A stretch of 64,000 nt of DNA from Eubacteriales bacterium (GCA_045543015.1 JAZQLY010000033.1:32293-96292), one strand, 5' to 3'; counted from the first letter of the stretch, positions 1 to 64,000 are shown. Made by a program: numbers and translations. The notes: generated by a model not told the origin, from the sequence alone.

Positions 1-1194
1 TTCCTCCAGGCCGAAGAGACCAAGAATGGCAGCTTTGTCCAGCTTGGAGCCGATCACGCAGAAGCGGCCGATCACGTCGGCACCGCCCGTGCGCACGTCC
101 GGCTCGCCGGGGACGTAGTCAAAATGGATCCACTCACCGTTCACACCGGGGAGAATGCCCTTTGCACGCAAAACCATACCGTATGCAATATAATCGGCAA
201 AGGCGTCCAAAGCGTGACGGACCTCATCTGCCGTATATTTACGCGCGGTTTCTCTGCCAATGCTGTCAAACACCTCATCAGCATGGTGGTGATGATGGTG
301 GTGATGCTCGTGATCATGGCAGCCGCAATCACACTCCTCATCGTGGTCATGGTGATGGTGATGGTGGTGCTCATGCTCGTGATCATGGCAGCCGCAATCA
401 CACTCCTCGTCGTGGTCATGGTGATGGTGGTGCTCATGCTCATGATCATGGCAGCCGCAATCACACTCCTCATCGTGGTCATGGTGATGGTGGTGCTCAT
501 GATCATGGCAACCGCAATCACACTCCTCATCGTGGTCATGGTGATGGTGATGATGATGATGATGCTCCTCTTTCATCTTTGCCAGCTCGTCTGCCAGCGT
601 ATTGGTCTTTTCAATGGCGGCAAGGATCTGCTTGCCATCCAGCTCGTCCCACGGGGTGGTAACGATGGCGGCATCTGCATTGTGCTCACGCACCAGGGCA
701 ACGGCCTGCTCGATCTTTTCATCCGTCAGGCTCTGCGTATGGCTGAGGATGATCGCGCCGGCGTGGGCGATCTGATCGCCAAAGAACTCGCCAAAGTTTT
801 TCATATACATTTTGCACTTTTTGGCATCCACGACCGTTGTAAACCCATTGAGAACGGCATTTTCGGCATGCACGTCCTGTACGGCGCGAATCACGTCGCT
901 GAGCTTGCCAACGCCGGAGGGCTCGATCAACACGCGGTCAGGCGCAAAGCGCGTAAGCACCTCGGCAAGCGAACGGCTGAAATCGCCAACCAGGCTGCAG
1001 CAGATGCAGCCGGAATTCATTTCTGTGATCTCAATGCCGGACTCCTTCAAAAAGCCGCCGTCAATACCGATCTCACCGAACTCATTCTCGATCAGGACTA
1101 CCTTTTCTCCTGCATAGGCCTCTTTGAGCAGCTTTTTGATCAGCGTTGTTTTACCGGCGCCCAAAAAGCCGGAAAAAATATCAATTTTCGTCAT
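1..1194 (-). CDS. COG0523/CobW-family (G3E) metal-chaperone GTPase with His/Cys-rich insert; 3' end runs off the window
   Basis: Not in the ORF track because its stop lies outside the window. Manual translation from ATG 1194 gives MTKIDIFSGFLGAGKTT (Walker A), ENEFGEIGIDG, GCICCS metal motif, EPSG, then the His-rich tract and a C-terminal LRAKG motif. sigmaA promoter upstream. Confidence 0.92.
   Translation of the reverse strand, partial: MTKIDIFSGFLGAGKTTLIKKLLKEAYAGEKVVLIENEFGEIGIDGGFLKESGIEITEMNSGCICCSLVGDFSRSLAEVLTRFAPDRVLIEPSGVGKLSDVIRAVQDVHAENAVLNGFTTVVDAKKCKMYMKNFGEFFGDQIAHAGAIILSHTQSLTDEKIEQAVALVREHNADAAIVTTPWDELDGKQILAAIEKTNTLADELAKMKEEHHHHHHHHHDHDEECDCGCHDHEHHHHHDHDEECDCGCHDHEHEHHHHHDHDEECDCGCHDHEHEHHHHHHHDHDEECDCGCHDHEHHHHHHHHADEVFDSIGRETARKYTADEVRHALDAFADYIAYGMVLRAKGILPGVNGEWIHFDYVPGEPDVRTGGADVIGRFCVIGSKLDKAAILGLFGLEE
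283..564 (-). repeat. Four imperfect tandem copies encoding H(n)DHDEECDCGCHDHE within the CobW-like gene
   Basis: The unit gatcatggc(a)gccgcaatcacactcctcatcgtggtcatggtgatg occurs 4 times, separated by poly-His codon runs of variable length. Confidence 0.95.
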
Positions 1195-1240
1195 AATTCC
1201 ACTTCCTATTCTTTTATGGTATCACCCTTTTACAGGATGT

Positions 1241-1269
1241 ATTGTAGCACATTTCCACGGCAAAGTCAA
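1241..1269 (-). promoter_or_regulatory. sigmaA promoter of the CobW-like gene
   Basis: Minus strand TTGACT-17 bp-TACAAT with extended -10 TG. Confidence 0.7.
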
Positions 1270-1303
1270 TGCAATGCAAAGAATTTGCTGCAAGCAAGAC
1301 GCC

Positions 1304-2203
1304 CTATTCTTCGGCTTCATCTGGTAGTAGCATGCGGTACAGCTCACTTTTCGGGATCCCCATTTCCTTGGCTACCAGCTTGATCGCCGCCATGCGCGAA
1401 ATGCCCTGTGTCTCACAGTACAGATCTACGCGCGCCTCGGGCGAAAGCGCCTCTCCCTCAGGCGTAGCAGCGGCAGGCACACTGCCCGCTTCCTCCCCGC
1501 CCTCCAGCACCAGCACGTATTCACCGCGCGGTGCCTTTTCTTCATAGATCGCAAGCGCGCCGGTCAGGGTGGTACGAAGGATCTCTTCATTGAGCTTTGT
1601 CAATTCACGACAAAGAGCGATCCTACGCTCACCAAACGTCTCATAAAGGTCCTTTAAGGTGCGCAGCAGCTTATGCGGCGCCTCATATAAGATCATCGTC
1701 CGCCGTTCATCCTTGATCTCGGCCAGGCGCTTTTTGCGCGGCCCACTTTCTACCGGCAAAAAGCCCTCAAAGCAAAAGCGGCCGGTTGCAAGAGCGGAAA
1801 GTGCCAACGCACTGACGGCGGCGCAGCAGCCGGGAATGACGGTAACGGGGATGCCATGCTCGGCACACAGGCGCACCAGATCCTCACCCGGGTCACTGAT
1901 CGCGGGCATGCCCGCATCGGTCACCAACGCGCAGGAGCAGCCGGCAAGCAGGTCGGCTACGATCTCCTCACCGCGCTGCCGCCGATTATGCTCGTGATAG
2001 CTGATCAGCTTTTGCTTGATATCATAGCAGGAGAGCAGGCGCATGGTGTTTCTGGTATCCTCCGCCGCCACAAGATCGACCTCGGACAGTACCTTTTTTG
2101 CCCGCTCGGACATATCTGCCAGATTCCCGATAGGGGTAGCCACCAAATACAGCATACCCCCCAGGACCCGGTTCTTTTCGCTTATCATTTCATTTTCTGC
2201 CAC
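1304..2203 (-). CDS. rsmI: 16S rRNA (cytidine1402-2'-O)-methyltransferase
   Basis: LYLVATPIGNLADM, AAEDTR, DAGMPAISDPG, YEAPHKL, RELTKLNEE motifs. Confidence 0.96.
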   Translation of the reverse strand: MAENEMISEKNRVLGGMLYLVATPIGNLADMSERAKKVLSEVDLVAAEDTRNTMRLLSCYDIKQKLISYHEHNRRQRGEEIVADLLAGCSCALVTDAGMPAISDPGEDLVRLCAEHGIPVTVIPGCCAAVSALALSALATGRFCFEGFLPVESGPRKKRLAEIKDERRTMILYEAPHKLLRTLKDLYETFGERRIALCRELTKLNEEILRTTLTGALAIYEEKAPRGEYVLVLEGGEEAGSVPAAATPEGEALSPEARVDLYCETQGISRMAAIKLVAKEMGIPKSELYRMLLPDEAEE

Positions 2204-2207
2204 AGTC

Positions 2208-2990
2208 TTACCCCCTCTCCGTTGCTTGCGGTAAAACGCCGTTTTCCATCACGCTGACCATATCGGCCGTATAAACGCGCTTGCCCTCTGCCTGCTGCTG
2301 GTACACGAGCAGCGGGCGCGTTACGCACAGGCCGCATTTGCCGCCGGAAACGGCCTCTACAAGCAGCATAGACGGCTCCGTCTGCGCATCGGCATGCACA
2401 AGGGTCAGTCGCTTTGGCTCTAATTTGTTGGCACGCAGGGCGTAAAGCAAGTCAGCCATGCGATCCGGCCGATAGACGCAATAAAACCGCCCGCCAAAGC
2501 GCAGCAGCCTGGCAGCAGCCGCACAAAAATCAAAAATGTCCCCCAACACCTCATGCCTGGCGATATTCTTCTCCTCCGCCCCGTTGGGCGCACCCGCGGT
2601 GCTTTTCATATAGGGCGGGTTGGTAAATACCACGTCTGCCTTGCCCTGCTCTTCTCCTCTTACAGCTAACTGCCGCACGTCACAGCACACAGCACGCATG
2701 GCTTCAGAAAAGCCGTTCAAGGCGGCGTTCCGCCCGATCAGCGAGGCATATGCCTCCTGTACCTCTACGCATGCAACGCGCGCCACCTTTTTGCGGGAAA
2801 GGCAAAGCAAAGAGATAATACCGCTGCCGCCGCCAAGCTCTACGGCCGTTGCAGCAGGGGTATGCTTTATATAAGAAGCCAACAGGAGCGCATCCGTACC
2901 GAAATGCAGTCCATCAGCCTTTTGGATCAAACGAATCTGAAAATTGACCTCATCCAACTGTTCGCCCGGTAACAGATCCAGTTCACTCAT
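2208..2990 (-). CDS. tRNA1(Val) adenine-37 N6-methyltransferase family (YabB/TrmN6-like)
   Basis: FGTDALLLA, ELGGGSG SAM motif, NPPY catalytic motif, IARHE. Start taken at ATG 2990 after a GAAAGGA RBS. Confidence 0.88.
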   Translation of the reverse strand: MSELDLLPGEQLDEVNFQIRLIQKADGLHFGTDALLLASYIKHTPAATAVELGGGSGIISLLCLSRKKVARVACVEVQEAYASLIGRNAALNGFSEAMRAVCCDVRQLAVRGEEQGKADVVFTNPPYMKSTAGAPNGAEEKNIARHEVLGDIFDFCAAAARLLRFGGRFYCVYRPDRMADLLYALRANKLEPKRLTLVHADAQTEPSMLLVEAVSGGKCGLCVTRPLLVYQQQAEGKRVYTADMVSVMENGVLPQATERG

Positions 2991-3008
2991 ACCGTTCCTT
3001 TCTGACAC

Positions 3009-3045
3009 AAAAACGGAGGGGCAGAAACTCACCCCTCCGTTTTTT
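3009..3045. terminator. Intrinsic terminator after the ferredoxin gene
   Basis: aaaaacggagggg...cccctccgttttt inverted repeat flanked by A/T tracts. Confidence 0.8.
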
Positions 3046-3054
3046 GTATGGAAA

Positions 3055-3228
3055 TTAGTCTTCCTTTACGGGAGCATCTACAGGGCAAACACCTGCGCAA
3101 GAACCACAATCTACGCACTCGTTAGCGTCGATAACGTACTTGCCGTCAGCCTCACTGATGCAACCTACCGGGCACTCGCTCTCACAAGAACCGCATGCAA
3201 TGCAATCGTCGGTAATTTTATAAGCCAT
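3055..3228 (-). CDS. 2[4Fe-4S] clostridial-type ferredoxin
   Basis: MAYKITDDCIACGSCESECP...CVDCGSCAGVCP: two CxxCxxCxxxCP motifs; GAGGTG RBS. Confidence 0.95.
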   Translation of the reverse strand: MAYKITDDCIACGSCESECPVGCISEADGKYVIDANECVDCGSCAGVCPVDAPVKED

Positions 3229-3383
3229 GATGTACACCTCCATCTCTTAATTTTACTGTCACTATTCTATCACATTTCTTGAAAAAATCAAGAGGTTTTC
3301 AAAAAAAAGCATCAATAAGCCGAAAATTCGTCATTTTTTCCAAAAACCCAGGCGAAAATTGTGCAAATAGAACCAAATAACGA

Positions 3384-4631
3384 TTATTTTTCTCCGTTAT
3401 TTCCTTCCTGGCGTTTTTTCGCCGGCTCCTGGTTGCCACCCTCACGGCGCGGGCGGCGATTTTTAAAATTGCGATGGTTGTTGTGTGCCTTGCTTTGGCG
3501 ATTTTCCTGCTCACCATTCCCGGCTGGGTTATTCTTCTGCTCCTTTTTGTGCTGCGGGCGTTGGCGGTTGGGGCGGCCTTGACCTTTCCCCTCTCCCCGC
3601 TCGTTTCTTTTGGGCTTTTCCTCTGCTGCACTTGTGGCGGTAGCAGCATCCTCCTCTGCAAGGAGGGCGGGATCGATCTCCTCCTCTACCAATTGCACGT
3701 CCGGCTCCGGCTGCAGGCCAGCCTTGCCCTTGCTGCGCAGGACCTTGATATCTGCAACGGCATACAGCCTTGGTGCCTCTGCCTTATCATCCAGCTTTAC
3801 CTTCACCGTTCCGGCAAGCGGACGTGCCTCGGTAACCACACCAAGCCCCCCGGATGTACTGACGTAAGAGCCGACCGTGGGGGTCTGCTTGATCGCCTCC
3901 TCATACACGTCATGCTCATAGCGCAGGCAGCACATCAGGCGGCCGCACGCGCCGGAGATCTTGGCCGAGTTCAAGGAGAAGTTTTGCTCCTTCGCCATTT
4001 TGATGGATACCTGCACAAAATCCGCAAGGAAGCTGGAGCAGCAGAACGGCCGGCCGCAAACGCCAAAGCCACCCATCAGCTTTGCTTCATCACGAATACC
4101 GATCTGCCGCAGCTCAATGCGCGTGCGGAAGACGGAGGCAAGATCCTTCACCAGCTCACGGAAATCAACGCGGTTCTCCGCCGTGAAATAAAACAGCAGC
4201 TTACTGTTATCAAACGTATATTCTACGCTGACAAGATTCATCTCCAGCTTATGATCGCGGATCTTTTGCTTGCAGATCTCGGCAGCACGTTCCTCTAACC
4301 GCTTATTCTCCTCATACCGCGAAACGTCTGCTGCGCTGGCCGGGCGAATGATATCACGCAGGGGAGAAACCACCTCTTTGGTCGATATCATGCGGTTGGC
4401 GATGGTGATCTTCCCCATCTCCACGCCGCGTGCCGTTTCCACGATAACCGGCGTCCCCACTGCCAATTTAAAATGCTTGGGCGAGAAATAGTAGGTCTTG
4501 CCGGCCGTGCGGAAGCCTACGCCAACGATCTCCACCTCGGCAGGGGCTTCTTCAGCTGCAGGCCCGGACTCGACCGGTGCGGTTTTTACTTCTTCTTCCG
4601 TCAAAGAGACGGTATCTTTTTCGTCATTCAT
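3384..4631 (-). CDS. ricT: PSP1-domain protein (YaaT/RicT, stage 0 sporulation family) with charged disordered C-terminal tail
   Basis: RVDFRELVKDLA, RIELRQIGIRDEAK, CGRPFCC, KISGACGRLMCCL; adjacent to holB as in other Bacillota. Confidence 0.9.
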   Translation of the reverse strand: MNDEKDTVSLTEEEVKTAPVESGPAAEEAPAEVEIVGVGFRTAGKTYYFSPKHFKLAVGTPVIVETARGVEMGKITIANRMISTKEVVSPLRDIIRPASAADVSRYEENKRLEERAAEICKQKIRDHKLEMNLVSVEYTFDNSKLLFYFTAENRVDFRELVKDLASVFRTRIELRQIGIRDEAKLMGGFGVCGRPFCCSSFLADFVQVSIKMAKEQNFSLNSAKISGACGRLMCCLRYEHDVYEEAIKQTPTVGSYVSTSGGLGVVTEARPLAGTVKVKLDDKAEAPRLYAVADIKVLRSKGKAGLQPEPDVQLVEEEIDPALLAEEDAATATSAAEEKPKRNERGEGKGQGRPNRQRPQHKKEQKNNPAGNGEQENRQSKAHNNHRNFKNRRPRREGGNQEPAKKRQEGNNGEK

Positions 4632-4652
4632 ATTCCATCCTCAATGATATCG

Positions 4653-5690
4653 TTATTTCGTGGGGGCGGCACGCAAGGCATCCGCAAAGGATGCCATCAC
4701 AACGCCGATATTCGCGTTTTGATTTAGCTCGGCAATTGCCTCCTGCGTTGCATCATAGATCGAAAGCAGGGCACGCAGGCTGAGCCTGCTGCTGCGCTCC
4801 TGCGCTGCTTCCTCATTCCCAAAAAAGCAAAGCGGCGCCCGTTCATCCCGCTTGAGCAGGATCATATCACGCAAGGCAAGCGTCATTTGCAAAAGATCCT
4901 CTACCAGCTCACCGCGTTTGGTATGCAAGAGCGAAAGCGCCTCATACAGGTCTGAAAACCGCATGCGGCTGTGAACCGTGCCAAGCACGGAAAGCACTGC
5001 CTCCCGCTGGGCAACAACGGCGTTCATTTCTTTCCGCTCCAGAAGTGAGAGCAGCTGCCCGGGCGAACCGGCAGCAGAGGCGATCAGATCTGCAAGCTTC
5101 TCTTCCGATTCGGCACGCAGCCGCTGCGCCCGGGGATCGGCGGCAGCAAAGGCACGCATCGCCTCCCCTGAAAAGAGCGACATGCGAACCGTTTGCACAC
5201 GGCTGCGCACGGTTGGCAAAAGCGCAGAGCCGTCTTCACACAGCAAAAGGATGACAACGTCGCGCGGGGGTTCCTCCAGCACGATCAGCAGCGCGTTTTG
5301 CGCCGCCACGGTCATTTTGCTCGCCTCACAGATCACATACACCTTTTTCTCTAACTCGGTAGAGGAAAGATACATGTCCTCTTTGGCACGGCGAATGGCC
5401 TCAATGCCGATGGTGGCATTTTCTCCCCGCTCGATCACCGTCACATCCGGCGTATTGCCGGAAAGGATCTTGCGGCAGGAGGGACATTCGCCACACGGCA
5501 AAGGCACACCCTGCTCGCCCTTTTTCTCGCAGCAGAGGGCGGCGGCAAGCAGCCGGGCAAACATCCTTTTGCCGGTACCGCGCTCTCCTTGTATCACATA
5601 GGCGTGCGCCATCGTCCCTTGCAGGATGCGGTCGCCGAATTGCTGCTTCAGCCGTTCGTTTCCCATGAGCGTCGGAAAATAGGATTTCAC
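4653..5690 (-). CDS. holB: DNA polymerase III delta' subunit
   Basis: HAYVIQGERGTGK, zinc module PCGECPSC, AQNALLIVLEEPP, LPTVRSR; GTG start after GGAGG. Confidence 0.9.
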   Translation of the reverse strand: MKSYFPTLMGNERLKQQFGDRILQGTMAHAYVIQGERGTGKRMFARLLAAALCCEKKGEQGVPLPCGECPSCRKILSGNTPDVTVIERGENATIGIEAIRRAKEDMYLSSTELEKKVYVICEASKMTVAAQNALLIVLEEPPRDVVILLLCEDGSALLPTVRSRVQTVRMSLFSGEAMRAFAAADPRAQRLRAESEEKLADLIASAAGSPGQLLSLLERKEMNAVVAQREAVLSVLGTVHSRMRFSDLYEALSLLHTKRGELVEDLLQMTLALRDMILLKRDERAPLCFFGNEEAAQERSSRLSLRALLSIYDATQEAIAELNQNANIGVVMASFADALRAAPTK

Positions 5691-5721
5691 ATGCGACCTC
5701 CTGCAAAAATACTGTATATAG

Positions 5722-5750
5722 ATTATAACAAAAAGAAAGCTTTTTGTCAA
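5722..5750 (-). promoter_or_regulatory. Consensus sigmaA promoter of holB-ricT
   Basis: TTGACA-17 bp-TATAAT with extended -10 TG. Confidence 0.85.
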
Positions 5751-5795
5751 CCTTTTCTGTTTTGGAAATTCGCAAGCGGTGCATAGGCGCCCTTT

Positions 5796-8333
5796 TTATT
5801 CCTCACGATCGAGCAAGGCAAAGTATTTTCGCCACCAATCAAAAAAGCCGTTTCCGGCTCCCCCACCATGCATGTTTTCCGTATCACGGCCGTCATGCAA
5901 CGAGCAGGCGGCATTGAACTGTCTGCCGCTTTCCGTGCGCGTAAGACCGATATATTGCCCCGCTGGGATCAGGCCTTCATAAAACGGGCGGTCGGGCGCC
6001 CGCGTGATCTCCTCCTCTGCGATCGCACGGTAGCCGTACTGCGCATCCGCCACGTACACCTGGGTGGGAAAGCTTCTTTGCGGCAGCAAAAGCATGCCTA
6101 CCGTCTCTACCTGTGAGCGGGGGCAATGCGCGCAGGCCACACCGCCACCCACCTTATCATAAAGCACGGCAACATGGCGATCGCACGTTTCCCTTGGCGC
6201 GTCATCTGCCAAGAAATAACCTACGCAAATTCGATCGTTCCGCACGTCCAAGCGGCAGCTTTCACAAGGCAGCATGCCGGAATCCTTACAGTATTCCCGC
6301 CTGACAACGCGAAGCGGTATTTCAAATTTACGGGCAGCGCGGGAGGCGGCAAGCAGCCTGCTATGCAGCCGGTGCATGATCGCATCCCAGACCTCCACAT
6401 GCACACCCGCCAATTCTGCCGGGATAGCTGTCGTACCGTCCTCATAGCCGCACCAGACACCGGCTGTATAATACGGGGTGTACCCGACAAACCATTTGTC
6501 ACGGTTCTCGCCGGAGGTACCCGTCTTGCCAGCCGCCTCCACCAGGCGGTCTAAGGTGATGCTTTTGGCAGTACCGTAGGAGGTTACGCCCTGCAGCAGC
6601 TTGGTCATGATGCAAGCGCTCTCCCGCGAGAAAACGCGTTCGCCCGCCTCGTCATTTTGCAGCAGCACCTTACCGTTCCCGTCCAGCACCAGAGAATACG
6701 AGCGCGAGGGGTGATAAACGCCGCCGTCCGCCAGCGCGCCGTAGGCGTTGGTCAAGGCGCGCAGGGTAACGCCGTGTGAAAGCTGCCCAAGCGCCAACGG
6801 TGCCTCTGCCAGATCGGTAAGGACGCCGCCTGCGCGTCGCTCTTCCCTGACAAGCGTGGAAAGGCCGAGCTTTTCCGTCAGGTAGGCGTACGAGCGCTCT
6901 TTTCCCAGCTTTTTCAGTACCTGTACGGCAACCGTATTTTTGGAATAGGCAACGGCATCCTGCACGTCGGTCAAGCCATTATATACCGCCGGGGAATTGC
7001 CGGGCCATGGCGTGTAGCCGGTTTGGCTTTTCTCAAACCGCAGCGGCACGTCGTCCAACACGCTTGACCAGCGGATCACGCCCTCCTCCAAGGCGGGGGC
7101 GTAGACTGAAAGCGGCTTCAGTGCCGAGCCGGGCGCACGCGTGGCATCGGCGGCATGATTGAAAACGCGATTTTTCGTTTTCTTTCCCACTGCAGAAACG
7201 ATGCCAAGCAGATCACCGCTATACGGATCGCAAACTGTCATGGCGTAAGAAAGGCCGTTTTGACAGGCAGTGGGAAAATGTCGCAGATCAGAAAAATACT
7301 GCTCTAAAATTCCCTGCACCGCGGCATCCATCTGCGTATAGATCTGCAAGCCTCCGTTATAGACAAGCTGCTCTGCCGCCTCGCGTGCCAGCCCCCGCTT
7401 TTGCATCAGGTCGCGGGTGACATCAGACAGGACGGTTTCCGTATACCAGTCATAAACGACCTCCTCCTGCCCGGCAAGCGGCACAAGATGCATCTCCTCT
7501 GCCAGCGCGGCCTCGTATGCCTCTTGTGTCAGCATCTCGCATGCGCGCATTTCATGCAGGATCAGATCGCGCCTTGCGCGATTGTTCTCCTTGCTTTTAT
7601 ACGGGTCATACCGCGCGGGCGAATTGGTAATGGCAGCGATAGAAGCGCATTCCGCAACCGTCAATTCAGATACGTTTTTCCCGTAATATTTTTCGGCAGC
7701 AGCACCAACGCCCATGCAACCTTGCGACAGCGGCACGATATTGAGATACAGCTCCAGGATCTCTTCCTTGCTGTGCATGTTCTCCAGATGCAGCGAACGG
7801 CAGACCTCGCGCATTTTTCGCGCAGGCGTGATCTCATCATCTGCCGAGATGTTTTTGATGAGCTGCTGCGTGATGGTGGAGCCGCCAAAGCGACCGTCAA
7901 ATTTCAGCACATAGTTCGCAGCTGCCTTTGCCGTGCGCAGAAGATCAATGCCGTGATGCTGATAGAACCGCTTATCCTCAATGGCGACAAAGGCATCCTT
8001 CATTGCCTGTGGAATATCTCTATACGCACAATAGATGCTGTTTTGCGTACCGTGGATGCGCTGCCCCTCCCTTTCCACCGGGCAGTACCCGGCCGGCAGC
8101 AGCGCCGGTCTGCCAGCAGTGGTGACCTGCTGCGCAGGGTCGCTGTAATATAACCGCGTGGTGTGGCTACCGTGCGCCAGCGCGAATAGTGCCTCGTCTG
8201 CTGCATAATCCATATGAAAATAGGTGTAACCGAACAGGCAAATGCCAAGCAATACAAGCAGCAGCACGGAGATCAATAGTGCTTCTATGATCCGTTTTGT
8301 GTGTTTTCTTCCGTCTGCCTTGTTTTTTCTCAT
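5796..8333 (-). CDS. Class A penicillin-binding protein (PBP1A family, transglycosylase-transpeptidase)
   Basis: N-terminal TM; GT51 motifs AIEDKRFYQHHG, GGSTITQQL, RKMRE; transpeptidase SxxK (SALK), SKN, KTG. Start uncertain (8333 or 8351). Confidence 0.92.
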   Translation of the reverse strand: MRKNKADGRKHTKRIIEALLISVLLLVLLGICLFGYTYFHMDYAADEALFALAHGSHTTRLYYSDPAQQVTTAGRPALLPAGYCPVEREGQRIHGTQNSIYCAYRDIPQAMKDAFVAIEDKRFYQHHGIDLLRTAKAAANYVLKFDGRFGGSTITQQLIKNISADDEITPARKMREVCRSLHLENMHSKEEILELYLNIVPLSQGCMGVGAAAEKYYGKNVSELTVAECASIAAITNSPARYDPYKSKENNRARRDLILHEMRACEMLTQEAYEAALAEEMHLVPLAGQEEVVYDWYTETVLSDVTRDLMQKRGLAREAAEQLVYNGGLQIYTQMDAAVQGILEQYFSDLRHFPTACQNGLSYAMTVCDPYSGDLLGIVSAVGKKTKNRVFNHAADATRAPGSALKPLSVYAPALEEGVIRWSSVLDDVPLRFEKSQTGYTPWPGNSPAVYNGLTDVQDAVAYSKNTVAVQVLKKLGKERSYAYLTEKLGLSTLVREERRAGGVLTDLAEAPLALGQLSHGVTLRALTNAYGALADGGVYHPSRSYSLVLDGNGKVLLQNDEAGERVFSRESACIMTKLLQGVTSYGTAKSITLDRLVEAAGKTGTSGENRDKWFVGYTPYYTAGVWCGYEDGTTAIPAELAGVHVEVWDAIMHRLHSRLLAASRAARKFEIPLRVVRREYCKDSGMLPCESCRLDVRNDRICVGYFLADDAPRETCDRHVAVLYDKVGGGVACAHCPRSQVETVGMLLLPQRSFPTQVYVADAQYGYRAIAEEEITRAPDRPFYEGLIPAGQYIGLTRTESGRQFNAACSLHDGRDTENMHGGGAGNGFFDWWRKYFALLDREE

Positions 8334-8410
8334 GATATTTTGGTGTTTCATTCTTGCGTTTTTATTTTTAATATGCCCCAAACCATGCGTTTTTTTCTGC
8401 CTTTTCAAGG

Positions 8411-8445
8411 AAAAAGAAAAGGCTGCGTTCGTTTGAACGCAGCCC
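8411..8445 (-). terminator. Intrinsic terminator after truA
   Basis: Minus strand GGCTGCGTTC-AAAC-GAACGCAGCC followed by TTTTCTTTTT. Confidence 0.8.
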
Positions 8446-8454
8446 TGAAGTCTA

Positions 8455-9228
8455 TTATCTTTGAAGCAGACCGTCCGGGTAAAGCACATGTGCCAGGGTC
8501 AGCCCGTGTGCAGGCGCGGTCATACCGGCCAGCACGCGTTTCTTTTCGCGAAGGATGATCGCCACATCCTCCGGCTCTGTTTTTTCAACCGCCACAGAAA
8601 GCAAGGTGCCAACGATGATACGGACCATGTTATACAGAAATCCGTCACCGTGTACATATATATGGATCATTTCCCCTTCCCGCTCGCAGCGACAGGAAAA
8701 GATCGTGCGAACGGTATCCACGATGGTAGAGCCGTCTGCCATAAAGGCAGCAAAATCATGCCGCCCCACCAGCAGATCGGCCGCCTGCTGCATGCGAGAA
8801 AGCGCTGCTTCATCCAGGTAGCGCGGGTAATGCCACGCACGGTCTGAAAGGAACGGGTTGCGGACAGGGGCATTCCAAATATCGTACCGATAGATCTTGC
8901 CAAGCGCTGCATAGCGCGGATGAAAGTCCATCGGCGCTTGCATACAAAAAATCAGTGAGATATCCTCCGGCAGATGCACCGCCAGCGCAAGCGGCAGCTT
9001 TTCCGGCGGGATACTTGCATGTGCATCGTCCTCCGGCTCTATCAGCACGCAAAACTCCTCTGCATGCACGCCGCGGTCTGTGCGGCTGCAGCCGGTGACG
9101 CGGCAGGGGCAGCCAAACAAGGCCGCTAAAGAGCGGCAAAGCTCGCCCTGCACCGTTCGTTTATTGGGCTGCACCTGGTAACCAAAAAAGTCTGTTCCTA
9201 CATATTGTATCAATGCAAGGTAACGCAT
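8455..9228 (-). CDS. truA: tRNA pseudouridine(38-40) synthase
   Basis: YVGTDFFGYQ, SRTDRGVHA (catalytic Asp), GFLYNMVR, TAPAHGL; follows ecfT as usual. Confidence 0.96.
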   Translation of the reverse strand: MRYLALIQYVGTDFFGYQVQPNKRTVQGELCRSLAALFGCPCRVTGCSRTDRGVHAEEFCVLIEPEDDAHASIPPEKLPLALAVHLPEDISLIFCMQAPMDFHPRYAALGKIYRYDIWNAPVRNPFLSDRAWHYPRYLDEAALSRMQQAADLLVGRHDFAAFMADGSTIVDTVRTIFSCRCEREGEMIHIYVHGDGFLYNMVRIIVGTLLSVAVEKTEPEDVAIILREKKRVLAGMTAPAHGLTLAHVLYPDGLLQR

Positions 9229-9251
9229 AAAAACTCCTGTGGCACAATGCC

Positions 9252-10109
9252 TTATACAAGGCCGATGCCAAGCGGATTATACCAATTGACCACGAAAATG
9301 CCGGCAAGGAAGGCGCCCATCAGCAAAAAGGCAGCCGCATCACGAAAATGGAACTGCAGCTTATGCAGCTTTGTTCTTCCCTTTCCGCCACGGTAGCAGC
9401 GGCATTCCATGGCTACGGCCAGATCCTCCGCCCGTTTGAAAGCAGAAACAAAGAGCGGTATCAGCACCGGCACTAAGGCCTTGGCACGCTTCACAAGCGA
9501 GCCGTTTGCAAAATCGGCACCACGCGCCTTTTGCGCGTTCATGATCTTATCCGTCTCCTCGATCAAGGTAGGGATGAACCGCAGCGCAATGGTCATCATC
9601 ATAGCAAAATCATGCACGGGGACGTGCAGCAGCTTCAAGGGGGCCAGCAGCTCCTCCAGCGCATCCGTCAACGTGATGGGCGAGGTGGTGTAGGTCAGAA
9701 AGATACTGGTCACCATGATCAGCACAACAACGCGAATGGAGGTAAATACTGCGCGAAGAATACCGGCGCGATAGATCGTTGGCTGCCACACGAGCGAGAA
9801 GATTGGAATTTTCGCCTGCCACAAGGGCTCTTCACTTGCATCCCCCGTCAAAAAGACGTTGATAAGCGTTGTAAAGACCAAGACGAACAGGATCGGCTTC
9901 AGGCCGCGCAAAATGGTCATCACAGAAATGCGGCTAAGCAGGATCAGCAAAAAGGAGGAAAGCAGCAGCGCGGCAAAGCACAGTATGTTCTGGGCGCAGA
10001 AGATTGCTACGATATAAAGCACAGACACGATCACCTTTGCACGCGGGTCCATTTTATGGAGAACGGAATTCCCCGGGAAATATTGCCCAAGTGTAATATC
10101 TTTAAGCAT
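9252..10109 (-). CDS. ecfT: ECF transporter transmembrane component
   Basis: MLKDITLGQYFPGNS, ALRFIPTL, AQKARG, AMECRCY. Confidence 0.95.
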   Translation of the reverse strand: MLKDITLGQYFPGNSVLHKMDPRAKVIVSVLYIVAIFCAQNILCFAALLLSSFLLILLSRISVMTILRGLKPILFVLVFTTLINVFLTGDASEEPLWQAKIPIFSLVWQPTIYRAGILRAVFTSIRVVVLIMVTSIFLTYTTSPITLTDALEELLAPLKLLHVPVHDFAMMMTIALRFIPTLIEETDKIMNAQKARGADFANGSLVKRAKALVPVLIPLFVSAFKRAEDLAVAMECRCYRGGKGRTKLHKLQFHFRDAAAFLLMGAFLAGIFVVNWYNPLGIGLV

Positions 10110-10998
10110 GCTCTCCCTCCCCCGTTTGCGTTTGTGCCGCCCTCTTTGCATCACAAGCACGCATATATGCCTCTGCCACGCCGGATACCGTGTACAAATT
10201 TCCCTGCAGCGGCACGCCGCGCTTTTGCAGCGCAATGGCGATGCGCGCGATGCGCGGGATATCCAGGCCTACCTCGGCAAGCTCCTTGGAGCGAGAGAAC
10301 ACCTCATCCACCGTGCCGCTCAAAAACACCTCGGCATGGTTCAATGCCACGATACGGTCACAGTACTGCGCCATATCCTCCATGCTGTGGCTAACAAGGA
10401 TGACGGTAGCGTTACAAGAACGCTGGTAAGCGCGAAGGCCGCCTAAGATCTCGCTTCTGCCGATGGGATCCAGGCCGGCAGCAGGCTCATCCAGCACCAG
10501 CACCTCCGGCCGCATGGCAATGATGCCGGCAATGGCCGCGCGTCTTTTTTGCCCGCCGGACAGAGAGAAAGGTGACTGCGAAAGCAAGCTCTCATCCAGA
10601 TGTACAAAGGAGGCTGCCTCCTTTACGCGAGCCTCGACCTCCTCCTCCGAGAAGCCCATGTTGCGCGGCGCATACCCAATATCTGCCTGCACGGTCTCAT
10701 CAAACAGCTGATACTCCGGATACTGCATAACAAGCCCTACGCGATAACGGATCTTTTGTATCTCCTTGGGCTTGGCCCAAATATCCTCACCGTTCAGCAG
10801 GATCTTACCACTTTGCGGCCGCAAAAGGCCGTTGAGAAGCTGCACCATGGTAGATTTACCGGAGCCGGTGTGGCCGATCACGCCGGTGATCTTGCCCTTT
10901 TCAAACCCTACGCTGACATGGTTCAGTGCAACCATCTCAAACGGCGTACCGCCGCCATATACGTAAGAAACGTCTTTTAATTCAAGTATATTTTCCAT
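10102..10998 (-). CDS. ecfA2: ECF transporter ATPase A'
   Basis: GHTGSGKS, QYPEYQLF, LSGGQKRR, LDEPAAGLD. Confidence 0.95.
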   Translation of the reverse strand: MENILELKDVSYVYGGGTPFEMVALNHVSVGFEKGKITGVIGHTGSGKSTMVQLLNGLLRPQSGKILLNGEDIWAKPKEIQKIRYRVGLVMQYPEYQLFDETVQADIGYAPRNMGFSEEEVEARVKEAASFVHLDESLLSQSPFSLSGGQKRRAAIAGIIAMRPEVLVLDEPAAGLDPIGRSEILGGLRAYQRSCNATVILVSHSMEDMAQYCDRIVALNHAEVFLSGTVDEVFSRSKELAEVGLDIPRIARIAIALQKRGVPLQGNLYTVSGVAEAYMRACDAKRAAQTQTGEGEHA

Positions 10999-11858
10999 TA
11001 CAGCTCCTCATATAAGCGCACAAGCGCATCCACACAGGCCTCATCCTCTGTGTAGCCGCTTGGCAGGGGGCAGCCCTTCCGTCGCAAAAGATCAAAAAGC
11101 TCGGTCGTTTGCGGTGCCTCCAGCCCGATCGCATGCAGCTCCTCAATACGAGAAAAGACCTCTACCGGGGTGCCGTCCATATAGACACGCCCGTCGTTCA
11201 CCACTACAATGCGGTCAGCGTGCGCAGCCTCGTCCATATAATGCGTAATGTTCAAAACAGCGATATGATGCTCACGGTTCAGCATATCCATGGTCTTCAA
11301 CACCTCGCGCCGACCAAGCGGATCCAGCATTGCCGTAGACTCGTCAAAAATAATGCATTTCGGCATCATGGCAATCACACCGGCAATGGCAATGCGCTGC
11401 TTCTGCCCGCCGGAAAGGCGGTGCGGCGCGTGCTGTGCGTATTCAGCCATGCCAACCGTAGCCAGCGCGTGATCTACCCGCTTGCGCAGCTCTTCACGCG
11501 GCAGCCCTAAATTCTCCGGCCCAAAGGCAACGTCCTCTTCCACGATTGTCGCAACCAACTGGTTATCCGGGTTTTGAAAGACCATGCCCACCTCACGCCG
11601 GATATCAAACATATCATCCTCTGTAAAATCAGGCGCGGTCACCTCTCTGCCCGCAATACGAATAACACCGCTATCGGGAGAAAGGATCATATTGAGTAGC
11701 TTGGCAAACGTCGATTTCCCTGACCCGTTATGGCCAAGGATCGCAACGTATTCGCCCTCTTGCACAGAGATCGAGACATCCTCCAACGCAGGATGCTGAT
11801 GCTCACGCTCATCCTCATACGAGAACTTCAGATGCTTTGTTTCGATAAAATCGCTCAA
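10998..11858 (-). CDS. ecfA1: ECF transporter ATPase A
   Basis: GHNGSGKS, FQNPDNQLV, LSGGQKQR; probable TTG start at 11858 after GAAAGAGG (ORF track start 11879). Confidence 0.94.
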   Translation of the reverse strand: MSDFIETKHLKFSYEDEREHQHPALEDVSISVQEGEYVAILGHNGSGKSTFAKLLNMILSPDSGVIRIAGREVTAPDFTEDDMFDIRREVGMVFQNPDNQLVATIVEEDVAFGPENLGLPREELRKRVDHALATVGMAEYAQHAPHRLSGGQKQRIAIAGVIAMMPKCIIFDESTAMLDPLGRREVLKTMDMLNREHHIAVLNITHYMDEAAHADRIVVVNDGRVYMDGTPVEVFSRIEELHAIGLEAPQTTELFDLLRRKGCPLPSGYTEDEACVDALVRLYEEL

Positions 11859-11875
11859 ATTATCAACCTCTTTCA

Positions 11876-12739
11876 TCAATCAAAGGTGTACCGAACGCTG
11901 CTGCCGCAAGGCAGACCAAGCCCGCTTTGCGAGACACGCAGCCCCAATTCATCTGCTCTGCTCTGTCCGCCGAATCGCGGCCGAAGGTGCAGATCACAAA
12001 GATATTTCATGGCAGATGCAGAAAGGCCGGTCGTATACGAATTCAGCAAAAAGAATAGCGGTTGCGGCGTCAACAGTTCTGCCGTCAAGGCTACGAACGC
12101 ATCAATGCTTTCTTCGATCTTCCAAACCTCGCCTGTGGGGCCTCTGCCGTAGGAGGGCGGATCCATGATAATGCCGTCATAATGATTACCGCGACGGATC
12201 TCGCGCTCAATGAATTTTTTACAATCCTCTACAATGTAACGAATGGGAGCATCCGCCAGCCCGGAAAGCGCCGCATTCTCCTTCGCAGCTGCCACCATGC
12301 CCTTTGCGGCATCCACGTGGCAAACGGAGGCACCCGCTTGCGCGGCGGCAACGGTTGCGCCGCCGGTATAGGCAAACAGATTGAGCACCTTGATCGGTCT
12401 GCCTGCCTTGCGGATCAGATCAGAAAACCAATCCCAGTTGGTTGCCTGCTCCGGGAACAGGCCGGTATGCTTAAAGCCCATCGGCTTAATGCGGAAGCGC
12501 AGATCGCCGTAAGAAATATTCCAGCTCTCCGGCAGGCGATTTTCACTCCACGCGCCGCCGCCACTGCGGGAGCGACGATAACTGGCATCTGCCTTTTGCC
12601 AAAGCGGGTGCTTTTTATCGCTATGCCAGATGACCTGCGGGTCGGGGCGAACCAAGGTATATTTTCCCCAACGCTCCAACCGCTCTCCGTCAGAGGCATC
12701 TATCAATTCGTAGTCTTTCCATGCATCACTGATCCACAT
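11876..12739 (-). CDS. Class I SAM-dependent methyltransferase (RlmI/RlmK-like)
   Basis: KHTGLFPEQ, VLNLFAYTGG, MDPPSY motifs. Confidence 0.85.
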   Translation of the reverse strand: MWISDAWKDYELIDASDGERLERWGKYTLVRPDPQVIWHSDKKHPLWQKADASYRRSRSGGGAWSENRLPESWNISYGDLRFRIKPMGFKHTGLFPEQATNWDWFSDLIRKAGRPIKVLNLFAYTGGATVAAAQAGASVCHVDAAKGMVAAAKENAALSGLADAPIRYIVEDCKKFIEREIRRGNHYDGIIMDPPSYGRGPTGEVWKIEESIDAFVALTAELLTPQPLFFLLNSYTTGLSASAMKYLCDLHLRPRFGGQSRADELGLRVSQSGLGLPCGSSVRYTFD

Positions 12740-12754
12740 ACTGTTGTTTCCTCG

Positions 12755-13252
12755 TTATTTTTGAAGTGTCCGAAGTAAAGAACCGGCACTTTGCCCATGG
12801 CAAAGCGCAATGGCAATTGCATCTGCTGTGTCATCCGGCCGTGGCGGTTTTTCAAGGCCAAGCAGATGGGTAACCATATCGATCACCTGGTGCTTTTCGG
12901 CCTTTCCGTACCCAACGACGGCCTGCTTGACCTGCAGCGGCGTGTATTCCGAAACAGGAATACCGTGCTGCTCTGCGGCCAACAAAACGATTCCGCGTGC
13001 CTCTGCCACGGCAATGGCGGTGGTCTGGTTGGTGTTAAAGAAAAGCGATTCAACGGCCATTTCGTCCGGGTGATATTTCTCGATGATCAGGTTCAGATTC
13101 TTATAGATCATGGCAAGGCGAGAGCCAACCTCAGTCTTTGCCGGCGTATTGATCGAGCCAAAGCCAAGCGGGCGAAAGGTCATGCCGTTGATACGCTCTA
13201 CCACGCCCCAACCAACGATCGCCAGGCCGGGGTCAATCCCCAATATTCTCAT
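12755..13252 (-). CDS. ruvC: Holliday junction resolvase
   Basis: ILGIDPG, AVESLFF, EYTPLQVKQAVVGYGKA, DDTADAIAIA. Confidence 0.96.
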   Translation of the reverse strand: MRILGIDPGLAIVGWGVVERINGMTFRPLGFGSINTPAKTEVGSRLAMIYKNLNLIIEKYHPDEMAVESLFFNTNQTTAIAVAEARGIVLLAAEQHGIPVSEYTPLQVKQAVVGYGKAEKHQVIDMVTHLLGLEKPPRPDDTADAIAIALCHGQSAGSLLRTLQK

Positions 13253-13377
13253 ATCAACCCTCGCATTCCATAATTTTTCACTTTATATTATAGCACATTT
13301 CCGCGCGTTGTTAAAGTCTTTTTACAAAATTATTCGGTCGGGGTGCAAAGAAAGTTTCTTCTTTTCCCTTTTCTCGC

Positions 13378-13406
13378 TTGACAAATAACAAAAAATGGGA
13401 TATAAT
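13378..13406 (+). promoter_or_regulatory. Consensus sigmaA promoter of tRNA-Pro
   Basis: TTGACA (13378)-17 bp-TATAAT (13401). Confidence 0.9.
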
Positions 13407-13415
13407 ATACCATAT

Positions 13416-13491
13416 CGAGGTGTGGCGCAATTGGTAGCGCGCTTGCTTTGGGAGCAAGATGCTGCAGGTTCGAGTCCTGTCACTTCGACCA
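13416..13491 (+). tRNA. tRNA-Pro(UGG)
   Basis: Acceptor CGAGGTG/CACTTCG, D-loop TGGTA, anticodon arm CTTGC-TTTGGGA-GCAAG, T-loop GTTCGAG, encoded CCA. Confidence 0.97.
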
Positions 13492-13528
13492 CAGAAAAAA
13501 GACGGCTGATGGCCGTCTTTTTTTCTGT
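13491..13528 (+). terminator. Terminator of tRNA-Pro
   Basis: agaaaaaagacggc-tgatg-gccgtcttttttt hairpin with T tract. Confidence 0.85.
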
Positions 13529-13543
13529 GATTGAACGGAGAAC

Positions 13544-13682
13544 GTGGCAGGACTCGAACAAGCCGGAAGTGAATGACGTGCCAGTGGCACGTCAGAGCCG
13601 GCGGTGACCGAGACACGGAGAAAAGGCGAATTTTTCTCGCCTTTTCGTCGCCGTGTCGAGACGGGTCCTGTCACTCAGACCA
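13544..13682 (+). other. tRNA-3'-end-derived structured element (putative ncRNA or small non-autonomous element)
   Basis: Inverted T-arm copy 13544-13559, two long internal hairpins, direct copy of the tRNA 3' end 13663-13682 ending ACCA, then a terminator at 13688-13717. Confidence 0.6.
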
Positions 13683-13742
13683 AATTGGGCTTTGGAAAGC
13701 AATTCCGAAGCCTTTTTCTTTGTTTTCTACGGCGCAAATTTT

Positions 13743-13769
13743 GAGGGCTGACGTTTTTCGTCAGCCCTC
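13743..13769. terminator. Hairpin after the rhodanese gene
   Basis: gagggctgacg-ttttt-cgtcagccctc, perfect 11-bp inverted repeat. Confidence 0.65.
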
Positions 13770-13777
13770 TATGAACA

Positions 13778-14098
13778 TTAAACCACGATCCTTCCTCTGT
13801 ATGAGCCGATACCGCCGATATCATGAACCTCCTTATACCCCTTCCCCTTCAGGTAAGCCGCCGCACGCGCGCTTCTTCCTCCGCTGAGGCAATGGACGTA
13901 CAGAGGCGCATTCTTATCCTTTATGAGAAGATCTACCCGATCGATCTCGTCCAGCGGAAGATTGTGGCTTCCCTCAATATGCCCGCTTGCGTATTCCTCT
14001 CTCGTTCTGACGTCAAGAAGAACTGCGTCCTTGCTTGCACGGAAGCTCCGGACCCCCTCGTTGATATCCTTGCGTGCAAAGATACTGAAAATACTCAT
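13778..14098 (-). CDS. Single-domain rhodanese-like sulfurtransferase
   Basis: LLDVRTREEYASGHIEGS, active-site loop HCLSGGRS; GGAGG RBS. Confidence 0.92.
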   Translation of the reverse strand: MSIFSIFARKDINEGVRSFRASKDAVLLDVRTREEYASGHIEGSHNLPLDEIDRVDLLIKDKNAPLYVHCLSGGRSARAAAYLKGKGYKEVHDIGGIGSYRGRIVV

Positions 14099-14157
14099 TT
14101 TTTATCCTCCTTGTTTTTGATTACGGCTTTATTGTAACACACAGGCGCCGTATCTTC

Positions 14158-14274
14158 CGTAACTTATGTCACAGTCTGCATTTGTATTGATAAAATCGCC
14201 CAAATATGCTACAATATGCTTAAGTGACAAATGTCACAGTAAACGCAGAAAAAACATGGTAAAATACAGTCACA
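14158..14274. promoter_or_regulatory. Divergent promoter region with Crp/Fnr-type boxes
   Basis: CGTAA-N6-TCACA (14158-14173), AGTGA-N6-TCACA (14223-14238) and a third GTCACAG half-site (14269-14275); resembles TGTGA-N6-TCACA. Confidence 0.6.
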
Positions 14275-14297
14275 GAGCAAAAAACGGAGGTAAGCTT

Positions 14298-15968
14298 ATG
14301 AAGACCTTGATCATAGGAGGCGTGGCAGGCGGTGCGTCCTGCGCGGCAAGACTCAGACGGCTTGACGAGAAGGCCGAGATCGTCATTTTGGAGCGCGGAG
14401 AGTTCATCTCCTTCGCCAACTGCGGACTTCCTTATTACATCGGCGGTGAGATCACCGAGAAGTCAAATCTTACTCTGCAAACACCCGAGAGCTTCAAGGC
14501 TCGTTTCAATATTGACGTTCGCATATTCCACGAGGCGGTTGCCATTGACACAAAAAACAAGACCGTTACGGTCAGAAATCTAAAAACTGACGAGGAATAC
14601 ACCGAAAGCTACGACAGCCTGGTTCTCTCCCCCGGCGCTTCTCCCGTCCTTCCTGAGATCGACGGAATTGACAGCGAAAAGGTATTTACCCTACGCAACA
14701 TTCCCGACACGATAAAGATCAAGCAGTATATGGACGAAAAGCATCCCCAATCGGCGGTGGTTGTTGGTGGCGGATATATCGGCGTGGAGATGGCGGAGAA
14801 TTTAGCGAAGGCGGGGCTAAAGGTTGCGATTGTAGAACTTGCCGACCACCTGATCGCCCCCCTTGATTTCGATATGGCGGCAGACGTCCACCGTTATATA
14901 AAAGCAAACGGAATTTATCTGCACCTGAATAACGGTGTAAAGGCTATAAACGGAAACACTGTTATTCTGCAAAACGGCGAGATCACCGCCGATATGATCA
15001 TTATGTCGGTAGGCGTTCGCCCGGATACGGCTTTTGTGAGATCCTCGGGCATTGAGACCGACGGACGCGGCAGTATCATTGTGAATGAGAGAATGCAGAC
15101 GAGCGCTTCCGGTGTGTACGCCGTGGGCGATGCTGTAGCGGTCAGGAATTTCGTAACGGACGCACCATCCTTCATTCCGCTTGCCGGCCCTGCCAACAAG
15201 CAAGGCCGCATCGCGGCAGACAACATCTGCGGCATCCCATCAGAATACAAGGGTACGCAGGGCTCGTCCGTGCTGAAGCTCTTTGACATGACAGTTGCCA
15301 CCACAGGGCTGAACGAAAAGAGCGCAGCTGCCGCAGGGCTTGATTATGACAAGACCTACACCTATTCCGCTTCCCACGCTTCCTACTATCCGAACGCATC
15401 CATGATGTCGGTCAAGGTGCTTTGGGATAAGGCTACGCATAAAATTCTCGGTGCGCAGATCGTAGGCTTTGACGGCGTGGATAAGCGCATGGACGTGATT
15501 GCCACTGCCATGCGACTTGGCGCAAGGGTGACAGACCTTGCCGAGCTGGAGCTCTGCTATGCCCCCCCTTTCAGTTCAGCCAAAGACCCTGTTAATATGG
15601 TGGGATTTGTTGCCGAGAACGTCATCGCGGGCAAGATCGGTCAGTTCTTTTGGCACGATGTGGAAAATCTCCCCCGCGACGGAAGCGTGACCTTGCTTGA
15701 TACCCGAACCAATACTGAAGTCGCGCGCGGCAGGATCGATGGATTTATGCATATTCCGCTCGACTCTCTGCGTCAGCGCATCCACGAGATCCCCAAGGGC
15801 AAGCCCGTGTACGTGCATTGCCACTCAGGGCTTCGCTCCTATATCGCTTGCCGCATCCTTGCAGGCAACGGATTTGAATGCTATCATCTCGCAGGCGGAT
15901 GGCGGCTCTACGAATCAGTCATCAACGAAAGAACGGTGCCCGAATATGTCTGCACCGAATGTAAATAA
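14298..15968 (+). CDS. FAD-dependent CoA-disulfide/persulfide reductase with C-terminal rhodanese domain (CoADR-RHD)
   Basis: GGVAGG FAD motif, SFANCGLPY redox Cys, GGGYIG NAD motif, LCYAPPF, rhodanese HCHSGLRS; GGAGG RBS before ATG 14298. Confidence 0.92.
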   Translation: MKTLIIGGVAGGASCAARLRRLDEKAEIVILERGEFISFANCGLPYYIGGEITEKSNLTLQTPESFKARFNIDVRIFHEAVAIDTKNKTVTVRNLKTDEEYTESYDSLVLSPGASPVLPEIDGIDSEKVFTLRNIPDTIKIKQYMDEKHPQSAVVVGGGYIGVEMAENLAKAGLKVAIVELADHLIAPLDFDMAADVHRYIKANGIYLHLNNGVKAINGNTVILQNGEITADMIIMSVGVRPDTAFVRSSGIETDGRGSIIVNERMQTSASGVYAVGDAVAVRNFVTDAPSFIPLAGPANKQGRIAADNICGIPSEYKGTQGSSVLKLFDMTVATTGLNEKSAAAAGLDYDKTYTYSASHASYYPNASMMSVKVLWDKATHKILGAQIVGFDGVDKRMDVIATAMRLGARVTDLAELELCYAPPFSSAKDPVNMVGFVAENVIAGKIGQFFWHDVENLPRDGSVTLLDTRTNTEVARGRIDGFMHIPLDSLRQRIHEIPKGKPVYVHCHSGLRSYIACRILAGNGFECYHLAGGWRLYESVINERTVPEYVCTECK

Positions 15969-15983
15969 AAAACGGAGGTATAT

Positions 15984-16289
15984 ATGATGTCAGTAAAGAA
16001 GTTGAATCAAAACAATTTTCAAAACGCAATCGCACATGGCACGGCTCTCGTGGATTTTTATGCCGATTGGTGCGGCCCTTGCAGAATGGTCTCTCCCATT
16101 GTGGACGAGATTGCAGAAGAACGCGCGGATATCACTGTTGGAAAGGTGAACGTGGATGACGAGAACGCGCTTGCCATAGAATACGGCGTGATGAGCATTC
16201 CTACACTTCTCGTGTTCAAGGACGGAAGGGAGACGGCAAGGCTCGTCGGTGCGCGTCCCAAAGCCGCCATTCTTGCAGAATTGAAATAA
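15984..16289 (+). CDS. trxA: Thioredoxin
   Basis: DFYADWCGPC, MSIPTL. Confidence 0.95.
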   Translation: MMSVKKLNQNNFQNAIAHGTALVDFYADWCGPCRMVSPIVDEIAEERADITVGKVNVDDENALAIEYGVMSIPTLLVFKDGRETARLVGARPKAAILAELK

Positions 16290-16305
16290 ACACGGAACAA
16301 GGGCA

Positions 16306-16338
16306 GAACGCCACGGCTCGTTTTGAGCCGTGGCGTTC
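16306..16338. terminator. Bidirectional terminator between trxA and the Crp/Fnr gene
   Basis: gaacgccacggctc-gtttt-gagccgtggcgttc, 14-bp stem between convergent genes. Confidence 0.8.
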
Positions 16339-16342
16339 GTAT

Positions 16343-17008
16343 TTAATATGCAAGCCCCATAAGCTTCTTTTTATCTGTGATCGCGATTCCCTTTCTCGTC
16401 ACCTCGATCATACCGTCGGCAGCAAGATGCCGGAGCATCCTTGTCACGACCTCGCGGGCAGTTCCAAGGTGGCGCGCGATGGTCTCGTGCGTCATATTCA
16501 CATTGCTCGTTCCATTTGCCTGGGTCTCCTCCAGCAGAAAGATGGCAAGACGTTTATCCATGCTCATAAAAACGATCTGCTGCAGGATCCACATGACATC
16601 AGAAAAGCGACTGACGGCCGTTTCCAGCGCGTAGTTCTTCACCTCGAGATATCGATCGCTAACGTCGCCAAAGGCGGAGGTACTGATGTGATAGCAGTCA
16701 CTCTCCTGCTCGGCATCCACATACACGTCAAAGGTCACGCTTTGCAGAACGCAGGAAGCCGAGAGCATACAAATATCTCCGGGCGAAAGGCGATAGAGGG
16801 TGATCTCCTTGCCGTCTTCCGAAAGAATATAGAGGCGAAGTCTGCCCGAACGCACAATGAAAAGCCCCGTACAGCCCATATTGTTGTGTACGGGCTGGGA
16901 GCGGTCAAAGTGCTTTTCCGCCGTGTTTTCGCATAATAGCCGCTTGTCTGCCTCGGCAAGCAGGCTCCAGAACGGAAAATAGGTTTCATAAAAATGCTCG
17001 ATCGGCAT
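16343..17008 (-). CDS. Crp/Fnr-family transcriptional regulator
   Basis: cNMP-like domain (GKEITLYRL) and Crp HTH THETIARHLGTAREVVTRML. Confidence 0.93.
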   Translation of the reverse strand: MPIEHFYETYFPFWSLLAEADKRLLCENTAEKHFDRSQPVHNNMGCTGLFIVRSGRLRLYILSEDGKEITLYRLSPGDICMLSASCVLQSVTFDVYVDAEQESDCYHISTSAFGDVSDRYLEVKNYALETAVSRFSDVMWILQQIVFMSMDKRLAIFLLEETQANGTSNVNMTHETIARHLGTAREVVTRMLRHLAADGMIEVTRKGIAITDKKKLMGLAY

Positions 17009-17178
17009 ATCGGTTGCTTCCTTTCAAAAATCATCTTGCCGATTTTGTTCAAAACGAGATTACCATTCTCATTCGCTGCTTTGCAAACTCAAAATCCACA
17101 ATATAAGCGTCAAAAAAGAACTGCCTTGGTCCTTTTTATCAATGCTGGATGCTCTGATCGTTGAAGCGCCGGCGTTAT

Positions 17179-17577
17179 TCATTTTTCCTGAAAGAACTCT
17201 ACCTCTTCCCCTACCGGGCCAATGCAAAAGGCGATACGCGCCGGGTACGGCGGCGCAGAGGGGATCACGATATCCTTGGGCTCTATGGTGACCTGATAGC
17301 CCGCACGGCGGACGGCTTCAATACATGCGTCAACGTCCTCTACCGCGAATGCCAGGTGGCGCAGAGCGCCTTGGCCAAGCTCATCCGGTGCGTTAGAAAA
17401 CAGCTCCAGCATGCCGGCACCCGTATCGACCATCGCACCCAGCTGGTCCCCTTCTCCCCACGTGCGAACGAGGGGCATGCCCAGGATCTCATGATAAAAC
17501 GTCAGCATGCGCTCATAGGCCTGCACGCCCTTTGCCTTCAAGGCGATGTGGTGAACTCCCTTAATCTTCGGTTCCAT
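17179..17577 (-). CDS. VOC/glyoxalase-family protein
   Basis: HHIAL, FYHEILGM, LELF, RHLAFAVEDVD, GPVGEEVEF. Confidence 0.9.
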   Translation of the reverse strand: MEPKIKGVHHIALKAKGVQAYERMLTFYHEILGMPLVRTWGEGDQLGAMVDTGAGMLELFSNAPDELGQGALRHLAFAVEDVDACIEAVRRAGYQVTIEPKDIVIPSAPPYPARIAFCIGPVGEEVEFFQEK

Positions 17578-17594
17578 CCTACTTCCCTCCTATT

Positions 17595-18716
17595 TTATCC
17601 CTCGTAGCGAGATGCAATTTTGGCAAGATAATTTCGAACGTCAATATGCTGCGGGCAGCGGCTTTCACAATCGCCGCAGCCAATGCAGGCAGAAGCAGGC
17701 GCAGCATGGTCACACAGTACTGCGTATCGCTTCTTCTCCTCGGCGCCTGCATCCCCCTCCTGGTGGCGCTGCAGATCCTCGTTATACAGAGCAAAATACT
17801 GCGGGATGGCAATGCCCTGCGGGCAATTTTCTGTACAGTAGGAGCAGCCCGTGCAAGGGATGGCGATCTGCCCGTTGATCACATCAGCGGCGGTATGTAC
17901 CATGGCGATCTCGCTCTCTGAAAGCGGAACGAGATCCGCCATGTAGGAGATATTATCCGTCACCTGCTGCATGGTACTCATACCGCTGAGCACCATCATG
18001 ACGTTTGGCAGGCTTGCCGCAAATCGGATAGCCCAGGAGGAGGGCGAGAGCTGCGGCTCACTTGCGCGGAACATGCGTTCAACCGCCGGTGGCACGTTGG
18101 CCAGAGCACCGCCCTTAACAGGCTCCATTACGATAACGGGAACGCCATGCTTGGTGGCAACCTCATAGCACGCGCGGGACTGCACGCCCTCGTTCTCCCA
18201 ATCCAGGTAGTTGATCTGCAGCTGAACGAAATCCAGATCCGGATGCTCGGTCAGTACACGGTCAAGCAAGGCGGGGCCACCGTGAAAGGAAAATCCGATA
18301 TGCCGGGCAAGCCCCTTCGCCTTCTTATCTTGCAGCCAGGTAAAGCAATCGAACTGCTCAAAGACCTGAATGGTCTCATCATCAATGCAGTGCAGGAGGT
18401 AATAATCAAAATACTCAACGCCGGTTTTCTGCAGCTGGTCGGAAAACACGGTGTCGCGCGCTTCTTTGCTTTTGATCATGTGCGGCGGCAGCTTTGTTGC
18501 CAGGGTGTAGGCATTACGCGGATAACGGCTGACAAGGATCTCCTTTGCGGCCGTTTCGCTCTTGCCGTTGCAGTACATATATGCCGTATCAAAGTAGGTA
18601 AACCCCTGTGCAAGGAACGCATCTACCATCTGCTTTGCCAGCTCGATATCCACGCTCCCCTTATCATTTTGATCAAGCAAGGGCAAGCGCATCAAACCAA
18701 AGCCTAATTTTTTCAT
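17595..18716 (-). CDS. Aldo/keto reductase with C-terminal 4Fe-4S domain
   Basis: LGFGLMRLP, YFDTAYMY, YYLLH, MEPVKGG, CTGCSYC...CP and CIGCGDCESRCP. Own promoter TTGCAC-17-TATAAT (18774-18746). Confidence 0.92.
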   Translation of the reverse strand: MKKLGFGLMRLPLLDQNDKGSVDIELAKQMVDAFLAQGFTYFDTAYMYCNGKSETAAKEILVSRYPRNAYTLATKLPPHMIKSKEARDTVFSDQLQKTGVEYFDYYLLHCIDDETIQVFEQFDCFTWLQDKKAKGLARHIGFSFHGGPALLDRVLTEHPDLDFVQLQINYLDWENEGVQSRACYEVATKHGVPVIVMEPVKGGALANVPPAVERMFRASEPQLSPSSWAIRFAASLPNVMMVLSGMSTMQQVTDNISYMADLVPLSESEIAMVHTAADVINGQIAIPCTGCSYCTENCPQGIAIPQYFALYNEDLQRHQEGDAGAEEKKRYAVLCDHAAPASACIGCGDCESRCPQHIDVRNYLAKIASRYEG

Positions 18717-18794
18717 GACCGGTCCCCCTTTTTTCTGTTTTCTTTATTATAGCATATTGCAGAAAAAAGTGCAACCCAATTCCAAAAAGAACGC

Positions 18795-18830
18795 AAAAAC
18801 CGTGAATGGGAAATCCCATTCACGGTTCTT
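18795..18830 (-). terminator. Terminator of the carbohydrate ABC operon
   Basis: aaccgtgaatggg-aaat-cccattcacggtt with flanking T tracts. Confidence 0.8.
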
Positions 18831-18877
18831 TTGCATGTCAACCTTGCCGCAATCAAAGCGGCAGGAAAAACACAAGA

Positions 18878-19915
18878 TCAACCAACGATACCGGAACGCT
18901 CGATACCCTGGATCAAGTATCTCTGACAGAAGAGGTAAATGATAACCAGCGGTGCCATGATCAACAATGCACATGTATTGTGGATGGCGGAATAGAACAA
19001 GCCCTGGCCGGGGTAGTTGGTAACCAAGGAGGGCGGAACCGAAACGATATTCGGCATCAGCCACTTGGCGTTACGGCCACTGTAGAACAGGGTCGTATAG
19101 AAGTTATCCGTCCACTGCCAAGAGAAGGAGAGGAGGAAAATGGTGATCATCATGGGGATCGACAGAGGCAGAATGATCTGCAAGAAGGTTCTGTAAACGC
19201 CGGAACCGTCTACGTATGCCGATTCCTCCAACTCATCCGGCACGCCGGCAAAGAACTGGCGCATCATGAAGATGAAGAGACCGTTCTTGAATGCAAGGCC
19301 GGTCAGCGACAGCATCATCAGCGGAACGTCGGTATTGGTGAGCTGCAGCGTACCACCCGTGATCAGGTTGATAATGCCGAAAACGTCAAAATACCGGAAG
19401 TGCTGATAAAGCGCGAGCTGAATCGTACGGTGAGGGATGATCATGGTCAAGACCACGAAGAGCATGATCAGCTTGCTGCCACGGAAACGGAATTTCGCAA
19501 GACCGTAACCAACAACACAGCAGATCAAGGTCTGCAGAACGGCACAGGTCAAGGAAAGGAAGGCGGTATTGACGAATGCCTGCAGATAATTGTTCTCCAA
19601 GATGATGGCAGCATAGGTATCCAGCGTCCAGTTCTTGGGGATCATTCGAACGGTAACGTCTACGAAGTCCTCCATGCCCATGAAAGAACCGAAGATCTTT
19701 GCAATGAACGGGAAAAGAATAACGTAGGAGATACCGATCAGCAGCACCAAACGAACGATGTACCACACTACCTTTTGAAGGAAGAAAGTAGAAAGGAACT
19801 TGGCCTTCAAGCGTTGCAGGAGCGGTGTGCGCTCAAACTCAACACGAATTTTGTTTTTGGTTTCTTTTAACACCTTAGAGGCAACGGGAGCCTCCGGAAT
19901 GTGATTCGCGTCCAT
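18878..19915 (-). CDS. Carbohydrate ABC transporter permease (MalG-type)
   Basis: Multiple TM segments; EAA loop ELEESAYVDGS; YGLAKFRFRG. Confidence 0.92.
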   Translation of the reverse strand: MDANHIPEAPVASKVLKETKNKIRVEFERTPLLQRLKAKFLSTFFLQKVVWYIVRLVLLIGISYVILFPFIAKIFGSFMGMEDFVDVTVRMIPKNWTLDTYAAIILENNYLQAFVNTAFLSLTCAVLQTLICCVVGYGLAKFRFRGSKLIMLFVVLTMIIPHRTIQLALYQHFRYFDVFGIINLITGGTLQLTNTDVPLMMLSLTGLAFKNGLFIFMMRQFFAGVPDELEESAYVDGSGVYRTFLQIILPLSIPMMITIFLLSFSWQWTDNFYTTLFYSGRNAKWLMPNIVSVPPSLVTNYPGQGLFYSAIHNTCALLIMAPLVIIYLFCQRYLIQGIERSGIVG

Positions 19916-19932
19916 TCTTTTTCCTCCTTTCC

Positions 19933-20955
19933 TTAAGCATCACGCTTCTGATAGAATACGTATGCAGAAGCGATACCCATAAATGCAGCGATGATCAAAA
20001 TGATCAGCAAGAAGTAGACCCACGCCATAGCGGTTGCAAGCACCGTCTCCGAGTTGCTATAAATGCCATTGATATACGACATGACCGTATTCGAGGCACT
20101 TGTAAAGGAGTCGATGATCGTGTACAGCGCGTTAACCAGGATCATGGGGCTGATCATCGGGAAGGTGATCTTCCAGAACGTTTCCCAAGCGGTAGCACCG
20201 TCGATCGTACAAGCCTCATAAATAGAGGGCGAGATGGACTGCAAGCCAGCAAGGAAGATCAGGATCTGAACGCCGGAACGGTTTACGATATTATAAATAT
20301 CGTTAACCAGGTCTACGATATAGGTAACAAGCTCTGTACCTACCTTCATGTTGGCGAACAGACGTTGAATATCCACCGCATTGATGATCTGGCTGGATGC
20401 ACTGGAGCCGGAGCCATCGTTAATACCGCCGTTTTGCATGTTGTCTACCATGGCGTTATTTACGTCAATGGCATCGATCAGACCGGTAGAAAGAATAACC
20501 GGGATAAAGAAGATCGCACGGAATGCGGCACGGCCGAACATCTTCTGGTTCAAAACTACTGCAACAAAGAGCGAGAAGATAACGATCGCGGGGATATCAA
20601 AGATCAGCTGCTGGATACCGCCGACAAGCGTTTGCACGAACTTCGTATCAACGAACAATGCCTCGTGGTAGTTTTCAAAGCCTACCGGGTTCATGACGGT
20701 ACCTGCAGTCCCGTTCGGAAGTCGAACGGGCTGCAGATCGCAGAAGCTAAGCTGTAACGAAGAAATAACAACGGGGACGTAAATGAAGATCAGACCGAGC
20801 ACGAACGGCAGAACAAATACCCAACCAGCTCTTGCCTTGCGCTTTTCAAGAGACCCGGAGCCTTTGAAGAAGGCGAGTATTTTTTGCCAAATAGAAGTCT
20901 TTCCCTTCTCTGCGGAAGAGAGCGACAGGTTCTTTTCTGTAACGGAATTATTCAT
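19933..20955 (-). CDS. Carbohydrate ABC transporter permease (MalF-type)
   Basis: VGFENY, FRAIFFIPV, LAGLQSIS, IYEACTIDGA, FWKITFP. Confidence 0.92.
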   Translation of the reverse strand: MNNSVTEKNLSLSSAEKGKTSIWQKILAFFKGSGSLEKRKARAGWVFVLPFVLGLIFIYVPVVISSLQLSFCDLQPVRLPNGTAGTVMNPVGFENYHEALFVDTKFVQTLVGGIQQLIFDIPAIVIFSLFVAVVLNQKMFGRAAFRAIFFIPVILSTGLIDAIDVNNAMVDNMQNGGINDGSGSSASSQIINAVDIQRLFANMKVGTELVTYIVDLVNDIYNIVNRSGVQILIFLAGLQSISPSIYEACTIDGATAWETFWKITFPMISPMILVNALYTIIDSFTSASNTVMSYINGIYSNSETVLATAMAWVYFLLIILIIAAFMGIASAYVFYQKRDA

Positions 20956-20967
20956 GTTCTCTCCTCC

Positions 20968-23900
20968 TTACTGTTTGATCAGTTGATAGCCGTACGGCTC
21001 AATGGTGTATACCGTACCGTTCATTCTTACCTGTACCGTATAGATGTTATAGTTCAGAATGAAGGAGGTTCCGCCCTCATAGCTTACCATAACGATCATG
21101 CCGTCATCCAGGGTGTACTTGGTCTTTACGTAGTCATCACCATCTGTGGCCTCAGACTCTGTGGTCAGAATAGCACCCTGCTCCAGGATCTCACGGATCG
21201 CCTCATCATCGGCTACCGCATCGATCACCTCACCGGCAGTGATCTCGCCGTTTGCAAACTTTTCACGGTACTCTGCCAGCTGCTGCTTCTTGGCAGCGGT
21301 GGTGGCAAGAGCCTCCGCCTTTGCCCAAGCGGCATCCATCTTGGCAGCATCCTGCTCACGCTCTGCGTCCGTAGGAACGCGCTCGCCGATCAGGAAGCCG
21401 TGGTCAACGATCTTCTTGGTCTGCAACGTGCCGATAGCATCGTTTACACGATTATACACGTCAAAGAGCTCACCGGTCTTGATCAGATTGCCATCCTTAT
21501 CAAAGTTACCGGCCCAGATCTTGTAGTTGACCGAGTAGTACTGGCTGAGGAATTTATCCTCCTTCAACAGGCTGGTGTTATCATACGAAAGCGTGAAGTA
21601 GATGCCTGCACCACTCTCGATCGCCTTCAATACCTGGTAATTGACGTTACCGGCCATATTGATGGCAGAGCCTGCGAAGTTCACGTAACCGTGCAGAACC
21701 ATACCAACGAACGGAACGGCGCGGCTTGCGCTTGCGAAGCGCGAGCTGTCTACTGCGGCATTGAGCAAATGCTCGGTATACGCCAGAGCGTAAATGTTAC
21801 CGCCGGAGGTCATAACGGAGCCGTTATAATCGGTATGCAGCTGCTTAAAGATATCGGTGATGATGGTCTTTGCCTCATCACGGTTGGTGGGATTCTTCTT
21901 ACCGAAGTCAGAGTTCAGATCGCTACCGAGCGTACCAACAGAGATACCGATAGGATCAAAGCTCTTGAACTTCTTAGCAAACTTTGCGTAGTATTCCTCG
22001 ATCATGGAGGGCGTTACGCAGATCTCGAAGTAGGATACGAACTCCTGATACGTCGCATCGTATACGCGACGGTTAGAATAACGGTTATCGATCGTGCGGG
22101 CTGCCGCCTTCTTCAGGTTGATACCGTCAAACAGCTTTCTGTTGGTGATATACATGAAGTCGAAGTCCGGATATACGCCGAAGCCTTCCTTCTCTGCTTC
22201 CTCAAGCAGGCTTTCAAAGCCGCGGTCGCCACCGACCTCCTTCATCCACTTCAGCTTGTTCGGGTACAGGTAATTCATACCATCATTGGCAAAGCCGGTC
22301 AGCTTGAACTGGACGTTGGTAATGCCATTCGCGGAAAGATCAGCATACATGCGCTTCACGTCATCAAACGTGGTAAGCGGCACATCCACATCGATCGGAA
22401 TGGAGAGGATTCTCTCGATATCCGGAACGGTACCAAAGCTCTCGATATACAGCGGGATGTTCTTTTCGTCTGCTACCGTCAAGGCGGAGAGCAGGCCTGC
22501 TACGTCAGTCAGATAATGTCTGTAGGCGTTTGCCATGCCAACGTAGGTAGCATCAAATCCCTTATCGCTGTTCTTGTACTGATCAGACAGCATATAGATG
22601 CGCATCTTATAGCTGCCAGTGTACTTACGGGAGGACTCTACCGTCCAGGACGAGCCGGAGCCAGAGGAAGAGGAATCTCCGGAAAGATCGTAGGTATCCT
22701 TCGGACGCGGATAGAAGGTGGTGTATACAGAGGCCATTGCATGTCGGCCACCACCCCAGGATGCGGTGATGTTCGCCATGGCGTCACCCTCTTCCAGGAT
22801 GGCGAGATAACCGCCAAGCGACTTCTTTGTGGTCGTTACCTCATTCCCCTCCGCATCAACCGCCGTCTCGGTGGTCGTCAAACCGCTGATGGCACCGAAC
22901 ACGGGCATGCGAATGGTCTCAGAGATCGTACCGGGGATCTGGTGGTAGGCATAGTCCGTACCGTAGACCTTACCAGGAATACTACCGGATTCCTTCTTCA
23001 CCAGGTCTTCATAATACAGGATCGCACCGCTACCGTCCGGGTAGAACAGATAGCCATCCTCATTCATGTCACCTGCGCCAAAGTACTGCAGCGGGCTGAC
23101 ATACTCCAGCGTGTAAAGCGAATAATCGAAACGGATACCGTTTGCGGGGAGACGGATCGTCAGGCCCTCGCTTGTAAGCGTGTATTCCAGGGCCAGCTTG
23201 AAGAGCGGCGGATCCAGCTCCTCCGAGGTGTACTCGGTCTCGGCATGGTCCTTCTCCATCTCTTCATAGGTGTAGTTCGGACAATAGGTCTTAATGTAGT
23301 TCTCCAGCATGCGCTTATCACGCGCAGTAGACTTGGAGCGAACGTAGATACCCTTCTGCAGCTTCTGCAGAACGGGATAAGCCTTCAACACATCGTTGAA
23401 CGCGCTCTCACCCAAGATTCGGTTACCCTCTGCATCGGTAGCGAACGGATCGATGGGGGTATAATAGGACAGGAACTGTCTCAGGTTATACGCATCGGTG
23501 TCCCCTTCCGGGAAAGGATAGTTGTAGATGTCATTCCAGGTGTAGCTCGGCAGGCCGGGATACATGATACTAAGGATCTGGCTGACCATACGGTCAATGG
23601 TGATACTACCGGGGGCCAGATAGTTTGCATCCTCACGGCCGAGTGCATACTCAACACGGATGCCCTGCTTGATGTTCTTGACCTTGATCTGACCACGGGC
23701 AGCAGCCTCGGTATAGCTGTTGTATACCTTGCTGTTGCCGTTTTCAATAAAGCCAAGCACGATCTGAGACATCAGCTCTGCGCGGGTCTGGTCTGTAACG
23801 GTCATGGTGGGCGTGTTCTCGATCTTATAGGGGTTCGACAGCAGGATCTGACCGGTAACGGTATCCTTTACGCCGATCTCACCCGTATAATCGTTTACAT

Positions 23901-24192
23901 ACAGCTCAAACTGGCCGTACTTTGCGGCAAGACGCATGTTCTCATCGCTTTGGAGTTTGTCTTCGGGGCTTTCGTAGTTCGTGCGGATCGCAGCTGCTAC
24001 GATCTCAACGTACGGTTCCTCAACGATCTCGCCGGTGCCATCACCGGTCGTGCCGTCGCCGGTCGTTGTATCCCCTTCCGTTGTGGTATCAGCCGCCATA
24101 ACGGTACCGGGCATGGTACAGAAGACACCGAAAGATCCAAACGCCATCAACAATGCAAGCATCATTGACAATATTCTCTTTTTCATTTTCAT
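20968..24192 (-). CDS. Large secreted DUF5696-type protein
   Basis: Signal peptide, T/G/D-rich linker, GYLFYPDGSGA, YGTD, RMPVFG, VPFVGMVLHGY motifs; sits between the YIP1 gene and a permease pair. Confidence 0.75.
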   Translation of the reverse strand: MKMKKRILSMMLALLMAFGSFGVFCTMPGTVMAADTTTEGDTTTGDGTTGDGTGEIVEEPYVEIVAAAIRTNYESPEDKLQSDENMRLAAKYGQFELYVNDYTGEIGVKDTVTGQILLSNPYKIENTPTMTVTDQTRAELMSQIVLGFIENGNSKVYNSYTEAAARGQIKVKNIKQGIRVEYALGREDANYLAPGSITIDRMVSQILSIMYPGLPSYTWNDIYNYPFPEGDTDAYNLRQFLSYYTPIDPFATDAEGNRILGESAFNDVLKAYPVLQKLQKGIYVRSKSTARDKRMLENYIKTYCPNYTYEEMEKDHAETEYTSEELDPPLFKLALEYTLTSEGLTIRLPANGIRFDYSLYTLEYVSPLQYFGAGDMNEDGYLFYPDGSGAILYYEDLVKKESGSIPGKVYGTDYAYHQIPGTISETIRMPVFGAISGLTTTETAVDAEGNEVTTTKKSLGGYLAILEEGDAMANITASWGGGRHAMASVYTTFYPRPKDTYDLSGDSSSSGSGSSWTVESSRKYTGSYKMRIYMLSDQYKNSDKGFDATYVGMANAYRHYLTDVAGLLSALTVADEKNIPLYIESFGTVPDIERILSIPIDVDVPLTTFDDVKRMYADLSANGITNVQFKLTGFANDGMNYLYPNKLKWMKEVGGDRGFESLLEEAEKEGFGVYPDFDFMYITNRKLFDGINLKKAAARTIDNRYSNRRVYDATYQEFVSYFEICVTPSMIEEYYAKFAKKFKSFDPIGISVGTLGSDLNSDFGKKNPTNRDEAKTIITDIFKQLHTDYNGSVMTSGGNIYALAYTEHLLNAAVDSSRFASASRAVPFVGMVLHGYVNFAGSAINMAGNVNYQVLKAIESGAGIYFTLSYDNTSLLKEDKFLSQYYSVNYKIWAGNFDKDGNLIKTGELFDVYNRVNDAIGTLQTKKIVDHGFLIGERVPTDAEREQDAAKMDAAWAKAEALATTAAKKQQLAEYREKFANGEITAGEVIDAVADDEAIREILEQGAILTTESEATDGDDYVKTKYTLDDGMIVMVSYEGGTSFILNYNIYTVQVRMNGTVYTIEPYGYQLIKQ

Positions 24193-24203
24193 ATCTCCTA
24201 TAC

Positions 24204-26375
24204 TTAGACTCGGTAAGAAAGCTCGGTATAAATCGACGTAACGAAGGACAGGATCTTACCAAGCAGACTTGTAAACAGAACGGCAACGAACATGATAACT
24301 GCCATCGCAACGATCGTACCGATCGTGGTGGTGATCGTCTTGAACATCGAATAATCGTGCGTTACCATCATGCCAAAGAAGATGAGGAACGCTGCCCAAA
24401 CGAACGAGATCGTAACAAGCAAGGAAACGATCTGCGCCTCTTCAAGCGCCACAACGTTGGAAAGTGCGGTGGAGATGATCAGGAACAGCGGCATAGGTGC
24501 CAATGCGTAGCCGCATGCGATGATGATATCCTTCAGGCTGCCCTCGCCGTCAAACAGTGTGGTCAAGCACCAGTTGGAGATAGACCACAGCAAAACGGGA
24601 ACGAGAACGGCGATCAACTGTACGAGGATGGTAGAATACTTTTCCTCAGGATTCATCAGATAACCGGTACCAACCGATTGATAGAAGAAGGCGATAATGA
24701 CCAGCGCAATGATGGTCAGTGCGGCACGCATGGAACCGCGTTTTTCGTGCTTCAGATCCCAGAAGCCATCGAACGGATGGAAGACGAGATGGAAGGAATA
24801 CATCAATTCACGCCAGTAGGTCCTCTTACCGCGGGAATGTGCCGTCTCGTAGTTCAGCTTCTTTGCGTACTTCATGAAGAAGGACCATGCAACGCAAAGA
24901 ACAACGATCACGATCGGGATCCAAATGAAGTAATCAGCGATCCAGACCTTACGGATCTCCTGATACGATTTCGAATAGTAGGTCGTTTCATAAGCGGCAC
25001 GCAGGTATTCCATAGCACCCTCATAATCCGACTCACTGTAAAGAGCCTTACCGATACCGATGTAGGCGGTATCAAAGTTGTTGTTACGCTGCAGAACAGC
25101 CTCCCAACGCTCGATAGCCTCACCGTAAAGACGGTTATTCTCGCACGCCAGCGCGTCGATCAGCAGATCGCCGTACTCGGTACGCTCATAAACCGTAAAG
25201 GTATCTGCATCTACGTCCAGAAGAAGGATGTAGTTCCCCTGGTAAGCCATAGAGCCTGCCTTGGTCACGTTACCGAGCAGCTTACCCTCGTCACCAAAGG
25301 CAAACAGCAGGTTACCGTTGGAATCGTAGGTAAAGATCTTACATCTGTTCGGGTCAACGATGGACCAGGTACCCTCCGGTCCGATAGCCACGTCAACGAT
25401 ACGGGAAACGCCGGTGTGATTGTCACCCGTTCTCTTCATCTTGACGTTTACTTCTCCACCCGGGTCAAAGAAGCCGTTACGCTTCATGATCTCATCACCG
25501 GCGGAGTTCAGCTTCTTGACAGGAGAGTAGGATGCATCCTTGCTGTCAATAGAAGCCAGCTGGCTGGATTCATCGATCGAATCGTTGGTTACGTAAATGA
25601 AGCCCTCTTCATCGATCGAGATATTGTTGAAGGATACGGGGATGTAAGACTCGCTCTTTTTACGCTGCTCCTTGCTCTGGAAGCGGCGCCAGATGATCTG
25701 CAGAATATCGTATTTAACCTTCTGCGCACCGATAAAGCCGTTGAACGTACCCTCGTCATCCATAACGATAACACCCTGGTTAGTCGTCTGGGAAACAACG
25801 TAGATACGGCCGTACTGGTCAACTGCCATAGCAACGGGCTGGTAGATCGCATCCTCACCAAACAAGGCAGATTCCGGCTGTTCGATCGTTTTCACGAATT
25901 CGCCCTGTCTGTTAAAAACAACGATACGGTTATTGTTGGTATCGCAGACGTAGATGCGGCCTGCTTCGATCAGCATACCGGAGGAGCTGTACTTATCCTC
26001 GGTTACGAATACACCCTGGGGTGCATCAAAGGAATCGTGAACGCCATGCTCGTTGATAAAGGTATCAATGACGAAGTCCAGCTTGTAGAACTCGGTCATG
26101 ACGATCACGCGGTTACCGGTCTTATCGACCAGGTAGACCTTATTTTCGTGGTCTACGTGGAGGTCAGCAGCCTCGTCCCACTTTGTCTCAAGCCCTACCG
26201 TCTTGTAGTCTACCGTCATGGTAGGCGAATACGCAGCAGGAGAATAGAGAGCAAAGCCATCGGGAGAGTAGGTATACGTTGTGTACGGCTCGATCGCCGA
26301 CACAGGCATTGCTGCGGAAAACACGGTAATCATACAAAGAAGAAGGAGCATGAAGCTTACTATTTTCTTTTTCAT
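24204..26375 (-). CDS. NHL-repeat beta-propeller / TPR / YIP1-family membrane protein fusion
   Basis: Signal peptide; NHL-like repeats (YLVDKTGNRVIV, YVCDTNNNRIVVF, PVAMAVDQYGRIYV); TPR-like helices; C-terminal multi-TM HPFDGFWDLKHEKRG...TTLFDGEG. Confidence 0.8.
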   Translation of the reverse strand: MKKKIVSFMLLLLCMITVFSAAMPVSAIEPYTTYTYSPDGFALYSPAAYSPTMTVDYKTVGLETKWDEAADLHVDHENKVYLVDKTGNRVIVMTEFYKLDFVIDTFINEHGVHDSFDAPQGVFVTEDKYSSSGMLIEAGRIYVCDTNNNRIVVFNRQGEFVKTIEQPESALFGEDAIYQPVAMAVDQYGRIYVVSQTTNQGVIVMDDEGTFNGFIGAQKVKYDILQIIWRRFQSKEQRKKSESYIPVSFNNISIDEEGFIYVTNDSIDESSQLASIDSKDASYSPVKKLNSAGDEIMKRNGFFDPGGEVNVKMKRTGDNHTGVSRIVDVAIGPEGTWSIVDPNRCKIFTYDSNGNLLFAFGDEGKLLGNVTKAGSMAYQGNYILLLDVDADTFTVYERTEYGDLLIDALACENNRLYGEAIERWEAVLQRNNNFDTAYIGIGKALYSESDYEGAMEYLRAAYETTYYSKSYQEIRKVWIADYFIWIPIVIVVLCVAWSFFMKYAKKLNYETAHSRGKRTYWRELMYSFHLVFHPFDGFWDLKHEKRGSMRAALTIIALVIIAFFYQSVGTGYLMNPEEKYSTILVQLIAVLVPVLLWSISNWCLTTLFDGEGSLKDIIIACGYALAPMPLFLIISTALSNVVALEEAQIVSLLVTISFVWAAFLIFFGMMVTHDYSMFKTITTTIGTIVAMAVIMFVAVLFTSLLGKILSFVTSIYTELSYRV

Positions 26376-26389
26376 TCTCTTCCCTCCTC

Positions 26390-27265
26390 TTAGTCTTTCA
26401 TACCACTGGAGCCCATCGTCTCGATGATACTACTCTGGGCAACGACGAATACGGTGATCGGCACGATCATCATAACAACGGTTGCAGCCGCGCCGGCACC
26501 GGCACGCGCAACACCGCCGCTGACGATCTGCTGGATCGCATAGTTAAAGGTCTTCAGCTGCTCGGACTGGATGTAGACCGAGGCACCGGTGTTCCAAAGT
26601 CCCTTAAAGGACTCGATGATCAGCGTCAGCCATGCAGGCTTAACCATCGGCATGGCGATGACCAGGAAGGTCTTGAACTCGCTTGCACCGTCCAGACGCG
26701 CACTCTCCAGCACGGCATCGGATACAGAAGACTCCATGAACTGCTTCATCAGGTACAGACCCATCGTGGTAGCCAATGCGGGAATGATGATCGCCCAATA
26801 GGTATCGACCATGCGCATCGTGGTCAGAATGATGAAGTGGGTAACCTGGTTAACCGTCTGGTGGAACATCAGCGAAAGCACGATGATCTCGAACATCCAT
26901 TCACGGCCCGGGAACTTCAGCTTTGCCAGGGCGTATGCCGCCATAGAAGCAAGGATCAGGTTACCGAAGGTACCGGCTGCGGTAATCAGCACGGTATTGA
27001 AGATGTAACGGGAGAACGGAACCCAGGACGTGTTCATCAGCGAGAACAGGTCGGAGAAGTTCTCCAGCGTAGGGTTGGTTACGTAGAAACGCGGCGGGAA
27101 CATCCACAATTCATCCAGCGGCTTCAAGGACTGCATGATAACGTAAAGCATCGGCAGGAACATGAAAGCGCCCATCAGGATGAGGAAGAAGGAAATACCT
27201 GCGTCACCACCTGCAGAACGGTTCAGGACAACCTTATGATTTCTTGTTCTTAGTTTTCTTGCCAT
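26390..27265 (-). CDS. Carbohydrate ABC transporter permease (MalG-type)
   Basis: SLKPLDEL, YALAKLKFPG, VLESARLDGA, MPMVKPA. Confidence 0.93.
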   Translation of the reverse strand: MARKLRTRNHKVVLNRSAGGDAGISFFLILMGAFMFLPMLYVIMQSLKPLDELWMFPPRFYVTNPTLENFSDLFSLMNTSWVPFSRYIFNTVLITAAGTFGNLILASMAAYALAKLKFPGREWMFEIIVLSLMFHQTVNQVTHFIILTTMRMVDTYWAIIIPALATTMGLYLMKQFMESSVSDAVLESARLDGASEFKTFLVIAMPMVKPAWLTLIIESFKGLWNTGASVYIQSEQLKTFNYAIQQIVSGGVARAGAGAAATVVMMIVPITVFVVAQSSIIETMGSSGMKD

Positions 27266-27266
27266 C

Positions 27267-28214
27267 TTATTGTCCTACCTTTGCAAGTGCTTTCTTGATG
27301 ATGATGTTACTGCCTACCATGATAATAAACAGTACAACCGCGATAGTGGAGGAATAACCTACCTCAAAGCGCTGGCCGCCATAGTCATCAAGATGGTGCA
27401 TGATGGTGTGTGCGCAATAGTTAACAGACGGGAGGCCTGCCAGTGCCGTAACAACGCTACCGAAACCGAAGGACTGGGTAATAGCAAGCACCGCACCGAA
27501 CATCAGCTGCGGGCGCATGGTCGGCAGCGTGATGTACCAAAGCTCTTGCCAACGGTTACGGATGCCATCAACGGCGGCAGCCTCAAAGAGGCTCTTATCG
27601 ATCGTCTGCAAGCCCGCGATAAAGGCAAGGAATGCAGTACCGAGCGACGTCCACAATGCTACAATGCAGCAAAGCGGCATGATGTAGTCCTCGTTCTGGA
27701 ACCACAGGATCGGTGAGTCGATGATACCCAGCTCCATCAAGGTACCGTTGATCCAACCGTAGGAGTCAGAGGAGAACAGGATACCCCAAACCATGTACAC
27801 ACCGCCCGAGATAGAGGGTGCATAGAAGATCAGCGTAACAACTGCACGGACCTTGGGAGGTAGCTCGTTGATAAACCACGCGATCAAGAAGGAAAGCAGG
27901 TAAGATACCGGGCCGGTAATGGCCGCGAAGATCAGTGTGTTCTTACATGCGAGGATGAAGATCTCATCATCGAGGAACAGACGAACATAGTTTTCAAAGC
28001 CAACCATCTTCGGCCATTCCAGCAGGTTAAACTCAGTAAAGCTGAGGAAAATCGAGAATACGACCGGGAATACAGTAAACACGAAGAACAGCAGCATAAA
28101 GGGCGCTACCATGATGTAGGCCGTCTTATTGCGCTTCATCTCTTTCCATGTCCACTGCCACTTGGTCATGTCTTTACGCGCCACCGGGCGCGTGACTGCC
28201 TCATTCTGTGACAT
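27267..28214 (-). CDS. Carbohydrate ABC transporter permease (MalF-type)
   Basis: VGFENY, FYAPSISG, LFEAAAVDG, WYITLP; GTG start. Confidence 0.93.
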   Translation of the reverse strand: MSQNEAVTRPVARKDMTKWQWTWKEMKRNKTAYIMVAPFMLLFFVFTVFPVVFSIFLSFTEFNLLEWPKMVGFENYVRLFLDDEIFILACKNTLIFAAITGPVSYLLSFLIAWFINELPPKVRAVVTLIFYAPSISGGVYMVWGILFSSDSYGWINGTLMELGIIDSPILWFQNEDYIMPLCCIVALWTSLGTAFLAFIAGLQTIDKSLFEAAAVDGIRNRWQELWYITLPTMRPQLMFGAVLAITQSFGFGSVVTALAGLPSVNYCAHTIMHHLDDYGGQRFEVGYSSTIAVVLFIIMVGSNIIIKKALAKVGQ

Positions 28215-28252
28215 TCGTTTTTCTCCTTACAAAGATTTGTTTACCTATCGGC

Positions 28253-31200
28253 TTATTTATTATTAATGTAGGAAAGCGTTGCATCCGAGAAGCCGAAGCC
28301 GGCAAGCTCTTCTGCATCCAACCCACGCAAGTACTTCAAATAAGCCTCAATTGCTTCGTCTACCAAGGCGATCTCCTGTTCCTTGCTGGAGGTTGCCTTG
28401 TCAGCCAAAACGGGCAGCTCAAATTCCTCACGTTTTCTGGTAATTTCTTTATTGATCGTCTTGACATAGCCCTTCAGCTGCTCTACGGGGTCAGCACCGT
28501 CATTGTAGGAGTTGAGGAAGGCGAAGTTCAGATAACGGTCAATGATGTATGCACCGGGGTAGTTGGGAATAGTAGCCAGGTTGTTATACTGTGCATACAG
28601 ATTCTCATACTCCTCTGTCGTCCAGGACATCTTGAAGAGTGCTTCTCTGTTTGCCGTGTTGTACTTAGCGGAAGGACCGATCAAGGCAACCATGCTGTTA
28701 CCGTAGGATGCCTGCACGTCCGCGCTGACCTGCCACTTCATGAAGCGCCAGGAGGCGGCTGCATCATCTACGCCGTTCATCATAACAACGGCATTGACAC
28801 CGGCGATAGAAACGCTGGAGATGGTGCCATCCGACCGTTCGGTGCCGGGTACGTTGGTAAACATCCACAGACCGCGGATCTCGGTTGCGAATACGGTCAA
28901 CTGGTTGTACATACCAACTGCATCAGCAATGACCAGCGGCATTTCACCAGTACGGAAACGGTTTGCCGCATCATAGGATACGGGGAAGCTGTAGTCGGTA
29001 TAGAAACGGGTCATGTAGCGGAAGGCGTCCAGCGCTACGTCCTCATCATACGAGATCTCCATGTAGTCGAAGTACGTCGCAAAGGTATCATCGCTCATCA
29101 GATCTGCATACTTCGTACCGGCGTACTGTGTACCATCATAGGTCCAACGGTCGCCACCTCTCTGATAGTGGAAGAGGTTGTAGTCTCTTGCCAGACCGAT
29201 CTCCATGTTTGCAGCCTGGAAGACAGGCACGCAGGTGAGCAGGTCATCCCACGTCTGGGGAACGTCAAGGCCGAGGTTTGCCAGCGCATCCTTCCGGTAG
29301 AACATCATCGAGAAGGAAACCGATTCAGGAACACCATAGATCTTATTATACATGCTGAGAGGAACCAGGGTCGCTTCATTAAAGTCCTGCAGAGCCAGCT
29401 GAAGGTCAGCCTTATGCTCTGCGGTGCCCGGGTAATCATCCAACGGGAGAACCGCACTTCTGATCGCGTAGTTGATAACGCTACCGCTATCAAGACCTAC
29501 GTATACGTCCGGGCCCTGCTTTGCCAGTACCGAAGGCAACAGCGTACCGCCGGCAACCAGCTTCAGGTCAACGGCAATACCCTCACCTACCGAGGTAGAG
29601 CTGAAGGACGAGTCGACCAGGGAACGCCAGATGCTTGCCTGGTCACGGCCGGTGGCCAGCCACACCTCAACACGGGTGCGATCAGCGTTTTCCTCCTCGG
29701 TAACGGTAACACCCATCTGGTTGTAGTCTACGAAGAAACTATTAAAGAAGGAAGAAATTTCAAATCCGATCGCCTGGAAGAAGGTCGCATCTACACGATA
29801 CTGCTCATCCAGCACAACGTCAAAGGTCTTATCATAGGTGCTGTTGCCGGAACCGCTTACCACGATGTAGTCCATCATCAGCGACTGCTGCTTCGAGGTG
29901 TTCAACCACGTACCCAGCGTACCGATATAAGACTTCAGGTCATCCAGGTTCTCGGCGATCTTATCCTCCTCCGAGCCCATGACGTCAAGCAGGTATGCAA
30001 CCTTATCCAGCGTTGCAACGTGCGCACCCTTGGAGCCGGAGAGGTTGGTCAGCAGCTCCGAAACTGCGTACAGGTTGAGAGACTCCTTATACAGCGAACG
30101 AACCGTAGCCGGCATAACGCGGCCAAAACGGTAGTCACGGTATTCATCAGGCTCTGCACCGGTCAGCTTCAGAATATCCAGATAGCAATCGTTGATAACG
30201 CCAAGCGATCTTTCTACCTCTTCAATAACCGTAGAAAGCGTACCCAGGCTTACCTCCAGGGCAAGCGTGTAGGTCTCGCCTTCCTCAAAGTAGAACTGGA
30301 AGACATTGTCGCCATCGCCAAGCGTTGCGATCTGCCAAGCCTTGTCATAATCAAAGCGGGCATTATATGCCTCGGCAAACGGAACGTCCAGCGTGTCACC
30401 GTAGATACCGCCGGCCAAGCGAACCGCGCGGGAGGTGTACATACCGGCCAGCTTATCCTGCTTGCAACGAACCGAAATGGTGTAAAGACCAGTCTCGGTT
30501 ACGGTGAAGCGGTAGCTTGCCCACTGCCCTACCGTATCGTAGCTGTTGCTACCCAGCACGTTCAGCAGCTGTGCGCCGGAGGAGGTAGGAGAGTTGGCAG
30601 CCGAGGTACGGTCATTTGCTGCGTATACGGAGGTATCCGAAACGCGATACGGTGCCTCTGCCTCAATGCGGATGCTGGCATCCTTGCCTGCAGCAGGATA
30701 CTTGGCAGCCTTGTATTCTGCCAGCACATCCTCGTACGATTTGAGCTCATCCACCGGGAAAAGGCGGATAGACTTAATGGCCATCGCCTCTCTCGTGCTT
30801 TGCAGCGCGATGGTATGAAGATCACCGTTCTTGCCGCTGTTATCGAAGTAGAACTCAAAGGCCCCCTGATAGAAGCCGTTCGGATCGGAGAACGTATAGG
30901 TCTTCCACTCCGGAGAAACGACCGCATTCGGCTTCAGCTGGTTGCCGTTGATATCCTCACGGAAGATGGGGTGACCGTTTTCGTTCAGGCTGACACCGTT
31001 CAGATCCGGCGTAACGCCCTCAGATGCGGTATACTCATACTTCCAGGTCTTGGACATCGTCAGATATCTCGCCTGCGAGAAGGGCACCTTACCGTCAAGG
31101 TAGAACATACGCTCGATGGAAGAGGCGGTCTCGCCAAGCGGATAATACTCGATCTCAATGCCGTAGCGGCCGGATGCAGGAATGGTCACCTGCCATGCAA

Positions 31201-31591
31201 GCGTACCGCTGGTAGGAGAAAGCAGCGAATGAACGCCGCCGTACTCACCGAACGACACTGCCAAATCATTGGCATCAACTGTCACCTTCTCTCCCTCTTC
31301 GCCGAGGTAGTAGAAGGCGTTGACCGCCGCATCGTAATAGTAAGTTGTCTTACCGTCCGAATAGGAGTACAACTCCTTTGCGTCGATCTCAACTGTTTCA
31401 GTTCCCTTCACATTCGGCTGTTTTCCAATGTACACCGAATAGGAAGAGGCATTCAACAGCTCGCGCAATTCCTCAATGGTGGATGACACAACGCTGCTTG
31501 CGGCGGCCGAGCCCGACACGCCGAAAAGACCGCAAAGCATCATGACCGCAAGGAAGAGCGCGATAGTGCGGATGAACCTGGTTCTCTTCAT
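28253..31591 (-). CDS. Very large extracellular solute-binding protein (family 1 SBP C-terminal domain plus N-terminal beta-sandwich domains)
   Basis: Signal peptide; C-terminal SBP motifs GPDV, MMFYRKD, VPQTWDDL, FRTGEMPL, WRFMKW; 1112 aa; GGAGG RBS. Confidence 0.85.
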   Translation of the reverse strand: MKRTRFIRTIALFLAVMMLCGLFGVSGSAAASSVVSSTIEELRELLNASSYSVYIGKQPNVKGTETVEIDAKELYSYSDGKTTYYYDAAVNAFYYLGEEGEKVTVDANDLAVSFGEYGGVHSLLSPTSGTLAWQVTIPASGRYGIEIEYYPLGETASSIERMFYLDGKVPFSQARYLTMSKTWKYEYTASEGVTPDLNGVSLNENGHPIFREDINGNQLKPNAVVSPEWKTYTFSDPNGFYQGAFEFYFDNSGKNGDLHTIALQSTREAMAIKSIRLFPVDELKSYEDVLAEYKAAKYPAAGKDASIRIEAEAPYRVSDTSVYAANDRTSAANSPTSSGAQLLNVLGSNSYDTVGQWASYRFTVTETGLYTISVRCKQDKLAGMYTSRAVRLAGGIYGDTLDVPFAEAYNARFDYDKAWQIATLGDGDNVFQFYFEEGETYTLALEVSLGTLSTVIEEVERSLGVINDCYLDILKLTGAEPDEYRDYRFGRVMPATVRSLYKESLNLYAVSELLTNLSGSKGAHVATLDKVAYLLDVMGSEEDKIAENLDDLKSYIGTLGTWLNTSKQQSLMMDYIVVSGSGNSTYDKTFDVVLDEQYRVDATFFQAIGFEISSFFNSFFVDYNQMGVTVTEEENADRTRVEVWLATGRDQASIWRSLVDSSFSSTSVGEGIAVDLKLVAGGTLLPSVLAKQGPDVYVGLDSGSVINYAIRSAVLPLDDYPGTAEHKADLQLALQDFNEATLVPLSMYNKIYGVPESVSFSMMFYRKDALANLGLDVPQTWDDLLTCVPVFQAANMEIGLARDYNLFHYQRGGDRWTYDGTQYAGTKYADLMSDDTFATYFDYMEISYDEDVALDAFRYMTRFYTDYSFPVSYDAANRFRTGEMPLVIADAVGMYNQLTVFATEIRGLWMFTNVPGTERSDGTISSVSIAGVNAVVMMNGVDDAAASWRFMKWQVSADVQASYGNSMVALIGPSAKYNTANREALFKMSWTTEEYENLYAQYNNLATIPNYPGAYIIDRYLNFAFLNSYNDGADPVEQLKGYVKTINKEITRKREEFELPVLADKATSSKEQEIALVDEAIEAYLKYLRGLDAEELAGFGFSDATLSYINNK

Positions 31592-31729
31592 GAAAAATTC
31601 CTCCTAGAAAATTTCGAGGCACTGCCCCAAGACGTAACAATTCGCGCGCTGCAATGCAGCACCAAAGCAACCCCTTTGCCCCTACAAATACAAAAGGGCA
31701 AAAAAACGCCTATGAATTATTATAGGAAT

Positions 31730-31758
31730 ATCTTAACACAAAACACGCAAAATGTCAA
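31730..31758 (-). promoter_or_regulatory. Strong sigmaA promoter of the ABC operon
   Basis: TTGACA-17 bp-TAAGAT with extended -10 TG; implies a ~130-nt leader. Confidence 0.8.
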
Positions 31759-32226
31759 GCAAAAAAAAGCTTACCTGGCATGCCGCAGCACGGCAAAAAA
31801 GCATTCCTCCGCCCCAGCGGCGAACGCCGCGTAGTGGCAAAACCGCCCTCTGTCGCCGAGGCCGTTTTTTCTTAACAATTCCAAACGGCAAAATGTAATT
31901 GGTTTTTACATTTTATCGCCATTTTGTGCCTTGTTTATATGTAAATTTAAGTTCAATGTAAATTCTTTTTACTTTTTGCGTACAAAAAGCGGTTTTATTT
32001 TGTTCACACTCTGTTTTTGTTTATATGGTAAAGTTGCACAAAAAAATCAGAAAAATTTCTACACATCGACAATTTCGGATTTTTGCTTCTCAAGGCAAAA
32101 ATCATCCTAAAAATGGAAAATTCTTCTTGTTTTTTCCATTTTTGCAATGACGAGCCACTTATGCAAGCCACAAAACCGGGCGTTTGCGCGAGCAAAAGCG
32201 CAGGCAAAGAATGTGGGCAAAATGGA

Positions 32227-32260
32227 ACGGCGCCACCCCGCTGCGGGGTGACGCCGCCGT
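32227..32260 (-). terminator. Probable terminator of gltX
   Basis: GC-rich inverted repeat ggcg-caccccg/cggggtg-cgcc just after the stop codon. Confidence 0.6.
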
Positions 32261-32267
32261 AAAAGCG

Positions 32268-33728
32268 TTACGCGAATTTGGCAATTGCAGAGGCAAGGCG
32301 GGCAAGGCTTTCCTGCTTACCGATAGCTGCCATGATCTCTGTTGCACCGCCGGGCGTGACCGTCATGCCGGACACCGCAATGCGCAGGCACCACAGGATC
32401 GCACCGCTCTTGCAGCCAAGGCTCTCAGAAAGCTGCAGCAGGGCGGCATACAGCGTGTCATTATCCCACGTCTCTACCGCCTGCAAGGCAGGCTGGGCGG
32501 CACGCAGCAGATCCCCTGCCCCTTCTACCGTCACCTTGTTCTTTTTGTTCTCAAACAAAGAAACGTCATATTCGCAAAGGGTGCGGAACAACTCGCTCTT
32601 TTCTTCTACCTCGCTAAGCTTACCAACGCGCCCCTGCAGGAGGCGCAGCACGGCTGCAACGTCAACCTCCGCCGGGAAAGAGGAGCGGAAGAAGGGCGTA
32701 GCCAGCTCTGCAAATTTTTCCGGCGAGAGCTTTTTGATATACTCGCCGTTGAACCAATACAGCTTATCAAAATCAAAGACCGCGGGCGACTTATTGACAC
32801 CGGCGATGGTGAAAGCACGCTCTAATTCCTGCATGGTGAAGAACTCGGTTTCCGCATTCTCACCCTTAGGGGCCCAGCCGAGCAGCGCGATGTAGTTGAC
32901 GATCGCCTCCGGCAGGAAGCCGTCATTCACCAGATCCTCAAAGCTGACGGCGCCATGACGCTTGGAAAGCTTGGACACGCTACCGTCTGCATTTTTGCCC
33001 ATCAGCAGCGGCAGATGTACATATTGCGGCCGTTCCCAGCCGAAGGCATCATACAGCAGCGCATACTTGGGCGTAGAGGTAACGTACTCACTACCGCGCA
33101 CCACATGGGTGACCTGCATCAGATGATCGTCCACCACATGGGCAAAGTTGTAGGTGGGATAACCGTCTGCCTTCATCAGGATCTGATCCTGCAGCTCTTT
33201 GTTCTCAACAGACACCTCGCCAAACACCATATCGGTATACGAGGTCACGCCCTCAAGCGGCATCTTCTGCCGGATGACGTACGGGATACCGGCATCCAGA
33301 TTTTTCTGCACCTCCTCGGGCGAGAGGTCACGGCAGTGACGGTCATAACCGCCGGTCGCATCCTCCTCGTGCAGCTGCTCCAGTCTCTCCTTGGTGCAGA
33401 AGCAATAGTAGGCAGCGCCACGCTCGACCAATTGCTTGGCATATTCCATATAGATGGGCTTACGCTCACTCTGCACATACGGGCCGTGCTCACCCCCCAC
33501 ACCGGGGCCCTCATCATACGAAAGCCCCGTAACGGCCAGGGTGCGCAGGATCACTTCGGTAGCGCCCTCTACCAGACGTTCTCTATCTGTATCCTCAATG
33601 CGCAGGATAAAGCGACCGCCATCATGACGTGCGATCAGATAAGCGTACAGCGCGGTACGCAGATTGCCGATATGCATATAGCCGGTCGGACTGGGTGCAA
33701 AGCGTGTAACAACCGATTTTTTCTCCAT
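32268..33728 (-). CDS. gltX: Glutamate--tRNA ligase
   Basis: RFAPSPTG, HIGN, RIEDTD, AYYCFC, KLSKR. Promoter TTGACG-17-TACAAT at 33808-33780. Confidence 0.97.
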   Translation of the reverse strand: MEKKSVVTRFAPSPTGYMHIGNLRTALYAYLIARHDGGRFILRIEDTDRERLVEGATEVILRTLAVTGLSYDEGPGVGGEHGPYVQSERKPIYMEYAKQLVERGAAYYCFCTKERLEQLHEEDATGGYDRHCRDLSPEEVQKNLDAGIPYVIRQKMPLEGVTSYTDMVFGEVSVENKELQDQILMKADGYPTYNFAHVVDDHLMQVTHVVRGSEYVTSTPKYALLYDAFGWERPQYVHLPLLMGKNADGSVSKLSKRHGAVSFEDLVNDGFLPEAIVNYIALLGWAPKGENAETEFFTMQELERAFTIAGVNKSPAVFDFDKLYWFNGEYIKKLSPEKFAELATPFFRSSFPAEVDVAAVLRLLQGRVGKLSEVEEKSELFRTLCEYDVSLFENKKNKVTVEGAGDLLRAAQPALQAVETWDNDTLYAALLQLSESLGCKSGAILWCLRIAVSGMTVTPGGATEIMAAIGKQESLARLASAIAKFA

Positions 33729-33840
33729 GGTTTCTTCCTTCCTTCTTCCAATATTCTTCAAATGTTCTCGGATGGATGTATTGTAACACATTTTTCTCAC
33801 TTCGTCAACAGAAATTCACACTTTCCGCACAATTATTTGT

Positions 33841-33869
33841 TTGACAGAAGCGAAAAAAAGCGGTATAAT
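33841..33869 (+). promoter_or_regulatory. Consensus sigmaA promoter of the histidine kinase
   Basis: TTGACA-17 bp-TATAAT. Confidence 0.88.
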
Positions 33870-33911
33870 GATAACAGAGGGGTCTATTCCCTTTTTCAGC
33901 GGAGGAGACGT

Positions 33912-35360
33912 ATGAAAAGTTTATTTGTCAAATACATCACGGCCGTAGCAGCTATTATGCTGATCAGCTTCTTGATGCTTTCGTCCATCATTTCGGTCAG
34001 CATTGACGATTTTGCAACCGAGGCACGGCGAGACGATATCGTTCTGGTCTCTGCCATCGCCACGGCGGTCATTCAGGAAGAATATGAAACGACCGGCGCC
34101 CCCTCCTTTGCCGCGTTTGCAGCAACGGTGGAAAAGCCGCTTGATCACATTTTGGAAACGATCGCGCGGGATGATAAGGAGATCTCCTTTCTTATCACAG
34201 ACGAAAACGGCAGGGTGCTTGCCTCCTGCATCCGCACGAACGGATTTGGCCGCATCACAGCTCTCTCGCACGGGTTTATGGAAGAGGTGAAGCGAGAGGA
34301 CCGCTATCAGTCTTACGGCAGACTGGACGGGCAGCTCACCAAGCCGCACCTGATCTGCACCTCTCCGATCACGCACCAAAGCGGAGAAGCCGAGGCCTAT
34401 CTCTTCGCCTGCTCTACCGATACCAGTGCGGATGCCCTGGTATCCGTGATGAACAAGAGCATCTTTTTGACCAACCTGTGGGTCATGCTGGCGATCATGA
34501 TCGCCGTATATTTCATCACCGAGCGCCTGCTCGCCCCGCTGCGCGAGATGCGCCAGGCGGCAAAGGACTTCTCGCACGGCAAATTTGACACGCGCATACA
34601 GGTAGTCGGCAACGATGAGATCGCTGATTTTTCAAGGACCTTCAACAGTATGGCCGAGTCACTTGGGCAATCGGAGATGATGCGTTCTACCTTTTTAGCC
34701 AACGTATCACATGATCTGCGTACCCCCATGACCACCATTGCCGGCTACGTAGACGGCATACTGAGCGGTGCCATCCCGCCTGAAAAGCAGGAATACTATC
34801 TGCAGATCGTCTCCTCCGAGACGCATCGGCTCTCCCGCCTTGTCTCACAGCTGCTGGATATCTCCCGCATGGAGGCTGGCATGCGCCAGTTCACGCCAAC
34901 CGAATTTGACATCTGCGAGCTGGCAAGGATCATTCTGATCTCGTTTGAAAGCAAGATCGACGGCAAGCATCTGGAGGTGGAATTTACAACGGATGAAGAC
35001 CGCATGCCCGTTCTTGCCGACAAGGATGCCATCCACCAGATCCTTTACAACATCTTTGAAAACGCCGTCAAATTCTCACGCGAGGGCGGGCTGCTGAGGA
35101 TCTCGATCACGCAGGGCGAGCGCGGAAAGTACAACGTGTGCGTATATAACGAGGGCAAGGGCATCGCCAAAGAAGACCTCCCCTATATCTTTGACCGGTT
35201 TTACAAGAGCGACAAGAGCCGCGGTCTGGACAAGATCGGCGTTGGACTTGGGCTTTACATCGTCAAGACCATGCTGAACGCCTGCGGTGAAAGCATCCGC
35301 GCCGAGAGCGAGGAGGGAGAATACTGCTCGTTCACCTTTACGATCAAGAAGGCAAATTAA
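33912..35360 (+). CDS. Membrane sensor histidine kinase (2 TM, HAMP, HisKA, HATPase)
   Basis: H-box NVSHDLRTPM, N-box NIFENAVKF, FDRFYK, GVGLGLYIVK; ATG 33912 after GGAGG. Confidence 0.93.
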   Translation: MKSLFVKYITAVAAIMLISFLMLSSIISVSIDDFATEARRDDIVLVSAIATAVIQEEYETTGAPSFAAFAATVEKPLDHILETIARDDKEISFLITDENGRVLASCIRTNGFGRITALSHGFMEEVKREDRYQSYGRLDGQLTKPHLICTSPITHQSGEAEAYLFACSTDTSADALVSVMNKSIFLTNLWVMLAIMIAVYFITERLLAPLREMRQAAKDFSHGKFDTRIQVVGNDEIADFSRTFNSMAESLGQSEMMRSTFLANVSHDLRTPMTTIAGYVDGILSGAIPPEKQEYYLQIVSSETHRLSRLVSQLLDISRMEAGMRQFTPTEFDICELARIILISFESKIDGKHLEVEFTTDEDRMPVLADKDAIHQILYNIFENAVKFSREGGLLRISITQGERGKYNVCVYNEGKGIAKEDLPYIFDRFYKSDKSRGLDKIGVGLGLYIVKTMLNACGESIRAESEEGEYCSFTFTIKKAN

Positions 35361-35376
35361 CAAGGAGGCAAGCGGC

Positions 35377-35406
35377 GTGATGATCAAGATCGCCGTTGCC
35401 GAATAA
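35377..35406 (+). pseudogene. Possible vestige of a response-regulator gene ((V)MIKIAVAE*)
   Basis: AAGGAGG RBS (35362-35368) directly after the kinase stop, then GTG ATG ATC AAG ATC GCC GTT GCC GAA TAA, resembling the receiver-domain beta1 strand. Confidence 0.4.
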
Positions 35407-35414
35407 TTCATACA

Positions 35415-35457
35415 GAAAAAAAAGAAACGAAGCGCTCTGCGCTTCGTTTCTTTTTTC
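35415..35457. terminator. Bidirectional terminator between the kinase and rpe
   Basis: aaaaaagaaacgaagcgc-tct-gcgcttcgtttctttttt. Confidence 0.85.
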
Positions 35458-35483
35458 ATCGCATCTCGTTTCCAGACGCAAAA

Positions 35484-36128
35484 TCAGCCACGCAGGCGGC
35501 GGATCGCCTCTGCGCGGTCGGATGCGCCAAAAACGGCACTGCCGGCCACCAGCACGTCTGCCCCGGCGGCAACGGCGGCAGCGGCATTCTCGGCATTGAT
35601 GCCACCGTCAACCTCGATCTCAAAGCTCAGGCCACAACGCGCACGCTCAGCACACAGGGCACGCACCTTGTCCAGCGTTTCGGGAATCAGCTTTTGCCCA
35701 CCGTAGCCGGCCTCCACCGTCATGACCAGCACCATATCACACAGCGCAAGATAGGGGTACACCGTCTCGATCGGGGTACGCGGATTGACGCACAAGGCTG
35801 CGCGGACACCGCGCGCGCGGATCCTTTCCAAGGTGGGTGCAATGCAATCACAGCTTTCGGCGTGGATGGTCAGAATATCTGCCCCGGCATCTATAAACCG
35901 ATCCACGTACCGTTCGGGCGCGGTGATCATCAGATGCACGTCAAAGATCATGTCGCTATGCTTTTTCAGCGCTGCAATGATCGGAAAGCCGAAGCTGATG
36001 TTGGGCACGAACACACCGTCCATCACGTCCAGATGGATGTAATCGGCACCGGCGGCCGCTACCGCCTGCACCTCGTCTGCCAGGCGGGCAAAATCACACG
36101 CCAAAACCGAGGGAGAAATTTTAATCAT
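35484..36128 (-). CDS. rpe: Ribulose-phosphate 3-epimerase
   Basis: ISPSVL, HLDVMDGVFVPN, DVHLM, EVDGG, VAGS. Confidence 0.96.
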   Translation of the reverse strand: MIKISPSVLACDFARLADEVQAVAAAGADYIHLDVMDGVFVPNISFGFPIIAALKKHSDMIFDVHLMITAPERYVDRFIDAGADILTIHAESCDCIAPTLERIRARGVRAALCVNPRTPIETVYPYLALCDMVLVMTVEAGYGGQKLIPETLDKVRALCAERARCGLSFEIEVDGGINAENAAAAVAAGADVLVAGSAVFGASDRAEAIRRLRG

Positions 36129-36369
36129 AACAAACACCCTTTCATTATAAAAAATTTAAAGTCTTTTTTTGAAAACTGGCAAAAAGCGGCAAACGCCGAA
36201 GAACGCCGCAGCCCCTGAAAAAGGACGAAATGCGCCCGTCCGCCATATGCTATAAAGGGCGCCTTTCCCGCATCTGCCCGGAGAAGGGATCAGAAAGGAA
36301 CGGGAGGTTACCGAAAAAAGCATCGCCGTGGCGGGTGCGCAGAGTGCAGCGGTTTTTACCGCTGCGCTT

Positions 36370-36846
36370 TTATTTTTCAAGCAGGCAAACGGCGTGCGCG
36401 GCAATGCCCTCACCTGCGCCGGTAAAGCCAAGCCCCTCCTCTGTCGTTGCCTTGATGTTCACCGCGCCGCTTTCACAGCAAAAGACCGCTGCAAGCTGCT
36501 CTCGCATTTGTGCCAGATAGGGGGCAAGCTTTGGCCGTTGCGCGATCACGGTAACGTCGATATTCCCGACCGAAAAGCCGTTTTTTTGCATCCGCTCTGT
36601 CACGCAGGCAGCCAGCTTCATGCTGGAGATCCCGCGGTAGGCCTCGTCCTTATCGGGAAACAGGTGGCCGATATCCGGCTCGCCCATAGCGCCAAGCACA
36701 GCATCCATCACCGCGTGCAGCAGCACGTCTGCATCCGAATGGCCCAAAAGCCCTTTTTCATAAGGGATGGTGACCCCACCGAGGATCAATGCCCGGTCGG
36801 GAACCAATTTATGCACGTCATACCCGTGCCCAATGCGAAAGATCAT
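36370..36846 (-). CDS. ispF: 2-C-methyl-D-erythritol 2,4-cyclodiphosphate synthase
   Basis: [32 protein letters not shown]. Hairpin at 36343-36368 follows. Confidence 0.97.
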
Positions 36847-37604
36847 GACTCTGCCTCCTTACGCGCACGCAAGATCACCTCTGCACGCAGAATATCCTGC
36901 GGCACCGTGACCTTAAAATTCTCCGTCCCGCAATCGATCAGCTTTACCGTTTGCCCGATCCGCTCACAGAGCATCATATCATCGGTGGCAACGAATTTTT
37001 TCTGCATGGCGGTATACGCGGCGGCACGGTAAAGATCGGCCGAGAAGACCTGTGGCGTCTGTGCCAGCCATATCTCCTCGCGCGGCAGGGTGTCTACCAC
37101 GAAGCCGGCTGCATTTGCCCGCTTTACCGTATCAAAAACGCGGCAGGCGGCGGCGGCAGCACGCGTGGCATAGGCGGCGGCAACCACATCGGCGATCTGC
37201 CCGGGAGTGATGAGGCAACGCGCCGCATCGTGAATGGCAACGAATTTTGTTTTCTCCCCATCTATGGCCTCAAAGCCCGCAATGGCAGAGCGCTGGCGCG
37301 TATCGCCCCCCGGCACCACGCGGCGACATTTGCGTATGCCGTACATCTCCATCAGATGATACACCGTTTGCATCTCCTCCCGCCGTGCGACGACGATGAT
37401 ATCGTCGATATACGGGCAGGCATCAAACGCACGCGCCGTATGCACGAGAACGGGAATACCGTCTACGGGCATCAATTGCTTGGTAACGCCTTCACTCTGC
37501 ATGCGACTGCCCATGCCGCCCGCCAGCAGAATGGCAGCCGTATGAGGGCGTTTTTTGCGCCCAAGCAGACGTAAAATGCGGCAGATGCGATACGTTTTAC
37601 TCAT
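36843..37604 (-). CDS. ispD: 2-C-methyl-D-erythritol 4-phosphate cytidylyltransferase
   Basis: [36 protein letters not shown]. Confidence 0.95.
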
Positions 37605-37608
37605 CTTC

Positions 37609-37944
37609 TCACTTCCTGTAATACACAAAATAGGCGATCAGCGACCGTTCCCTGCCGCCCTCCTCGATGTTCGGCCCGGTCAGCACAACACCGTCACCCG
37701 ACATCAGATAGCTCGCCTGCAGGTCCTCCACGTTCGTGCGGAACAGAATGTCACCCGAGGTCAGCAAAAGAAATTCCCCATTCCGCACGGAAAGGCAGCC
37801 GCCACGGCCAACGATCTCATCCACGTCATCATGCCGTTCGGTCACGTAGCGGATCGCTTGCCCGTGCAGCTCCCTTGCGCGTTCCTCACGGTAGGCGCGG
37901 CTATTGGGGTTCTTATTCTTAAACAGCTTTTTAAAAAGAGACAT
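37609..37944 (-). CDS. Hypothetical protein, first gene of the ispDF operon
   Basis: 111-aa ORF with GAAAGGA RBS, upstream TG-G-TATAAT, 4-bp gap to ispD. Confidence 0.75.
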   Translation of the reverse strand: MSLFKKLFKNKNPNSRAYREERARELHGQAIRYVTERHDDVDEIVGRGGCLSVRNGEFLLLTSGDILFRTNVEDLQASYLMSGDGVVLTGPNIEEGGRERSLIAYFVYYRK

Positions 37945-38234
37945 GCCTCTTTTTCCTTTCTTACTATCTTCTCTTATTATACCACATTTTTGCCAAAAAG
38001 GAAGAGGGTGCTATGCAATTTTTTCAATCATTTCATTTCTTTTTGCTGTTCAGGCCTTTACAAACGGTCTTGCCGGAAAACACGCCACAAAAAGCAGGTC
38101 TCTATCCCCCACTTCTCCCCCTTAGCCGATTTTTGCGCCTGTTTTGGCACCAAATTCGCGTTTTTTTGTGCATTTAGCCCAAATTTCGAAGGAAAATTTT
38201 GTGCAGTATTTTTTCAAAAAAATCTGCAAAAGAC

Positions 38235-38307
38235 TTGATTTTTTTCTCGGATGGGGGTATAATATTGTCAAGTGGTGGAAAGTGGGGGACAAATCACCCA
38301 TGTGGGC
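38235..38307 (+). promoter_or_regulatory. dcw sigmaA promoter with MraZ-binding repeats
   Basis: TTGATT-17-TATAAT (38235-38263); GTGGTG-N4-GTGGGG (38272-38287) and GTGGGC (38302). Confidence 0.75.
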
Positions 38308-38335
38308 CACCAAAACACAAGAAAGGAGCACAGCC

Positions 38336-38758
38336 ATGATCTTCGTTGGTGAATACCGTCACTCGCTGGATGCAAAAAACAGACTGTTTATCCCGGCGAA
38401 GTACCGTGAAATGCTTGGCGACTCCTTTTATATTACCAGAAAGATGGAAAAGTGCCTTGCCATTTATTCGGAAGAAGAGTGGACAAAGCTCACCGAAAAG
38501 CTGAACACCCTGCCCGATTCCTCAGTTGGTGCGATCAAGCAATTCCTGTATTCCAAGACCGTTAACGTCTCGCCCGACTCGCAAGGGCGCGTGGTATTAA
38601 CGCCCGAGCTGCTGAACTATGCGCAGATCGACAAGAACGCCGTTATCATCGGCGTTGGCGATCATTTGCAGATCTGGTCTGACGCCTTGTGGACGGAGAA
38701 GGAAAACGCCATTGACACCGAGGAGCTGATGGAAAAGCTTCGCATGTTCGGCCTTTGA
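38336..38758 (+). CDS. mraZ: Transcriptional repressor MraZ
   Basis: GEYRHSLDAKNRLFIP and DSQGRV repeats, IGVGDHLQIW. Confidence 0.95.
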   Translation: MIFVGEYRHSLDAKNRLFIPAKYREMLGDSFYITRKMEKCLAIYSEEEWTKLTEKLNTLPDSSVGAIKQFLYSKTVNVSPDSQGRVVLTPELLNYAQIDKNAVIIGVGDHLQIWSDALWTEKENAIDTEELMEKLRMFGL

Positions 38759-39732
38759 TAGAACACGGCGCTTTCATACATAACGATATGAATACAACTC
38801 ATTTCTCACACGTCTCGGTCCTTCTTGAGGAATGTATTGATTCTCTCAACATCCAACCGGACCGAACCTACGTAGACTGCACCACAGGCGGTGGCGGCCA
38901 CTCTTACGAGATCGCCGCAAGGCTGGGCAACGGCGGCCGCTTGATCTGCTTTGACCGTGATGAAACGGCCCTGGCGGCAGCAAAAGAGCGGCTTACCCCG
39001 TTTCTTGACCGTGTGACCTTCTGCCACGCCAATTTCAGTGAGATCGGCGCTGTGCTGGACGAGCTGCAGATCGACGATCTTGCCGGCGTTTTAGCCGACC
39101 TTGGCTGTTCTTCTTACCAATTTGACACGCCCGAGCGCGGTTTTTCGTACCAGCACAATGCCCCGCTGGATATGCGCATGGACGTGACGGCCGAAAAGAC
39201 CGCCTACACCATTGTCAACGAATACAGCGAGCAGGAGCTGCGCCGCATAATATTTGAATATGGTGAAGAACGGTTTGCCCCGCGCATTGCGCAGCGCATC
39301 TGCGAGGCAAGAGCGGCAAGCCCGATACAAACGACCGGCCAACTGGCCGACATTATTCGCTCCTCGATCCCGCAAAAGGCAAGAGAGAGCGGCCCACACC
39401 CTGCCAAACGGACGTTCCAGGCCATCCGCATTGAGGTAAATGCCGAGCTGGATGCCATTGCCCCGATGATAGAGGCAGCCGCAGCAAGAATGCTGCCGGG
39501 CGGAAGGATCTCGCTGATCTCCTTCCATTCGCTTGAGGACCGTATCGTCAAGCAGACGTTTGCCAAGCTTTCTTCCGGGTGTGAATGCCCGCGTGACTTC
39601 CCTGTCTGCGTATGCGGCAAGAAGGCAAGCGTCAACGTAATTACCAAAAAACCGATTTTACCGAGCGAACACGAGCTGATCATCAATCCGCGCTCCCGCA
39701 GCGCAAAGCTCCGTGTTTGCGAAAAACGATAG
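38755..39732 (+). CDS. rsmH: 16S rRNA (cytosine1402-N4)-methyltransferase
   Basis: HVSVL, DCTTGGGGH, DLGCSS, RGFSY, LDMRMD, FQAIRIEVN, FHSLEDR, NPRSRSAKLR; start may be ATG 38788. Confidence 0.96.
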   Translation: MIEHGAFIHNDMNTTHFSHVSVLLEECIDSLNIQPDRTYVDCTTGGGGHSYEIAARLGNGGRLICFDRDETALAAAKERLTPFLDRVTFCHANFSEIGAVLDELQIDDLAGVLADLGCSSYQFDTPERGFSYQHNAPLDMRMDVTAEKTAYTIVNEYSEQELRRIIFEYGEERFAPRIAQRICEARAASPIQTTGQLADIIRSSIPQKARESGPHPAKRTFQAIRIEVNAELDAIAPMIEAAAARMLPGGRISLISFHSLEDRIVKQTFAKLSSGCECPRDFPVCVCGKKASVNVITKKPILPSEHELIINPRSRSAKLRVCEKR

Positions 39733-39744
39733 GAGGAAAAGAGC

Positions 39745-40275
39745 ATGACACAGACGATCGCCATTGGCGGTACGAAACCGGAAATCAATCCTTTATATAT
39801 AAAGCTCCGCCGCCGCTTTGCATGTCAGGGCGATCGCACGATCGGTGAGGTCAAGGCACAGGAGGCGATCCGCGATGGGTACGAGCCCTACGCAACGACC
39901 GTCCGCCGCAGCACCTGCTCCCAAAAGGGCAGCATAGAGCGGCACGTTACCCGCGCCAATGCCCTGCCGAGCGAGAATGCCAAAAAGCGTGTTGCCGTTC
40001 GCCAATCCAGCATTTCTGGCAGCGCCGTTACCATTCTGGCTCTGTGCGCCGTGCTTCTTCTGTTTTTACTGTTTTCCGGCATCCGAATTTCCGAGCTCAA
40101 CCAGGAATTGAGCGGTATGCAAGACAGCGCCAACGAGTTGCGCGCTGAAGATCGGGATCTGACGCTCTCCGTCGCCGACATTGATCGATTTGCAGCAGAG
40201 GGGGCTAGCAACGACGGCGACACCACGGACGAGATCAGCTCTTCCAATCTTCATCGCGCGTTTTCCGGGGAATAA
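39745..40275 (+). CDS. FtsL-like bitopic membrane protein
   Basis: Position between rsmH and the PBP gene; single TM followed by a heptad coiled coil; unusually long cytoplasmic N-terminus. Confidence 0.6.
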   Translation: MTQTIAIGGTKPEINPLYIKLRRRFACQGDRTIGEVKAQEAIRDGYEPYATTVRRSTCSQKGSIERHVTRANALPSENAKKRVAVRQSSISGSAVTILALCAVLLLFLLFSGIRISELNQELSGMQDSANELRAEDRDLTLSVADIDRFAAEGASNDGDTTDEISSSNLHRAFSGE

Positions 40276-40335
40276 ACATTTTTTATCCCCCACCTTCATA
40301 TACTATAGCGATAGTGCAAGCTATCGCTATTTTTT
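40276..40335 (+). promoter_or_regulatory. Putative sigmaE promoter abutting an intrinsic terminator
   Basis: ACATTTT-14 bp-CATATACT (40276-40304) followed by ATAGCGATAG-TGCAAG-CTATCGCTAT-TTTTT. Confidence 0.55.
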
Positions 40336-40356
40336 ATTTCCTTTGCGAGGTGTACG

Positions 40357-42594
40357 TTGAAAAAGAACTTCACTTCCCTCTTCCGGCGGCGCGGCCTTAC
40401 CGTATTCTTTCTTTTCTGCGGCATGGCGCTTGGCCTGCTTGGTATCTTGCTGCGCATGCAGGTCTTTGCCTATCACGAATACCAGGATAAGGTGATCGAG
40501 CAGACCCCCCTCGGCTCTGCGCTGAAGGCAGAGCGCGGCACCATCTATGACCGCAACGGCAACGTTCTTGCCACCAACGTAACCACCTACCGCATCTACA
40601 TATCCCCGGTAGATATCCGTGCCTACGAAAGGAAAAACGGCAGTGGAGCCGCAGCCCAGATCGCAAAAGGTCTTTCCGCCATCCTCAACAAGGATGAGGA
40701 GACCATCTACCAAAAGGCACAGCGCTTTTACCGCCTGGACGAGACGATTGCCAAGGACGTAGACAAGGAGGCGGCCGACCGCGTGCTTCGCTTTGCTGCC
40801 GAGCATGGGTATGACAGTATGATCCACGCTGAGGCCACGGTCAAGCGGTATTATCCTTATCAATCCCTTGCTGCCCAGACGATCGGCTTTACAGGCGGCG
40901 ACGGGCAAGGGCTATTCGGCCTTGAGCTGTTTTATGACCAATACCTGAAGGGGACGGACGGAAAATACGTCACCGCCAAGGATGCCGGCGGGCGGGATCT
41001 GCCATCCGGCTATACCGATTATATCCCCGCACAGGACGGTCTTTCCATGCATACCACCCTGGATCTGTACATACAGACACAGTTAGAGCGCGTTTTGGCA
41101 GACGCAGCCGAGAATGCAGGCGCAGCCAACCGCGTTTGCGGCGTGGTCATGGAGGTGGATACGGGGGCTATTTTAGGAATGGCTACTCTCCCCTCCTACA
41201 ATCTCAACGATCCTTATCAGCTGGACGAGGATTCGCTTGCCATTCTTTCTGCCTATACGGCCGGAACAGAAGACTATCAGAAAATGAAAAACGAGCTGCT
41301 CTACAGCATGTGGAATAACAAGACGATCACCGAGACCTATGAGCCCGGCTCGACCTTTAAGATCCTGACCTCTGCCATGGGACTTGAAAGCGGCGTGATC
41401 ACCCCCTCTGACCCCTTTCACTGCAACGGCGGCTTCCGGGTTGGCGGTGTTCTGATACGCTGTCACAAGCGCACGGGGCACGGCTCGTTAGATTTTGCCA
41501 CCGGCCTGCAGCAATCCTGCAACCCCGTGTTCATGCAGGTGGCGGCAAGGGTCGGGCGGGATGACTTTTATCAATATGTACAGGACTTTGGCTATCTTGA
41601 AAAAACCGGCATCGACCTGCCAAGCGAAACGAAAAGCATCTTCCACGCCAAGGAAAACATCCATGAGGTAGAGCTGGCCACCGCCGCATTCGGGCAGCGG
41701 TTCAATATTTCTATCATTCAGCAGATCACCGCCGTGGCCGCCGTTGCAAACGGCGGTGAGCTGGTCACGCCACACCTGATGCAGTCCTTTACCAACGCAG
41801 ACGGCGAGGCCCTGCTCTCCTATGCTACAAGGGTCAAGCGGCGCGTGGTAAGCGAGGAGACCTGCCGAACGGTCAGCGAGATCTTAGAAGCCGGCGTTTC
41901 CGGCACGGGCGGTGCCAAAAACGCCTATGTATGCGGTTATAAGATCGCCGCCAAGACCGGCACAAGCGAAAAGCTGAACGGTGGGCGCGTTGGCTCCTGC
42001 GTGGCCTACGCACCGGCAGACGACCCCAAAATAGCGGTGATCATTATGGTCGACGAGCCGACCTCCGGCATGGTATACGGCAGCGTAACGGCTGCCCCTT
42101 ACGTCTCTGACCTGCTGGAAAACGTCCTGCCCTATCTGGGATACTCTCCAAGCTACACGGAGGCAGAAAAGGAGACCATGCAAATTCAAATAGCCGATTA
42201 CATCGGCCTTTCACGCAGCGAGGCAGCAAAAAAAATTCGTGATCTTGGCCTTGTTCCTGTATACGGTGACGAGAACGGTGGCGATACTATAGTGGCCCAG
42301 GTGCCTGCGGCGGGCAGCCGCATCACGCAGGAGAACGGGCGCGTGATCTTATACACAGGCGGGCAACCGAGAGAGACAGCCACCGTTCCCTCTCTGCTTG
42401 GCAAGACCGCGCAGGAAGCCAACACGCTTTTGCTTGCTGCCGGCCTGAATATCCGCATAGAAGGTGCGCTCAACTACAAATTAGGCAGCAATGCCCGGGT
42501 AGTTGCCGTCTCACACACGGCGGGCGAGGCGGTCACGCCGGGCAGCGTGATCACCGTCACCTTCCGCCATATGGAAGCGGATGAAGCCGCGTAG
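40357..42594 (+). CDS. spoVD: Class B PBP with two PASTA domains (SpoVD/FtsI family)
   Basis: RGTIYDRNG, RYYPY, YEPGSTFK (SxxK), SCN, KTG; C-terminal PASTA repeats; TTG start. Confidence 0.85.
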   Translation: MKKNFTSLFRRRGLTVFFLFCGMALGLLGILLRMQVFAYHEYQDKVIEQTPLGSALKAERGTIYDRNGNVLATNVTTYRIYISPVDIRAYERKNGSGAAAQIAKGLSAILNKDEETIYQKAQRFYRLDETIAKDVDKEAADRVLRFAAEHGYDSMIHAEATVKRYYPYQSLAAQTIGFTGGDGQGLFGLELFYDQYLKGTDGKYVTAKDAGGRDLPSGYTDYIPAQDGLSMHTTLDLYIQTQLERVLADAAENAGAANRVCGVVMEVDTGAILGMATLPSYNLNDPYQLDEDSLAILSAYTAGTEDYQKMKNELLYSMWNNKTITETYEPGSTFKILTSAMGLESGVITPSDPFHCNGGFRVGGVLIRCHKRTGHGSLDFATGLQQSCNPVFMQVAARVGRDDFYQYVQDFGYLEKTGIDLPSETKSIFHAKENIHEVELATAAFGQRFNISIIQQITAVAAVANGGELVTPHLMQSFTNADGEALLSYATRVKRRVVSEETCRTVSEILEAGVSGTGGAKNAYVCGYKIAAKTGTSEKLNGGRVGSCVAYAPADDPKIAVIIMVDEPTSGMVYGSVTAAPYVSDLLENVLPYLGYSPSYTEAEKETMQIQIADYIGLSRSEAAKKIRDLGLVPVYGDENGGDTIVAQVPAAGSRITQENGRVILYTGGQPRETATVPSLLGKTAQEANTLLLAAGLNIRIEGALNYKLGSNARVVAVSHTAGEAVTPGSVITVTFRHMEADEAA

Positions 42595-42628
42595 CAGCAC
42601 AAAGAAAAATTAAAAAAACGAGGTGGCC

Positions 42629-44149
42629 ATGGAACTTTCTGCACTGATATTCCCGGGTGAATACACATCTACCTTTTCCCCGCGTGGCATCGAGATCACC
42701 GCTATATGCTACAAAAGCGAGCAGGTCCGTCCCGGGTGCCTGTTCGTTTGCATACGCGGCACACAATACGATTCCCACGCCCTGCTGCGCGGTGCGCAGG
42801 CAAACGGGGCGGCAGCCGCGCTGGTGGAAGAAGGGGCGGATCATACCGCCCCGGAGGATCTTCCCATTTTTACCGTCCCCAGCACGCGGCGGGCAATGGC
42901 GTTTGCCTATTACCGCCTGCACGGATGCCCGGCAAAAGGCATGCACCTGTTTGCCGTGACCGGCACGAACGGAAAAACGTCAACGGCGGCCATGCTCTAC
43001 ACGATCTTGAGGGTCTGCGGCAGGCGTGCTGCGCTGATCGGCACGGTGACCTGCAGCAGCGAGCAAAAAAACTATCAGCCGTGTAACGCGCAAGACGAAA
43101 AGCGTGCCATGACCACCCCGGACCCGGACGTCTTGTACCCCATGCTGGCCGCTATGAAAAGGGACGGCATCGACCACGTTGTCATGGAGGCCTCCTCTCA
43201 CGCATTGGCCCTTGAAAAATTGGCCCCCTTGCATTTTGATGCCGCCATCTTTACCAACCTGTCCCCTGAGCATCTTGACTTTCACGGCAGCATGAAAAAA
43301 TACCTGGCCGCCAAGGCAACGCTTTTTTCGCAAAGTGATTGCGCCATCCTGAACTTTGACAATGACTACACCGAAGAGCTGGCCTCCACCATCCCCTGCA
43401 GGATCCTGCGCTGCGGTGCCGTTTATCACGAGCAGTATAACGCCGAGGAGATACACATGCACGGCACGGAGGGGATCTCCTATCTCTACAGCACGCCAAG
43501 GCTGCGCATGGCGGTAGAAATGCAGATCCCCGGTGTTTTTACCGTATACAATTCCCTGCTTGCCCTTACCTGCGCTTTGCACATCGGTATTCCCCCCTTG
43601 CAGGCAAAGGCCGCCTTACAGAGTATGGGCGGCGTACCCGGCCGGCTGGAAAAGGTCATCCTGCCACCGGAGGAGAAATTTACCGTGTTTATCGACTACG
43701 CCCACACAGAGGCTGCCTTGCGCAACCTGCTGCTGACGGTACGCGGCTTCCGCCGTGGGGCAGAACGCATCGTTCTGGTCTTTGGCTGCGGTGGTGACCG
43801 TGACAAGAGCAAGCGTGCGCCCATGGGCAGAACGGCCGAGGAGCTGGCCGATGCCGTGATCGTTACATCCGACAACAGCCGCAGCGAGGAGCCGACCGTC
43901 ATTATCCATGACATTTTAAAAGGCATGCGACGTACCGAGAAGCGGCGCGTGATCGTGAACCGGCAGCGTGCCATCACCTATGCCATTGAGGAGGCACGGG
44001 AAAACGACATCATTCTGCTTGTCGGCAAGGGGCATGAGGACTATGAATTAACAGAAAACGGCTGCCGCCCGTTTGATGAAAAGAAGATCGTACATGAAGC
44101 GCTCCGCGCGCGAAAAAAGGATAAAGAACACCATGAGAATACGCCTTAA
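42629..44149 (+). CDS. murE: UDP-MurNAc-dipeptide--meso-DAP ligase
   Basis: VTGTNGKTS, TTPD, MEASSH, EHLDFH, IDYAHT, GCGGDRD, DNSR, GKGHE. Confidence 0.95.
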   Translation: MELSALIFPGEYTSTFSPRGIEITAICYKSEQVRPGCLFVCIRGTQYDSHALLRGAQANGAAAALVEEGADHTAPEDLPIFTVPSTRRAMAFAYYRLHGCPAKGMHLFAVTGTNGKTSTAAMLYTILRVCGRRAALIGTVTCSSEQKNYQPCNAQDEKRAMTTPDPDVLYPMLAAMKRDGIDHVVMEASSHALALEKLAPLHFDAAIFTNLSPEHLDFHGSMKKYLAAKATLFSQSDCAILNFDNDYTEELASTIPCRILRCGAVYHEQYNAEEIHMHGTEGISYLYSTPRLRMAVEMQIPGVFTVYNSLLALTCALHIGIPPLQAKAALQSMGGVPGRLEKVILPPEEKFTVFIDYAHTEAALRNLLLTVRGFRRGAERIVLVFGCGGDRDKSKRAPMGRTAEELADAVIVTSDNSRSEEPTVIIHDILKGMRRTEKRRVIVNRQRAITYAIEEARENDIILLVGKGHEDYELTENGCRPFDEKKIVHEALRARKKDKEHHENTP

Positions 44150-45548
44150 CCGCCCCTATACCGCCAAAGAGATCGCCACCGTTACAGGCGGGCATACCGA
44201 TGCCGACTGCATGGTCGATCATCTGACAACCGACTCTCGCGAGGTGCGGGAGGGGGATCTGTTCGTTGCCCTGCGCGGTGAGCATGCTGACGGGAACGCG
44301 TATCTGGAGAAAGCCAGGGCAAGCGGCGCGGCCCTGCTGCTGTGTGAGGGGCAGGATAACTTACCCTCCGGCTGCATAGCGGTGCCAGACGCATGGGCGG
44401 CACTTGCCGCCCTTGCCAAGCACGCGCGTGACGAGATACGCCCCACGGTGATCGCCATTACCGGCAGCACCGGTAAGACTACCACCAAAAACATGGTAAG
44501 CGCGGTGCTGGAAAGCAGCTTTCAGACCCACAAGACCGCCTGCAACCAAAACAATCTGCTTGGTCTGTGTCTGACCCTGCTCTCTATGCCCCCCAAGACC
44601 GAGATGCTGGTGGTGGAGATGGGCATGAACCACGCAGGTGAGATCGCCATGCTATCCCGCCTGGCTTCGCCGGACGTTGCCGTGATCACCAACGTAGGCC
44701 ACGCGCACGTCGGCAACCTGGGCAGCCGCGAACGGATCGCAGATGCAAAGTGCGAGATCTTTCTTGGCTGCGCACCGGGGGCTCTTTGCCTGTTCCCGGC
44801 CGACGAAAAGCTGATCGAGGAGCGGTTGCCCCGCGGGCTTACCGCCATGCGCACGGGAGAGAGCGAGGCGTGCGACTGCAGCTTTAAAAACCTTACCCTT
44901 GGTGGTAACACCACCGTTGCCGATTTTACCTGCCACGCCGTCCGACATGCTGCCGTCTCCCTGCCCGGGTGCGGCAGGCACCTGGCACAGGATGCCACCT
45001 ATGCCATTGCCATCGGACAGACGTTTGGCGTTCCACAGGCAAAGATACGGCGTGCGCTGGCCACCGTGCAAAATGACGGCATGCGGCAGGAGCTGATGCG
45101 CAAAAACGGGATCACCGTCATTGTAGATTGCTACCACGCCTCGCCTGAATCCATGCGTGCCGCCGCTGACACGCTGATGAGCATGGCAAAGGAAAAGAAC
45201 GGCAGAAGCCTGGCACTGCTGGGTGACATGCTGGAGCTGGGGGAAGAAACGCGCCTGCTGCACGAGCAGGTGGGAGAATACTATGCCAAAAGCGGACTCT
45301 CATTCCTCTTTACGCTTGGCGCGGCGGCTGAAAATATCGCAACGGGTGCCAGGCGGCAAGGACTGGCAGGCTCCCGCATTTTCAGCAACCCCGATCCTGC
45401 CGACAAGCAAGCAAGCGCCGCCCAGATCAACCGCATTCTCCGCCCGCGTGACGTATTGCTGATCAAGGCATCCCGTGCGCTGGCGGCAGAGGAGATCCTT
45501 TATTTGTTAGAGACCGATACGCCGGGGACGGAGGAAGCCCAGCCATGA
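44133..45548 (+). CDS. murF: UDP-MurNAc-tripeptide--D-Ala-D-Ala ligase
   Basis: ITGSTGKTTTK, EMGMNHAGEI, LGDMLELG, LIKASR. Confidence 0.93.
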   Translation: MRIRLNRPYTAKEIATVTGGHTDADCMVDHLTTDSREVREGDLFVALRGEHADGNAYLEKARASGAALLLCEGQDNLPSGCIAVPDAWAALAALAKHARDEIRPTVIAITGSTGKTTTKNMVSAVLESSFQTHKTACNQNNLLGLCLTLLSMPPKTEMLVVEMGMNHAGEIAMLSRLASPDVAVITNVGHAHVGNLGSRERIADAKCEIFLGCAPGALCLFPADEKLIEERLPRGLTAMRTGESEACDCSFKNLTLGGNTTVADFTCHAVRHAAVSLPGCGRHLAQDATYAIAIGQTFGVPQAKIRRALATVQNDGMRQELMRKNGITVIVDCYHASPESMRAAADTLMSMAKEKNGRSLALLGDMLELGEETRLLHEQVGEYYAKSGLSFLFTLGAAAENIATGARRQGLAGSRIFSNPDPADKQASAAQINRILRPRDVLLIKASRALAAEEILYLLETDTPGTEEAQP

Positions 45549-46531
45549 ACATGCCGCTGCTTTGTATTCTTGCCTTTTTTCTGTCCTTTGTGCTGTGCGC
45601 CCTGATCACGGCATGGCTGCTCCCCCGACTGCGTGCCATGAAGATGGGGCAAAGGATCCTGGAGATCGGCCCCGTTTGGCACGCAAAAAAGGAGGGCACG
45701 CCCACCATGGGCGGCCTTGCCTTTTTGATCGGCACGCTGCTGCTTCTCATCCTTCTGCTGCCGTGGCTTACGGAGCAGATGACCTCGAAGGAACGGTACG
45801 CCCTGCTGGTCACCGTTTTGTTCTGCATTGCGAACGGCGCCATCGGCATCGTGGATGACGTGACCAAGCTGCGCCATCATCGCAACGAGGGATTGACACC
45901 GTGGCAAAAGCTGACCCTGCAAACGACCTTTGCTGCTGCCTTTCTTGCCCTGCTGCGCATCGGCGGCATTTTAGACGAGCAGCTGCACCTTTCCTTTCTT
46001 GGACGGATACCGATGGGCTTTGCCACCTATTTTGTATGGATGGTCATGATCTTGGGCATCGTCAACTGTGCCAATCTGACCGACGGGATAGACGGGCTTG
46101 CCGCCTCGGTGGCGGCGGTCATCTTTGCCTTTTACGCGCTCCTTTCCGCGCGTCTTTCCGCCATGACGCCCGCCGTGATCGCTGCCCTGCTGCTCGGCTG
46201 TGCCGTTGCCTTTCTCTTTTTTAATCGTCACCCTGCCAAAATATTCATGGGCGACACCGGCTCTCTGTTCCTTGGTGCCGGGGCGGCAGCCTTGCCGCTG
46301 CTCTTGCAGACGCATCTGTTTGCTTTGCTCTGCTGCGTTGTGTACGTTTTAGAAGGGGTGTCTGTTATTTTACAGGTACTGTTCTACAAAAAAACAGGCA
46401 AGCGGCTGTTTTTGATGGCACCCATCCACCACCACCTTGAAAAATGCGGCTGGAGCGAAAACAAGATCGTACTGGCCTTTTCACTGCTCACCGTCGTTGC
46501 CTGTGCGCTTTGCTGGTTTCTTCCCCTATAA
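45545..46531 (+). CDS. mraY: Phospho-MurNAc-pentapeptide translocase
   Basis: KEGTPTMGG, DD, NLTDGIDGL, IFMGDTGS, MAPIHHH. Confidence 0.96.
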   Translation: MNMPLLCILAFFLSFVLCALITAWLLPRLRAMKMGQRILEIGPVWHAKKEGTPTMGGLAFLIGTLLLLILLLPWLTEQMTSKERYALLVTVLFCIANGAIGIVDDVTKLRHHRNEGLTPWQKLTLQTTFAAAFLALLRIGGILDEQLHLSFLGRIPMGFATYFVWMVMILGIVNCANLTDGIDGLAASVAAVIFAFYALLSARLSAMTPAVIAALLLGCAVAFLFFNRHPAKIFMGDTGSLFLGAGAAALPLLLQTHLFALLCCVVYVLEGVSVILQVLFYKKTGKRLFLMAPIHHHLEKCGWSENKIVLAFSLLTVVACALCWFLPL

Positions 46532-46545
46532 GAAAGGAGGGGGCA

Positions 46546-47736
46546 ATGCTAAAAAAGAAAAAGAACGAAGAAAAAGCACAAAAGCCGCCCCTCGCGCAAG
46601 AGGGGATCGCCCCCTTTCCCGTCAGCGGCGCCCCGGTAGACCGCCGGCTGCTGATCCTGATCCTCCTCCTTTCCTCCATTGGCTCTGTCATGATCTTCAG
46701 CGCCAGCTACGCCAATGCGGCCGCCCGGTACGGTGACAGCTATTACTATATCAAGCGGCAGATACTATGGCTTTCGCTCGGGCTGTTAGCCATGTTTCTG
46801 TTCTCACGCCCCTCGCCTGATTTTTACCGGCGCTATACCCCGGCTGCTTTTTTTGTAACGATCGTATTGCTGCTTGCCGTGCTGTTGGTTGGTGAAAGCG
46901 GCGGTGGGGCGAAGCGGTGGCTCGCCTTCGGCTCTCTGACCTTTCAGCCGTCTGAGCTGGCGAAAACAACGCTGATCCTGATGCTTGCACGGCATTATGC
47001 CCGGCACAGGCATACCGTGATGACGGTGAGCGAGGTGGGAAAGAACTTCCTTGTCGGCACGCTGGCACCGCTGGGGTACATAGGGCTTGTATGTGGGCTT
47101 GTTGCCTTGGAAAAGCACCTGTCCTGCATTATCATCCTTGGCCTGCTTGGTGTGACCATGATGTTTATCGGCGGCAGCCGCAGGCGGTATTTAGCCGGCT
47201 TTGGCGCCCTTGGTGGGGCAGCGGTAGCCGCGCTGGCCCTATTTACCGATTACACCAAGCGTCGTATCCTGATATGGCAAAACCCGGCCGCCTATCCGCT
47301 TGACGGCGGGTGGCAGACCTTGCAGGGGATGATGGCCATCGGCTCCGGCGGCTTTTTCGGCCTGGGGCTTGGCAACAGCCGCTTGAAATTCAGCTACGTA
47401 TCCGAGCCGCAGAATGATTTTATTTTTACCATCGTGTGTGAGGAGCTTGGCTTTTTGGGCGGATGTGCCATCATTCTGCTGTTCGGCCTGTTCGTCTACC
47501 GCGGCTATACGGTAGCCCTGCGCCACCCGCACCCGTTTTGCGGGCTGACCGCCTTTGGCATCTGTACCAAGATCGCCGTGCAGGTCCTGCTGAACGTGGC
47601 GGTGGTGACCAACGCCATCCCCAATACCGGCATCTCCCTCCCCTTCTTCAGCTACGGCGGCTCCTCGCTCGTTATGCTGTTTGCAGAAATGGGCATCCTG
47701 CTCTCTATATCCCGTTCCTCCCATATTGAAAGTTAA
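46546..47736 (+). CDS. spoVE: SEDS glycosyltransferase FtsW/SpoVE
   Basis: MIFSAS, GAKRWL, FQPSELAK, GSGGFFGLG, NDFIF, PNTGISLPFFSYGGSS; AAGGAGG RBS. Confidence 0.85.
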   Translation: MLKKKKNEEKAQKPPLAQEGIAPFPVSGAPVDRRLLILILLLSSIGSVMIFSASYANAAARYGDSYYYIKRQILWLSLGLLAMFLFSRPSPDFYRRYTPAAFFVTIVLLLAVLLVGESGGGAKRWLAFGSLTFQPSELAKTTLILMLARHYARHRHTVMTVSEVGKNFLVGTLAPLGYIGLVCGLVALEKHLSCIIILGLLGVTMMFIGGSRRRYLAGFGALGGAAVAALALFTDYTKRRILIWQNPAAYPLDGGWQTLQGMMAIGSGGFFGLGLGNSRLKFSYVSEPQNDFIFTIVCEELGFLGGCAIILLFGLFVYRGYTVALRHPHPFCGLTAFGICTKIAVQVLLNVAVVTNAIPNTGISLPFFSYGGSSLVMLFAEMGILLSISRSSHIES

Positions 47737-47749
47737 GTGAGGTATCACC

Positions 47750-48865
47750 ATGCGAATATTACTGACCGGCGGCGGCACGGCCGGCCACATCAACCCGGCC
47801 ATTGCCATAGCCGATACGGTTAAAAACCGAATGCCGCACGCCGAGATCGCTTTTGTGGGAACACCGAACGGGATGGAGAAAAAACTGGTGTCGGAGGCCG
47901 GCTACCCGATGTACCCTATTCGCATGCAAGGATTCTCCCGCTCGCTTTCCCCCCGTAATATACAAACTGCATTTCTCGCGCTCACCTCACCATACGCAGC
48001 CAGAAAAATATTGGAGGAATTTTCGCCCTCGCTCGTCATCGGGACGGGCGGCTACGTCAGCTGGCCGCTGCTGCGGGCAGCCGCTACGGCAGGGATCCCT
48101 ACCGCGCTGCATGAGTCGAATGCGGTGCCTGGGCTGACCACGAAAAAGCTGGCGCCGTACATGGATGCCCTGTGGCTGAACTTTCGTGAAACGGCGGCGT
48201 ACCTGCCGCCGCGCTGCGTCTCCCCCACGCACACAGGCAATCCGCTGCGGCGCGATTTTTCACAGGTCTCACGCGCCGCAGCGCGAAAGGAGCTGGGGCT
48301 GCAGAAGGAGGATTTTTTCATTTTATCGTTCGGCGGCTCACGCGGGGCGGAACGAATAAACGAGGCGGCCCTGCAATTTATGAAGGAAGAGCTGCCAAAG
48401 GACCCCACCGTTTTTCACCTCCATGCAACGGGCGAAAAGCACTATGAAGCGTGCCGTTCGGCCCTCGGCCAAGCGCCAAGAGGCCAAGCGCACCTCGTTC
48501 CCTATATCTCAAAAATGGCCACTTATATGGCGGCAGCAGACATTGTTGTATGCAGAGCCGGTGCCATGACGCTCTCCGAGCTGGCCCTGTGCGGCAAGTG
48601 CGCCGTCCTTATCCCTTCCCCCCATGTGGCGGGGGATCACCAGCGAAAAAACGCTCTGCTGTTCCAAAAGTGCCATGCAGCCTACATGATCGAGGAAGAT
48701 GAGCTGCCGCAAAATAAGTTCGGAAAAATAGCGTTTTCGCTGCGTTCAGATAGGCACAAGCGGGCTGAAATGGAAAAAAACATCCAAAAAATGGCCATTC
48801 GGGACGCCAACGAGGTCATTTTAGGGGAGATCGAACAACTGGCAAAAAAACGCGGGCAGATTTAA
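47750..48865 (+). CDS. murG: Lipid II GlcNAc transferase
   Basis: GGGTAGHINP, TGGYVS, HESN, GNPLR, GGSRGA, CRAGA. Confidence 0.96.
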   Translation: MRILLTGGGTAGHINPAIAIADTVKNRMPHAEIAFVGTPNGMEKKLVSEAGYPMYPIRMQGFSRSLSPRNIQTAFLALTSPYAARKILEEFSPSLVIGTGGYVSWPLLRAAATAGIPTALHESNAVPGLTTKKLAPYMDALWLNFRETAAYLPPRCVSPTHTGNPLRRDFSQVSRAAARKELGLQKEDFFILSFGGSRGAERINEAALQFMKEELPKDPTVFHLHATGEKHYEACRSALGQAPRGQAHLVPYISKMATYMAAADIVVCRAGAMTLSELALCGKCAVLIPSPHVAGDHQRKNALLFQKCHAAYMIEEDELPQNKFGKIAFSLRSDRHKRAEMEKNIQKMAIRDANEVILGEIEQLAKKRGQI

Positions 48866-48867
48866 AT

Positions 48868-48929
48868 TGTTAACAAATTGTTAATTGTGATCGTTCCCTG
48901 TTGCAATTCTGTCTTTTTTCTTGTATTAT
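48868..48929 (+). promoter_or_regulatory. ftsZ promoter with a WalR-type direct repeat
   Basis: TGTTAA-N5-TGTTAA (48868-48884) upstream of TTGCAA-17-TATTAT (48901-48929). Confidence 0.55.
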
Positions 48930-49005
48930 ATATTTAGTTACATGCAAAAGTTTTTTTGCAGCATGACCGGAATTGTAAAATAACAGCGAGAGCGAGGAAG
49001 AAAAA

Positions 49006-50163
49006 ATGAACGTACAGTTTGAAGACGACCTGTTTGGCAGTGGTGTCAACATCAAGGTAATCGGCGTAGGTGGCGGCGGCAACAACGCTGTCAACCGTAT
49101 GATTGCCACCAACATCCGCGGTGTAGAATTTATTGCCGCAAACACCGACTCTATGGCCCTGCGCACCTCGAACGCCAGCACGAAGCTGATCATTGGTGAA
49201 AAGATCACCAGCGGCTTTGGTGCCGGTGCAAACCCTGAGGTAGGCAAGCGCTCGGCTGAGGAGAGCATTGACGAGATCCGTCAGTCCCTTGAGGGGGCCG
49301 ACATGGTGTTTATCACCAGCGGCATGGGCGGTGGTACCGGTACCGGTGCAGCCCCCGTTGTTGCAAAGGTTGCCCATGAGATGGGCATTCTGACCATCGG
49401 CATCGTAACCAAGCCCTTTGCCTTTGAGGGCAAGAAGCGTATGGTACAGGCCGAGTACGGTATTGATGCACTGAAGGAGCACGTTGACTCCCTGATCATC
49501 ATCCCGAACGAGAGACTGAAGCAGGTTTCTGACACGCGCATTACGCTGGCAAACGCCTTTGAGATCGCAGACGAGGTTCTGCGCCGCGGTGTACAGAGCG
49601 TATCCGAGCTGATCAACGTTCCCGGCTTCGTCAACCTGGACTTTGCAGACGTGACCGCCATCATGAAGGATGCCGGCTACGCACACATGGGCGTTGGCTC
49701 TGCCAGCGGTGCTGACAAGGCTACCTTGGCTGCCAAGGCTGCCATCTCCTCTCCCCTGCTGGAGACCTCGATCGCCGGCGCTACCGGTATTCTGGTAAGC
49801 ATCACCGCTTCTCCTGACATCGGTCTGGAGGACATTGACCTTGCTTCTACCATGATCGCAGAAGAGGCACATCCGGATGCCAACATCATTTGGGGTGCTG
49901 CATTCGATCCCACGCTGGAGGATGAGATGCGCGTCACCATCATCGCTACCGGCTTTAACAGCAACCGCCATGCCGAGATCACGGCCAACGCCGCTGCAGA
50001 AGAGCCTGCTGCTGCCGCACCGATGACCGAGGAAAAGGATGACGAGCCGATCGCCGAGGTTGCCCCTGTTAAGAAGAAGCCCGAGCCGGCTGATCCCTCG
50101 ATCACCGACACCGACTTCAGCGATATCATGAGCATTCTCAAGAAGTCCAAGAAGAAGTTCTAA
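49006..50163 (+). CDS. ftsZ: Cell division protein FtsZ
   Basis: [19 protein letters not shown] tubulin signature, NLDFADV. Confidence 0.98.
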
Positions 50164-50172
50164 ATTTTCTAC

Positions 50173-50208
50173 ATAAAAACAGCCGACCGGCCGGTCGGCT
50201 GTTTTTAT
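50173..50208. terminator. Bidirectional terminator between ftsZ and pfp (perfect 36-bp palindrome)
   Basis: ataaaaacagccgaccgg|ccggtcggctgtttttat. Confidence 0.88.
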
Positions 50209-50221
50209 ATTTCTTTTATGA

Positions 50222-51460
50222 TCACAAAATGCAATGAACGGGCAAGCCGTTTTCATACGCGGGAGCAACCTCTCCCATGATCAGCGGGCGAAGGTACGAA
50301 ACGCAGGCATCGGTAATGCCGTTCCCGGCCTCGTTGATGTACGCATCCGGCACGTGCTTGACGGCGTTGGCCACCTGCGATACAGGGGACATGCCATACG
50401 TTGCCGAATAATCCCCGCCATCTGCACGCAGGATGGTTGCCATACAACCGCTTTGCCCTTGCAGGGCAAGCGTAACAGCGTGGCTGCCAACAGCAACCGA
50501 CTCTGCAATGTCGGTAGCGGAGGCCAGGTGCGAGGCGCAGCGCTGCGGCAGATTCAGCTCTACCGAGCGGACCTTGCAGCCAAAGCGATCCCTAACGGCC
50601 AGCTCCAACGCCTTGCCGGTACCGGAAAGATACCGGTGACCAAAGGCATCGGCCACGCCGCTTTGCGTCCCCTCGCCCACATAATGCCCTGCGGCATCAC
50701 GCAAGCCCTCCGAGACGGCGATGACAATGTTGGGATGCTTTTCAAAGGCTGCCTCAATATCTGCAAAAAACTGCTCCATATCAAACGCACGCTCCGGCAG
50801 ATAGAGATAGTCTACCCCGCTGCCGCACAAAGCGCCGGGTAGACCGGCAGCCGTTGTCAGCCAACCAGCATCGCGCCCCATGATCTCTACAATGGTAACG
50901 GCACGCACGGTATAGACAGCGCAATCACGCACGATCTCCTGCACGGTGGTAGCGATATACTTCGCCGCCGAGCCAAAGCCGGGCGTGTGGTCGGTGCAGG
51001 TCAGATCGTTGTCGATCGTTTTGGGAACACCTACGATGCGAATAGCGTATTCATGCCTTTCAAAGTGGGCAGACAGCTTGTCAACAGCATCCATCGAATC
51101 GTTGCCGCCGATATAGAAGAAATAACGGATATCATATTGGCGTAAGATGCGCAAAATATCGGCGTAGATCGCCGGATCCTTTTCCGGTGTGGGCAGCTTT
51201 TTGCGACAAGAGCCGAGCGCGGAGGCGGGCGTGTGCTTCAAGGTCTCAAGACGCGTGCGGTCGGCAAACGCCTCATCCAGGTCAAGCAGCCGTTCTGCAA
51301 GCAAGCCCTCTATGCCGTTTTGCATGCCATACAGCTTTCCGATCTTGCCCTCCTTCTGTGCCGCAAAGACCCCTTCGATCACGCTGGCGAGCGTTGCGTT
51401 GATCGCCGCGGTAGGGCCGCCGGACTGGCCGACGATCGCGTTGCCAAACAAATGTTCCAT
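50222..51460 (-). CDS. pfp: Phosphofructokinase, probably PPi-dependent
   Basis: GQSGGPT, GGNDS (Asp at the PPi-determining position), PKTIDND, MGRDAG. Confidence 0.85.
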   Translation of the reverse strand: MEHLFGNAIVGQSGGPTAAINATLASVIEGVFAAQKEGKIGKLYGMQNGIEGLLAERLLDLDEAFADRTRLETLKHTPASALGSCRKKLPTPEKDPAIYADILRILRQYDIRYFFYIGGNDSMDAVDKLSAHFERHEYAIRIVGVPKTIDNDLTCTDHTPGFGSAAKYIATTVQEIVRDCAVYTVRAVTIVEIMGRDAGWLTTAAGLPGALCGSGVDYLYLPERAFDMEQFFADIEAAFEKHPNIVIAVSEGLRDAAGHYVGEGTQSGVADAFGHRYLSGTGKALELAVRDRFGCKVRSVELNLPQRCASHLASATDIAESVAVGSHAVTLALQGQSGCMATILRADGGDYSATYGMSPVSQVANAVKHVPDAYINEAGNGITDACVSYLRPLIMGEVAPAYENGLPVHCIL

Positions 51461-51476
51461 AGTCATACTCCTTGTT

Positions 51477-53981
51477 TTATGATGCCGTATCACGGAAATC
51501 GATCTCAATGGTCTCTAACACGCTGTTACCGGAGGAAACGATAAAGATCTCTTTATATTCTGCAGCGGTGCCGAGATACGAAACTGCAGCCAGCTTGCTG
51601 CAGGAATAGAACACGTGCGTTTCCACCGTGGTGAGCGAACGCGGCAAGCAAACGCTCTCCAGGGCGATACAGTTTTCAAATGCCCCCTCCTTCAGGGTGG
51701 TGACCTTGCTTGGCAGGTCGATCTCCTCCAGCATGGCGCAGCCGGAGAAGGCGTATGCACCGATCTCGGTCAGCGCATTGACGGTCGGAAAATCTACCTT
51801 CTTTAAGCTTAGGCAGCCGTAGAAGGTTTTTTCACCAATAGAGGTCACGTATTTCGGTATCGTGATCTCCTGCAGTCCGATACAGCTGTAAAACGCATTA
51901 TTGCCGATAACCGAGACCGAGGTGGGAAGATCAATGCTCTTCAAGCGGAAGCAAGCGGCAAATGCCCCTTCCCCGATCATCTCAAGGCCGGCACCAAGCG
52001 AAACGCTTTCCAGCTCCGTGCAGCCGGAGAAGGCACCGTCCGGCAGGGCCGTGACGCCACGCGGTACGGAAACGGATTTCAGCCCCTTACAGCCGGAGAA
52101 CACGCCCTCATACAGATAGGTAACGCTGGCCGGAAGATCGACTCTTTCAAGCGCGGTACAATTGCGGAAGGCATACGAGCCGATGTACACGATGCCGTAA
52201 TCCTGCCAATCAATGCTGCGCAGCGAGGAGCATTCCTCAAACGCGTAGGAGAAGAGCATACGGATACCGGCATGCAGGCGGATGGTGCGGATGCCGGCGT
52301 TATGCGAAAAGGCACGGGCACCCAGAATACCAACGTCATATTCCCCGATCTTCTCCGGCAGCACAACGTCGGTTTCCGTGCCGAGGTAACGCGTGATCAT
52401 GGCGTACGAGGTTCCCTCGCTCAAGGTGTAGATCACATAACGGAAGGAACCGTAGGTCAACAGCTCCTCACGGGCATAGCCGTAATAGATCGCATCCTCT
52501 ACTGCATCCGTCCAGCGGGTAGCCCAGCCCTTACTTGACGACTCTGCCTCTGCATAGATGATCAGACGGGGGCAGTTGTAGAAAGCACGGTCTGCGATCG
52601 TTTCGACCGATTTCGGCAAAAATGCTTCTGCCAACGCACGGCAGCCGGCAAAGGCGTAAGCATTTACCGTTGTCACGCTGCTTGGCAAGAAGGCGCTGCG
52701 CAGAGCGGCGCACTGATAGAACGCATAGCTATCAACCGTGACCGTACCATTCGGGATCACGATCTGTGCCAGATTCGGACATTCTGCAAAGGCGTAGTTG
52801 GGAATGGTACGAAGCGCAGACGGGAGAGAGACCTCCACAAGCGACTTGCAAGCACGGAAGGCGGAAACGCCGATCTCCTCCACGGACGAGGGGAGCGTGA
52901 CGGTCAAAAGCGAGGCGCATTCGCGGAACGCATCCTTGCCGATCAGACGAAGGCCATCCGGCAGGGTCACCCGCTCAATCTTTTCAAGGCCGCTGAAGGC
53001 ATTGTCGGAGATCGAGACGGTTCCCGCACGAACCTCCACGTTCGTCATCTCCGTGGGGGTTCCCTTATAGCGATACAAAACGCGACCGGCGTAAACAGCC
53101 CCCTCGGGCTGCATATAGTACCAAAGCGTGGAGTAAAGTGCCGTACCGTCGATCTCCTCGGTGGCGTTGGCAAAGGTGATATCGGCAAGGCCCGTACACC
53201 CCTCAAACGCGCGGTCACGGATAACGGTGACCGAGGACGGGACGCGCAAGGAGGAAAGCGAGGAGCAGCCGGCAAACAAGCTGCTCTCCAAAACGGTGAG
53301 CTGCTCCGGCAGGGCGACCGTTTTCAACGCGGTACAATCATGAAAGGCAAACTTACTGATGCTTTTTACCGTAGCAGGGATATCGACCTGCGTGAGTGAG
53401 GAGCATTCTTCAAAGGCACCGCGACCAATGGCGGTAATGCCCTGCTCCAGCGTTACGCTGCGCAGATCGGTACAGCCGAAGAACAGGCTGCGCGCCACCG
53501 TGCCGACCGATGCAGGAAGTGTGATCTCCTGCAGCGAGGTACATTCTGCAAACGCACGGTCACCGAGTGAGGAAACAAAGCCAAGCCCCTCTACCTGCTG
53601 CAAGGCAGAGCAGCCGGAAAACGCATCGTTCCCCACCGTACCAACGCTGCTTGGCAGGGTGATGCGGACGAGGGATGCGCAGCGGTAGAAGGCGTAGGGG
53701 GCGATGCCCGTTACGGGAAGCGTAACGGTCTTCCCCTCCTGCAGGATCTCTACCGAGGCAGGCACCGTTACCTCTGCCTCGCTGCCGTTATAGGTATAGA
53801 CCAGCAGCCGGTCGCCCATATCCTGATAGGTAAAATCACCAACCGTCACCTTGGTCAACACCACGGAGGGCTCCTCCGGCGTTGCCTCGTGGTTCAGACG
53901 TGGCTTTGCACACGCGGCAGACACGCACACGACCAAGGCCAGCAACAGGCACAGCAGCAAGCATTTTAAAACTTTTTTCAT
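51477..53981 (-). CDS. BspA-type (TpLRR/LRR_5) leucine-rich-repeat lipoprotein
   Basis: Signal peptide with lipobox-like VSAAC; more than 20 repeats of LxxIxLPxSVxxIGxxAFxxC. Confidence 0.9.
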   Translation of the reverse strand: MKKVLKCLLLCLLLALVVCVSAACAKPRLNHEATPEEPSVVLTKVTVGDFTYQDMGDRLLVYTYNGSEAEVTVPASVEILQEGKTVTLPVTGIAPYAFYRCASLVRITLPSSVGTVGNDAFSGCSALQQVEGLGFVSSLGDRAFAECTSLQEITLPASVGTVARSLFFGCTDLRSVTLEQGITAIGRGAFEECSSLTQVDIPATVKSISKFAFHDCTALKTVALPEQLTVLESSLFAGCSSLSSLRVPSSVTVIRDRAFEGCTGLADITFANATEEIDGTALYSTLWYYMQPEGAVYAGRVLYRYKGTPTEMTNVEVRAGTVSISDNAFSGLEKIERVTLPDGLRLIGKDAFRECASLLTVTLPSSVEEIGVSAFRACKSLVEVSLPSALRTIPNYAFAECPNLAQIVIPNGTVTVDSYAFYQCAALRSAFLPSSVTTVNAYAFAGCRALAEAFLPKSVETIADRAFYNCPRLIIYAEAESSSKGWATRWTDAVEDAIYYGYAREELLTYGSFRYVIYTLSEGTSYAMITRYLGTETDVVLPEKIGEYDVGILGARAFSHNAGIRTIRLHAGIRMLFSYAFEECSSLRSIDWQDYGIVYIGSYAFRNCTALERVDLPASVTYLYEGVFSGCKGLKSVSVPRGVTALPDGAFSGCTELESVSLGAGLEMIGEGAFAACFRLKSIDLPTSVSVIGNNAFYSCIGLQEITIPKYVTSIGEKTFYGCLSLKKVDFPTVNALTEIGAYAFSGCAMLEEIDLPSKVTTLKEGAFENCIALESVCLPRSLTTVETHVFYSCSKLAAVSYLGTAAEYKEIFIVSSGNSVLETIEIDFRDTAS

Positions 53982-54028
53982 GGATCTTCTCCGTTCAAGC
54001 GTTCTCTCAAACGCAATATGTCTTTACT

Positions 54029-54057
54029 ATTTTACCATACAAGGCGGCGCATGTCAA
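54029..54057 (-). promoter_or_regulatory. sigmaA promoter of LRR-pfp
   Basis: TTGACA-17-TAAAAT with extended -10 TG. Confidence 0.75.
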
Positions 54058-54079
54058 TGCGCAGCCGCTGTGTGGTGTG

Positions 54080-54556
54080 TTACTTTTTCTTGAACAGGCG
54101 GCGGCAGATCGCGGCAAGAGCGATCAGCAGCAGCATGCCGCAGGTAGCGCCTGCCGTGTCAATGCCTACGTCAACGAAAGAGGCAGCACGGCCGGGCACA
54201 AAATACTGGATACCCTCGTCTGCCAAGGCGACAGCCGCACAGCAGCCAAGGCCTCCCAAATAGCGAAGCAACCGCCTTTCCTTGTACGGGGCAAGAAAAA
54301 GTGCCGTTTCCGCACCAAGAAGGGCAAATTCTGAAAAATGTGCCACCTTGCGCAGATTGTGATACAGAAAGCGAAACGGCTCCTGCGTGACGTCAAACAG
54401 CTTGGCAAACAACGCACGGAAATAGCCGCTTTGCTGCGTGGAGGCACCTGCCTCCTTCAAGGAGTTCGACCAAATAAAGGCAGCGGTAGATAGCATACAG
54501 GCAAGCAGGATCAGCTGCCAGGCAGACAGGCAAAAAGCTTCCCGTTTTTTCCTCAT
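54080..54556 (-). CDS. VanZ-family membrane protein
   Basis: RKVAHFSEFALLG, DEGIQYFVPGR, DVGID. Confidence 0.9.
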   Translation of the reverse strand: MRKKREAFCLSAWQLILLACMLSTAAFIWSNSLKEAGASTQQSGYFRALFAKLFDVTQEPFRFLYHNLRKVAHFSEFALLGAETALFLAPYKERRLLRYLGGLGCCAAVALADEGIQYFVPGRAASFVDVGIDTAGATCGMLLLIALAAICRRLFKKK

Positions 54557-55446
54557 AGCAGCTCTTTTTCCGCAAAGACGTAGCTGCTGTTACAGAAGCG
54601 GCAGCAGATCTCCAGCTCGCGTGCCTTCCCCTCGGCCTCCTGCTCGTCAAGCAGGGTGCGCAGCTGCTTTTCACCAAGGCTGAGAAGGGTCTTGTGCATC
54701 CGCTCTCTGCCGCAGGTACACCGATATTCGACCTCCAGCTCATCAAACGGGTCAAACGGGATATCCCGCAAGGCCAGCTCTGCGATCTCCATATTGCTCA
54801 TACCGCGGCGGAAGCAATCGGACAGGTTGGCAAGATCCTTGACGTTGCGCTCCAACAGGTCGATCGTCTCCTCTGCCGCGAAGGGGAGAAGCTGGATCAG
54901 CACGCCGCCGGCGGCAAGGCAGGTATGGTCAACGTCTACCAGCACGCCAAGCGCACAGATGGTAGGCAGCTGCTCACTATTGGCAAAGTAGGAGGCAATA
55001 TCCTCGGCGATCTCACCGCTGACAAGCGGCACCGTGCCGCTTTGCGGCATGTCTGCGCCTGCGATCTGCCGCACAAGAGAAAGGCTCCCCCGCCCTACGG
55101 CTGCACCAACGTCCAGCTTGCCGTTGGATTTACGCGGCGGGTCGACCGACGGGTTTTGAATGTAACCGCGCACGTTTCCGTAATAGTCGCTCACGCAAAG
55201 CAAGCGTCCTGCCTCGCCGTCTCCCGCAATGGAAACGGTAACGGTATCGGTCTTTTCCGGCAGCATCACACCGATCATGGAGGTGGCCGTCAGCAAGCGG
55301 CCGATCGCCGCCGTAGCGGTAGGCGCGGTTTTGTGATAGGCAATGGCGCGATTGACGATGGCACGGGAGTTCAGCACCGTGACGCGCGCACTGCCGTCAC
55401 GCGTCATGCCGCGCAGCATCAGCGATCTTTCGTTCTGTTCTTTCAT
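54553..55446 (-). CDS. hslO: Hsp33 redox-regulated chaperone
   Basis: PLVSGEIAEDIASYFANSEQ, GGVLIQLLP, zinc motif CTC...CRFC. Confidence 0.95.
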   Translation of the reverse strand: MKEQNERSLMLRGMTRDGSARVTVLNSRAIVNRAIAYHKTAPTATAAIGRLLTATSMIGVMLPEKTDTVTVSIAGDGEAGRLLCVSDYYGNVRGYIQNPSVDPPRKSNGKLDVGAAVGRGSLSLVRQIAGADMPQSGTVPLVSGEIAEDIASYFANSEQLPTICALGVLVDVDHTCLAAGGVLIQLLPFAAEETIDLLERNVKDLANLSDCFRRGMSNMEIAELALRDIPFDPFDELEVEYRCTCGRERMHKTLLSLGEKQLRTLLDEQEAEGKARELEICCRFCNSSYVFAEKELL

Positions 55447-56213
55447 ACATTCTCCTTTATCGCACGAGCGACGATATAATAGCGTTCGCAATCCTCACGC
55501 GGTTCTTCAAACGCAAAATTTCCGCAAACGGTGACCAGCTCAAGCCCGTTTTCCGCAAGCAGGCGGCGCAGGGAAAGCAGCGTGTACACCCGCTCACGCT
55601 GGTGGGCATCCTGCCTTGTGTAGCGGCCGTCCGCCTCCTCCGAAAACAGGCTGATGTAAAAGTCGCACACCCGTGCGGCCGGCCGGTAATCATTCTGCCA
55701 GGCGCACAGCACGCCGTTTTCCTCTAACAGATACGCGCGGTCTCCGTACACGTGCTCAAATTTATACGGCGTGTTCACGTCAAACAAGAAGAGGCCGTTT
55801 GGCACGAGATAATTATGCACCCAATGAAAGCAGCGGGAAAGCGCTGCTCTGTCGGTGACGTGGTTGACGGCATCCAGGCAGCAAACGACCGCCTCTACCG
55901 TGCCGTACAGCTCAAATTCACTCATATCCTGACACAGGTACAGGATACGGTCAGACAGCCCCTGCTGCGCAGCCCGCTCATGCGCGACGGCAAGCATATC
56001 CGCAGATGCGTCTACCCCGATCATATCATAGCCGCGGGCGGCAAGCTCCAACGCCATGCTGCCGGTACCGCAGGCCAGGTCCAAAACGGCATCAACCTTT
56101 CCCGGGAAATATTTTTCAAAGCATTCTTCCAAAAAATCTGCCCAGGTGTGATAATCCACTTCACCGTTCAAGGCATCGTAAAACGGTGCCAATGCACCGT
56201 AGAGATCATCCAT
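55443..56213 (-). CDS. Class I SAM-dependent methyltransferase
   Basis: VLDLACGTG, GVDASADML, LCQDM, GLFLFDVNT. Confidence 0.9.
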   Translation of the reverse strand: MDDLYGALAPFYDALNGEVDYHTWADFLEECFEKYFPGKVDAVLDLACGTGSMALELAARGYDMIGVDASADMLAVAHERAAQQGLSDRILYLCQDMSEFELYGTVEAVVCCLDAVNHVTDRAALSRCFHWVHNYLVPNGLFLFDVNTPYKFEHVYGDRAYLLEENGVLCAWQNDYRPAARVCDFYISLFSEEADGRYTRQDAHQRERVYTLLSLRRLLAENGLELVTVCGNFAFEEPREDCERYYIVARAIKENV

Positions 56214-58474
56214 CAGCTGCCCTCCTCCCGAACAACAAAATCATGCAAGAAACGGTCGATCACCTCTTCCGGGTTCAGCCGGTCTGCCACATAGGCGCGG
56301 CGAAGCAGCTCTGCCGGGATATAAGGGTCGAATTTGTCAAACGCAGGCATCTCGGTCGCGCCGACAAGGCTGTCTGCATCGACCCCCTGCGTAGAAAGCA
56401 GGTCGCGCAGGCGTGCAAGCAGGGCTTGCCCGTCACTCTGCCAGGCCTTGAAGGTCATATAGCAGCAGCCCTCACATTCCAGATCGCTGATGCCAAAGCG
56501 CTTGGCGTTTTGCAAAAGCAGGCGGCGCAGCGTGCGGAATGCGCGCGTACCAAGCCAGGGGAACAGGCAAAAGCTGCTACCACCAAGTGATACGAGCATG
56601 CTATGCTCCATGCCGGTATTTTTGGCCAGGTGTCTTGCCGTCTCCAGCCGGGCGGCGGCATTCGGCATCAGATACGGGTAATTCCGATCGCAGAACAGGA
56701 TCTCCCGCATTTTTTCAAGCAAGCGGGTATGGATCTCGCCGCTGTCGCCCGGCCAGGAGATTTCCATCTTCCCCTCTACCGGCTTGACGTAGATCAAGCG
56801 GCGGACAAGATCTGCCTCGGTCACCTCCCACACGCGCCCGGCAAGCGCAAAGCGGTCGCCTACCGGCGGCGGGTTGGTGATCGTACCGATCTCGTCAGAC
56901 TCACAGCGGACGGTATAGTCCTCACTATCCTTGAAGACAGCGTAAAACTTATAGCTGTTGATCACGCGCTCACCGCGCAGACCGATGATCAGCCCCTTTT
57001 CCTCGGTCATTTCGATCCACTCATTTTCCAGCATGGATAGCAGCAGCGTGCGATAATCTTCTTTTTTTACATGGATAAATGGAGGCAGACTCAAAATTCG
57101 CTCTGCCAGCGCCTTTGCCGTCAGCTCCCCGGAGGAGGCAAGCAGGCTGAGCGTTTGATGGAACAGCAGGCTAAAGGGCTGCCGCTTCACACGCGGCGGC
57201 TCAACGAACCGCTCACCCGTATACAGCTCCACGATCGCAATGGCACGCAGCAGCCCCCAAGGGATCAGCTGCGGCAGCGGGGTGTTTGGCAGGGGCGTTT
57301 CCTCGCGAAAGACCTCGATCATTTCCGGTGGGGCGCCACGGCGGCCGGAGCGGCCGAGCCGCTGCAAAAAGCCGGAGACAGAGGTGGGTGCATCGACCTG
57401 GGCTACCCGTTCCAGGCGGCCAATATCAATGCCCAGCTCCATGGTGACGGTGGCGCAGGTGACGGCGGTCTCATCCCCCTCCTTCATCTTGCGCTCAGCA
57501 TCCTCACGCAGGGCAGCAGAAAGGTTGCCGTGGTGGATGAGAAAAACGTCCTTTTCTTTACGCTTTTTGGCGATCTGCCGCAAAGTAGCTGTCACATATT
57601 CCGTTTCTTCGCGGGAATTAGAGAAGACCAAGGCACGCTTATCCTTAACGGCATCGTAGAGAAATTCATAGCCGGGGTCAAGCTGTGCATGGCCACCGCG
57701 CGCATCGGGCGCTGCCGTAGCCAATGCCGGATCCGGGCGTTGATCCTCTGCCGGGTTTTGTATATAAAAATGCTCAAAACCGAGCCGCCAGCGCAGCTTT
57801 TCCTTTTCCGGCGGGGCAACCTGCGTTTCCCTGCCGCTGCCGGCACCGAGCCAGGCGGCTGCCAGGGTGGGATCCCCGATCGTGGCGGAAAGGCCGATGC
57901 GGCGCGGCGAATGGCCGATCAGACGAGAAAGCCTGGAAAGCTGGCACAGGATCTGGTTGCCACGGTCTGCCCCGATCAGGGTATGGATCTCGTCCACGAT
58001 CACATATCGCAGAGAGCAAAAGAGGCGGATCACATCGCTGCCGCGTTTCATCAGCATGCTTTCGAGTGATTCCGGCGTGATCTGCAGAATGCCGCGCGGC
58101 TCGCGCAGCAGGCGCTCCTTTTGCGACATGCCAACGTCCCCATGCCAATGCGTCACGGGGATGCCGCTTTCGGCAAGCAGCTCCTCCATGCGGTAAAACT
58201 GATCGTTGATCAGGCTTTTCAGCGGCGCAACGTAGAGAACGGAAACGCTCTCCTGCACCGGGGGATGCTTACACAGATCGGCAAGGATGGGAAAAAAGGC
58301 AGCCTCTGTTTTGCCGGAGGCAGTAGCGCCGGTCAGGAGAAGATTGTCCTCGCTCTCAAGGATCACGCGGGCCGCAAACAATTGCGCACCACGCAGGCTC
58401 TCCCACCCGCGGCTGTAAATATACTCACGCACAAAGGGCGGAAAGGACTGAAAAACACGATCAGCCTCGGTCAT
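56213..58474 (-). CDS. sngC: Lhr-like SF2 DEAH-box helicase (Shango SngC-like)
   Basis: ATASGKT, APLKSL, TPESLE, DEIH, SAT, HHG, TMELGIDIG, QRLGRSGR; third gene of the TerB-ATPase-helicase trio. Confidence 0.82.
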   Translation of the reverse strand: MTEADRVFQSFPPFVREYIYSRGWESLRGAQLFAARVILESEDNLLLTGATASGKTEAAFFPILADLCKHPPVQESVSVLYVAPLKSLINDQFYRMEELLAESGIPVTHWHGDVGMSQKERLLREPRGILQITPESLESMLMKRGSDVIRLFCSLRYVIVDEIHTLIGADRGNQILCQLSRLSRLIGHSPRRIGLSATIGDPTLAAAWLGAGSGRETQVAPPEKEKLRWRLGFEHFYIQNPAEDQRPDPALATAAPDARGGHAQLDPGYEFLYDAVKDKRALVFSNSREETEYVTATLRQIAKKRKEKDVFLIHHGNLSAALREDAERKMKEGDETAVTCATVTMELGIDIGRLERVAQVDAPTSVSGFLQRLGRSGRRGAPPEMIEVFREETPLPNTPLPQLIPWGLLRAIAIVELYTGERFVEPPRVKRQPFSLLFHQTLSLLASSGELTAKALAERILSLPPFIHVKKEDYRTLLLSMLENEWIEMTEEKGLIIGLRGERVINSYKFYAVFKDSEDYTVRCESDEIGTITNPPPVGDRFALAGRVWEVTEADLVRRLIYVKPVEGKMEISWPGDSGEIHTRLLEKMREILFCDRNYPYLMPNAAARLETARHLAKNTGMEHSMLVSLGGSSFCLFPWLGTRAFRTLRRLLLQNAKRFGISDLECEGCCYMTFKAWQSDGQALLARLRDLLSTQGVDADSLVGATEMPAFDKFDPYIPAELLRRAYVADRLNPEEVIDRFLHDFVVREEGS

Positions 58475-58501
58475 GCCTTTTTTCACCTCGCTTTCGTTTT
58501 A

Positions 58502-59875
58502 TTAAAAATCCAAATCGACAGGATCAAATTTCCGTGTTTGTTTCTCGGCAGATGCCGTTTCAGCAGCTTTTTCTTCGTTTTGCTGCGGCGCGTCTGCCTT
58601 TTCTTCCCCGCTCAACAGATCAGCAAAGCGAAGGGCGGGATTTTCATGCAGGATGTTCAGCAGGGTCAGATAATCGCGTATGATCTCACGCGGGGTGACC
58701 AGCTCCTCCGCCCCTGCACGCGCAAGCGCGGCTTGCAAAAAGGTCACCATCTCCTCAGCGGTAACGGCATCCTGCCCGCCAACCTGCTCGGCATGCAGAT
58801 GCGTGAGCCGCGCGATCAGGGCAAGCAGCTCGTCATTTGACAGGCGGCGCAGACGGATGACGGGCGAGGAAAGCGTGGTATACCCCTGCTCTACAAAGCG
58901 ACTGTCCGCCAAGCGGCTGCGCAAGGCCTCGTAGCTGAATAGGCCACGGCGGGTATCCTCCAAAAACTGCGGCGTACCGCCAAAGATCACGCCAAGGCCG
59001 GCTGCACGCCCCTGCAGCGCATCGTTAAAGATGGCAAGCAGCTTTTCATAATTCGCCTCACGCGAGATGCGGTTGGGAATCTTATACAGATTCACACATT
59101 CGTCGATATACAGGATCAAGCCACGGTAGCCGAGGCGCACGGAAAGCAACGCCCACAGCTTGACAAAATCGTACCAGTTATCATCGTCAATGACCGTGCT
59201 GACCGAAAAGCCCAGCTCCCTCCTCGCCTCGGTCTTGCCGGCATATTCACCGCGCAGCCAACGCAGGCAGGCACTCATTTTATCCCGGTCATCGGTGGTC
59301 GAGGCGGCATAATACTCGCCCAGCACACGCGCAAAATCAAAGCCGCCAACGCCCCCCTCCAGCTCGGAAAGGGTGGCGTAGATCCTGGCACGCAGCTGCG
59401 TGGCAAATTCCTCCTGCTCCGGCAGAATGCCGGCGGCAGCCAGCTCGGTACACAGCATGGCGTAATGACGCGAGAGGATGACGGGCAACGCCCCGCCATC
59501 CGGCGCGGCGCGGGAGGCCAGATTGCGCATCAATTCCCGGTAGGTGGCCAGGCCGTAATCTGCCCCGCCGCACAAGCGCCGTTCAGGCGAAAGATCGGCA
59601 TCTGCCGTCAAAAAGCCCCGGTCAAGCGCGTAGCCGCGCATCAGCTGCAAAAGAAAGCTCTTGCCGCTGCCGTAACGGCCGATTAAGAAGCGGATAGCGG
59701 CACCGCCCTCGGCAACCGCCTCAAAGCCAGCAAGCAGGCTGGCGATCTCCTCCTGCCGCCCAATGGCGATATACGGCGCACCGGAGCGCGGCACAACCCC
59801 CGCCCCCAAAGAAGAAAGCAGCGTATTCAATATTCGTTTTGGTATTTTGACCGTCTCACGATTCAGCGTATCCAT
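58502..59875 (-). CDS. sngB: DUF2791/BrxD-type P-loop ATPase (Shango SngB-like)
   Basis: LGAGVVP...IGRQEE, Walker A GRYGSGKS, Walker B LILYIDE, SYEALRSRL, TPRE. Confidence 0.82.
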   Translation of the reverse strand: MDTLNRETVKIPKRILNTLLSSLGAGVVPRSGAPYIAIGRQEEIASLLAGFEAVAEGGAAIRFLIGRYGSGKSFLLQLMRGYALDRGFLTADADLSPERRLCGGADYGLATYRELMRNLASRAAPDGGALPVILSRHYAMLCTELAAAGILPEQEEFATQLRARIYATLSELEGGVGGFDFARVLGEYYAASTTDDRDKMSACLRWLRGEYAGKTEARRELGFSVSTVIDDDNWYDFVKLWALLSVRLGYRGLILYIDECVNLYKIPNRISREANYEKLLAIFNDALQGRAAGLGVIFGGTPQFLEDTRRGLFSYEALRSRLADSRFVEQGYTTLSSPVIRLRRLSNDELLALIARLTHLHAEQVGGQDAVTAEEMVTFLQAALARAGAEELVTPREIIRDYLTLLNILHENPALRFADLLSGEEKADAPQQNEEKAAETASAEKQTRKFDPVDLDF

Positions 59876-61488
59876 TGCGAGACCTCCTCCCGATACTCCT
59901 CTATCACGCGGTAGCCATCCGCCGTTCCATCCAGCACGATGTCACCCAGCATATCCAGCGCCTTTTCGTTGATCCCCTCGGCCAGCTGCGCCTCCATAAC
60001 GGATGCAGCCAGCAGAACGGCACGCACCCCTGCAGGATCACCGTCAAGCAGCATGGCAAGATAGGTCTTCTCCTCTTGGCTGAAGGGGCTGCCCCCTTCT
60101 TCTGCAGGTGGCTCGGCTTTCGGTGGCTGCTCTACCGCAGATGCGGCAAAAATGGCATCTGCCTTGTATTTTTGCTCGTTTTTTATTTCTTCAAAAATCT
60201 GCGCATCCTCCTCCGGCACCAGGATGCGGGTGTTCTCCCATGACAGACGCTCGATCTGCGCGGCGTTTTCAAAATTCACGCCGCTTGTTTTGGCTTCGTA
60301 CAGGTGCTCATAGGCCGGCTTCTCTTTTACGCGGGTCGGGGGCAAAATACTCTCCCCCTGCTGCGCAAAATAACGGTCGATCAGCAGACGAAGCTCCTCA
60401 TCAAAGGGAGGAACGGTCAAGCGGCTTTTCACCACCAGCAGACTGCGCAGCTTATTCTCGGCATATTTCACCGCAGCGGTAATGGCGGTGCGAACGGCAG
60501 ACACGTCCCGAACTGCGTAATATTCCACCTCAATGCGGCTTTTGATATTATGCGCACACAGCGAGCCGCAAAAGGCATCGTGCTTTTGATAGGAGCGTGC
60601 CGTTTCGGCAAACAGGCTGGAGTCTGAAAGCAGCCGCTCTACCGCCGGGGTAACGGCGGCCACGAGATGCTTTTCAAACAGATCGTGGTGCTGCGCGGCA
60701 TAGTGGCTATCCTGCCAGCGATAATCGCTGTAAAAGGCAAGCGCCATCTCTACCCCGTGCGGAGAAAAATCGCCCATGCCGCCGAGATAAAATTCCCGCA
60801 AGGAAACAAGCGGCAGCAGCTTTTTCAAAAAAGGGCGAACGGCCTCCTCCGGGCATGGCAGACCATGGATCAAGCAATAATCGCAGACCCACTCGGCCAT
60901 GAATTTATCAATGCGTGGAAAGCGGGAGCGGTACGCCGCCCAGGCGTTACACAGCAGTGTGACTCCATCTTTCGGATGGATAATTTCAGGCAGATTGATG
61001 ATCTCATATACATAGAGATAAAAATAGCTTTCCTCCGTCTGCAGGTATTCCCCGCGGCGCAAGGCAGAGCGCCAATAGAAATAATAGGCAAGCTGCGCCT
61101 CGGTCAGCTGGGCATATTGCGGAATATAGGAGAAGAAGGGCGCAAAGGGGCATTCCTCCCCCTCTACGGTAAGATACCGCTCTGCATCACGGCGGAAGTG
61201 ACTGTAAAAATTATACTCGCACCTGCGGCGGGTTATCCGCACGCGGCACAAAAGACGGTTGAAAGACGGTGTATATTCGCAGACCTCGGTGGCCGGGTCT
61301 GCCGGCGGCATGGTCAAGCGTTGCTCTTCCCGCTCGCCCTTTGCCGCATCATCACCCCCCGCGACCACCTCTGCCGTGCGGATGCCGGAGGAAAACGGCT
61401 TCATTTTAGAGGACTGCTTTTTGGCGGGAAGAAGCAGGTCAAGATCCCAAAAGGAATCCTTATCGCTATCGGCATATCCGATTCCCAT
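59863..61488 (-). CDS. sngA: TerB_N/TerB_C-domain protein (Shango SngA-like)
   Basis: FSYIPQYAQLT..QL.YYFYWR and YFYLYVYE (TerB_N-like); EGINEKALDMLGDIVL...EEY (TerB_C-like). Confidence 0.78.
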   Translation of the reverse strand: MGIGYADSDKDSFWDLDLLLPAKKQSSKMKPFSSGIRTAEVVAGGDDAAKGEREEQRLTMPPADPATEVCEYTPSFNRLLCRVRITRRRCEYNFYSHFRRDAERYLTVEGEECPFAPFFSYIPQYAQLTEAQLAYYFYWRSALRRGEYLQTEESYFYLYVYEIINLPEIIHPKDGVTLLCNAWAAYRSRFPRIDKFMAEWVCDYCLIHGLPCPEEAVRPFLKKLLPLVSLREFYLGGMGDFSPHGVEMALAFYSDYRWQDSHYAAQHHDLFEKHLVAAVTPAVERLLSDSSLFAETARSYQKHDAFCGSLCAHNIKSRIEVEYYAVRDVSAVRTAITAAVKYAENKLRSLLVVKSRLTVPPFDEELRLLIDRYFAQQGESILPPTRVKEKPAYEHLYEAKTSGVNFENAAQIERLSWENTRILVPEEDAQIFEEIKNEQKYKADAIFAASAVEQPPKAEPPAEEGGSPFSQEEKTYLAMLLDGDPAGVRAVLLAASVMEAQLAEGINEKALDMLGDIVLDGTADGYRVIEEYREEVSQWIR

Positions 61489-61523
61489 AAAGCACCCCTC
61501 CCTTTCGTTTCTTGTATCGTATT

Positions 61524-61645
61524 ATTGTAGCATATTTTTAATAGAATGTCAATTCTTTTTCAGGTGGAATTTCCTTCCCCCAAAATATTTTTCTCGCAAA
61601 AAAGCGAACGCGGGGATTGACACGCAACGAAACTCCTGCTATAAT
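61524..61645. promoter_or_regulatory. Back-to-back sigmaA promoters for the Shango-like operon (-) and rhaA (+)
   Basis: Minus: TTGACA-17-TACAAT (61552-61524). Plus: TTGACA-17-TATAAT (61617-61645). Both have extended -10 TG. Confidence 0.82.
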
Positions 61646-61677
61646 TACGACGATATGATTTTTTTGAAAGGAACATA

Positions 61678-62925
61678 ATGATGACACGTTTTGACAGTGC
61701 AAAAGAAAAATATGCCGCCCTCGGTGTTGACGTTGACCGTGCCCTTGCTGTACTTGCAGAAAAGGCCATCAGCATTCATTGCTGGCAGGGGGACGATGTT
61801 ATCGGCTTTGAAAACAGCGGTGAAGCGCTTTCCGGCGGTATTCAGACCACCGGCAACTACCCCGGCAAGGCACGCACCCCGGCCGAGCTGATGGCTGATT
61901 TTGACAAAGCAGCTTCCCTGATCCCCGGCAAGAAGCGCATCAACCTGCACGCCTCTTATGCGATCTTTAACGGTGAGCGCGTAGACCGCGACAAGCTGCA
62001 GCCCGCCCATTTTGATGCATGGATCGCCTACGCCAAGGAGCGCGGCTACGGCATTGACTTTAACCCCACCTGCTTCAGCCACCCAATGGTCAAGGACGGC
62101 CTTACCCTTTCCTCGCCCGACGAGACGGTACGCCGCTTCTGGATCGACCATTGCATTGCTTGCCGCCGCATTGCCGCCTATATTGCCAAGGAGCTGGGCT
62201 CCCCCGTTCTGAACAACGTATGGATCCCGGACGGATATAAGCACGTACCGGCTGACAGGATTGGCCCGCGCATGCGCCTGGCCGCCGCGCTGGACGAGAT
62301 CTTTGCCGAGAAGCTGGACGGCGTGATCGACTGTGTGGAGAGCAAGGTGTTCGGCATTGGCGTAGAATCCTACACCACGGGCTCCAACGAGTTTTACATG
62401 TCCTACGCCGCAAGCCACCCGGGCGTATACAACCTGCTGGACAACGGTCACTATCACCCCACCGAAATGGTTGGTGACAAGATCCCTGCCCTGCTGACCT
62501 TCTTTGACAAGGTGCCACTGCACGTCACGCACCCGGTACGCTGGGACTCTGACCACGTTGTTCTGCTGGATGACGAGGTAAAGGAGATCGCCACCGAGAT
62601 CGTGCGCTGCGACGCGATGGACAAGGTACTGATCGGTCTGGATTATTTTGATGCCTCGATCAACCGCGTGGCTGCATGGGTCATTGGTGCCCGCAACATG
62701 GAAAAGGCACTGCTGAACGCGCTGCTTATGCCGCACGCCAAGCTGAAGGCGCTGCAGGACAGCGGCAACTTTACCGAAATGATGATGCTGCAGGAGGAGT
62801 GCAAGACGCTGCCCTTCGGTGACATTTGGGAAAAGTACTGCGAGATGCAGGGCGTACCCGCCGATGCCTCTTGGTATGAAGAAATCCGCGCTTACGAAAA
62901 GAACGTGCTGTCTCTGAGAAAGTAA
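61678..62925 (+). CDS. rhaA: L-rhamnose isomerase
   Basis: SIHCWQGDDV, TGNYPG, NLHASY, NPTCFSHP, WIPDG, VESKVFGIG, GHYHPTE, VRWDSDH, LDYFDASINR. Confidence 0.95.
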   Translation: MMTRFDSAKEKYAALGVDVDRALAVLAEKAISIHCWQGDDVIGFENSGEALSGGIQTTGNYPGKARTPAELMADFDKAASLIPGKKRINLHASYAIFNGERVDRDKLQPAHFDAWIAYAKERGYGIDFNPTCFSHPMVKDGLTLSSPDETVRRFWIDHCIACRRIAAYIAKELGSPVLNNVWIPDGYKHVPADRIGPRMRLAAALDEIFAEKLDGVIDCVESKVFGIGVESYTTGSNEFYMSYAASHPGVYNLLDNGHYHPTEMVGDKIPALLTFFDKVPLHVTHPVRWDSDHVVLLDDEVKEIATEIVRCDAMDKVLIGLDYFDASINRVAAWVIGARNMEKALLNALLMPHAKLKALQDSGNFTEMMMLQEECKTLPFGDIWEKYCEMQGVPADASWYEEIRAYEKNVLSLRK

Positions 62926-62935
62926 TATAAAAAAC

Positions 62936-62979
62936 AAAATAACGGGATCCGTGCGGATACGCACGGATCCCGTTATTTT
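62936..62979. terminator. Bidirectional terminator between rhaA and the AraC gene
   Basis: 20-bp perfect stem AAAATAACGGGATCCGTGCG-GATA-CGCACGGATCCCGTTATTTT. Confidence 0.88.
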
Positions 62980-63887
62980 TCATTCCTTTGGCTGTTTGTT
63001 TTTTTCCCGTCCTCGGTCAGCCGCTCCGCATGCGCGGCACGGCGAAAGGCAGCCGGGGTAAACCCTTCAACGCTTTTAAAGAAGCGGATAAAATTATATT
63101 CGCAGGAAAAGTCAAGCCGCTCTGCAATGACGGAAAGGACCTCGCTACCGGAAAGCAGCATTTCTCTTGCAGCGGCGCAACGCTCACGCCGGATATACTG
63201 CAACGGCGTAACACCCTCTCCCTCTTCAAACATACGGGTAAACTGCCTCTCGGAAAGATGGACGAAGGCAGCCACCTCCCCTACCGAAATGGCGCGCATG
63301 CGGTTGTCGGTAATAAACTGCTTGGCGCGCAGAAGGCGGACGTCCTCCCGCAGATCACCGATGGCGGTTTTTTGCCTGCTTTCCATCAGCAGCGTGGCAA
63401 GCAGAAAAAGCGAATCTCGCATGCAGACGGGGGTCAGTGCATCTGCCCGTGCGGCAGCGGCATGCGTCAGCGAGATGGCTTGCGTCATTTCTTGTGAAAC
63501 GGGCAGGCATACCGGGATCTGTGACAGCGAAAAGCCGTGAGGCGCAAGATCCTTCAAGGAAACTGAAAAGGCAAAGGAGAACTTGGCGTAGTCCGGCGTG
63601 CAATGCGCAAGGCAATGCTCGGCCCCCGGCGGCAAAAGCAGATATCGCCCCTTGTCAAGCGTAAAGCTGCCACCATCCTTTAGTTCATAGGTCACCTCTC
63701 CCGCGAAGGGAAAATGCACCTCGTAAAATGCATGGCGATGCATCTGGTGGCTGATGCGGCGCAGATCCCTCGCGTAAAACTGCTTGCGGAACCAAAGCAG
63801 CTCCATATAAAACGGATCCTGCTTTGGGGGAATACAAATGCGGTTCAAAAGCCGCGCAACGGCAACCGAATCATCGTATAGTTCCAA
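62973..63887 (-). CDS. AraC-family transcriptional regulator with cupin domain
   Basis: MHRHAFYEVH cupin; AFVHLSERQFTRMF and FIRFFKSVEGFTP HTH. The promoter TTGACA-17-TAAGAT (63942-63914) overlaps the ORF-track start, so TTG 63887 is the likelier start. Confidence 0.9.
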   Translation of the reverse strand: MELYDDSVAVARLLNRICIPPKQDPFYMELLWFRKQFYARDLRRISHQMHRHAFYEVHFPFAGEVTYELKDGGSFTLDKGRYLLLPPGAEHCLAHCTPDYAKFSFAFSVSLKDLAPHGFSLSQIPVCLPVSQEMTQAISLTHAAAARADALTPVCMRDSLFLLATLLMESRQKTAIGDLREDVRLLRAKQFITDNRMRAISVGEVAAFVHLSERQFTRMFEEGEGVTPLQYIRRERCAAAREMLLSGSEVLSVIAERLDFSCEYNFIRFFKSVEGFTPAAFRRAAHAERLTEDGKKTNSQRNEK

Positions 63888-64000
63888 AAAAACCACCCCA
63901 TATCGTTTTTTATATCTTAGCACAAGCGCGGCAGATTGTCAAGCCAATGTCGCAAAATGACATTTTTGTGTCACCTGTCGACATTGACAGACACTACCCC

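Follow-up and report, generated by a model that had tools for sequence, protein, structure and literature searches.

A conserved and widespread seven-gene cassette carries two CUT1 permease pairs, a GH129-like protein and an NHL-Yip1 protein

The window analysed here is the whole 64,000-nucleotide stretch of DNA from an Eubacteriales bacterium. It contains a cassette of seven minus-strand open reading frames (ORFs) at 18878-31591, bounded by a single promoter-like site and a single strong terminator. The ORFs are separated by 1 to 38 nt, in line with the seven tightly packed genes of a preliminary description of this DNA. The features, from the promoter-like site to the terminator, are as follows.

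31730..31758, minus strand: promoter-like site, TTGACA, 17-nt spacer with TG, TAAGAT (10/12 matches)
28253..31591, minus strand: SBPL, 1112-aa giant solute-binding protein (model pLDDT 76; 5ysb profile match)
28403..29683, minus strand: family-1 solute-binding protein (SBP) domain of SBPL, residues 637-1063 (fold comparison and profile search against 5ysb)
27267..28214, minus strand: P1F, MalF/UgpA-type CUT1 permease of pair 1, 315 aa (UgpA 63.6 bits, below the equivalog cut-off)
26390..27265, minus strand: P1G, MalG/UgpE-type CUT1 permease of pair 1, 291 aa (Pfam, NCBIfam)
24204..26375, minus strand: YIP, 723-aa membrane protein (Pfam Yip1 57.9 bits, NHL, TPR_16)
24288..24791, minus strand: Yip1 domain of YIP, residues 529-696 (Pfam)
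20968..24192, minus strand: DUF5696 protein, 1074 aa (Pfam DUF5696 442 bits; model pLDDT 80.8)
19933..20955, minus strand: P2F, MalF-type permease of pair 2, 340 aa (Pfam; EAA loop)
18878..19915, minus strand: P2G, MalG-type permease of pair 2, 345 aa (MalG 61 bits, below the equivalog cut-off; EAA loop)
18795..18830, minus strand: intrinsic terminator, hairpin with a 16-pair stem (7 GC), a 4-nt loop and a T-run

Both the one promoter and the one terminator described previously have a counterpart here, the former as a promoter-like site with 10/12 matches and TG; taken as a class, however, sites resembling the promoter consensus were no more frequent than in shuffles (8 found versus 13.7 expected). 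An AGGAGG ribosome-binding site lies about 130 nt downstream of the promoter-like site, immediately 5' of the ATG at 31591. Contigs from four metatranscriptome runs (three studies) covered the operon at 92-99% identity, and one of them starts at 18825, i.e., at the terminator; 31626-32226 was uncovered by contigs in all four runs. These data hint only weakly at transcription of the operon, as contigs cannot show a transcript and DNA may be present in RNA libraries.

All four permeases carry a BPD_transp_1 domain (Pfam) and EAA loops read from the sequence (EAAAVDG...ITLP in P1F); every one of them scores far below any NCBIfam equivalog cut-off. The earlier assignment as a carbohydrate-uptake operon is supported. 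Sugar importers of the CUT1 family (TC 3.A.1.1) in Gram-positive bacteria, which share an MsmX/MsmK ATPase, are represented by MalEFGK2 and the MsmX-dependent systems of Bacillus subtilis. The cassette resembles them in its MalF/MalG-type pairs with EAA loops, in having a family-1 SBP domain and in relying on an ATPase whose gene lies elsewhere, but differs in having two permease pairs and two fixed accessory proteins in one operon. A scan of the seven ORFs with Pfam found no ATPase or regulator gene, as previously noted. A candidate MsmX-type ATPase (406 aa, ABC_tran and TOBE_2 domains) is encoded on another contig (C8) than that of the operon.

SBPL is a family-1 sugar-binding protein that is tethered to the membrane and carries additional domains in its N-terminal part. 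Its N-terminus is a single membrane helix (residues 7-25, the one TM segment in a TM scan) and lacks a canonical lipobox; beta-sandwiches (about 120-280 and 300-450), a four-helix bundle (452-567), the SBP domain (637-1063) and C-terminal helices follow. An hmmscan of SBPL against Pfam gave no SBP match. A profile search of solved structures matched the C-terminal part to 5ysb, a beta-1,2-glucooligosaccharide-binding protein (E 8.7e-32), fold comparison aligned 369 residues of the SBP domain to it (Z 35.1, rmsd 2.6 A), and a six-frame search with PF01547 gave 61 bits in the same part. The N-terminal part matched only unnamed clusters in the Atlas. SBPL thus departs from the usual CUT1 SBP in its size of 1112 aa, its two beta-sandwiches and helical bundle, and its anchoring by a TM helix instead of a lipid.

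The DUF5696 protein is a distant relative of GH129 glycosidases. A signal or anchor helix at the N-terminus and a linker rich in Thr, Gly, and Asp precede a first beta-sandwich, a (beta/alpha)8 barrel and a second beta-sandwich at the C-terminus; the helix would tether it to the surface, and lipoboxes are found in two homologues. We compared it with the alpha-N-acetylgalactosaminidase NagBb (5wzn) and the 3,6-anhydro-D-galactosidase ZgGH129 (5opq, 8rzk). The whole three-domain GH129 architecture is present (Z 28-29, 570-586 residues aligned), with E 1.7e-23 and a VIA-align Z of 29.1 over 585 residues for 5opq and a Z of 28.4 for 5wzn, about 10 above GH101, GH36, and GH13. A profile of 62 DUF5696 sequences matched ZgGH129 (E 2.5e-14) and NagBb (E 8.7e-10). 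Unlike GH129 enzymes, the protein shares only about 14% identity with them, belongs to Pfam DUF5696 and not Glyco_hydro_129, has about 400 extra residues and is surface-tethered. Because it keeps the whole GH129 architecture, it looks like the enzyme of the system rather than a substitute for a binding protein. This does not bear out two earlier proposals, namely that the operon has no recognisable glycosidase and that the DUF5696 protein, which has no SBP fold, may take the place of an SBP as partner of the second permease pair. A second DUF5696-like protein in this genome scores above the Pfam cut-off for GH101 and weakly, below the cut-off, for GH129.

Whether the protein still hydrolyses glycans was judged from four candidate acidic residues (D413, D762, E807, and E859). 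Among the 62 sequences, D413 is conserved in 59, D762 in 53 and E859 in 55, whereas position 807, which would fit the acid/base, holds D or E in only 35, and 9 sequences have N, S, H or Q instead of D762; no carboxylate pair was invariant across the 62, although faults in alignment or ORF calling may explain the residues missing from some sequences. In the catalytic half of the barrel, no solved glycosidase, GH129 included, was matched by sequence, such that its strands cannot be aligned to GH129 by sequence and the catalytic residues cannot be mapped. These features, and the occurrence of the cassette in loci of many specificities, would fit a non-catalytic descendant of a GH129-like enzyme that binds or gates glycans at the surface. 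We consider this unlikely, though deserving of weight, given that the entire enzyme architecture is kept and that D413, D762, and E859 are retained in 85-95% of sequences despite a mean column identity of only 17%. In addition, D762 may fall at the GH129 nucleophile position, as interpolated between aligned anchors and not superposed.

YIP begins with a signal peptide, followed by an NHL-type beta-propeller outside the cell, TPR repeats, a single TM helix and, at the C-terminus, a Yip1 bundle to which a TM scan assigned about five TM segments. Two separate genes replace the fusion in 41 of 80 public loci, one encoding the ectodomain with one TM and the other a five-TM Yip1 protein. The YIP1 fusion had been proposed to act as a membrane scaffold, which is consistent with docking of the Yip1 domain on P2F/P2G in a three-chain run (ipSAE 0.58; runs 0.57, 0.60, and 0.58; best control 0.06), with a partner pLDDT of at least 71 and agreement between runs on at least 97% of contacts. 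The verdict of the docking tool was "weak support": 58 of 80 solved complexes attain its mark, as do 2 of 110 mismatched pairs, but only 7 of the 80 do so at 0.60 or below, along with both of these mismatched pairs, and our run, which used its own alignments, differs from the calibration setup. The Yip1 domain of YIP may contact P2F/P2G. YknW of the B. subtilis YknWXYZ system is a bacterial Yip1-family ABC accessory protein. By description, YIP is like YknW in having a Yip1-type membrane bundle within an ABC transporter operon; however, YknWXYZ is a MacB-type exporter, and YknW lacks the propeller/TPR ectodomain.

The preliminary description had left it to be seen whether the seven-gene order is conserved. 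It was intact in 15 of 16 loci of relatives, the 16th being cut by a contig end, and 66 of the 80 public loci were contiguous; of the others, one had two genes inserted, one had a large gene after P2F and 12 were cut by contig ends, with no different gene order in any of the 80. Given this strong conservation, the earlier proposal does not fail on gene order. P1G is the most conserved cassette gene (41-85% identity to orthologues). The 80 loci are from Clostridia, Paenibacillus, Acholeplasmataceae, and Treponema, with gut and soil bacteria among the carriers. At least 571 cassette loci were confirmed among 185,579 species genomes, and 81 of 300 genomes from the class had a DUF5696 score above the cut-off. 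Genes near cassettes elsewhere encode GH43, GH10, GH26, GH36, GH20, GH3, GH78-like, and GH127-like enzymes and AraC regulators.

A published counterpart appears to be the xylan degradation locus (XDL) of Caldicellulosiruptor (Anaerocellum) bescii, with the operon xloEFG-X-GH129-axoFGE from Athe_0174 onward (PMC8579813; PMC12285236). Matched by published names and order alone, it has an SBP, two permeases, a hypothetical gene, a "GH129", two permeases and an SBP, the eight-to-nine-gene form of distant cassette loci; unlike the window, it has a downstream SBP (axoE) and xylanases. The operon is reported to be induced on xylan and Avicel (PMC8579813), and its transporters use a separate msmK ATPase (PMC8579813; PMC12285236). 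The passages of these papers on the locus describe two transporters, do not discuss X and GH129 as parts and give no mechanism (PMC8579813; PMC12285236). It could be argued that such a cassette exports or assembles surface polysaccharide, as the operon has no cytoplasmic catabolic enzyme and its three large proteins are all extracellular. We regard this as extremely improbable: the TMDs are those of type I importer permeases with EAA loops and are accompanied by an SBP domain, the cassettes of relatives lie among glycoside hydrolases and AraC regulators, and the counterpart in C. bescii, matched by gene names and order, is described as xylan-induced.

Co-divergence was measured in 66 cassette copies, the window's and those of 65 loci, from partial correlations between pairwise distances with 999 permutations, in a set whose related sequences are not independent. 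High values were obtained for P1F-P1G (0.50) and SBPL-P1F (0.26), and for P2F-P2G (0.47), YIP-P2G (0.41), DUF-YIP (0.38), and DUF-P2F (0.37), each reached in 0/999 permutations. Values across the two groups were mostly -0.26 to 0.04, with weaker links for SBPL-YIP (0.22, 0/999), SBPL-P2G (0.15), SBPL-DUF (0.14), and YIP-P1G (0.14). The pattern recurred in the close (24) and distant (42) subsets. Judged by divergence, the cassette appears to be built of a module A {SBPL, permease pair 1} and a module B {NHL-Yip1 protein, DUF5696, permease pair 2}, in keeping with the earlier suggestion that DUF5696 and YIP go with the second pair; the pattern could also reflect repeated recombination at the P1G/YIP junction and not co-adaptation. 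Another account, in which two ordinary, independent sugar importers are merely co-transcribed and YIP and DUF5696 do a separate job, e.g., cell-wall or capsule turnover, would accord with the C. bescii work, where the flanking genes are treated in the passages concerned simply as two CUT1 transporters (PMC8579813). This is very unlikely in our estimate, as YIP and DUF5696 always lie between both pairs, in Clostridia, Bacilli, Acholeplasmataceae, and Spirochaetes, and their divergence follows that of P2F/P2G specifically, not that of P1G, which adjoins YIP.

The second permease pair had been described as lacking an SBP, a view the wider set of loci does not favour. Of 50 distant loci, 34 have an ordinary SBP next to the cassette, either downstream of P2G (25) or upstream of SBPL (9) but never on both sides; only 1 of 30 close loci has one, and the window has none. 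This SBP co-diverges with P2G (0.30, 0/999) and YIP (0.35) and not with module A; even when located upstream of SBPL it still co-diverges with P2G (0.57, 1/999, n=9). Three orphan lipobox-bearing proteins of about 510-535 aa in this genome, two on contig C51 and one on C38, are matched by a profile of the adjacent SBPs (E about 1e-27; by hhalign, probability 99.5% and E 1.3e-22), and a search of both contigs found no PF00528 permease match. Given the adjacent SBPs elsewhere and these three homologues, the second pair may well use an ordinary SBP encoded elsewhere, probably one or more of the orphan lipoproteins. Among relatives, however, the presence of such lipoproteins does not follow that of the cassette: matches (E<=1e-10) occur in 13 of 41 genomes, one genome has them without DUF5696, and many cassette-bearing genomes have none. 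Because the genome is 85% complete, the SBP and ATPase counts are floors.

The absence of an adjacent ordinary SBP from 29 of 30 close loci and from the window invites the proposal that all seven proteins form one surface supercomplex, Sus-like in a monoderm, in which DUF5696 on a Yip1 scaffold feeds P2F/P2G directly with no classical SBP. P2F/P2G are nonetheless conserved (53-66% identity within the genus) and co-diverge with DUF5696 and YIP, and the weakly supported Yip1 docking would also fit, as would an insertion of about 60-75 aa after the third hydrophobic segment of P2F, present in all P2F aligned, absent from standard UgpA-type permeases and presumably an extracytoplasmic loop. P2G has an N-terminal extension of about 50 aa. 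We find the supercomplex quite unlikely, since DUF5696 has a glycosidase architecture and not an SBP fold, the ordinary SBP co-diverges with P2G where present, and homologues of it exist in this genome. To our knowledge, no type I ABC importer functions without an SBP.

Collectively, we favour, with a probability of about 0.65, an operon of two CUT1 translocons in two modules, with YIP and DUF5696 as companions of pair 2 and the ATPase acting in trans. In module A, membrane-tethered SBPL would work with P1F/P1G: at the cell surface, the beta-sandwich domains probably capture a polymer or long oligosaccharide, which the SBP domain would hand to the permeases. In module B, P2F/P2G would act with two fixed companions: the surface-tethered, GH129-like DUF5696 protein most likely trims the captured glycan extracellularly, and YIP, its propeller/TPR ectodomain set on the Yip1 bundle, probably flanks P2F/P2G as an accessory subunit. 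The SBP of module B would be the ordinary adjacent lipoprotein in other lineages and here, in trans, probably at least one of the three orphan lipoproteins; an MsmX/MalK-type ATPase encoded elsewhere would power both translocons. The proposed logic of co-encoded surface binding, surface cleavage and import is shared with the Sus-like systems of Bacteroidota, but here there is no outer membrane and no SusC or SusD homologue, import is through ABC translocons and the likeness is functional only. We regard the cassette as a real, widespread and unstudied variant of CUT1 glycan importers.

Lastly, the absence of mirror-frame stops noted previously was evident over the three large genes, which are overlain by stop-free antisense frames of 1136, 1096, and 763 aa. 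TTA, CTA, and TCA codons together are scarce in the cassette (8 of 4200, versus 6.4 per 1000 in open frames of at least 400 aa in the genome). Such frames are not confined to the cassette but are common in other parts of the window too, with 33 overlapping pairs.

The seven genes are best read as a two-translocon CUT1 glycan importer with a tethered giant solute-binding protein (SBPL), a GH129-like surface enzyme (DUF5696) and a propeller-Yip1 accessory protein (YIP). They form seven head-to-tail ORFs with gaps of 1–38 nt, at exactly the coordinates assigned to them in the preliminary description. An AGGAGG site lies 5' of the first ATG, that of SBPL. The permease genes are designated P1F/P1G (first pair) and P2F/P2G (second pair).

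Features of the operon (window coordinates, in order of transcription)
31758-31730, minus strand: promoter-like site, TTGACA / 17 nt with TG / TAAGAT (motif match)
28253-31591, minus strand: SBPL, ORF of 1112 aa
27267-28214, minus strand: P1F, ORF with BPD_transp_1 (Pfam)
26390-27265, minus strand: P1G, ORF with BPD_transp_1 (Pfam)
24204-26375, minus strand: YIP, ORF with NHL, TPR and Yip1 (Pfam)
20968-24192, minus strand: DUF5696, ORF with DUF5696 at 442 bits (Pfam)
19933-20955, minus strand: P2F, ORF with BPD_transp_1 (Pfam)
18878-19915, minus strand: P2G, ORF with BPD_transp_1 (Pfam)
18830-18795, minus strand: 16-pair terminator (hairpin)

The flanking genes are unrelated to the operon; they encode a pyridine-nucleotide disulphide oxidoreductase with a rhodanese domain, a thioredoxin, a Crp-type regulator, an aldo/keto reductase, glutamyl-tRNA synthetase and a histidine kinase. 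At window 14166-16289, the oxidoreductase-rhodanese fusion is 600 aa long, the thioredoxin gene follows directly, and the Crp-family regulator is on the opposite strand. No regulator gene adjoins the operon. The motifs TTTACAT and ATGTAAA are repeated in both orientations at window 31800-32270, within an AT-rich intergenic region of ~680 nt upstream of the promoter, and they could be operator sites. Rfam returned zero families at gathering score across window 17000-33000; thus, no known riboswitch or leader is present there. The operon is covered at 92–99% identity by contigs of four metatranscriptome runs on pig and bovine gut, which come from three studies. One contig, of 3258 nt, begins at 18825, inside the terminator, and extends through P2G and P2F into DUF5696. 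The stretch 31626-32226, upstream of the promoter, has no cover in any run, and uncovered stretches are not evidence. The depth of RNA contigs can neither rank genes nor show a single transcript. Since no contig can demonstrate a transcript, we take these data as only a weak hint that the operon is transcribed.

The operon represents a cassette that is widespread and strictly collinear. Its own genome (2.05 Mb, 72 contigs, 85% complete; the window lies on contig C33) belongs to a set of 41 relatives, 30 of which, this genome counted, contain DUF5696. Fifteen of 16 neighborhoods fetched from the relatives hold the full seven genes in the same order, and the 16th ends at a contig edge; in one relative (G026), DUF5696 is matched six times and no fewer than two complete cassettes are present. 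We then scanned species-representative genomes with a P1G alignment as the query and confirmed at least 571 cassette loci, the best 80 of which were taken for comparison of gene order. The seven classes are contiguous and in the same order in 66 of these 80, contig ends interrupt 12, and a deviating order was found in none, which bears out the similar gene orders in other Bacillota mentioned in the preliminary description. The best 80 comprise metagenome-assembled genomes labeled Clostridia, Oscillospiraceae, Lachnospiraceae, Ruminococcus, Acholeplasmataceae and Treponema/Spirochaetales, together with Paenibacillus species, Thermobacillus xylanilyticus and Alkalibacterium iburiense. In an even draw across the class, 81 of 300 genomes have a DUF5696 match over the cut-off; together with the at least 571 loci, this makes the cassette common.

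Individual copies vary in content. In locus L104 (16358-19941), two genes of 343 and 837 aa are inserted between P2F and P2G, and in locus L111 (16181-20858) an ORF of at least 1559 aa follows P2F and reaches the end of the stretch. Some copies have much longer DUF5696 genes (1719 aa in L044, 1993 aa in L061, 1317 aa in L087) or YIP genes (991 aa in L037, 997 aa in L060), which presumably carry added domains.

The seven proteins fall into two groups by co-divergence. From the pairwise distances of each protein across 66 cassette copies (65 loci and the window), we obtained partial correlations in which the mean distance of the remaining five proteins was controlled for. The first group, module A, consists of SBPL, P1F and P1G (P1F-P1G 0.50, SBPL-P1F 0.26, SBPL-P1G 0.21), and the second, module B, consists of YIP, DUF5696, P2F and P2G (P2F-P2G 0.47, YIP-P2G 0.41, DUF-YIP 0.38, DUF-P2F 0.37, YIP-P2F 0.36, DUF-P2G 0.31). 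These within-module values were matched by 0–7 of 999 label permutations, counts that are not probabilities because related sequences are not independent. Most cross-module values range from −0.26 to 0.04 (DUF-P1F 0.02, DUF-P1G −0.03, YIP-P1F 0.03, P1F-P2F 0.00, SBPL-P2F −0.26), and YIP-P1G reaches only 0.14 although the two genes are direct neighbors. SBPL has weaker links across the boundary: SBPL-YIP 0.22 (0/999), SBPL-P2G 0.15 and SBPL-DUF 0.14. The same pattern emerges when the 24 close copies and the 42 distant ones are analyzed apart, and simple decay with gene distance in the operon does not account for it. Both co-adaptation inside each module and recurrent recombination where P1G meets YIP are compatible with it; under both readings, the cassette comprises two functional units. 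The preliminary description suggested that DUF5696 and YIP belong with the second permease pair, and these data agree, in that both proteins co-diverge with P2F/P2G and not with P1F/P1G.

All four permeases pass the PF00528 cut-off (29–40 bits vs 26.4), and have UgpA, UgpE, MalF and MalG as their best NCBIfam relatives. All four contain EAA-type loops; therefore, both pairs should dock an ATPase. A MalK/MsmX-type candidate of 406 aa (ABC_tran 126 bits, TOBE_2 30 bits) is encoded outside the operon, at G000:C8:15736-16956 of the same genome. It is the only full candidate of this type found in this 85% complete genome and lies inside another CUT1 operon. A 631-aa ABC protein adjoining locus L018 was considered as the missing ATPase and rejected as an exporter-type fused protein. 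Of the four CUT1-type permease pairs found in this 2-Mb gut genome, two belong to the cassette.

The model of SBPL (pLDDT 76) consists of one N-terminal helix, two beta-sandwich domains, a four-helix bundle and a solute-binding domain at residues 637-1063. This domain superposes on the sugar-binding protein 5ysb with Z 35.1 (rmsd 2.6 Å, 369 residues) in a fold comparison and matches it by profile at E 8.7e-32. In a six-frame search of the genome, window 28709-29581 within SBPL scored 61 bits for PF01547 and 58.5 bits for PF13416, unlike hmmscan of the whole 1112-aa protein, which listed no SBP family. SBPL thus supplies the family-1 extracellular SBP expected of a CUT1 importer. It has no canonical lipobox, and its relatives carry a long N-terminal helix that looks uncleaved, so SBPL is likely held by a transmembrane tether. 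For residues 36-570, an Atlas search returned unnamed clusters only, the nearest named cluster (0.77) being at chance level; Golvesin_C was rejected for the N-terminal part (Pfam 18 bits, under the cut-off of 31.6).

The DUF5696 protein matches Pfam DUF5696 (PF18952) at 442.4 bits (cut-off 25.6) over residues 310-932. Its model (pLDDT 80.8) resembles GH129 enzymes along its whole length (Foldseek E 1.7e-23) and has their architecture of an N-terminal beta-sandwich, a (beta/alpha)8 barrel and a C-terminal beta-sandwich. VIA-align gave Z 29.1 for 5opq (rmsd 4.0 Å, 585/658 residues) and 28.4 for 5wzn, compared with ~19 for GH101 and 17–18 for GH36 and GH13. A profile of 62 DUF5696 sequences matches ZgGH129 at E 2.5e-14 and NagBb at E 8.7e-10. 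PF11308 (Glyco_hydro_129) had no match in the protein at E<=0.01. By sequence, we regard it as a distant relative of GH129 and not a member, and the earlier statement that the operon has no recognizable glycosidase gives way to a glycosidase-like component. Three acidic residues are conserved among the 62 sequences (D413 in 59, D762 in 53, E859 in 55); D762 is the candidate nucleophile, and position 807, the likely acid/base, is D or E in only 35. The catalytic half of the barrel is not alignable by sequence to solved enzymes: a 62-sequence profile of residues 660-905 found zero glycosidases in the PDB, only HtrA1 at the chance level of E 0.12. The DUF5696 protein is extracellular; the copy here has a signal or anchor helix followed by a Thr/Gly/Asp linker, and the copies in loci L062 and L094 have lipoboxes. 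A second, shorter DUF5696-like protein of 627 aa is encoded outside any cassette at G000:C44:27568-29451 (L002:847-2730); in Pfam, it matches GH101 above the cut-off, also DUF6259, and GH129 weakly, below the cut-off. A similar class of ~570 aa, covering DUF5696 profile positions ~190-603, recurs in many genomes of the class.

YIP comprises a signal peptide, an NHL propeller, TPR repeats, one transmembrane helix and a Yip1 bundle (PF04893, residues 529-696, 57.9 bits vs a cut-off of 28.6). A transmembrane scan gave about five hydrophobic segments past residue 550, and three to five in split Yip1 proteins; we read the Yip1 part as a five-helix bundle. In 41 of the best 80 loci, YIP is split into two genes, the first encoding the signal peptide, the ectodomain and one transmembrane helix and the second a five-TM Yip1 protein. 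We predicted a complex of P2F, P2G and YIP residues 470-723, using one alignment for each chain. The ipSAE values were 0.57, 0.60 and 0.58, as against 0.06 for the best of three controls, with partner pLDDT of at least 71 and at least 97% contact agreement between runs; when P2G was swapped for an unrelated protein, the score fell to 0.06. Of 80 solved complexes, 58 pass the mark for this score, as do two of 110 mismatched pairs, and the verdict of the tool is "weak support"; among those passing, a score of 0.60 or less was seen for only 7 of the 80 solved complexes and for both mismatched pairs. The prediction therefore makes it only modestly more likely that YIP serves the second translocon as an accessory subunit.

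The operon has one SBP gene for two permease pairs, and the preliminary description proposed that DUF5696 replaces the SBP of the second pair. This is probably wrong. An ordinary SBP of ~450–520 aa adjoins the cassette in 34 of the 50 more distant loci: in 25 it is the next gene downstream of P2G and in nine the next gene upstream of SBPL, never on both sides; the 30 close loci have one in only a single case. Across 33 loci, this SBP co-diverges with P2G (0.30, 0/999) and YIP (0.35, 0/999) and not with SBPL, P1F or P1G (−0.03 to 0.10). Even in the nine loci where it lies upstream, beside module A, it still tracks P2G (0.57, 1/999), which speaks for its membership of module B. In the genome of the window (85% complete), a Pfam-based search found only three CUT1 SBPs, namely SBPL and two that each have their own permease pair. 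A profile of cassette-adjacent SBPs finds three further, orphan homologues at E ~1e-27 (hhalign 99.5%, E 1.3e-22, 374 columns).

Orphan SBP-like lipoproteins in the genome of the window (profile and hhalign)
G000:C51:1463-4592 (L112:1463-3070, L112:3063-4592): two in tandem
G000:C38:9716-11335 (L113:4714-6303): one

All three are ~510–535 aa long with lipoprotein signal peptides, and their neighbors are housekeeping genes (MetH and MTHFR; Lgt). No permease match is present on their contigs, and Pfam, NCBIfam and PDB sequence searches returned nothing useful for them. The family is heavily expanded in some relatives of ~2 Mb (30 matches in G029, 16 in G036, nine in G006), and its distribution relative to that of the cassette among the 41 relatives is not clean (13/41). 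These lipoproteins are plausible candidates for SBPs that would serve the cassette in trans.

In the mechanism we propose, module A would join the tethered SBPL to the first translocon, and module B would ally the putative GH129-like surface enzyme and the propeller-Yip1 accessory protein with the second, which in this clade is probably served by orphan SBPs; a shared ATPase would energize both. A tighter arrangement, which we consider unlikely, would make P2F/P2G, YIP and the GH129-like protein one machine. The Yip1 part would sit on the translocon and the propeller/TPR ectodomain would hold the enzyme over the channel, so that cleavage and import are coupled without a classical diffusible SBP, the cassette-linked ordinary SBP having been lost in the clade. 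If true, a type I ABC importer would here be fed in a new way, and monoderms would have a true counterpart of Sus-type complexes. The Sus-like systems of Bacteroidota polysaccharide utilization loci use a SusC-type TonB-dependent transporter and a SusD-type lipoprotein, whereas the transport genes of the cassette encode ABC permeases; no match to SusC/SusD-type families was found among the seven proteins in Pfam and NCBIfam.

Housekeeping genes surround the cassette in this clade, and neighbors in the same genus give no clue to the substrate. Elsewhere, its neighbors include GH43, GH10, GH26, GH36, GH20, GH3, GH78-like and GH127-like proteins, CBM35 and AraC regulators, and it is found in loci for xylan, mannan, galactosides and other glycans. 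From these varied neighborhoods, we conclude that it is a generic glycan-uptake platform with varying specificity. A search for DUF5696 in the literature library used here found no paper, and one for Yip1 with an ABC transporter, a solute-binding protein and a glycoside hydrolase found nothing related. A regulon reconstruction of Caldicellulosiruptor bescii (PMC8579813) places the operon xloEFG-X-GH129-axoFGE-xynF... in the xylan degradation locus Athe_0174-0185; this operon is upregulated on both xylan and Avicel, and its products are given as a pair of CUT1 transporters together with CAZymes, msmK being encoded elsewhere. Its published order, compared by gene names only, equals that of our distant loci, and we therefore take it to be the same cassette. 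Parts of other reports describe measured binding of XynR to the operator of this operon (PMC12285236), a response of the C. saccharolyticus XDL transporter genes Csac_2412 and Csac_2417-2419 to xylan-rich biomass (PMC5658599), and a "GH129" in the Paenibacillus O199 proteome on cellulose only (PMC4867992). The accessible portions of these four reports do not present X and GH129 as transporter parts. If YIP and DUF5696 turn out to serve an ABC importer as accessory subunits, they would add a new layer coupling surface depolymerization to uptake in Gram-positive fiber degraders, and a new glycoside hydrolase family would probably be established as well. Because some carriers are in culture and genetically tractable, this can be tested directly.

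The preliminary description also remarked on stop-free mirror frames over the genes, and rightly so: antisense frames of 1136, 1096 and 763 aa run over the large genes. They arise because TTA, CTA and TCA codons are nearly absent, the three together making up 8 of 4200 codons in the cassette vs 6.4 per 1000 genome-wide. The window contains 33 overlapping pairs with frames of at least 200 aa, the cassette being only the most extreme case; the mirror frames are a genome-wide effect of TTA/CTA/TCA avoidance and not peculiar to the operon. Examples beyond it lie at window 48937-50280, 54556-55494 and 61648-62979.
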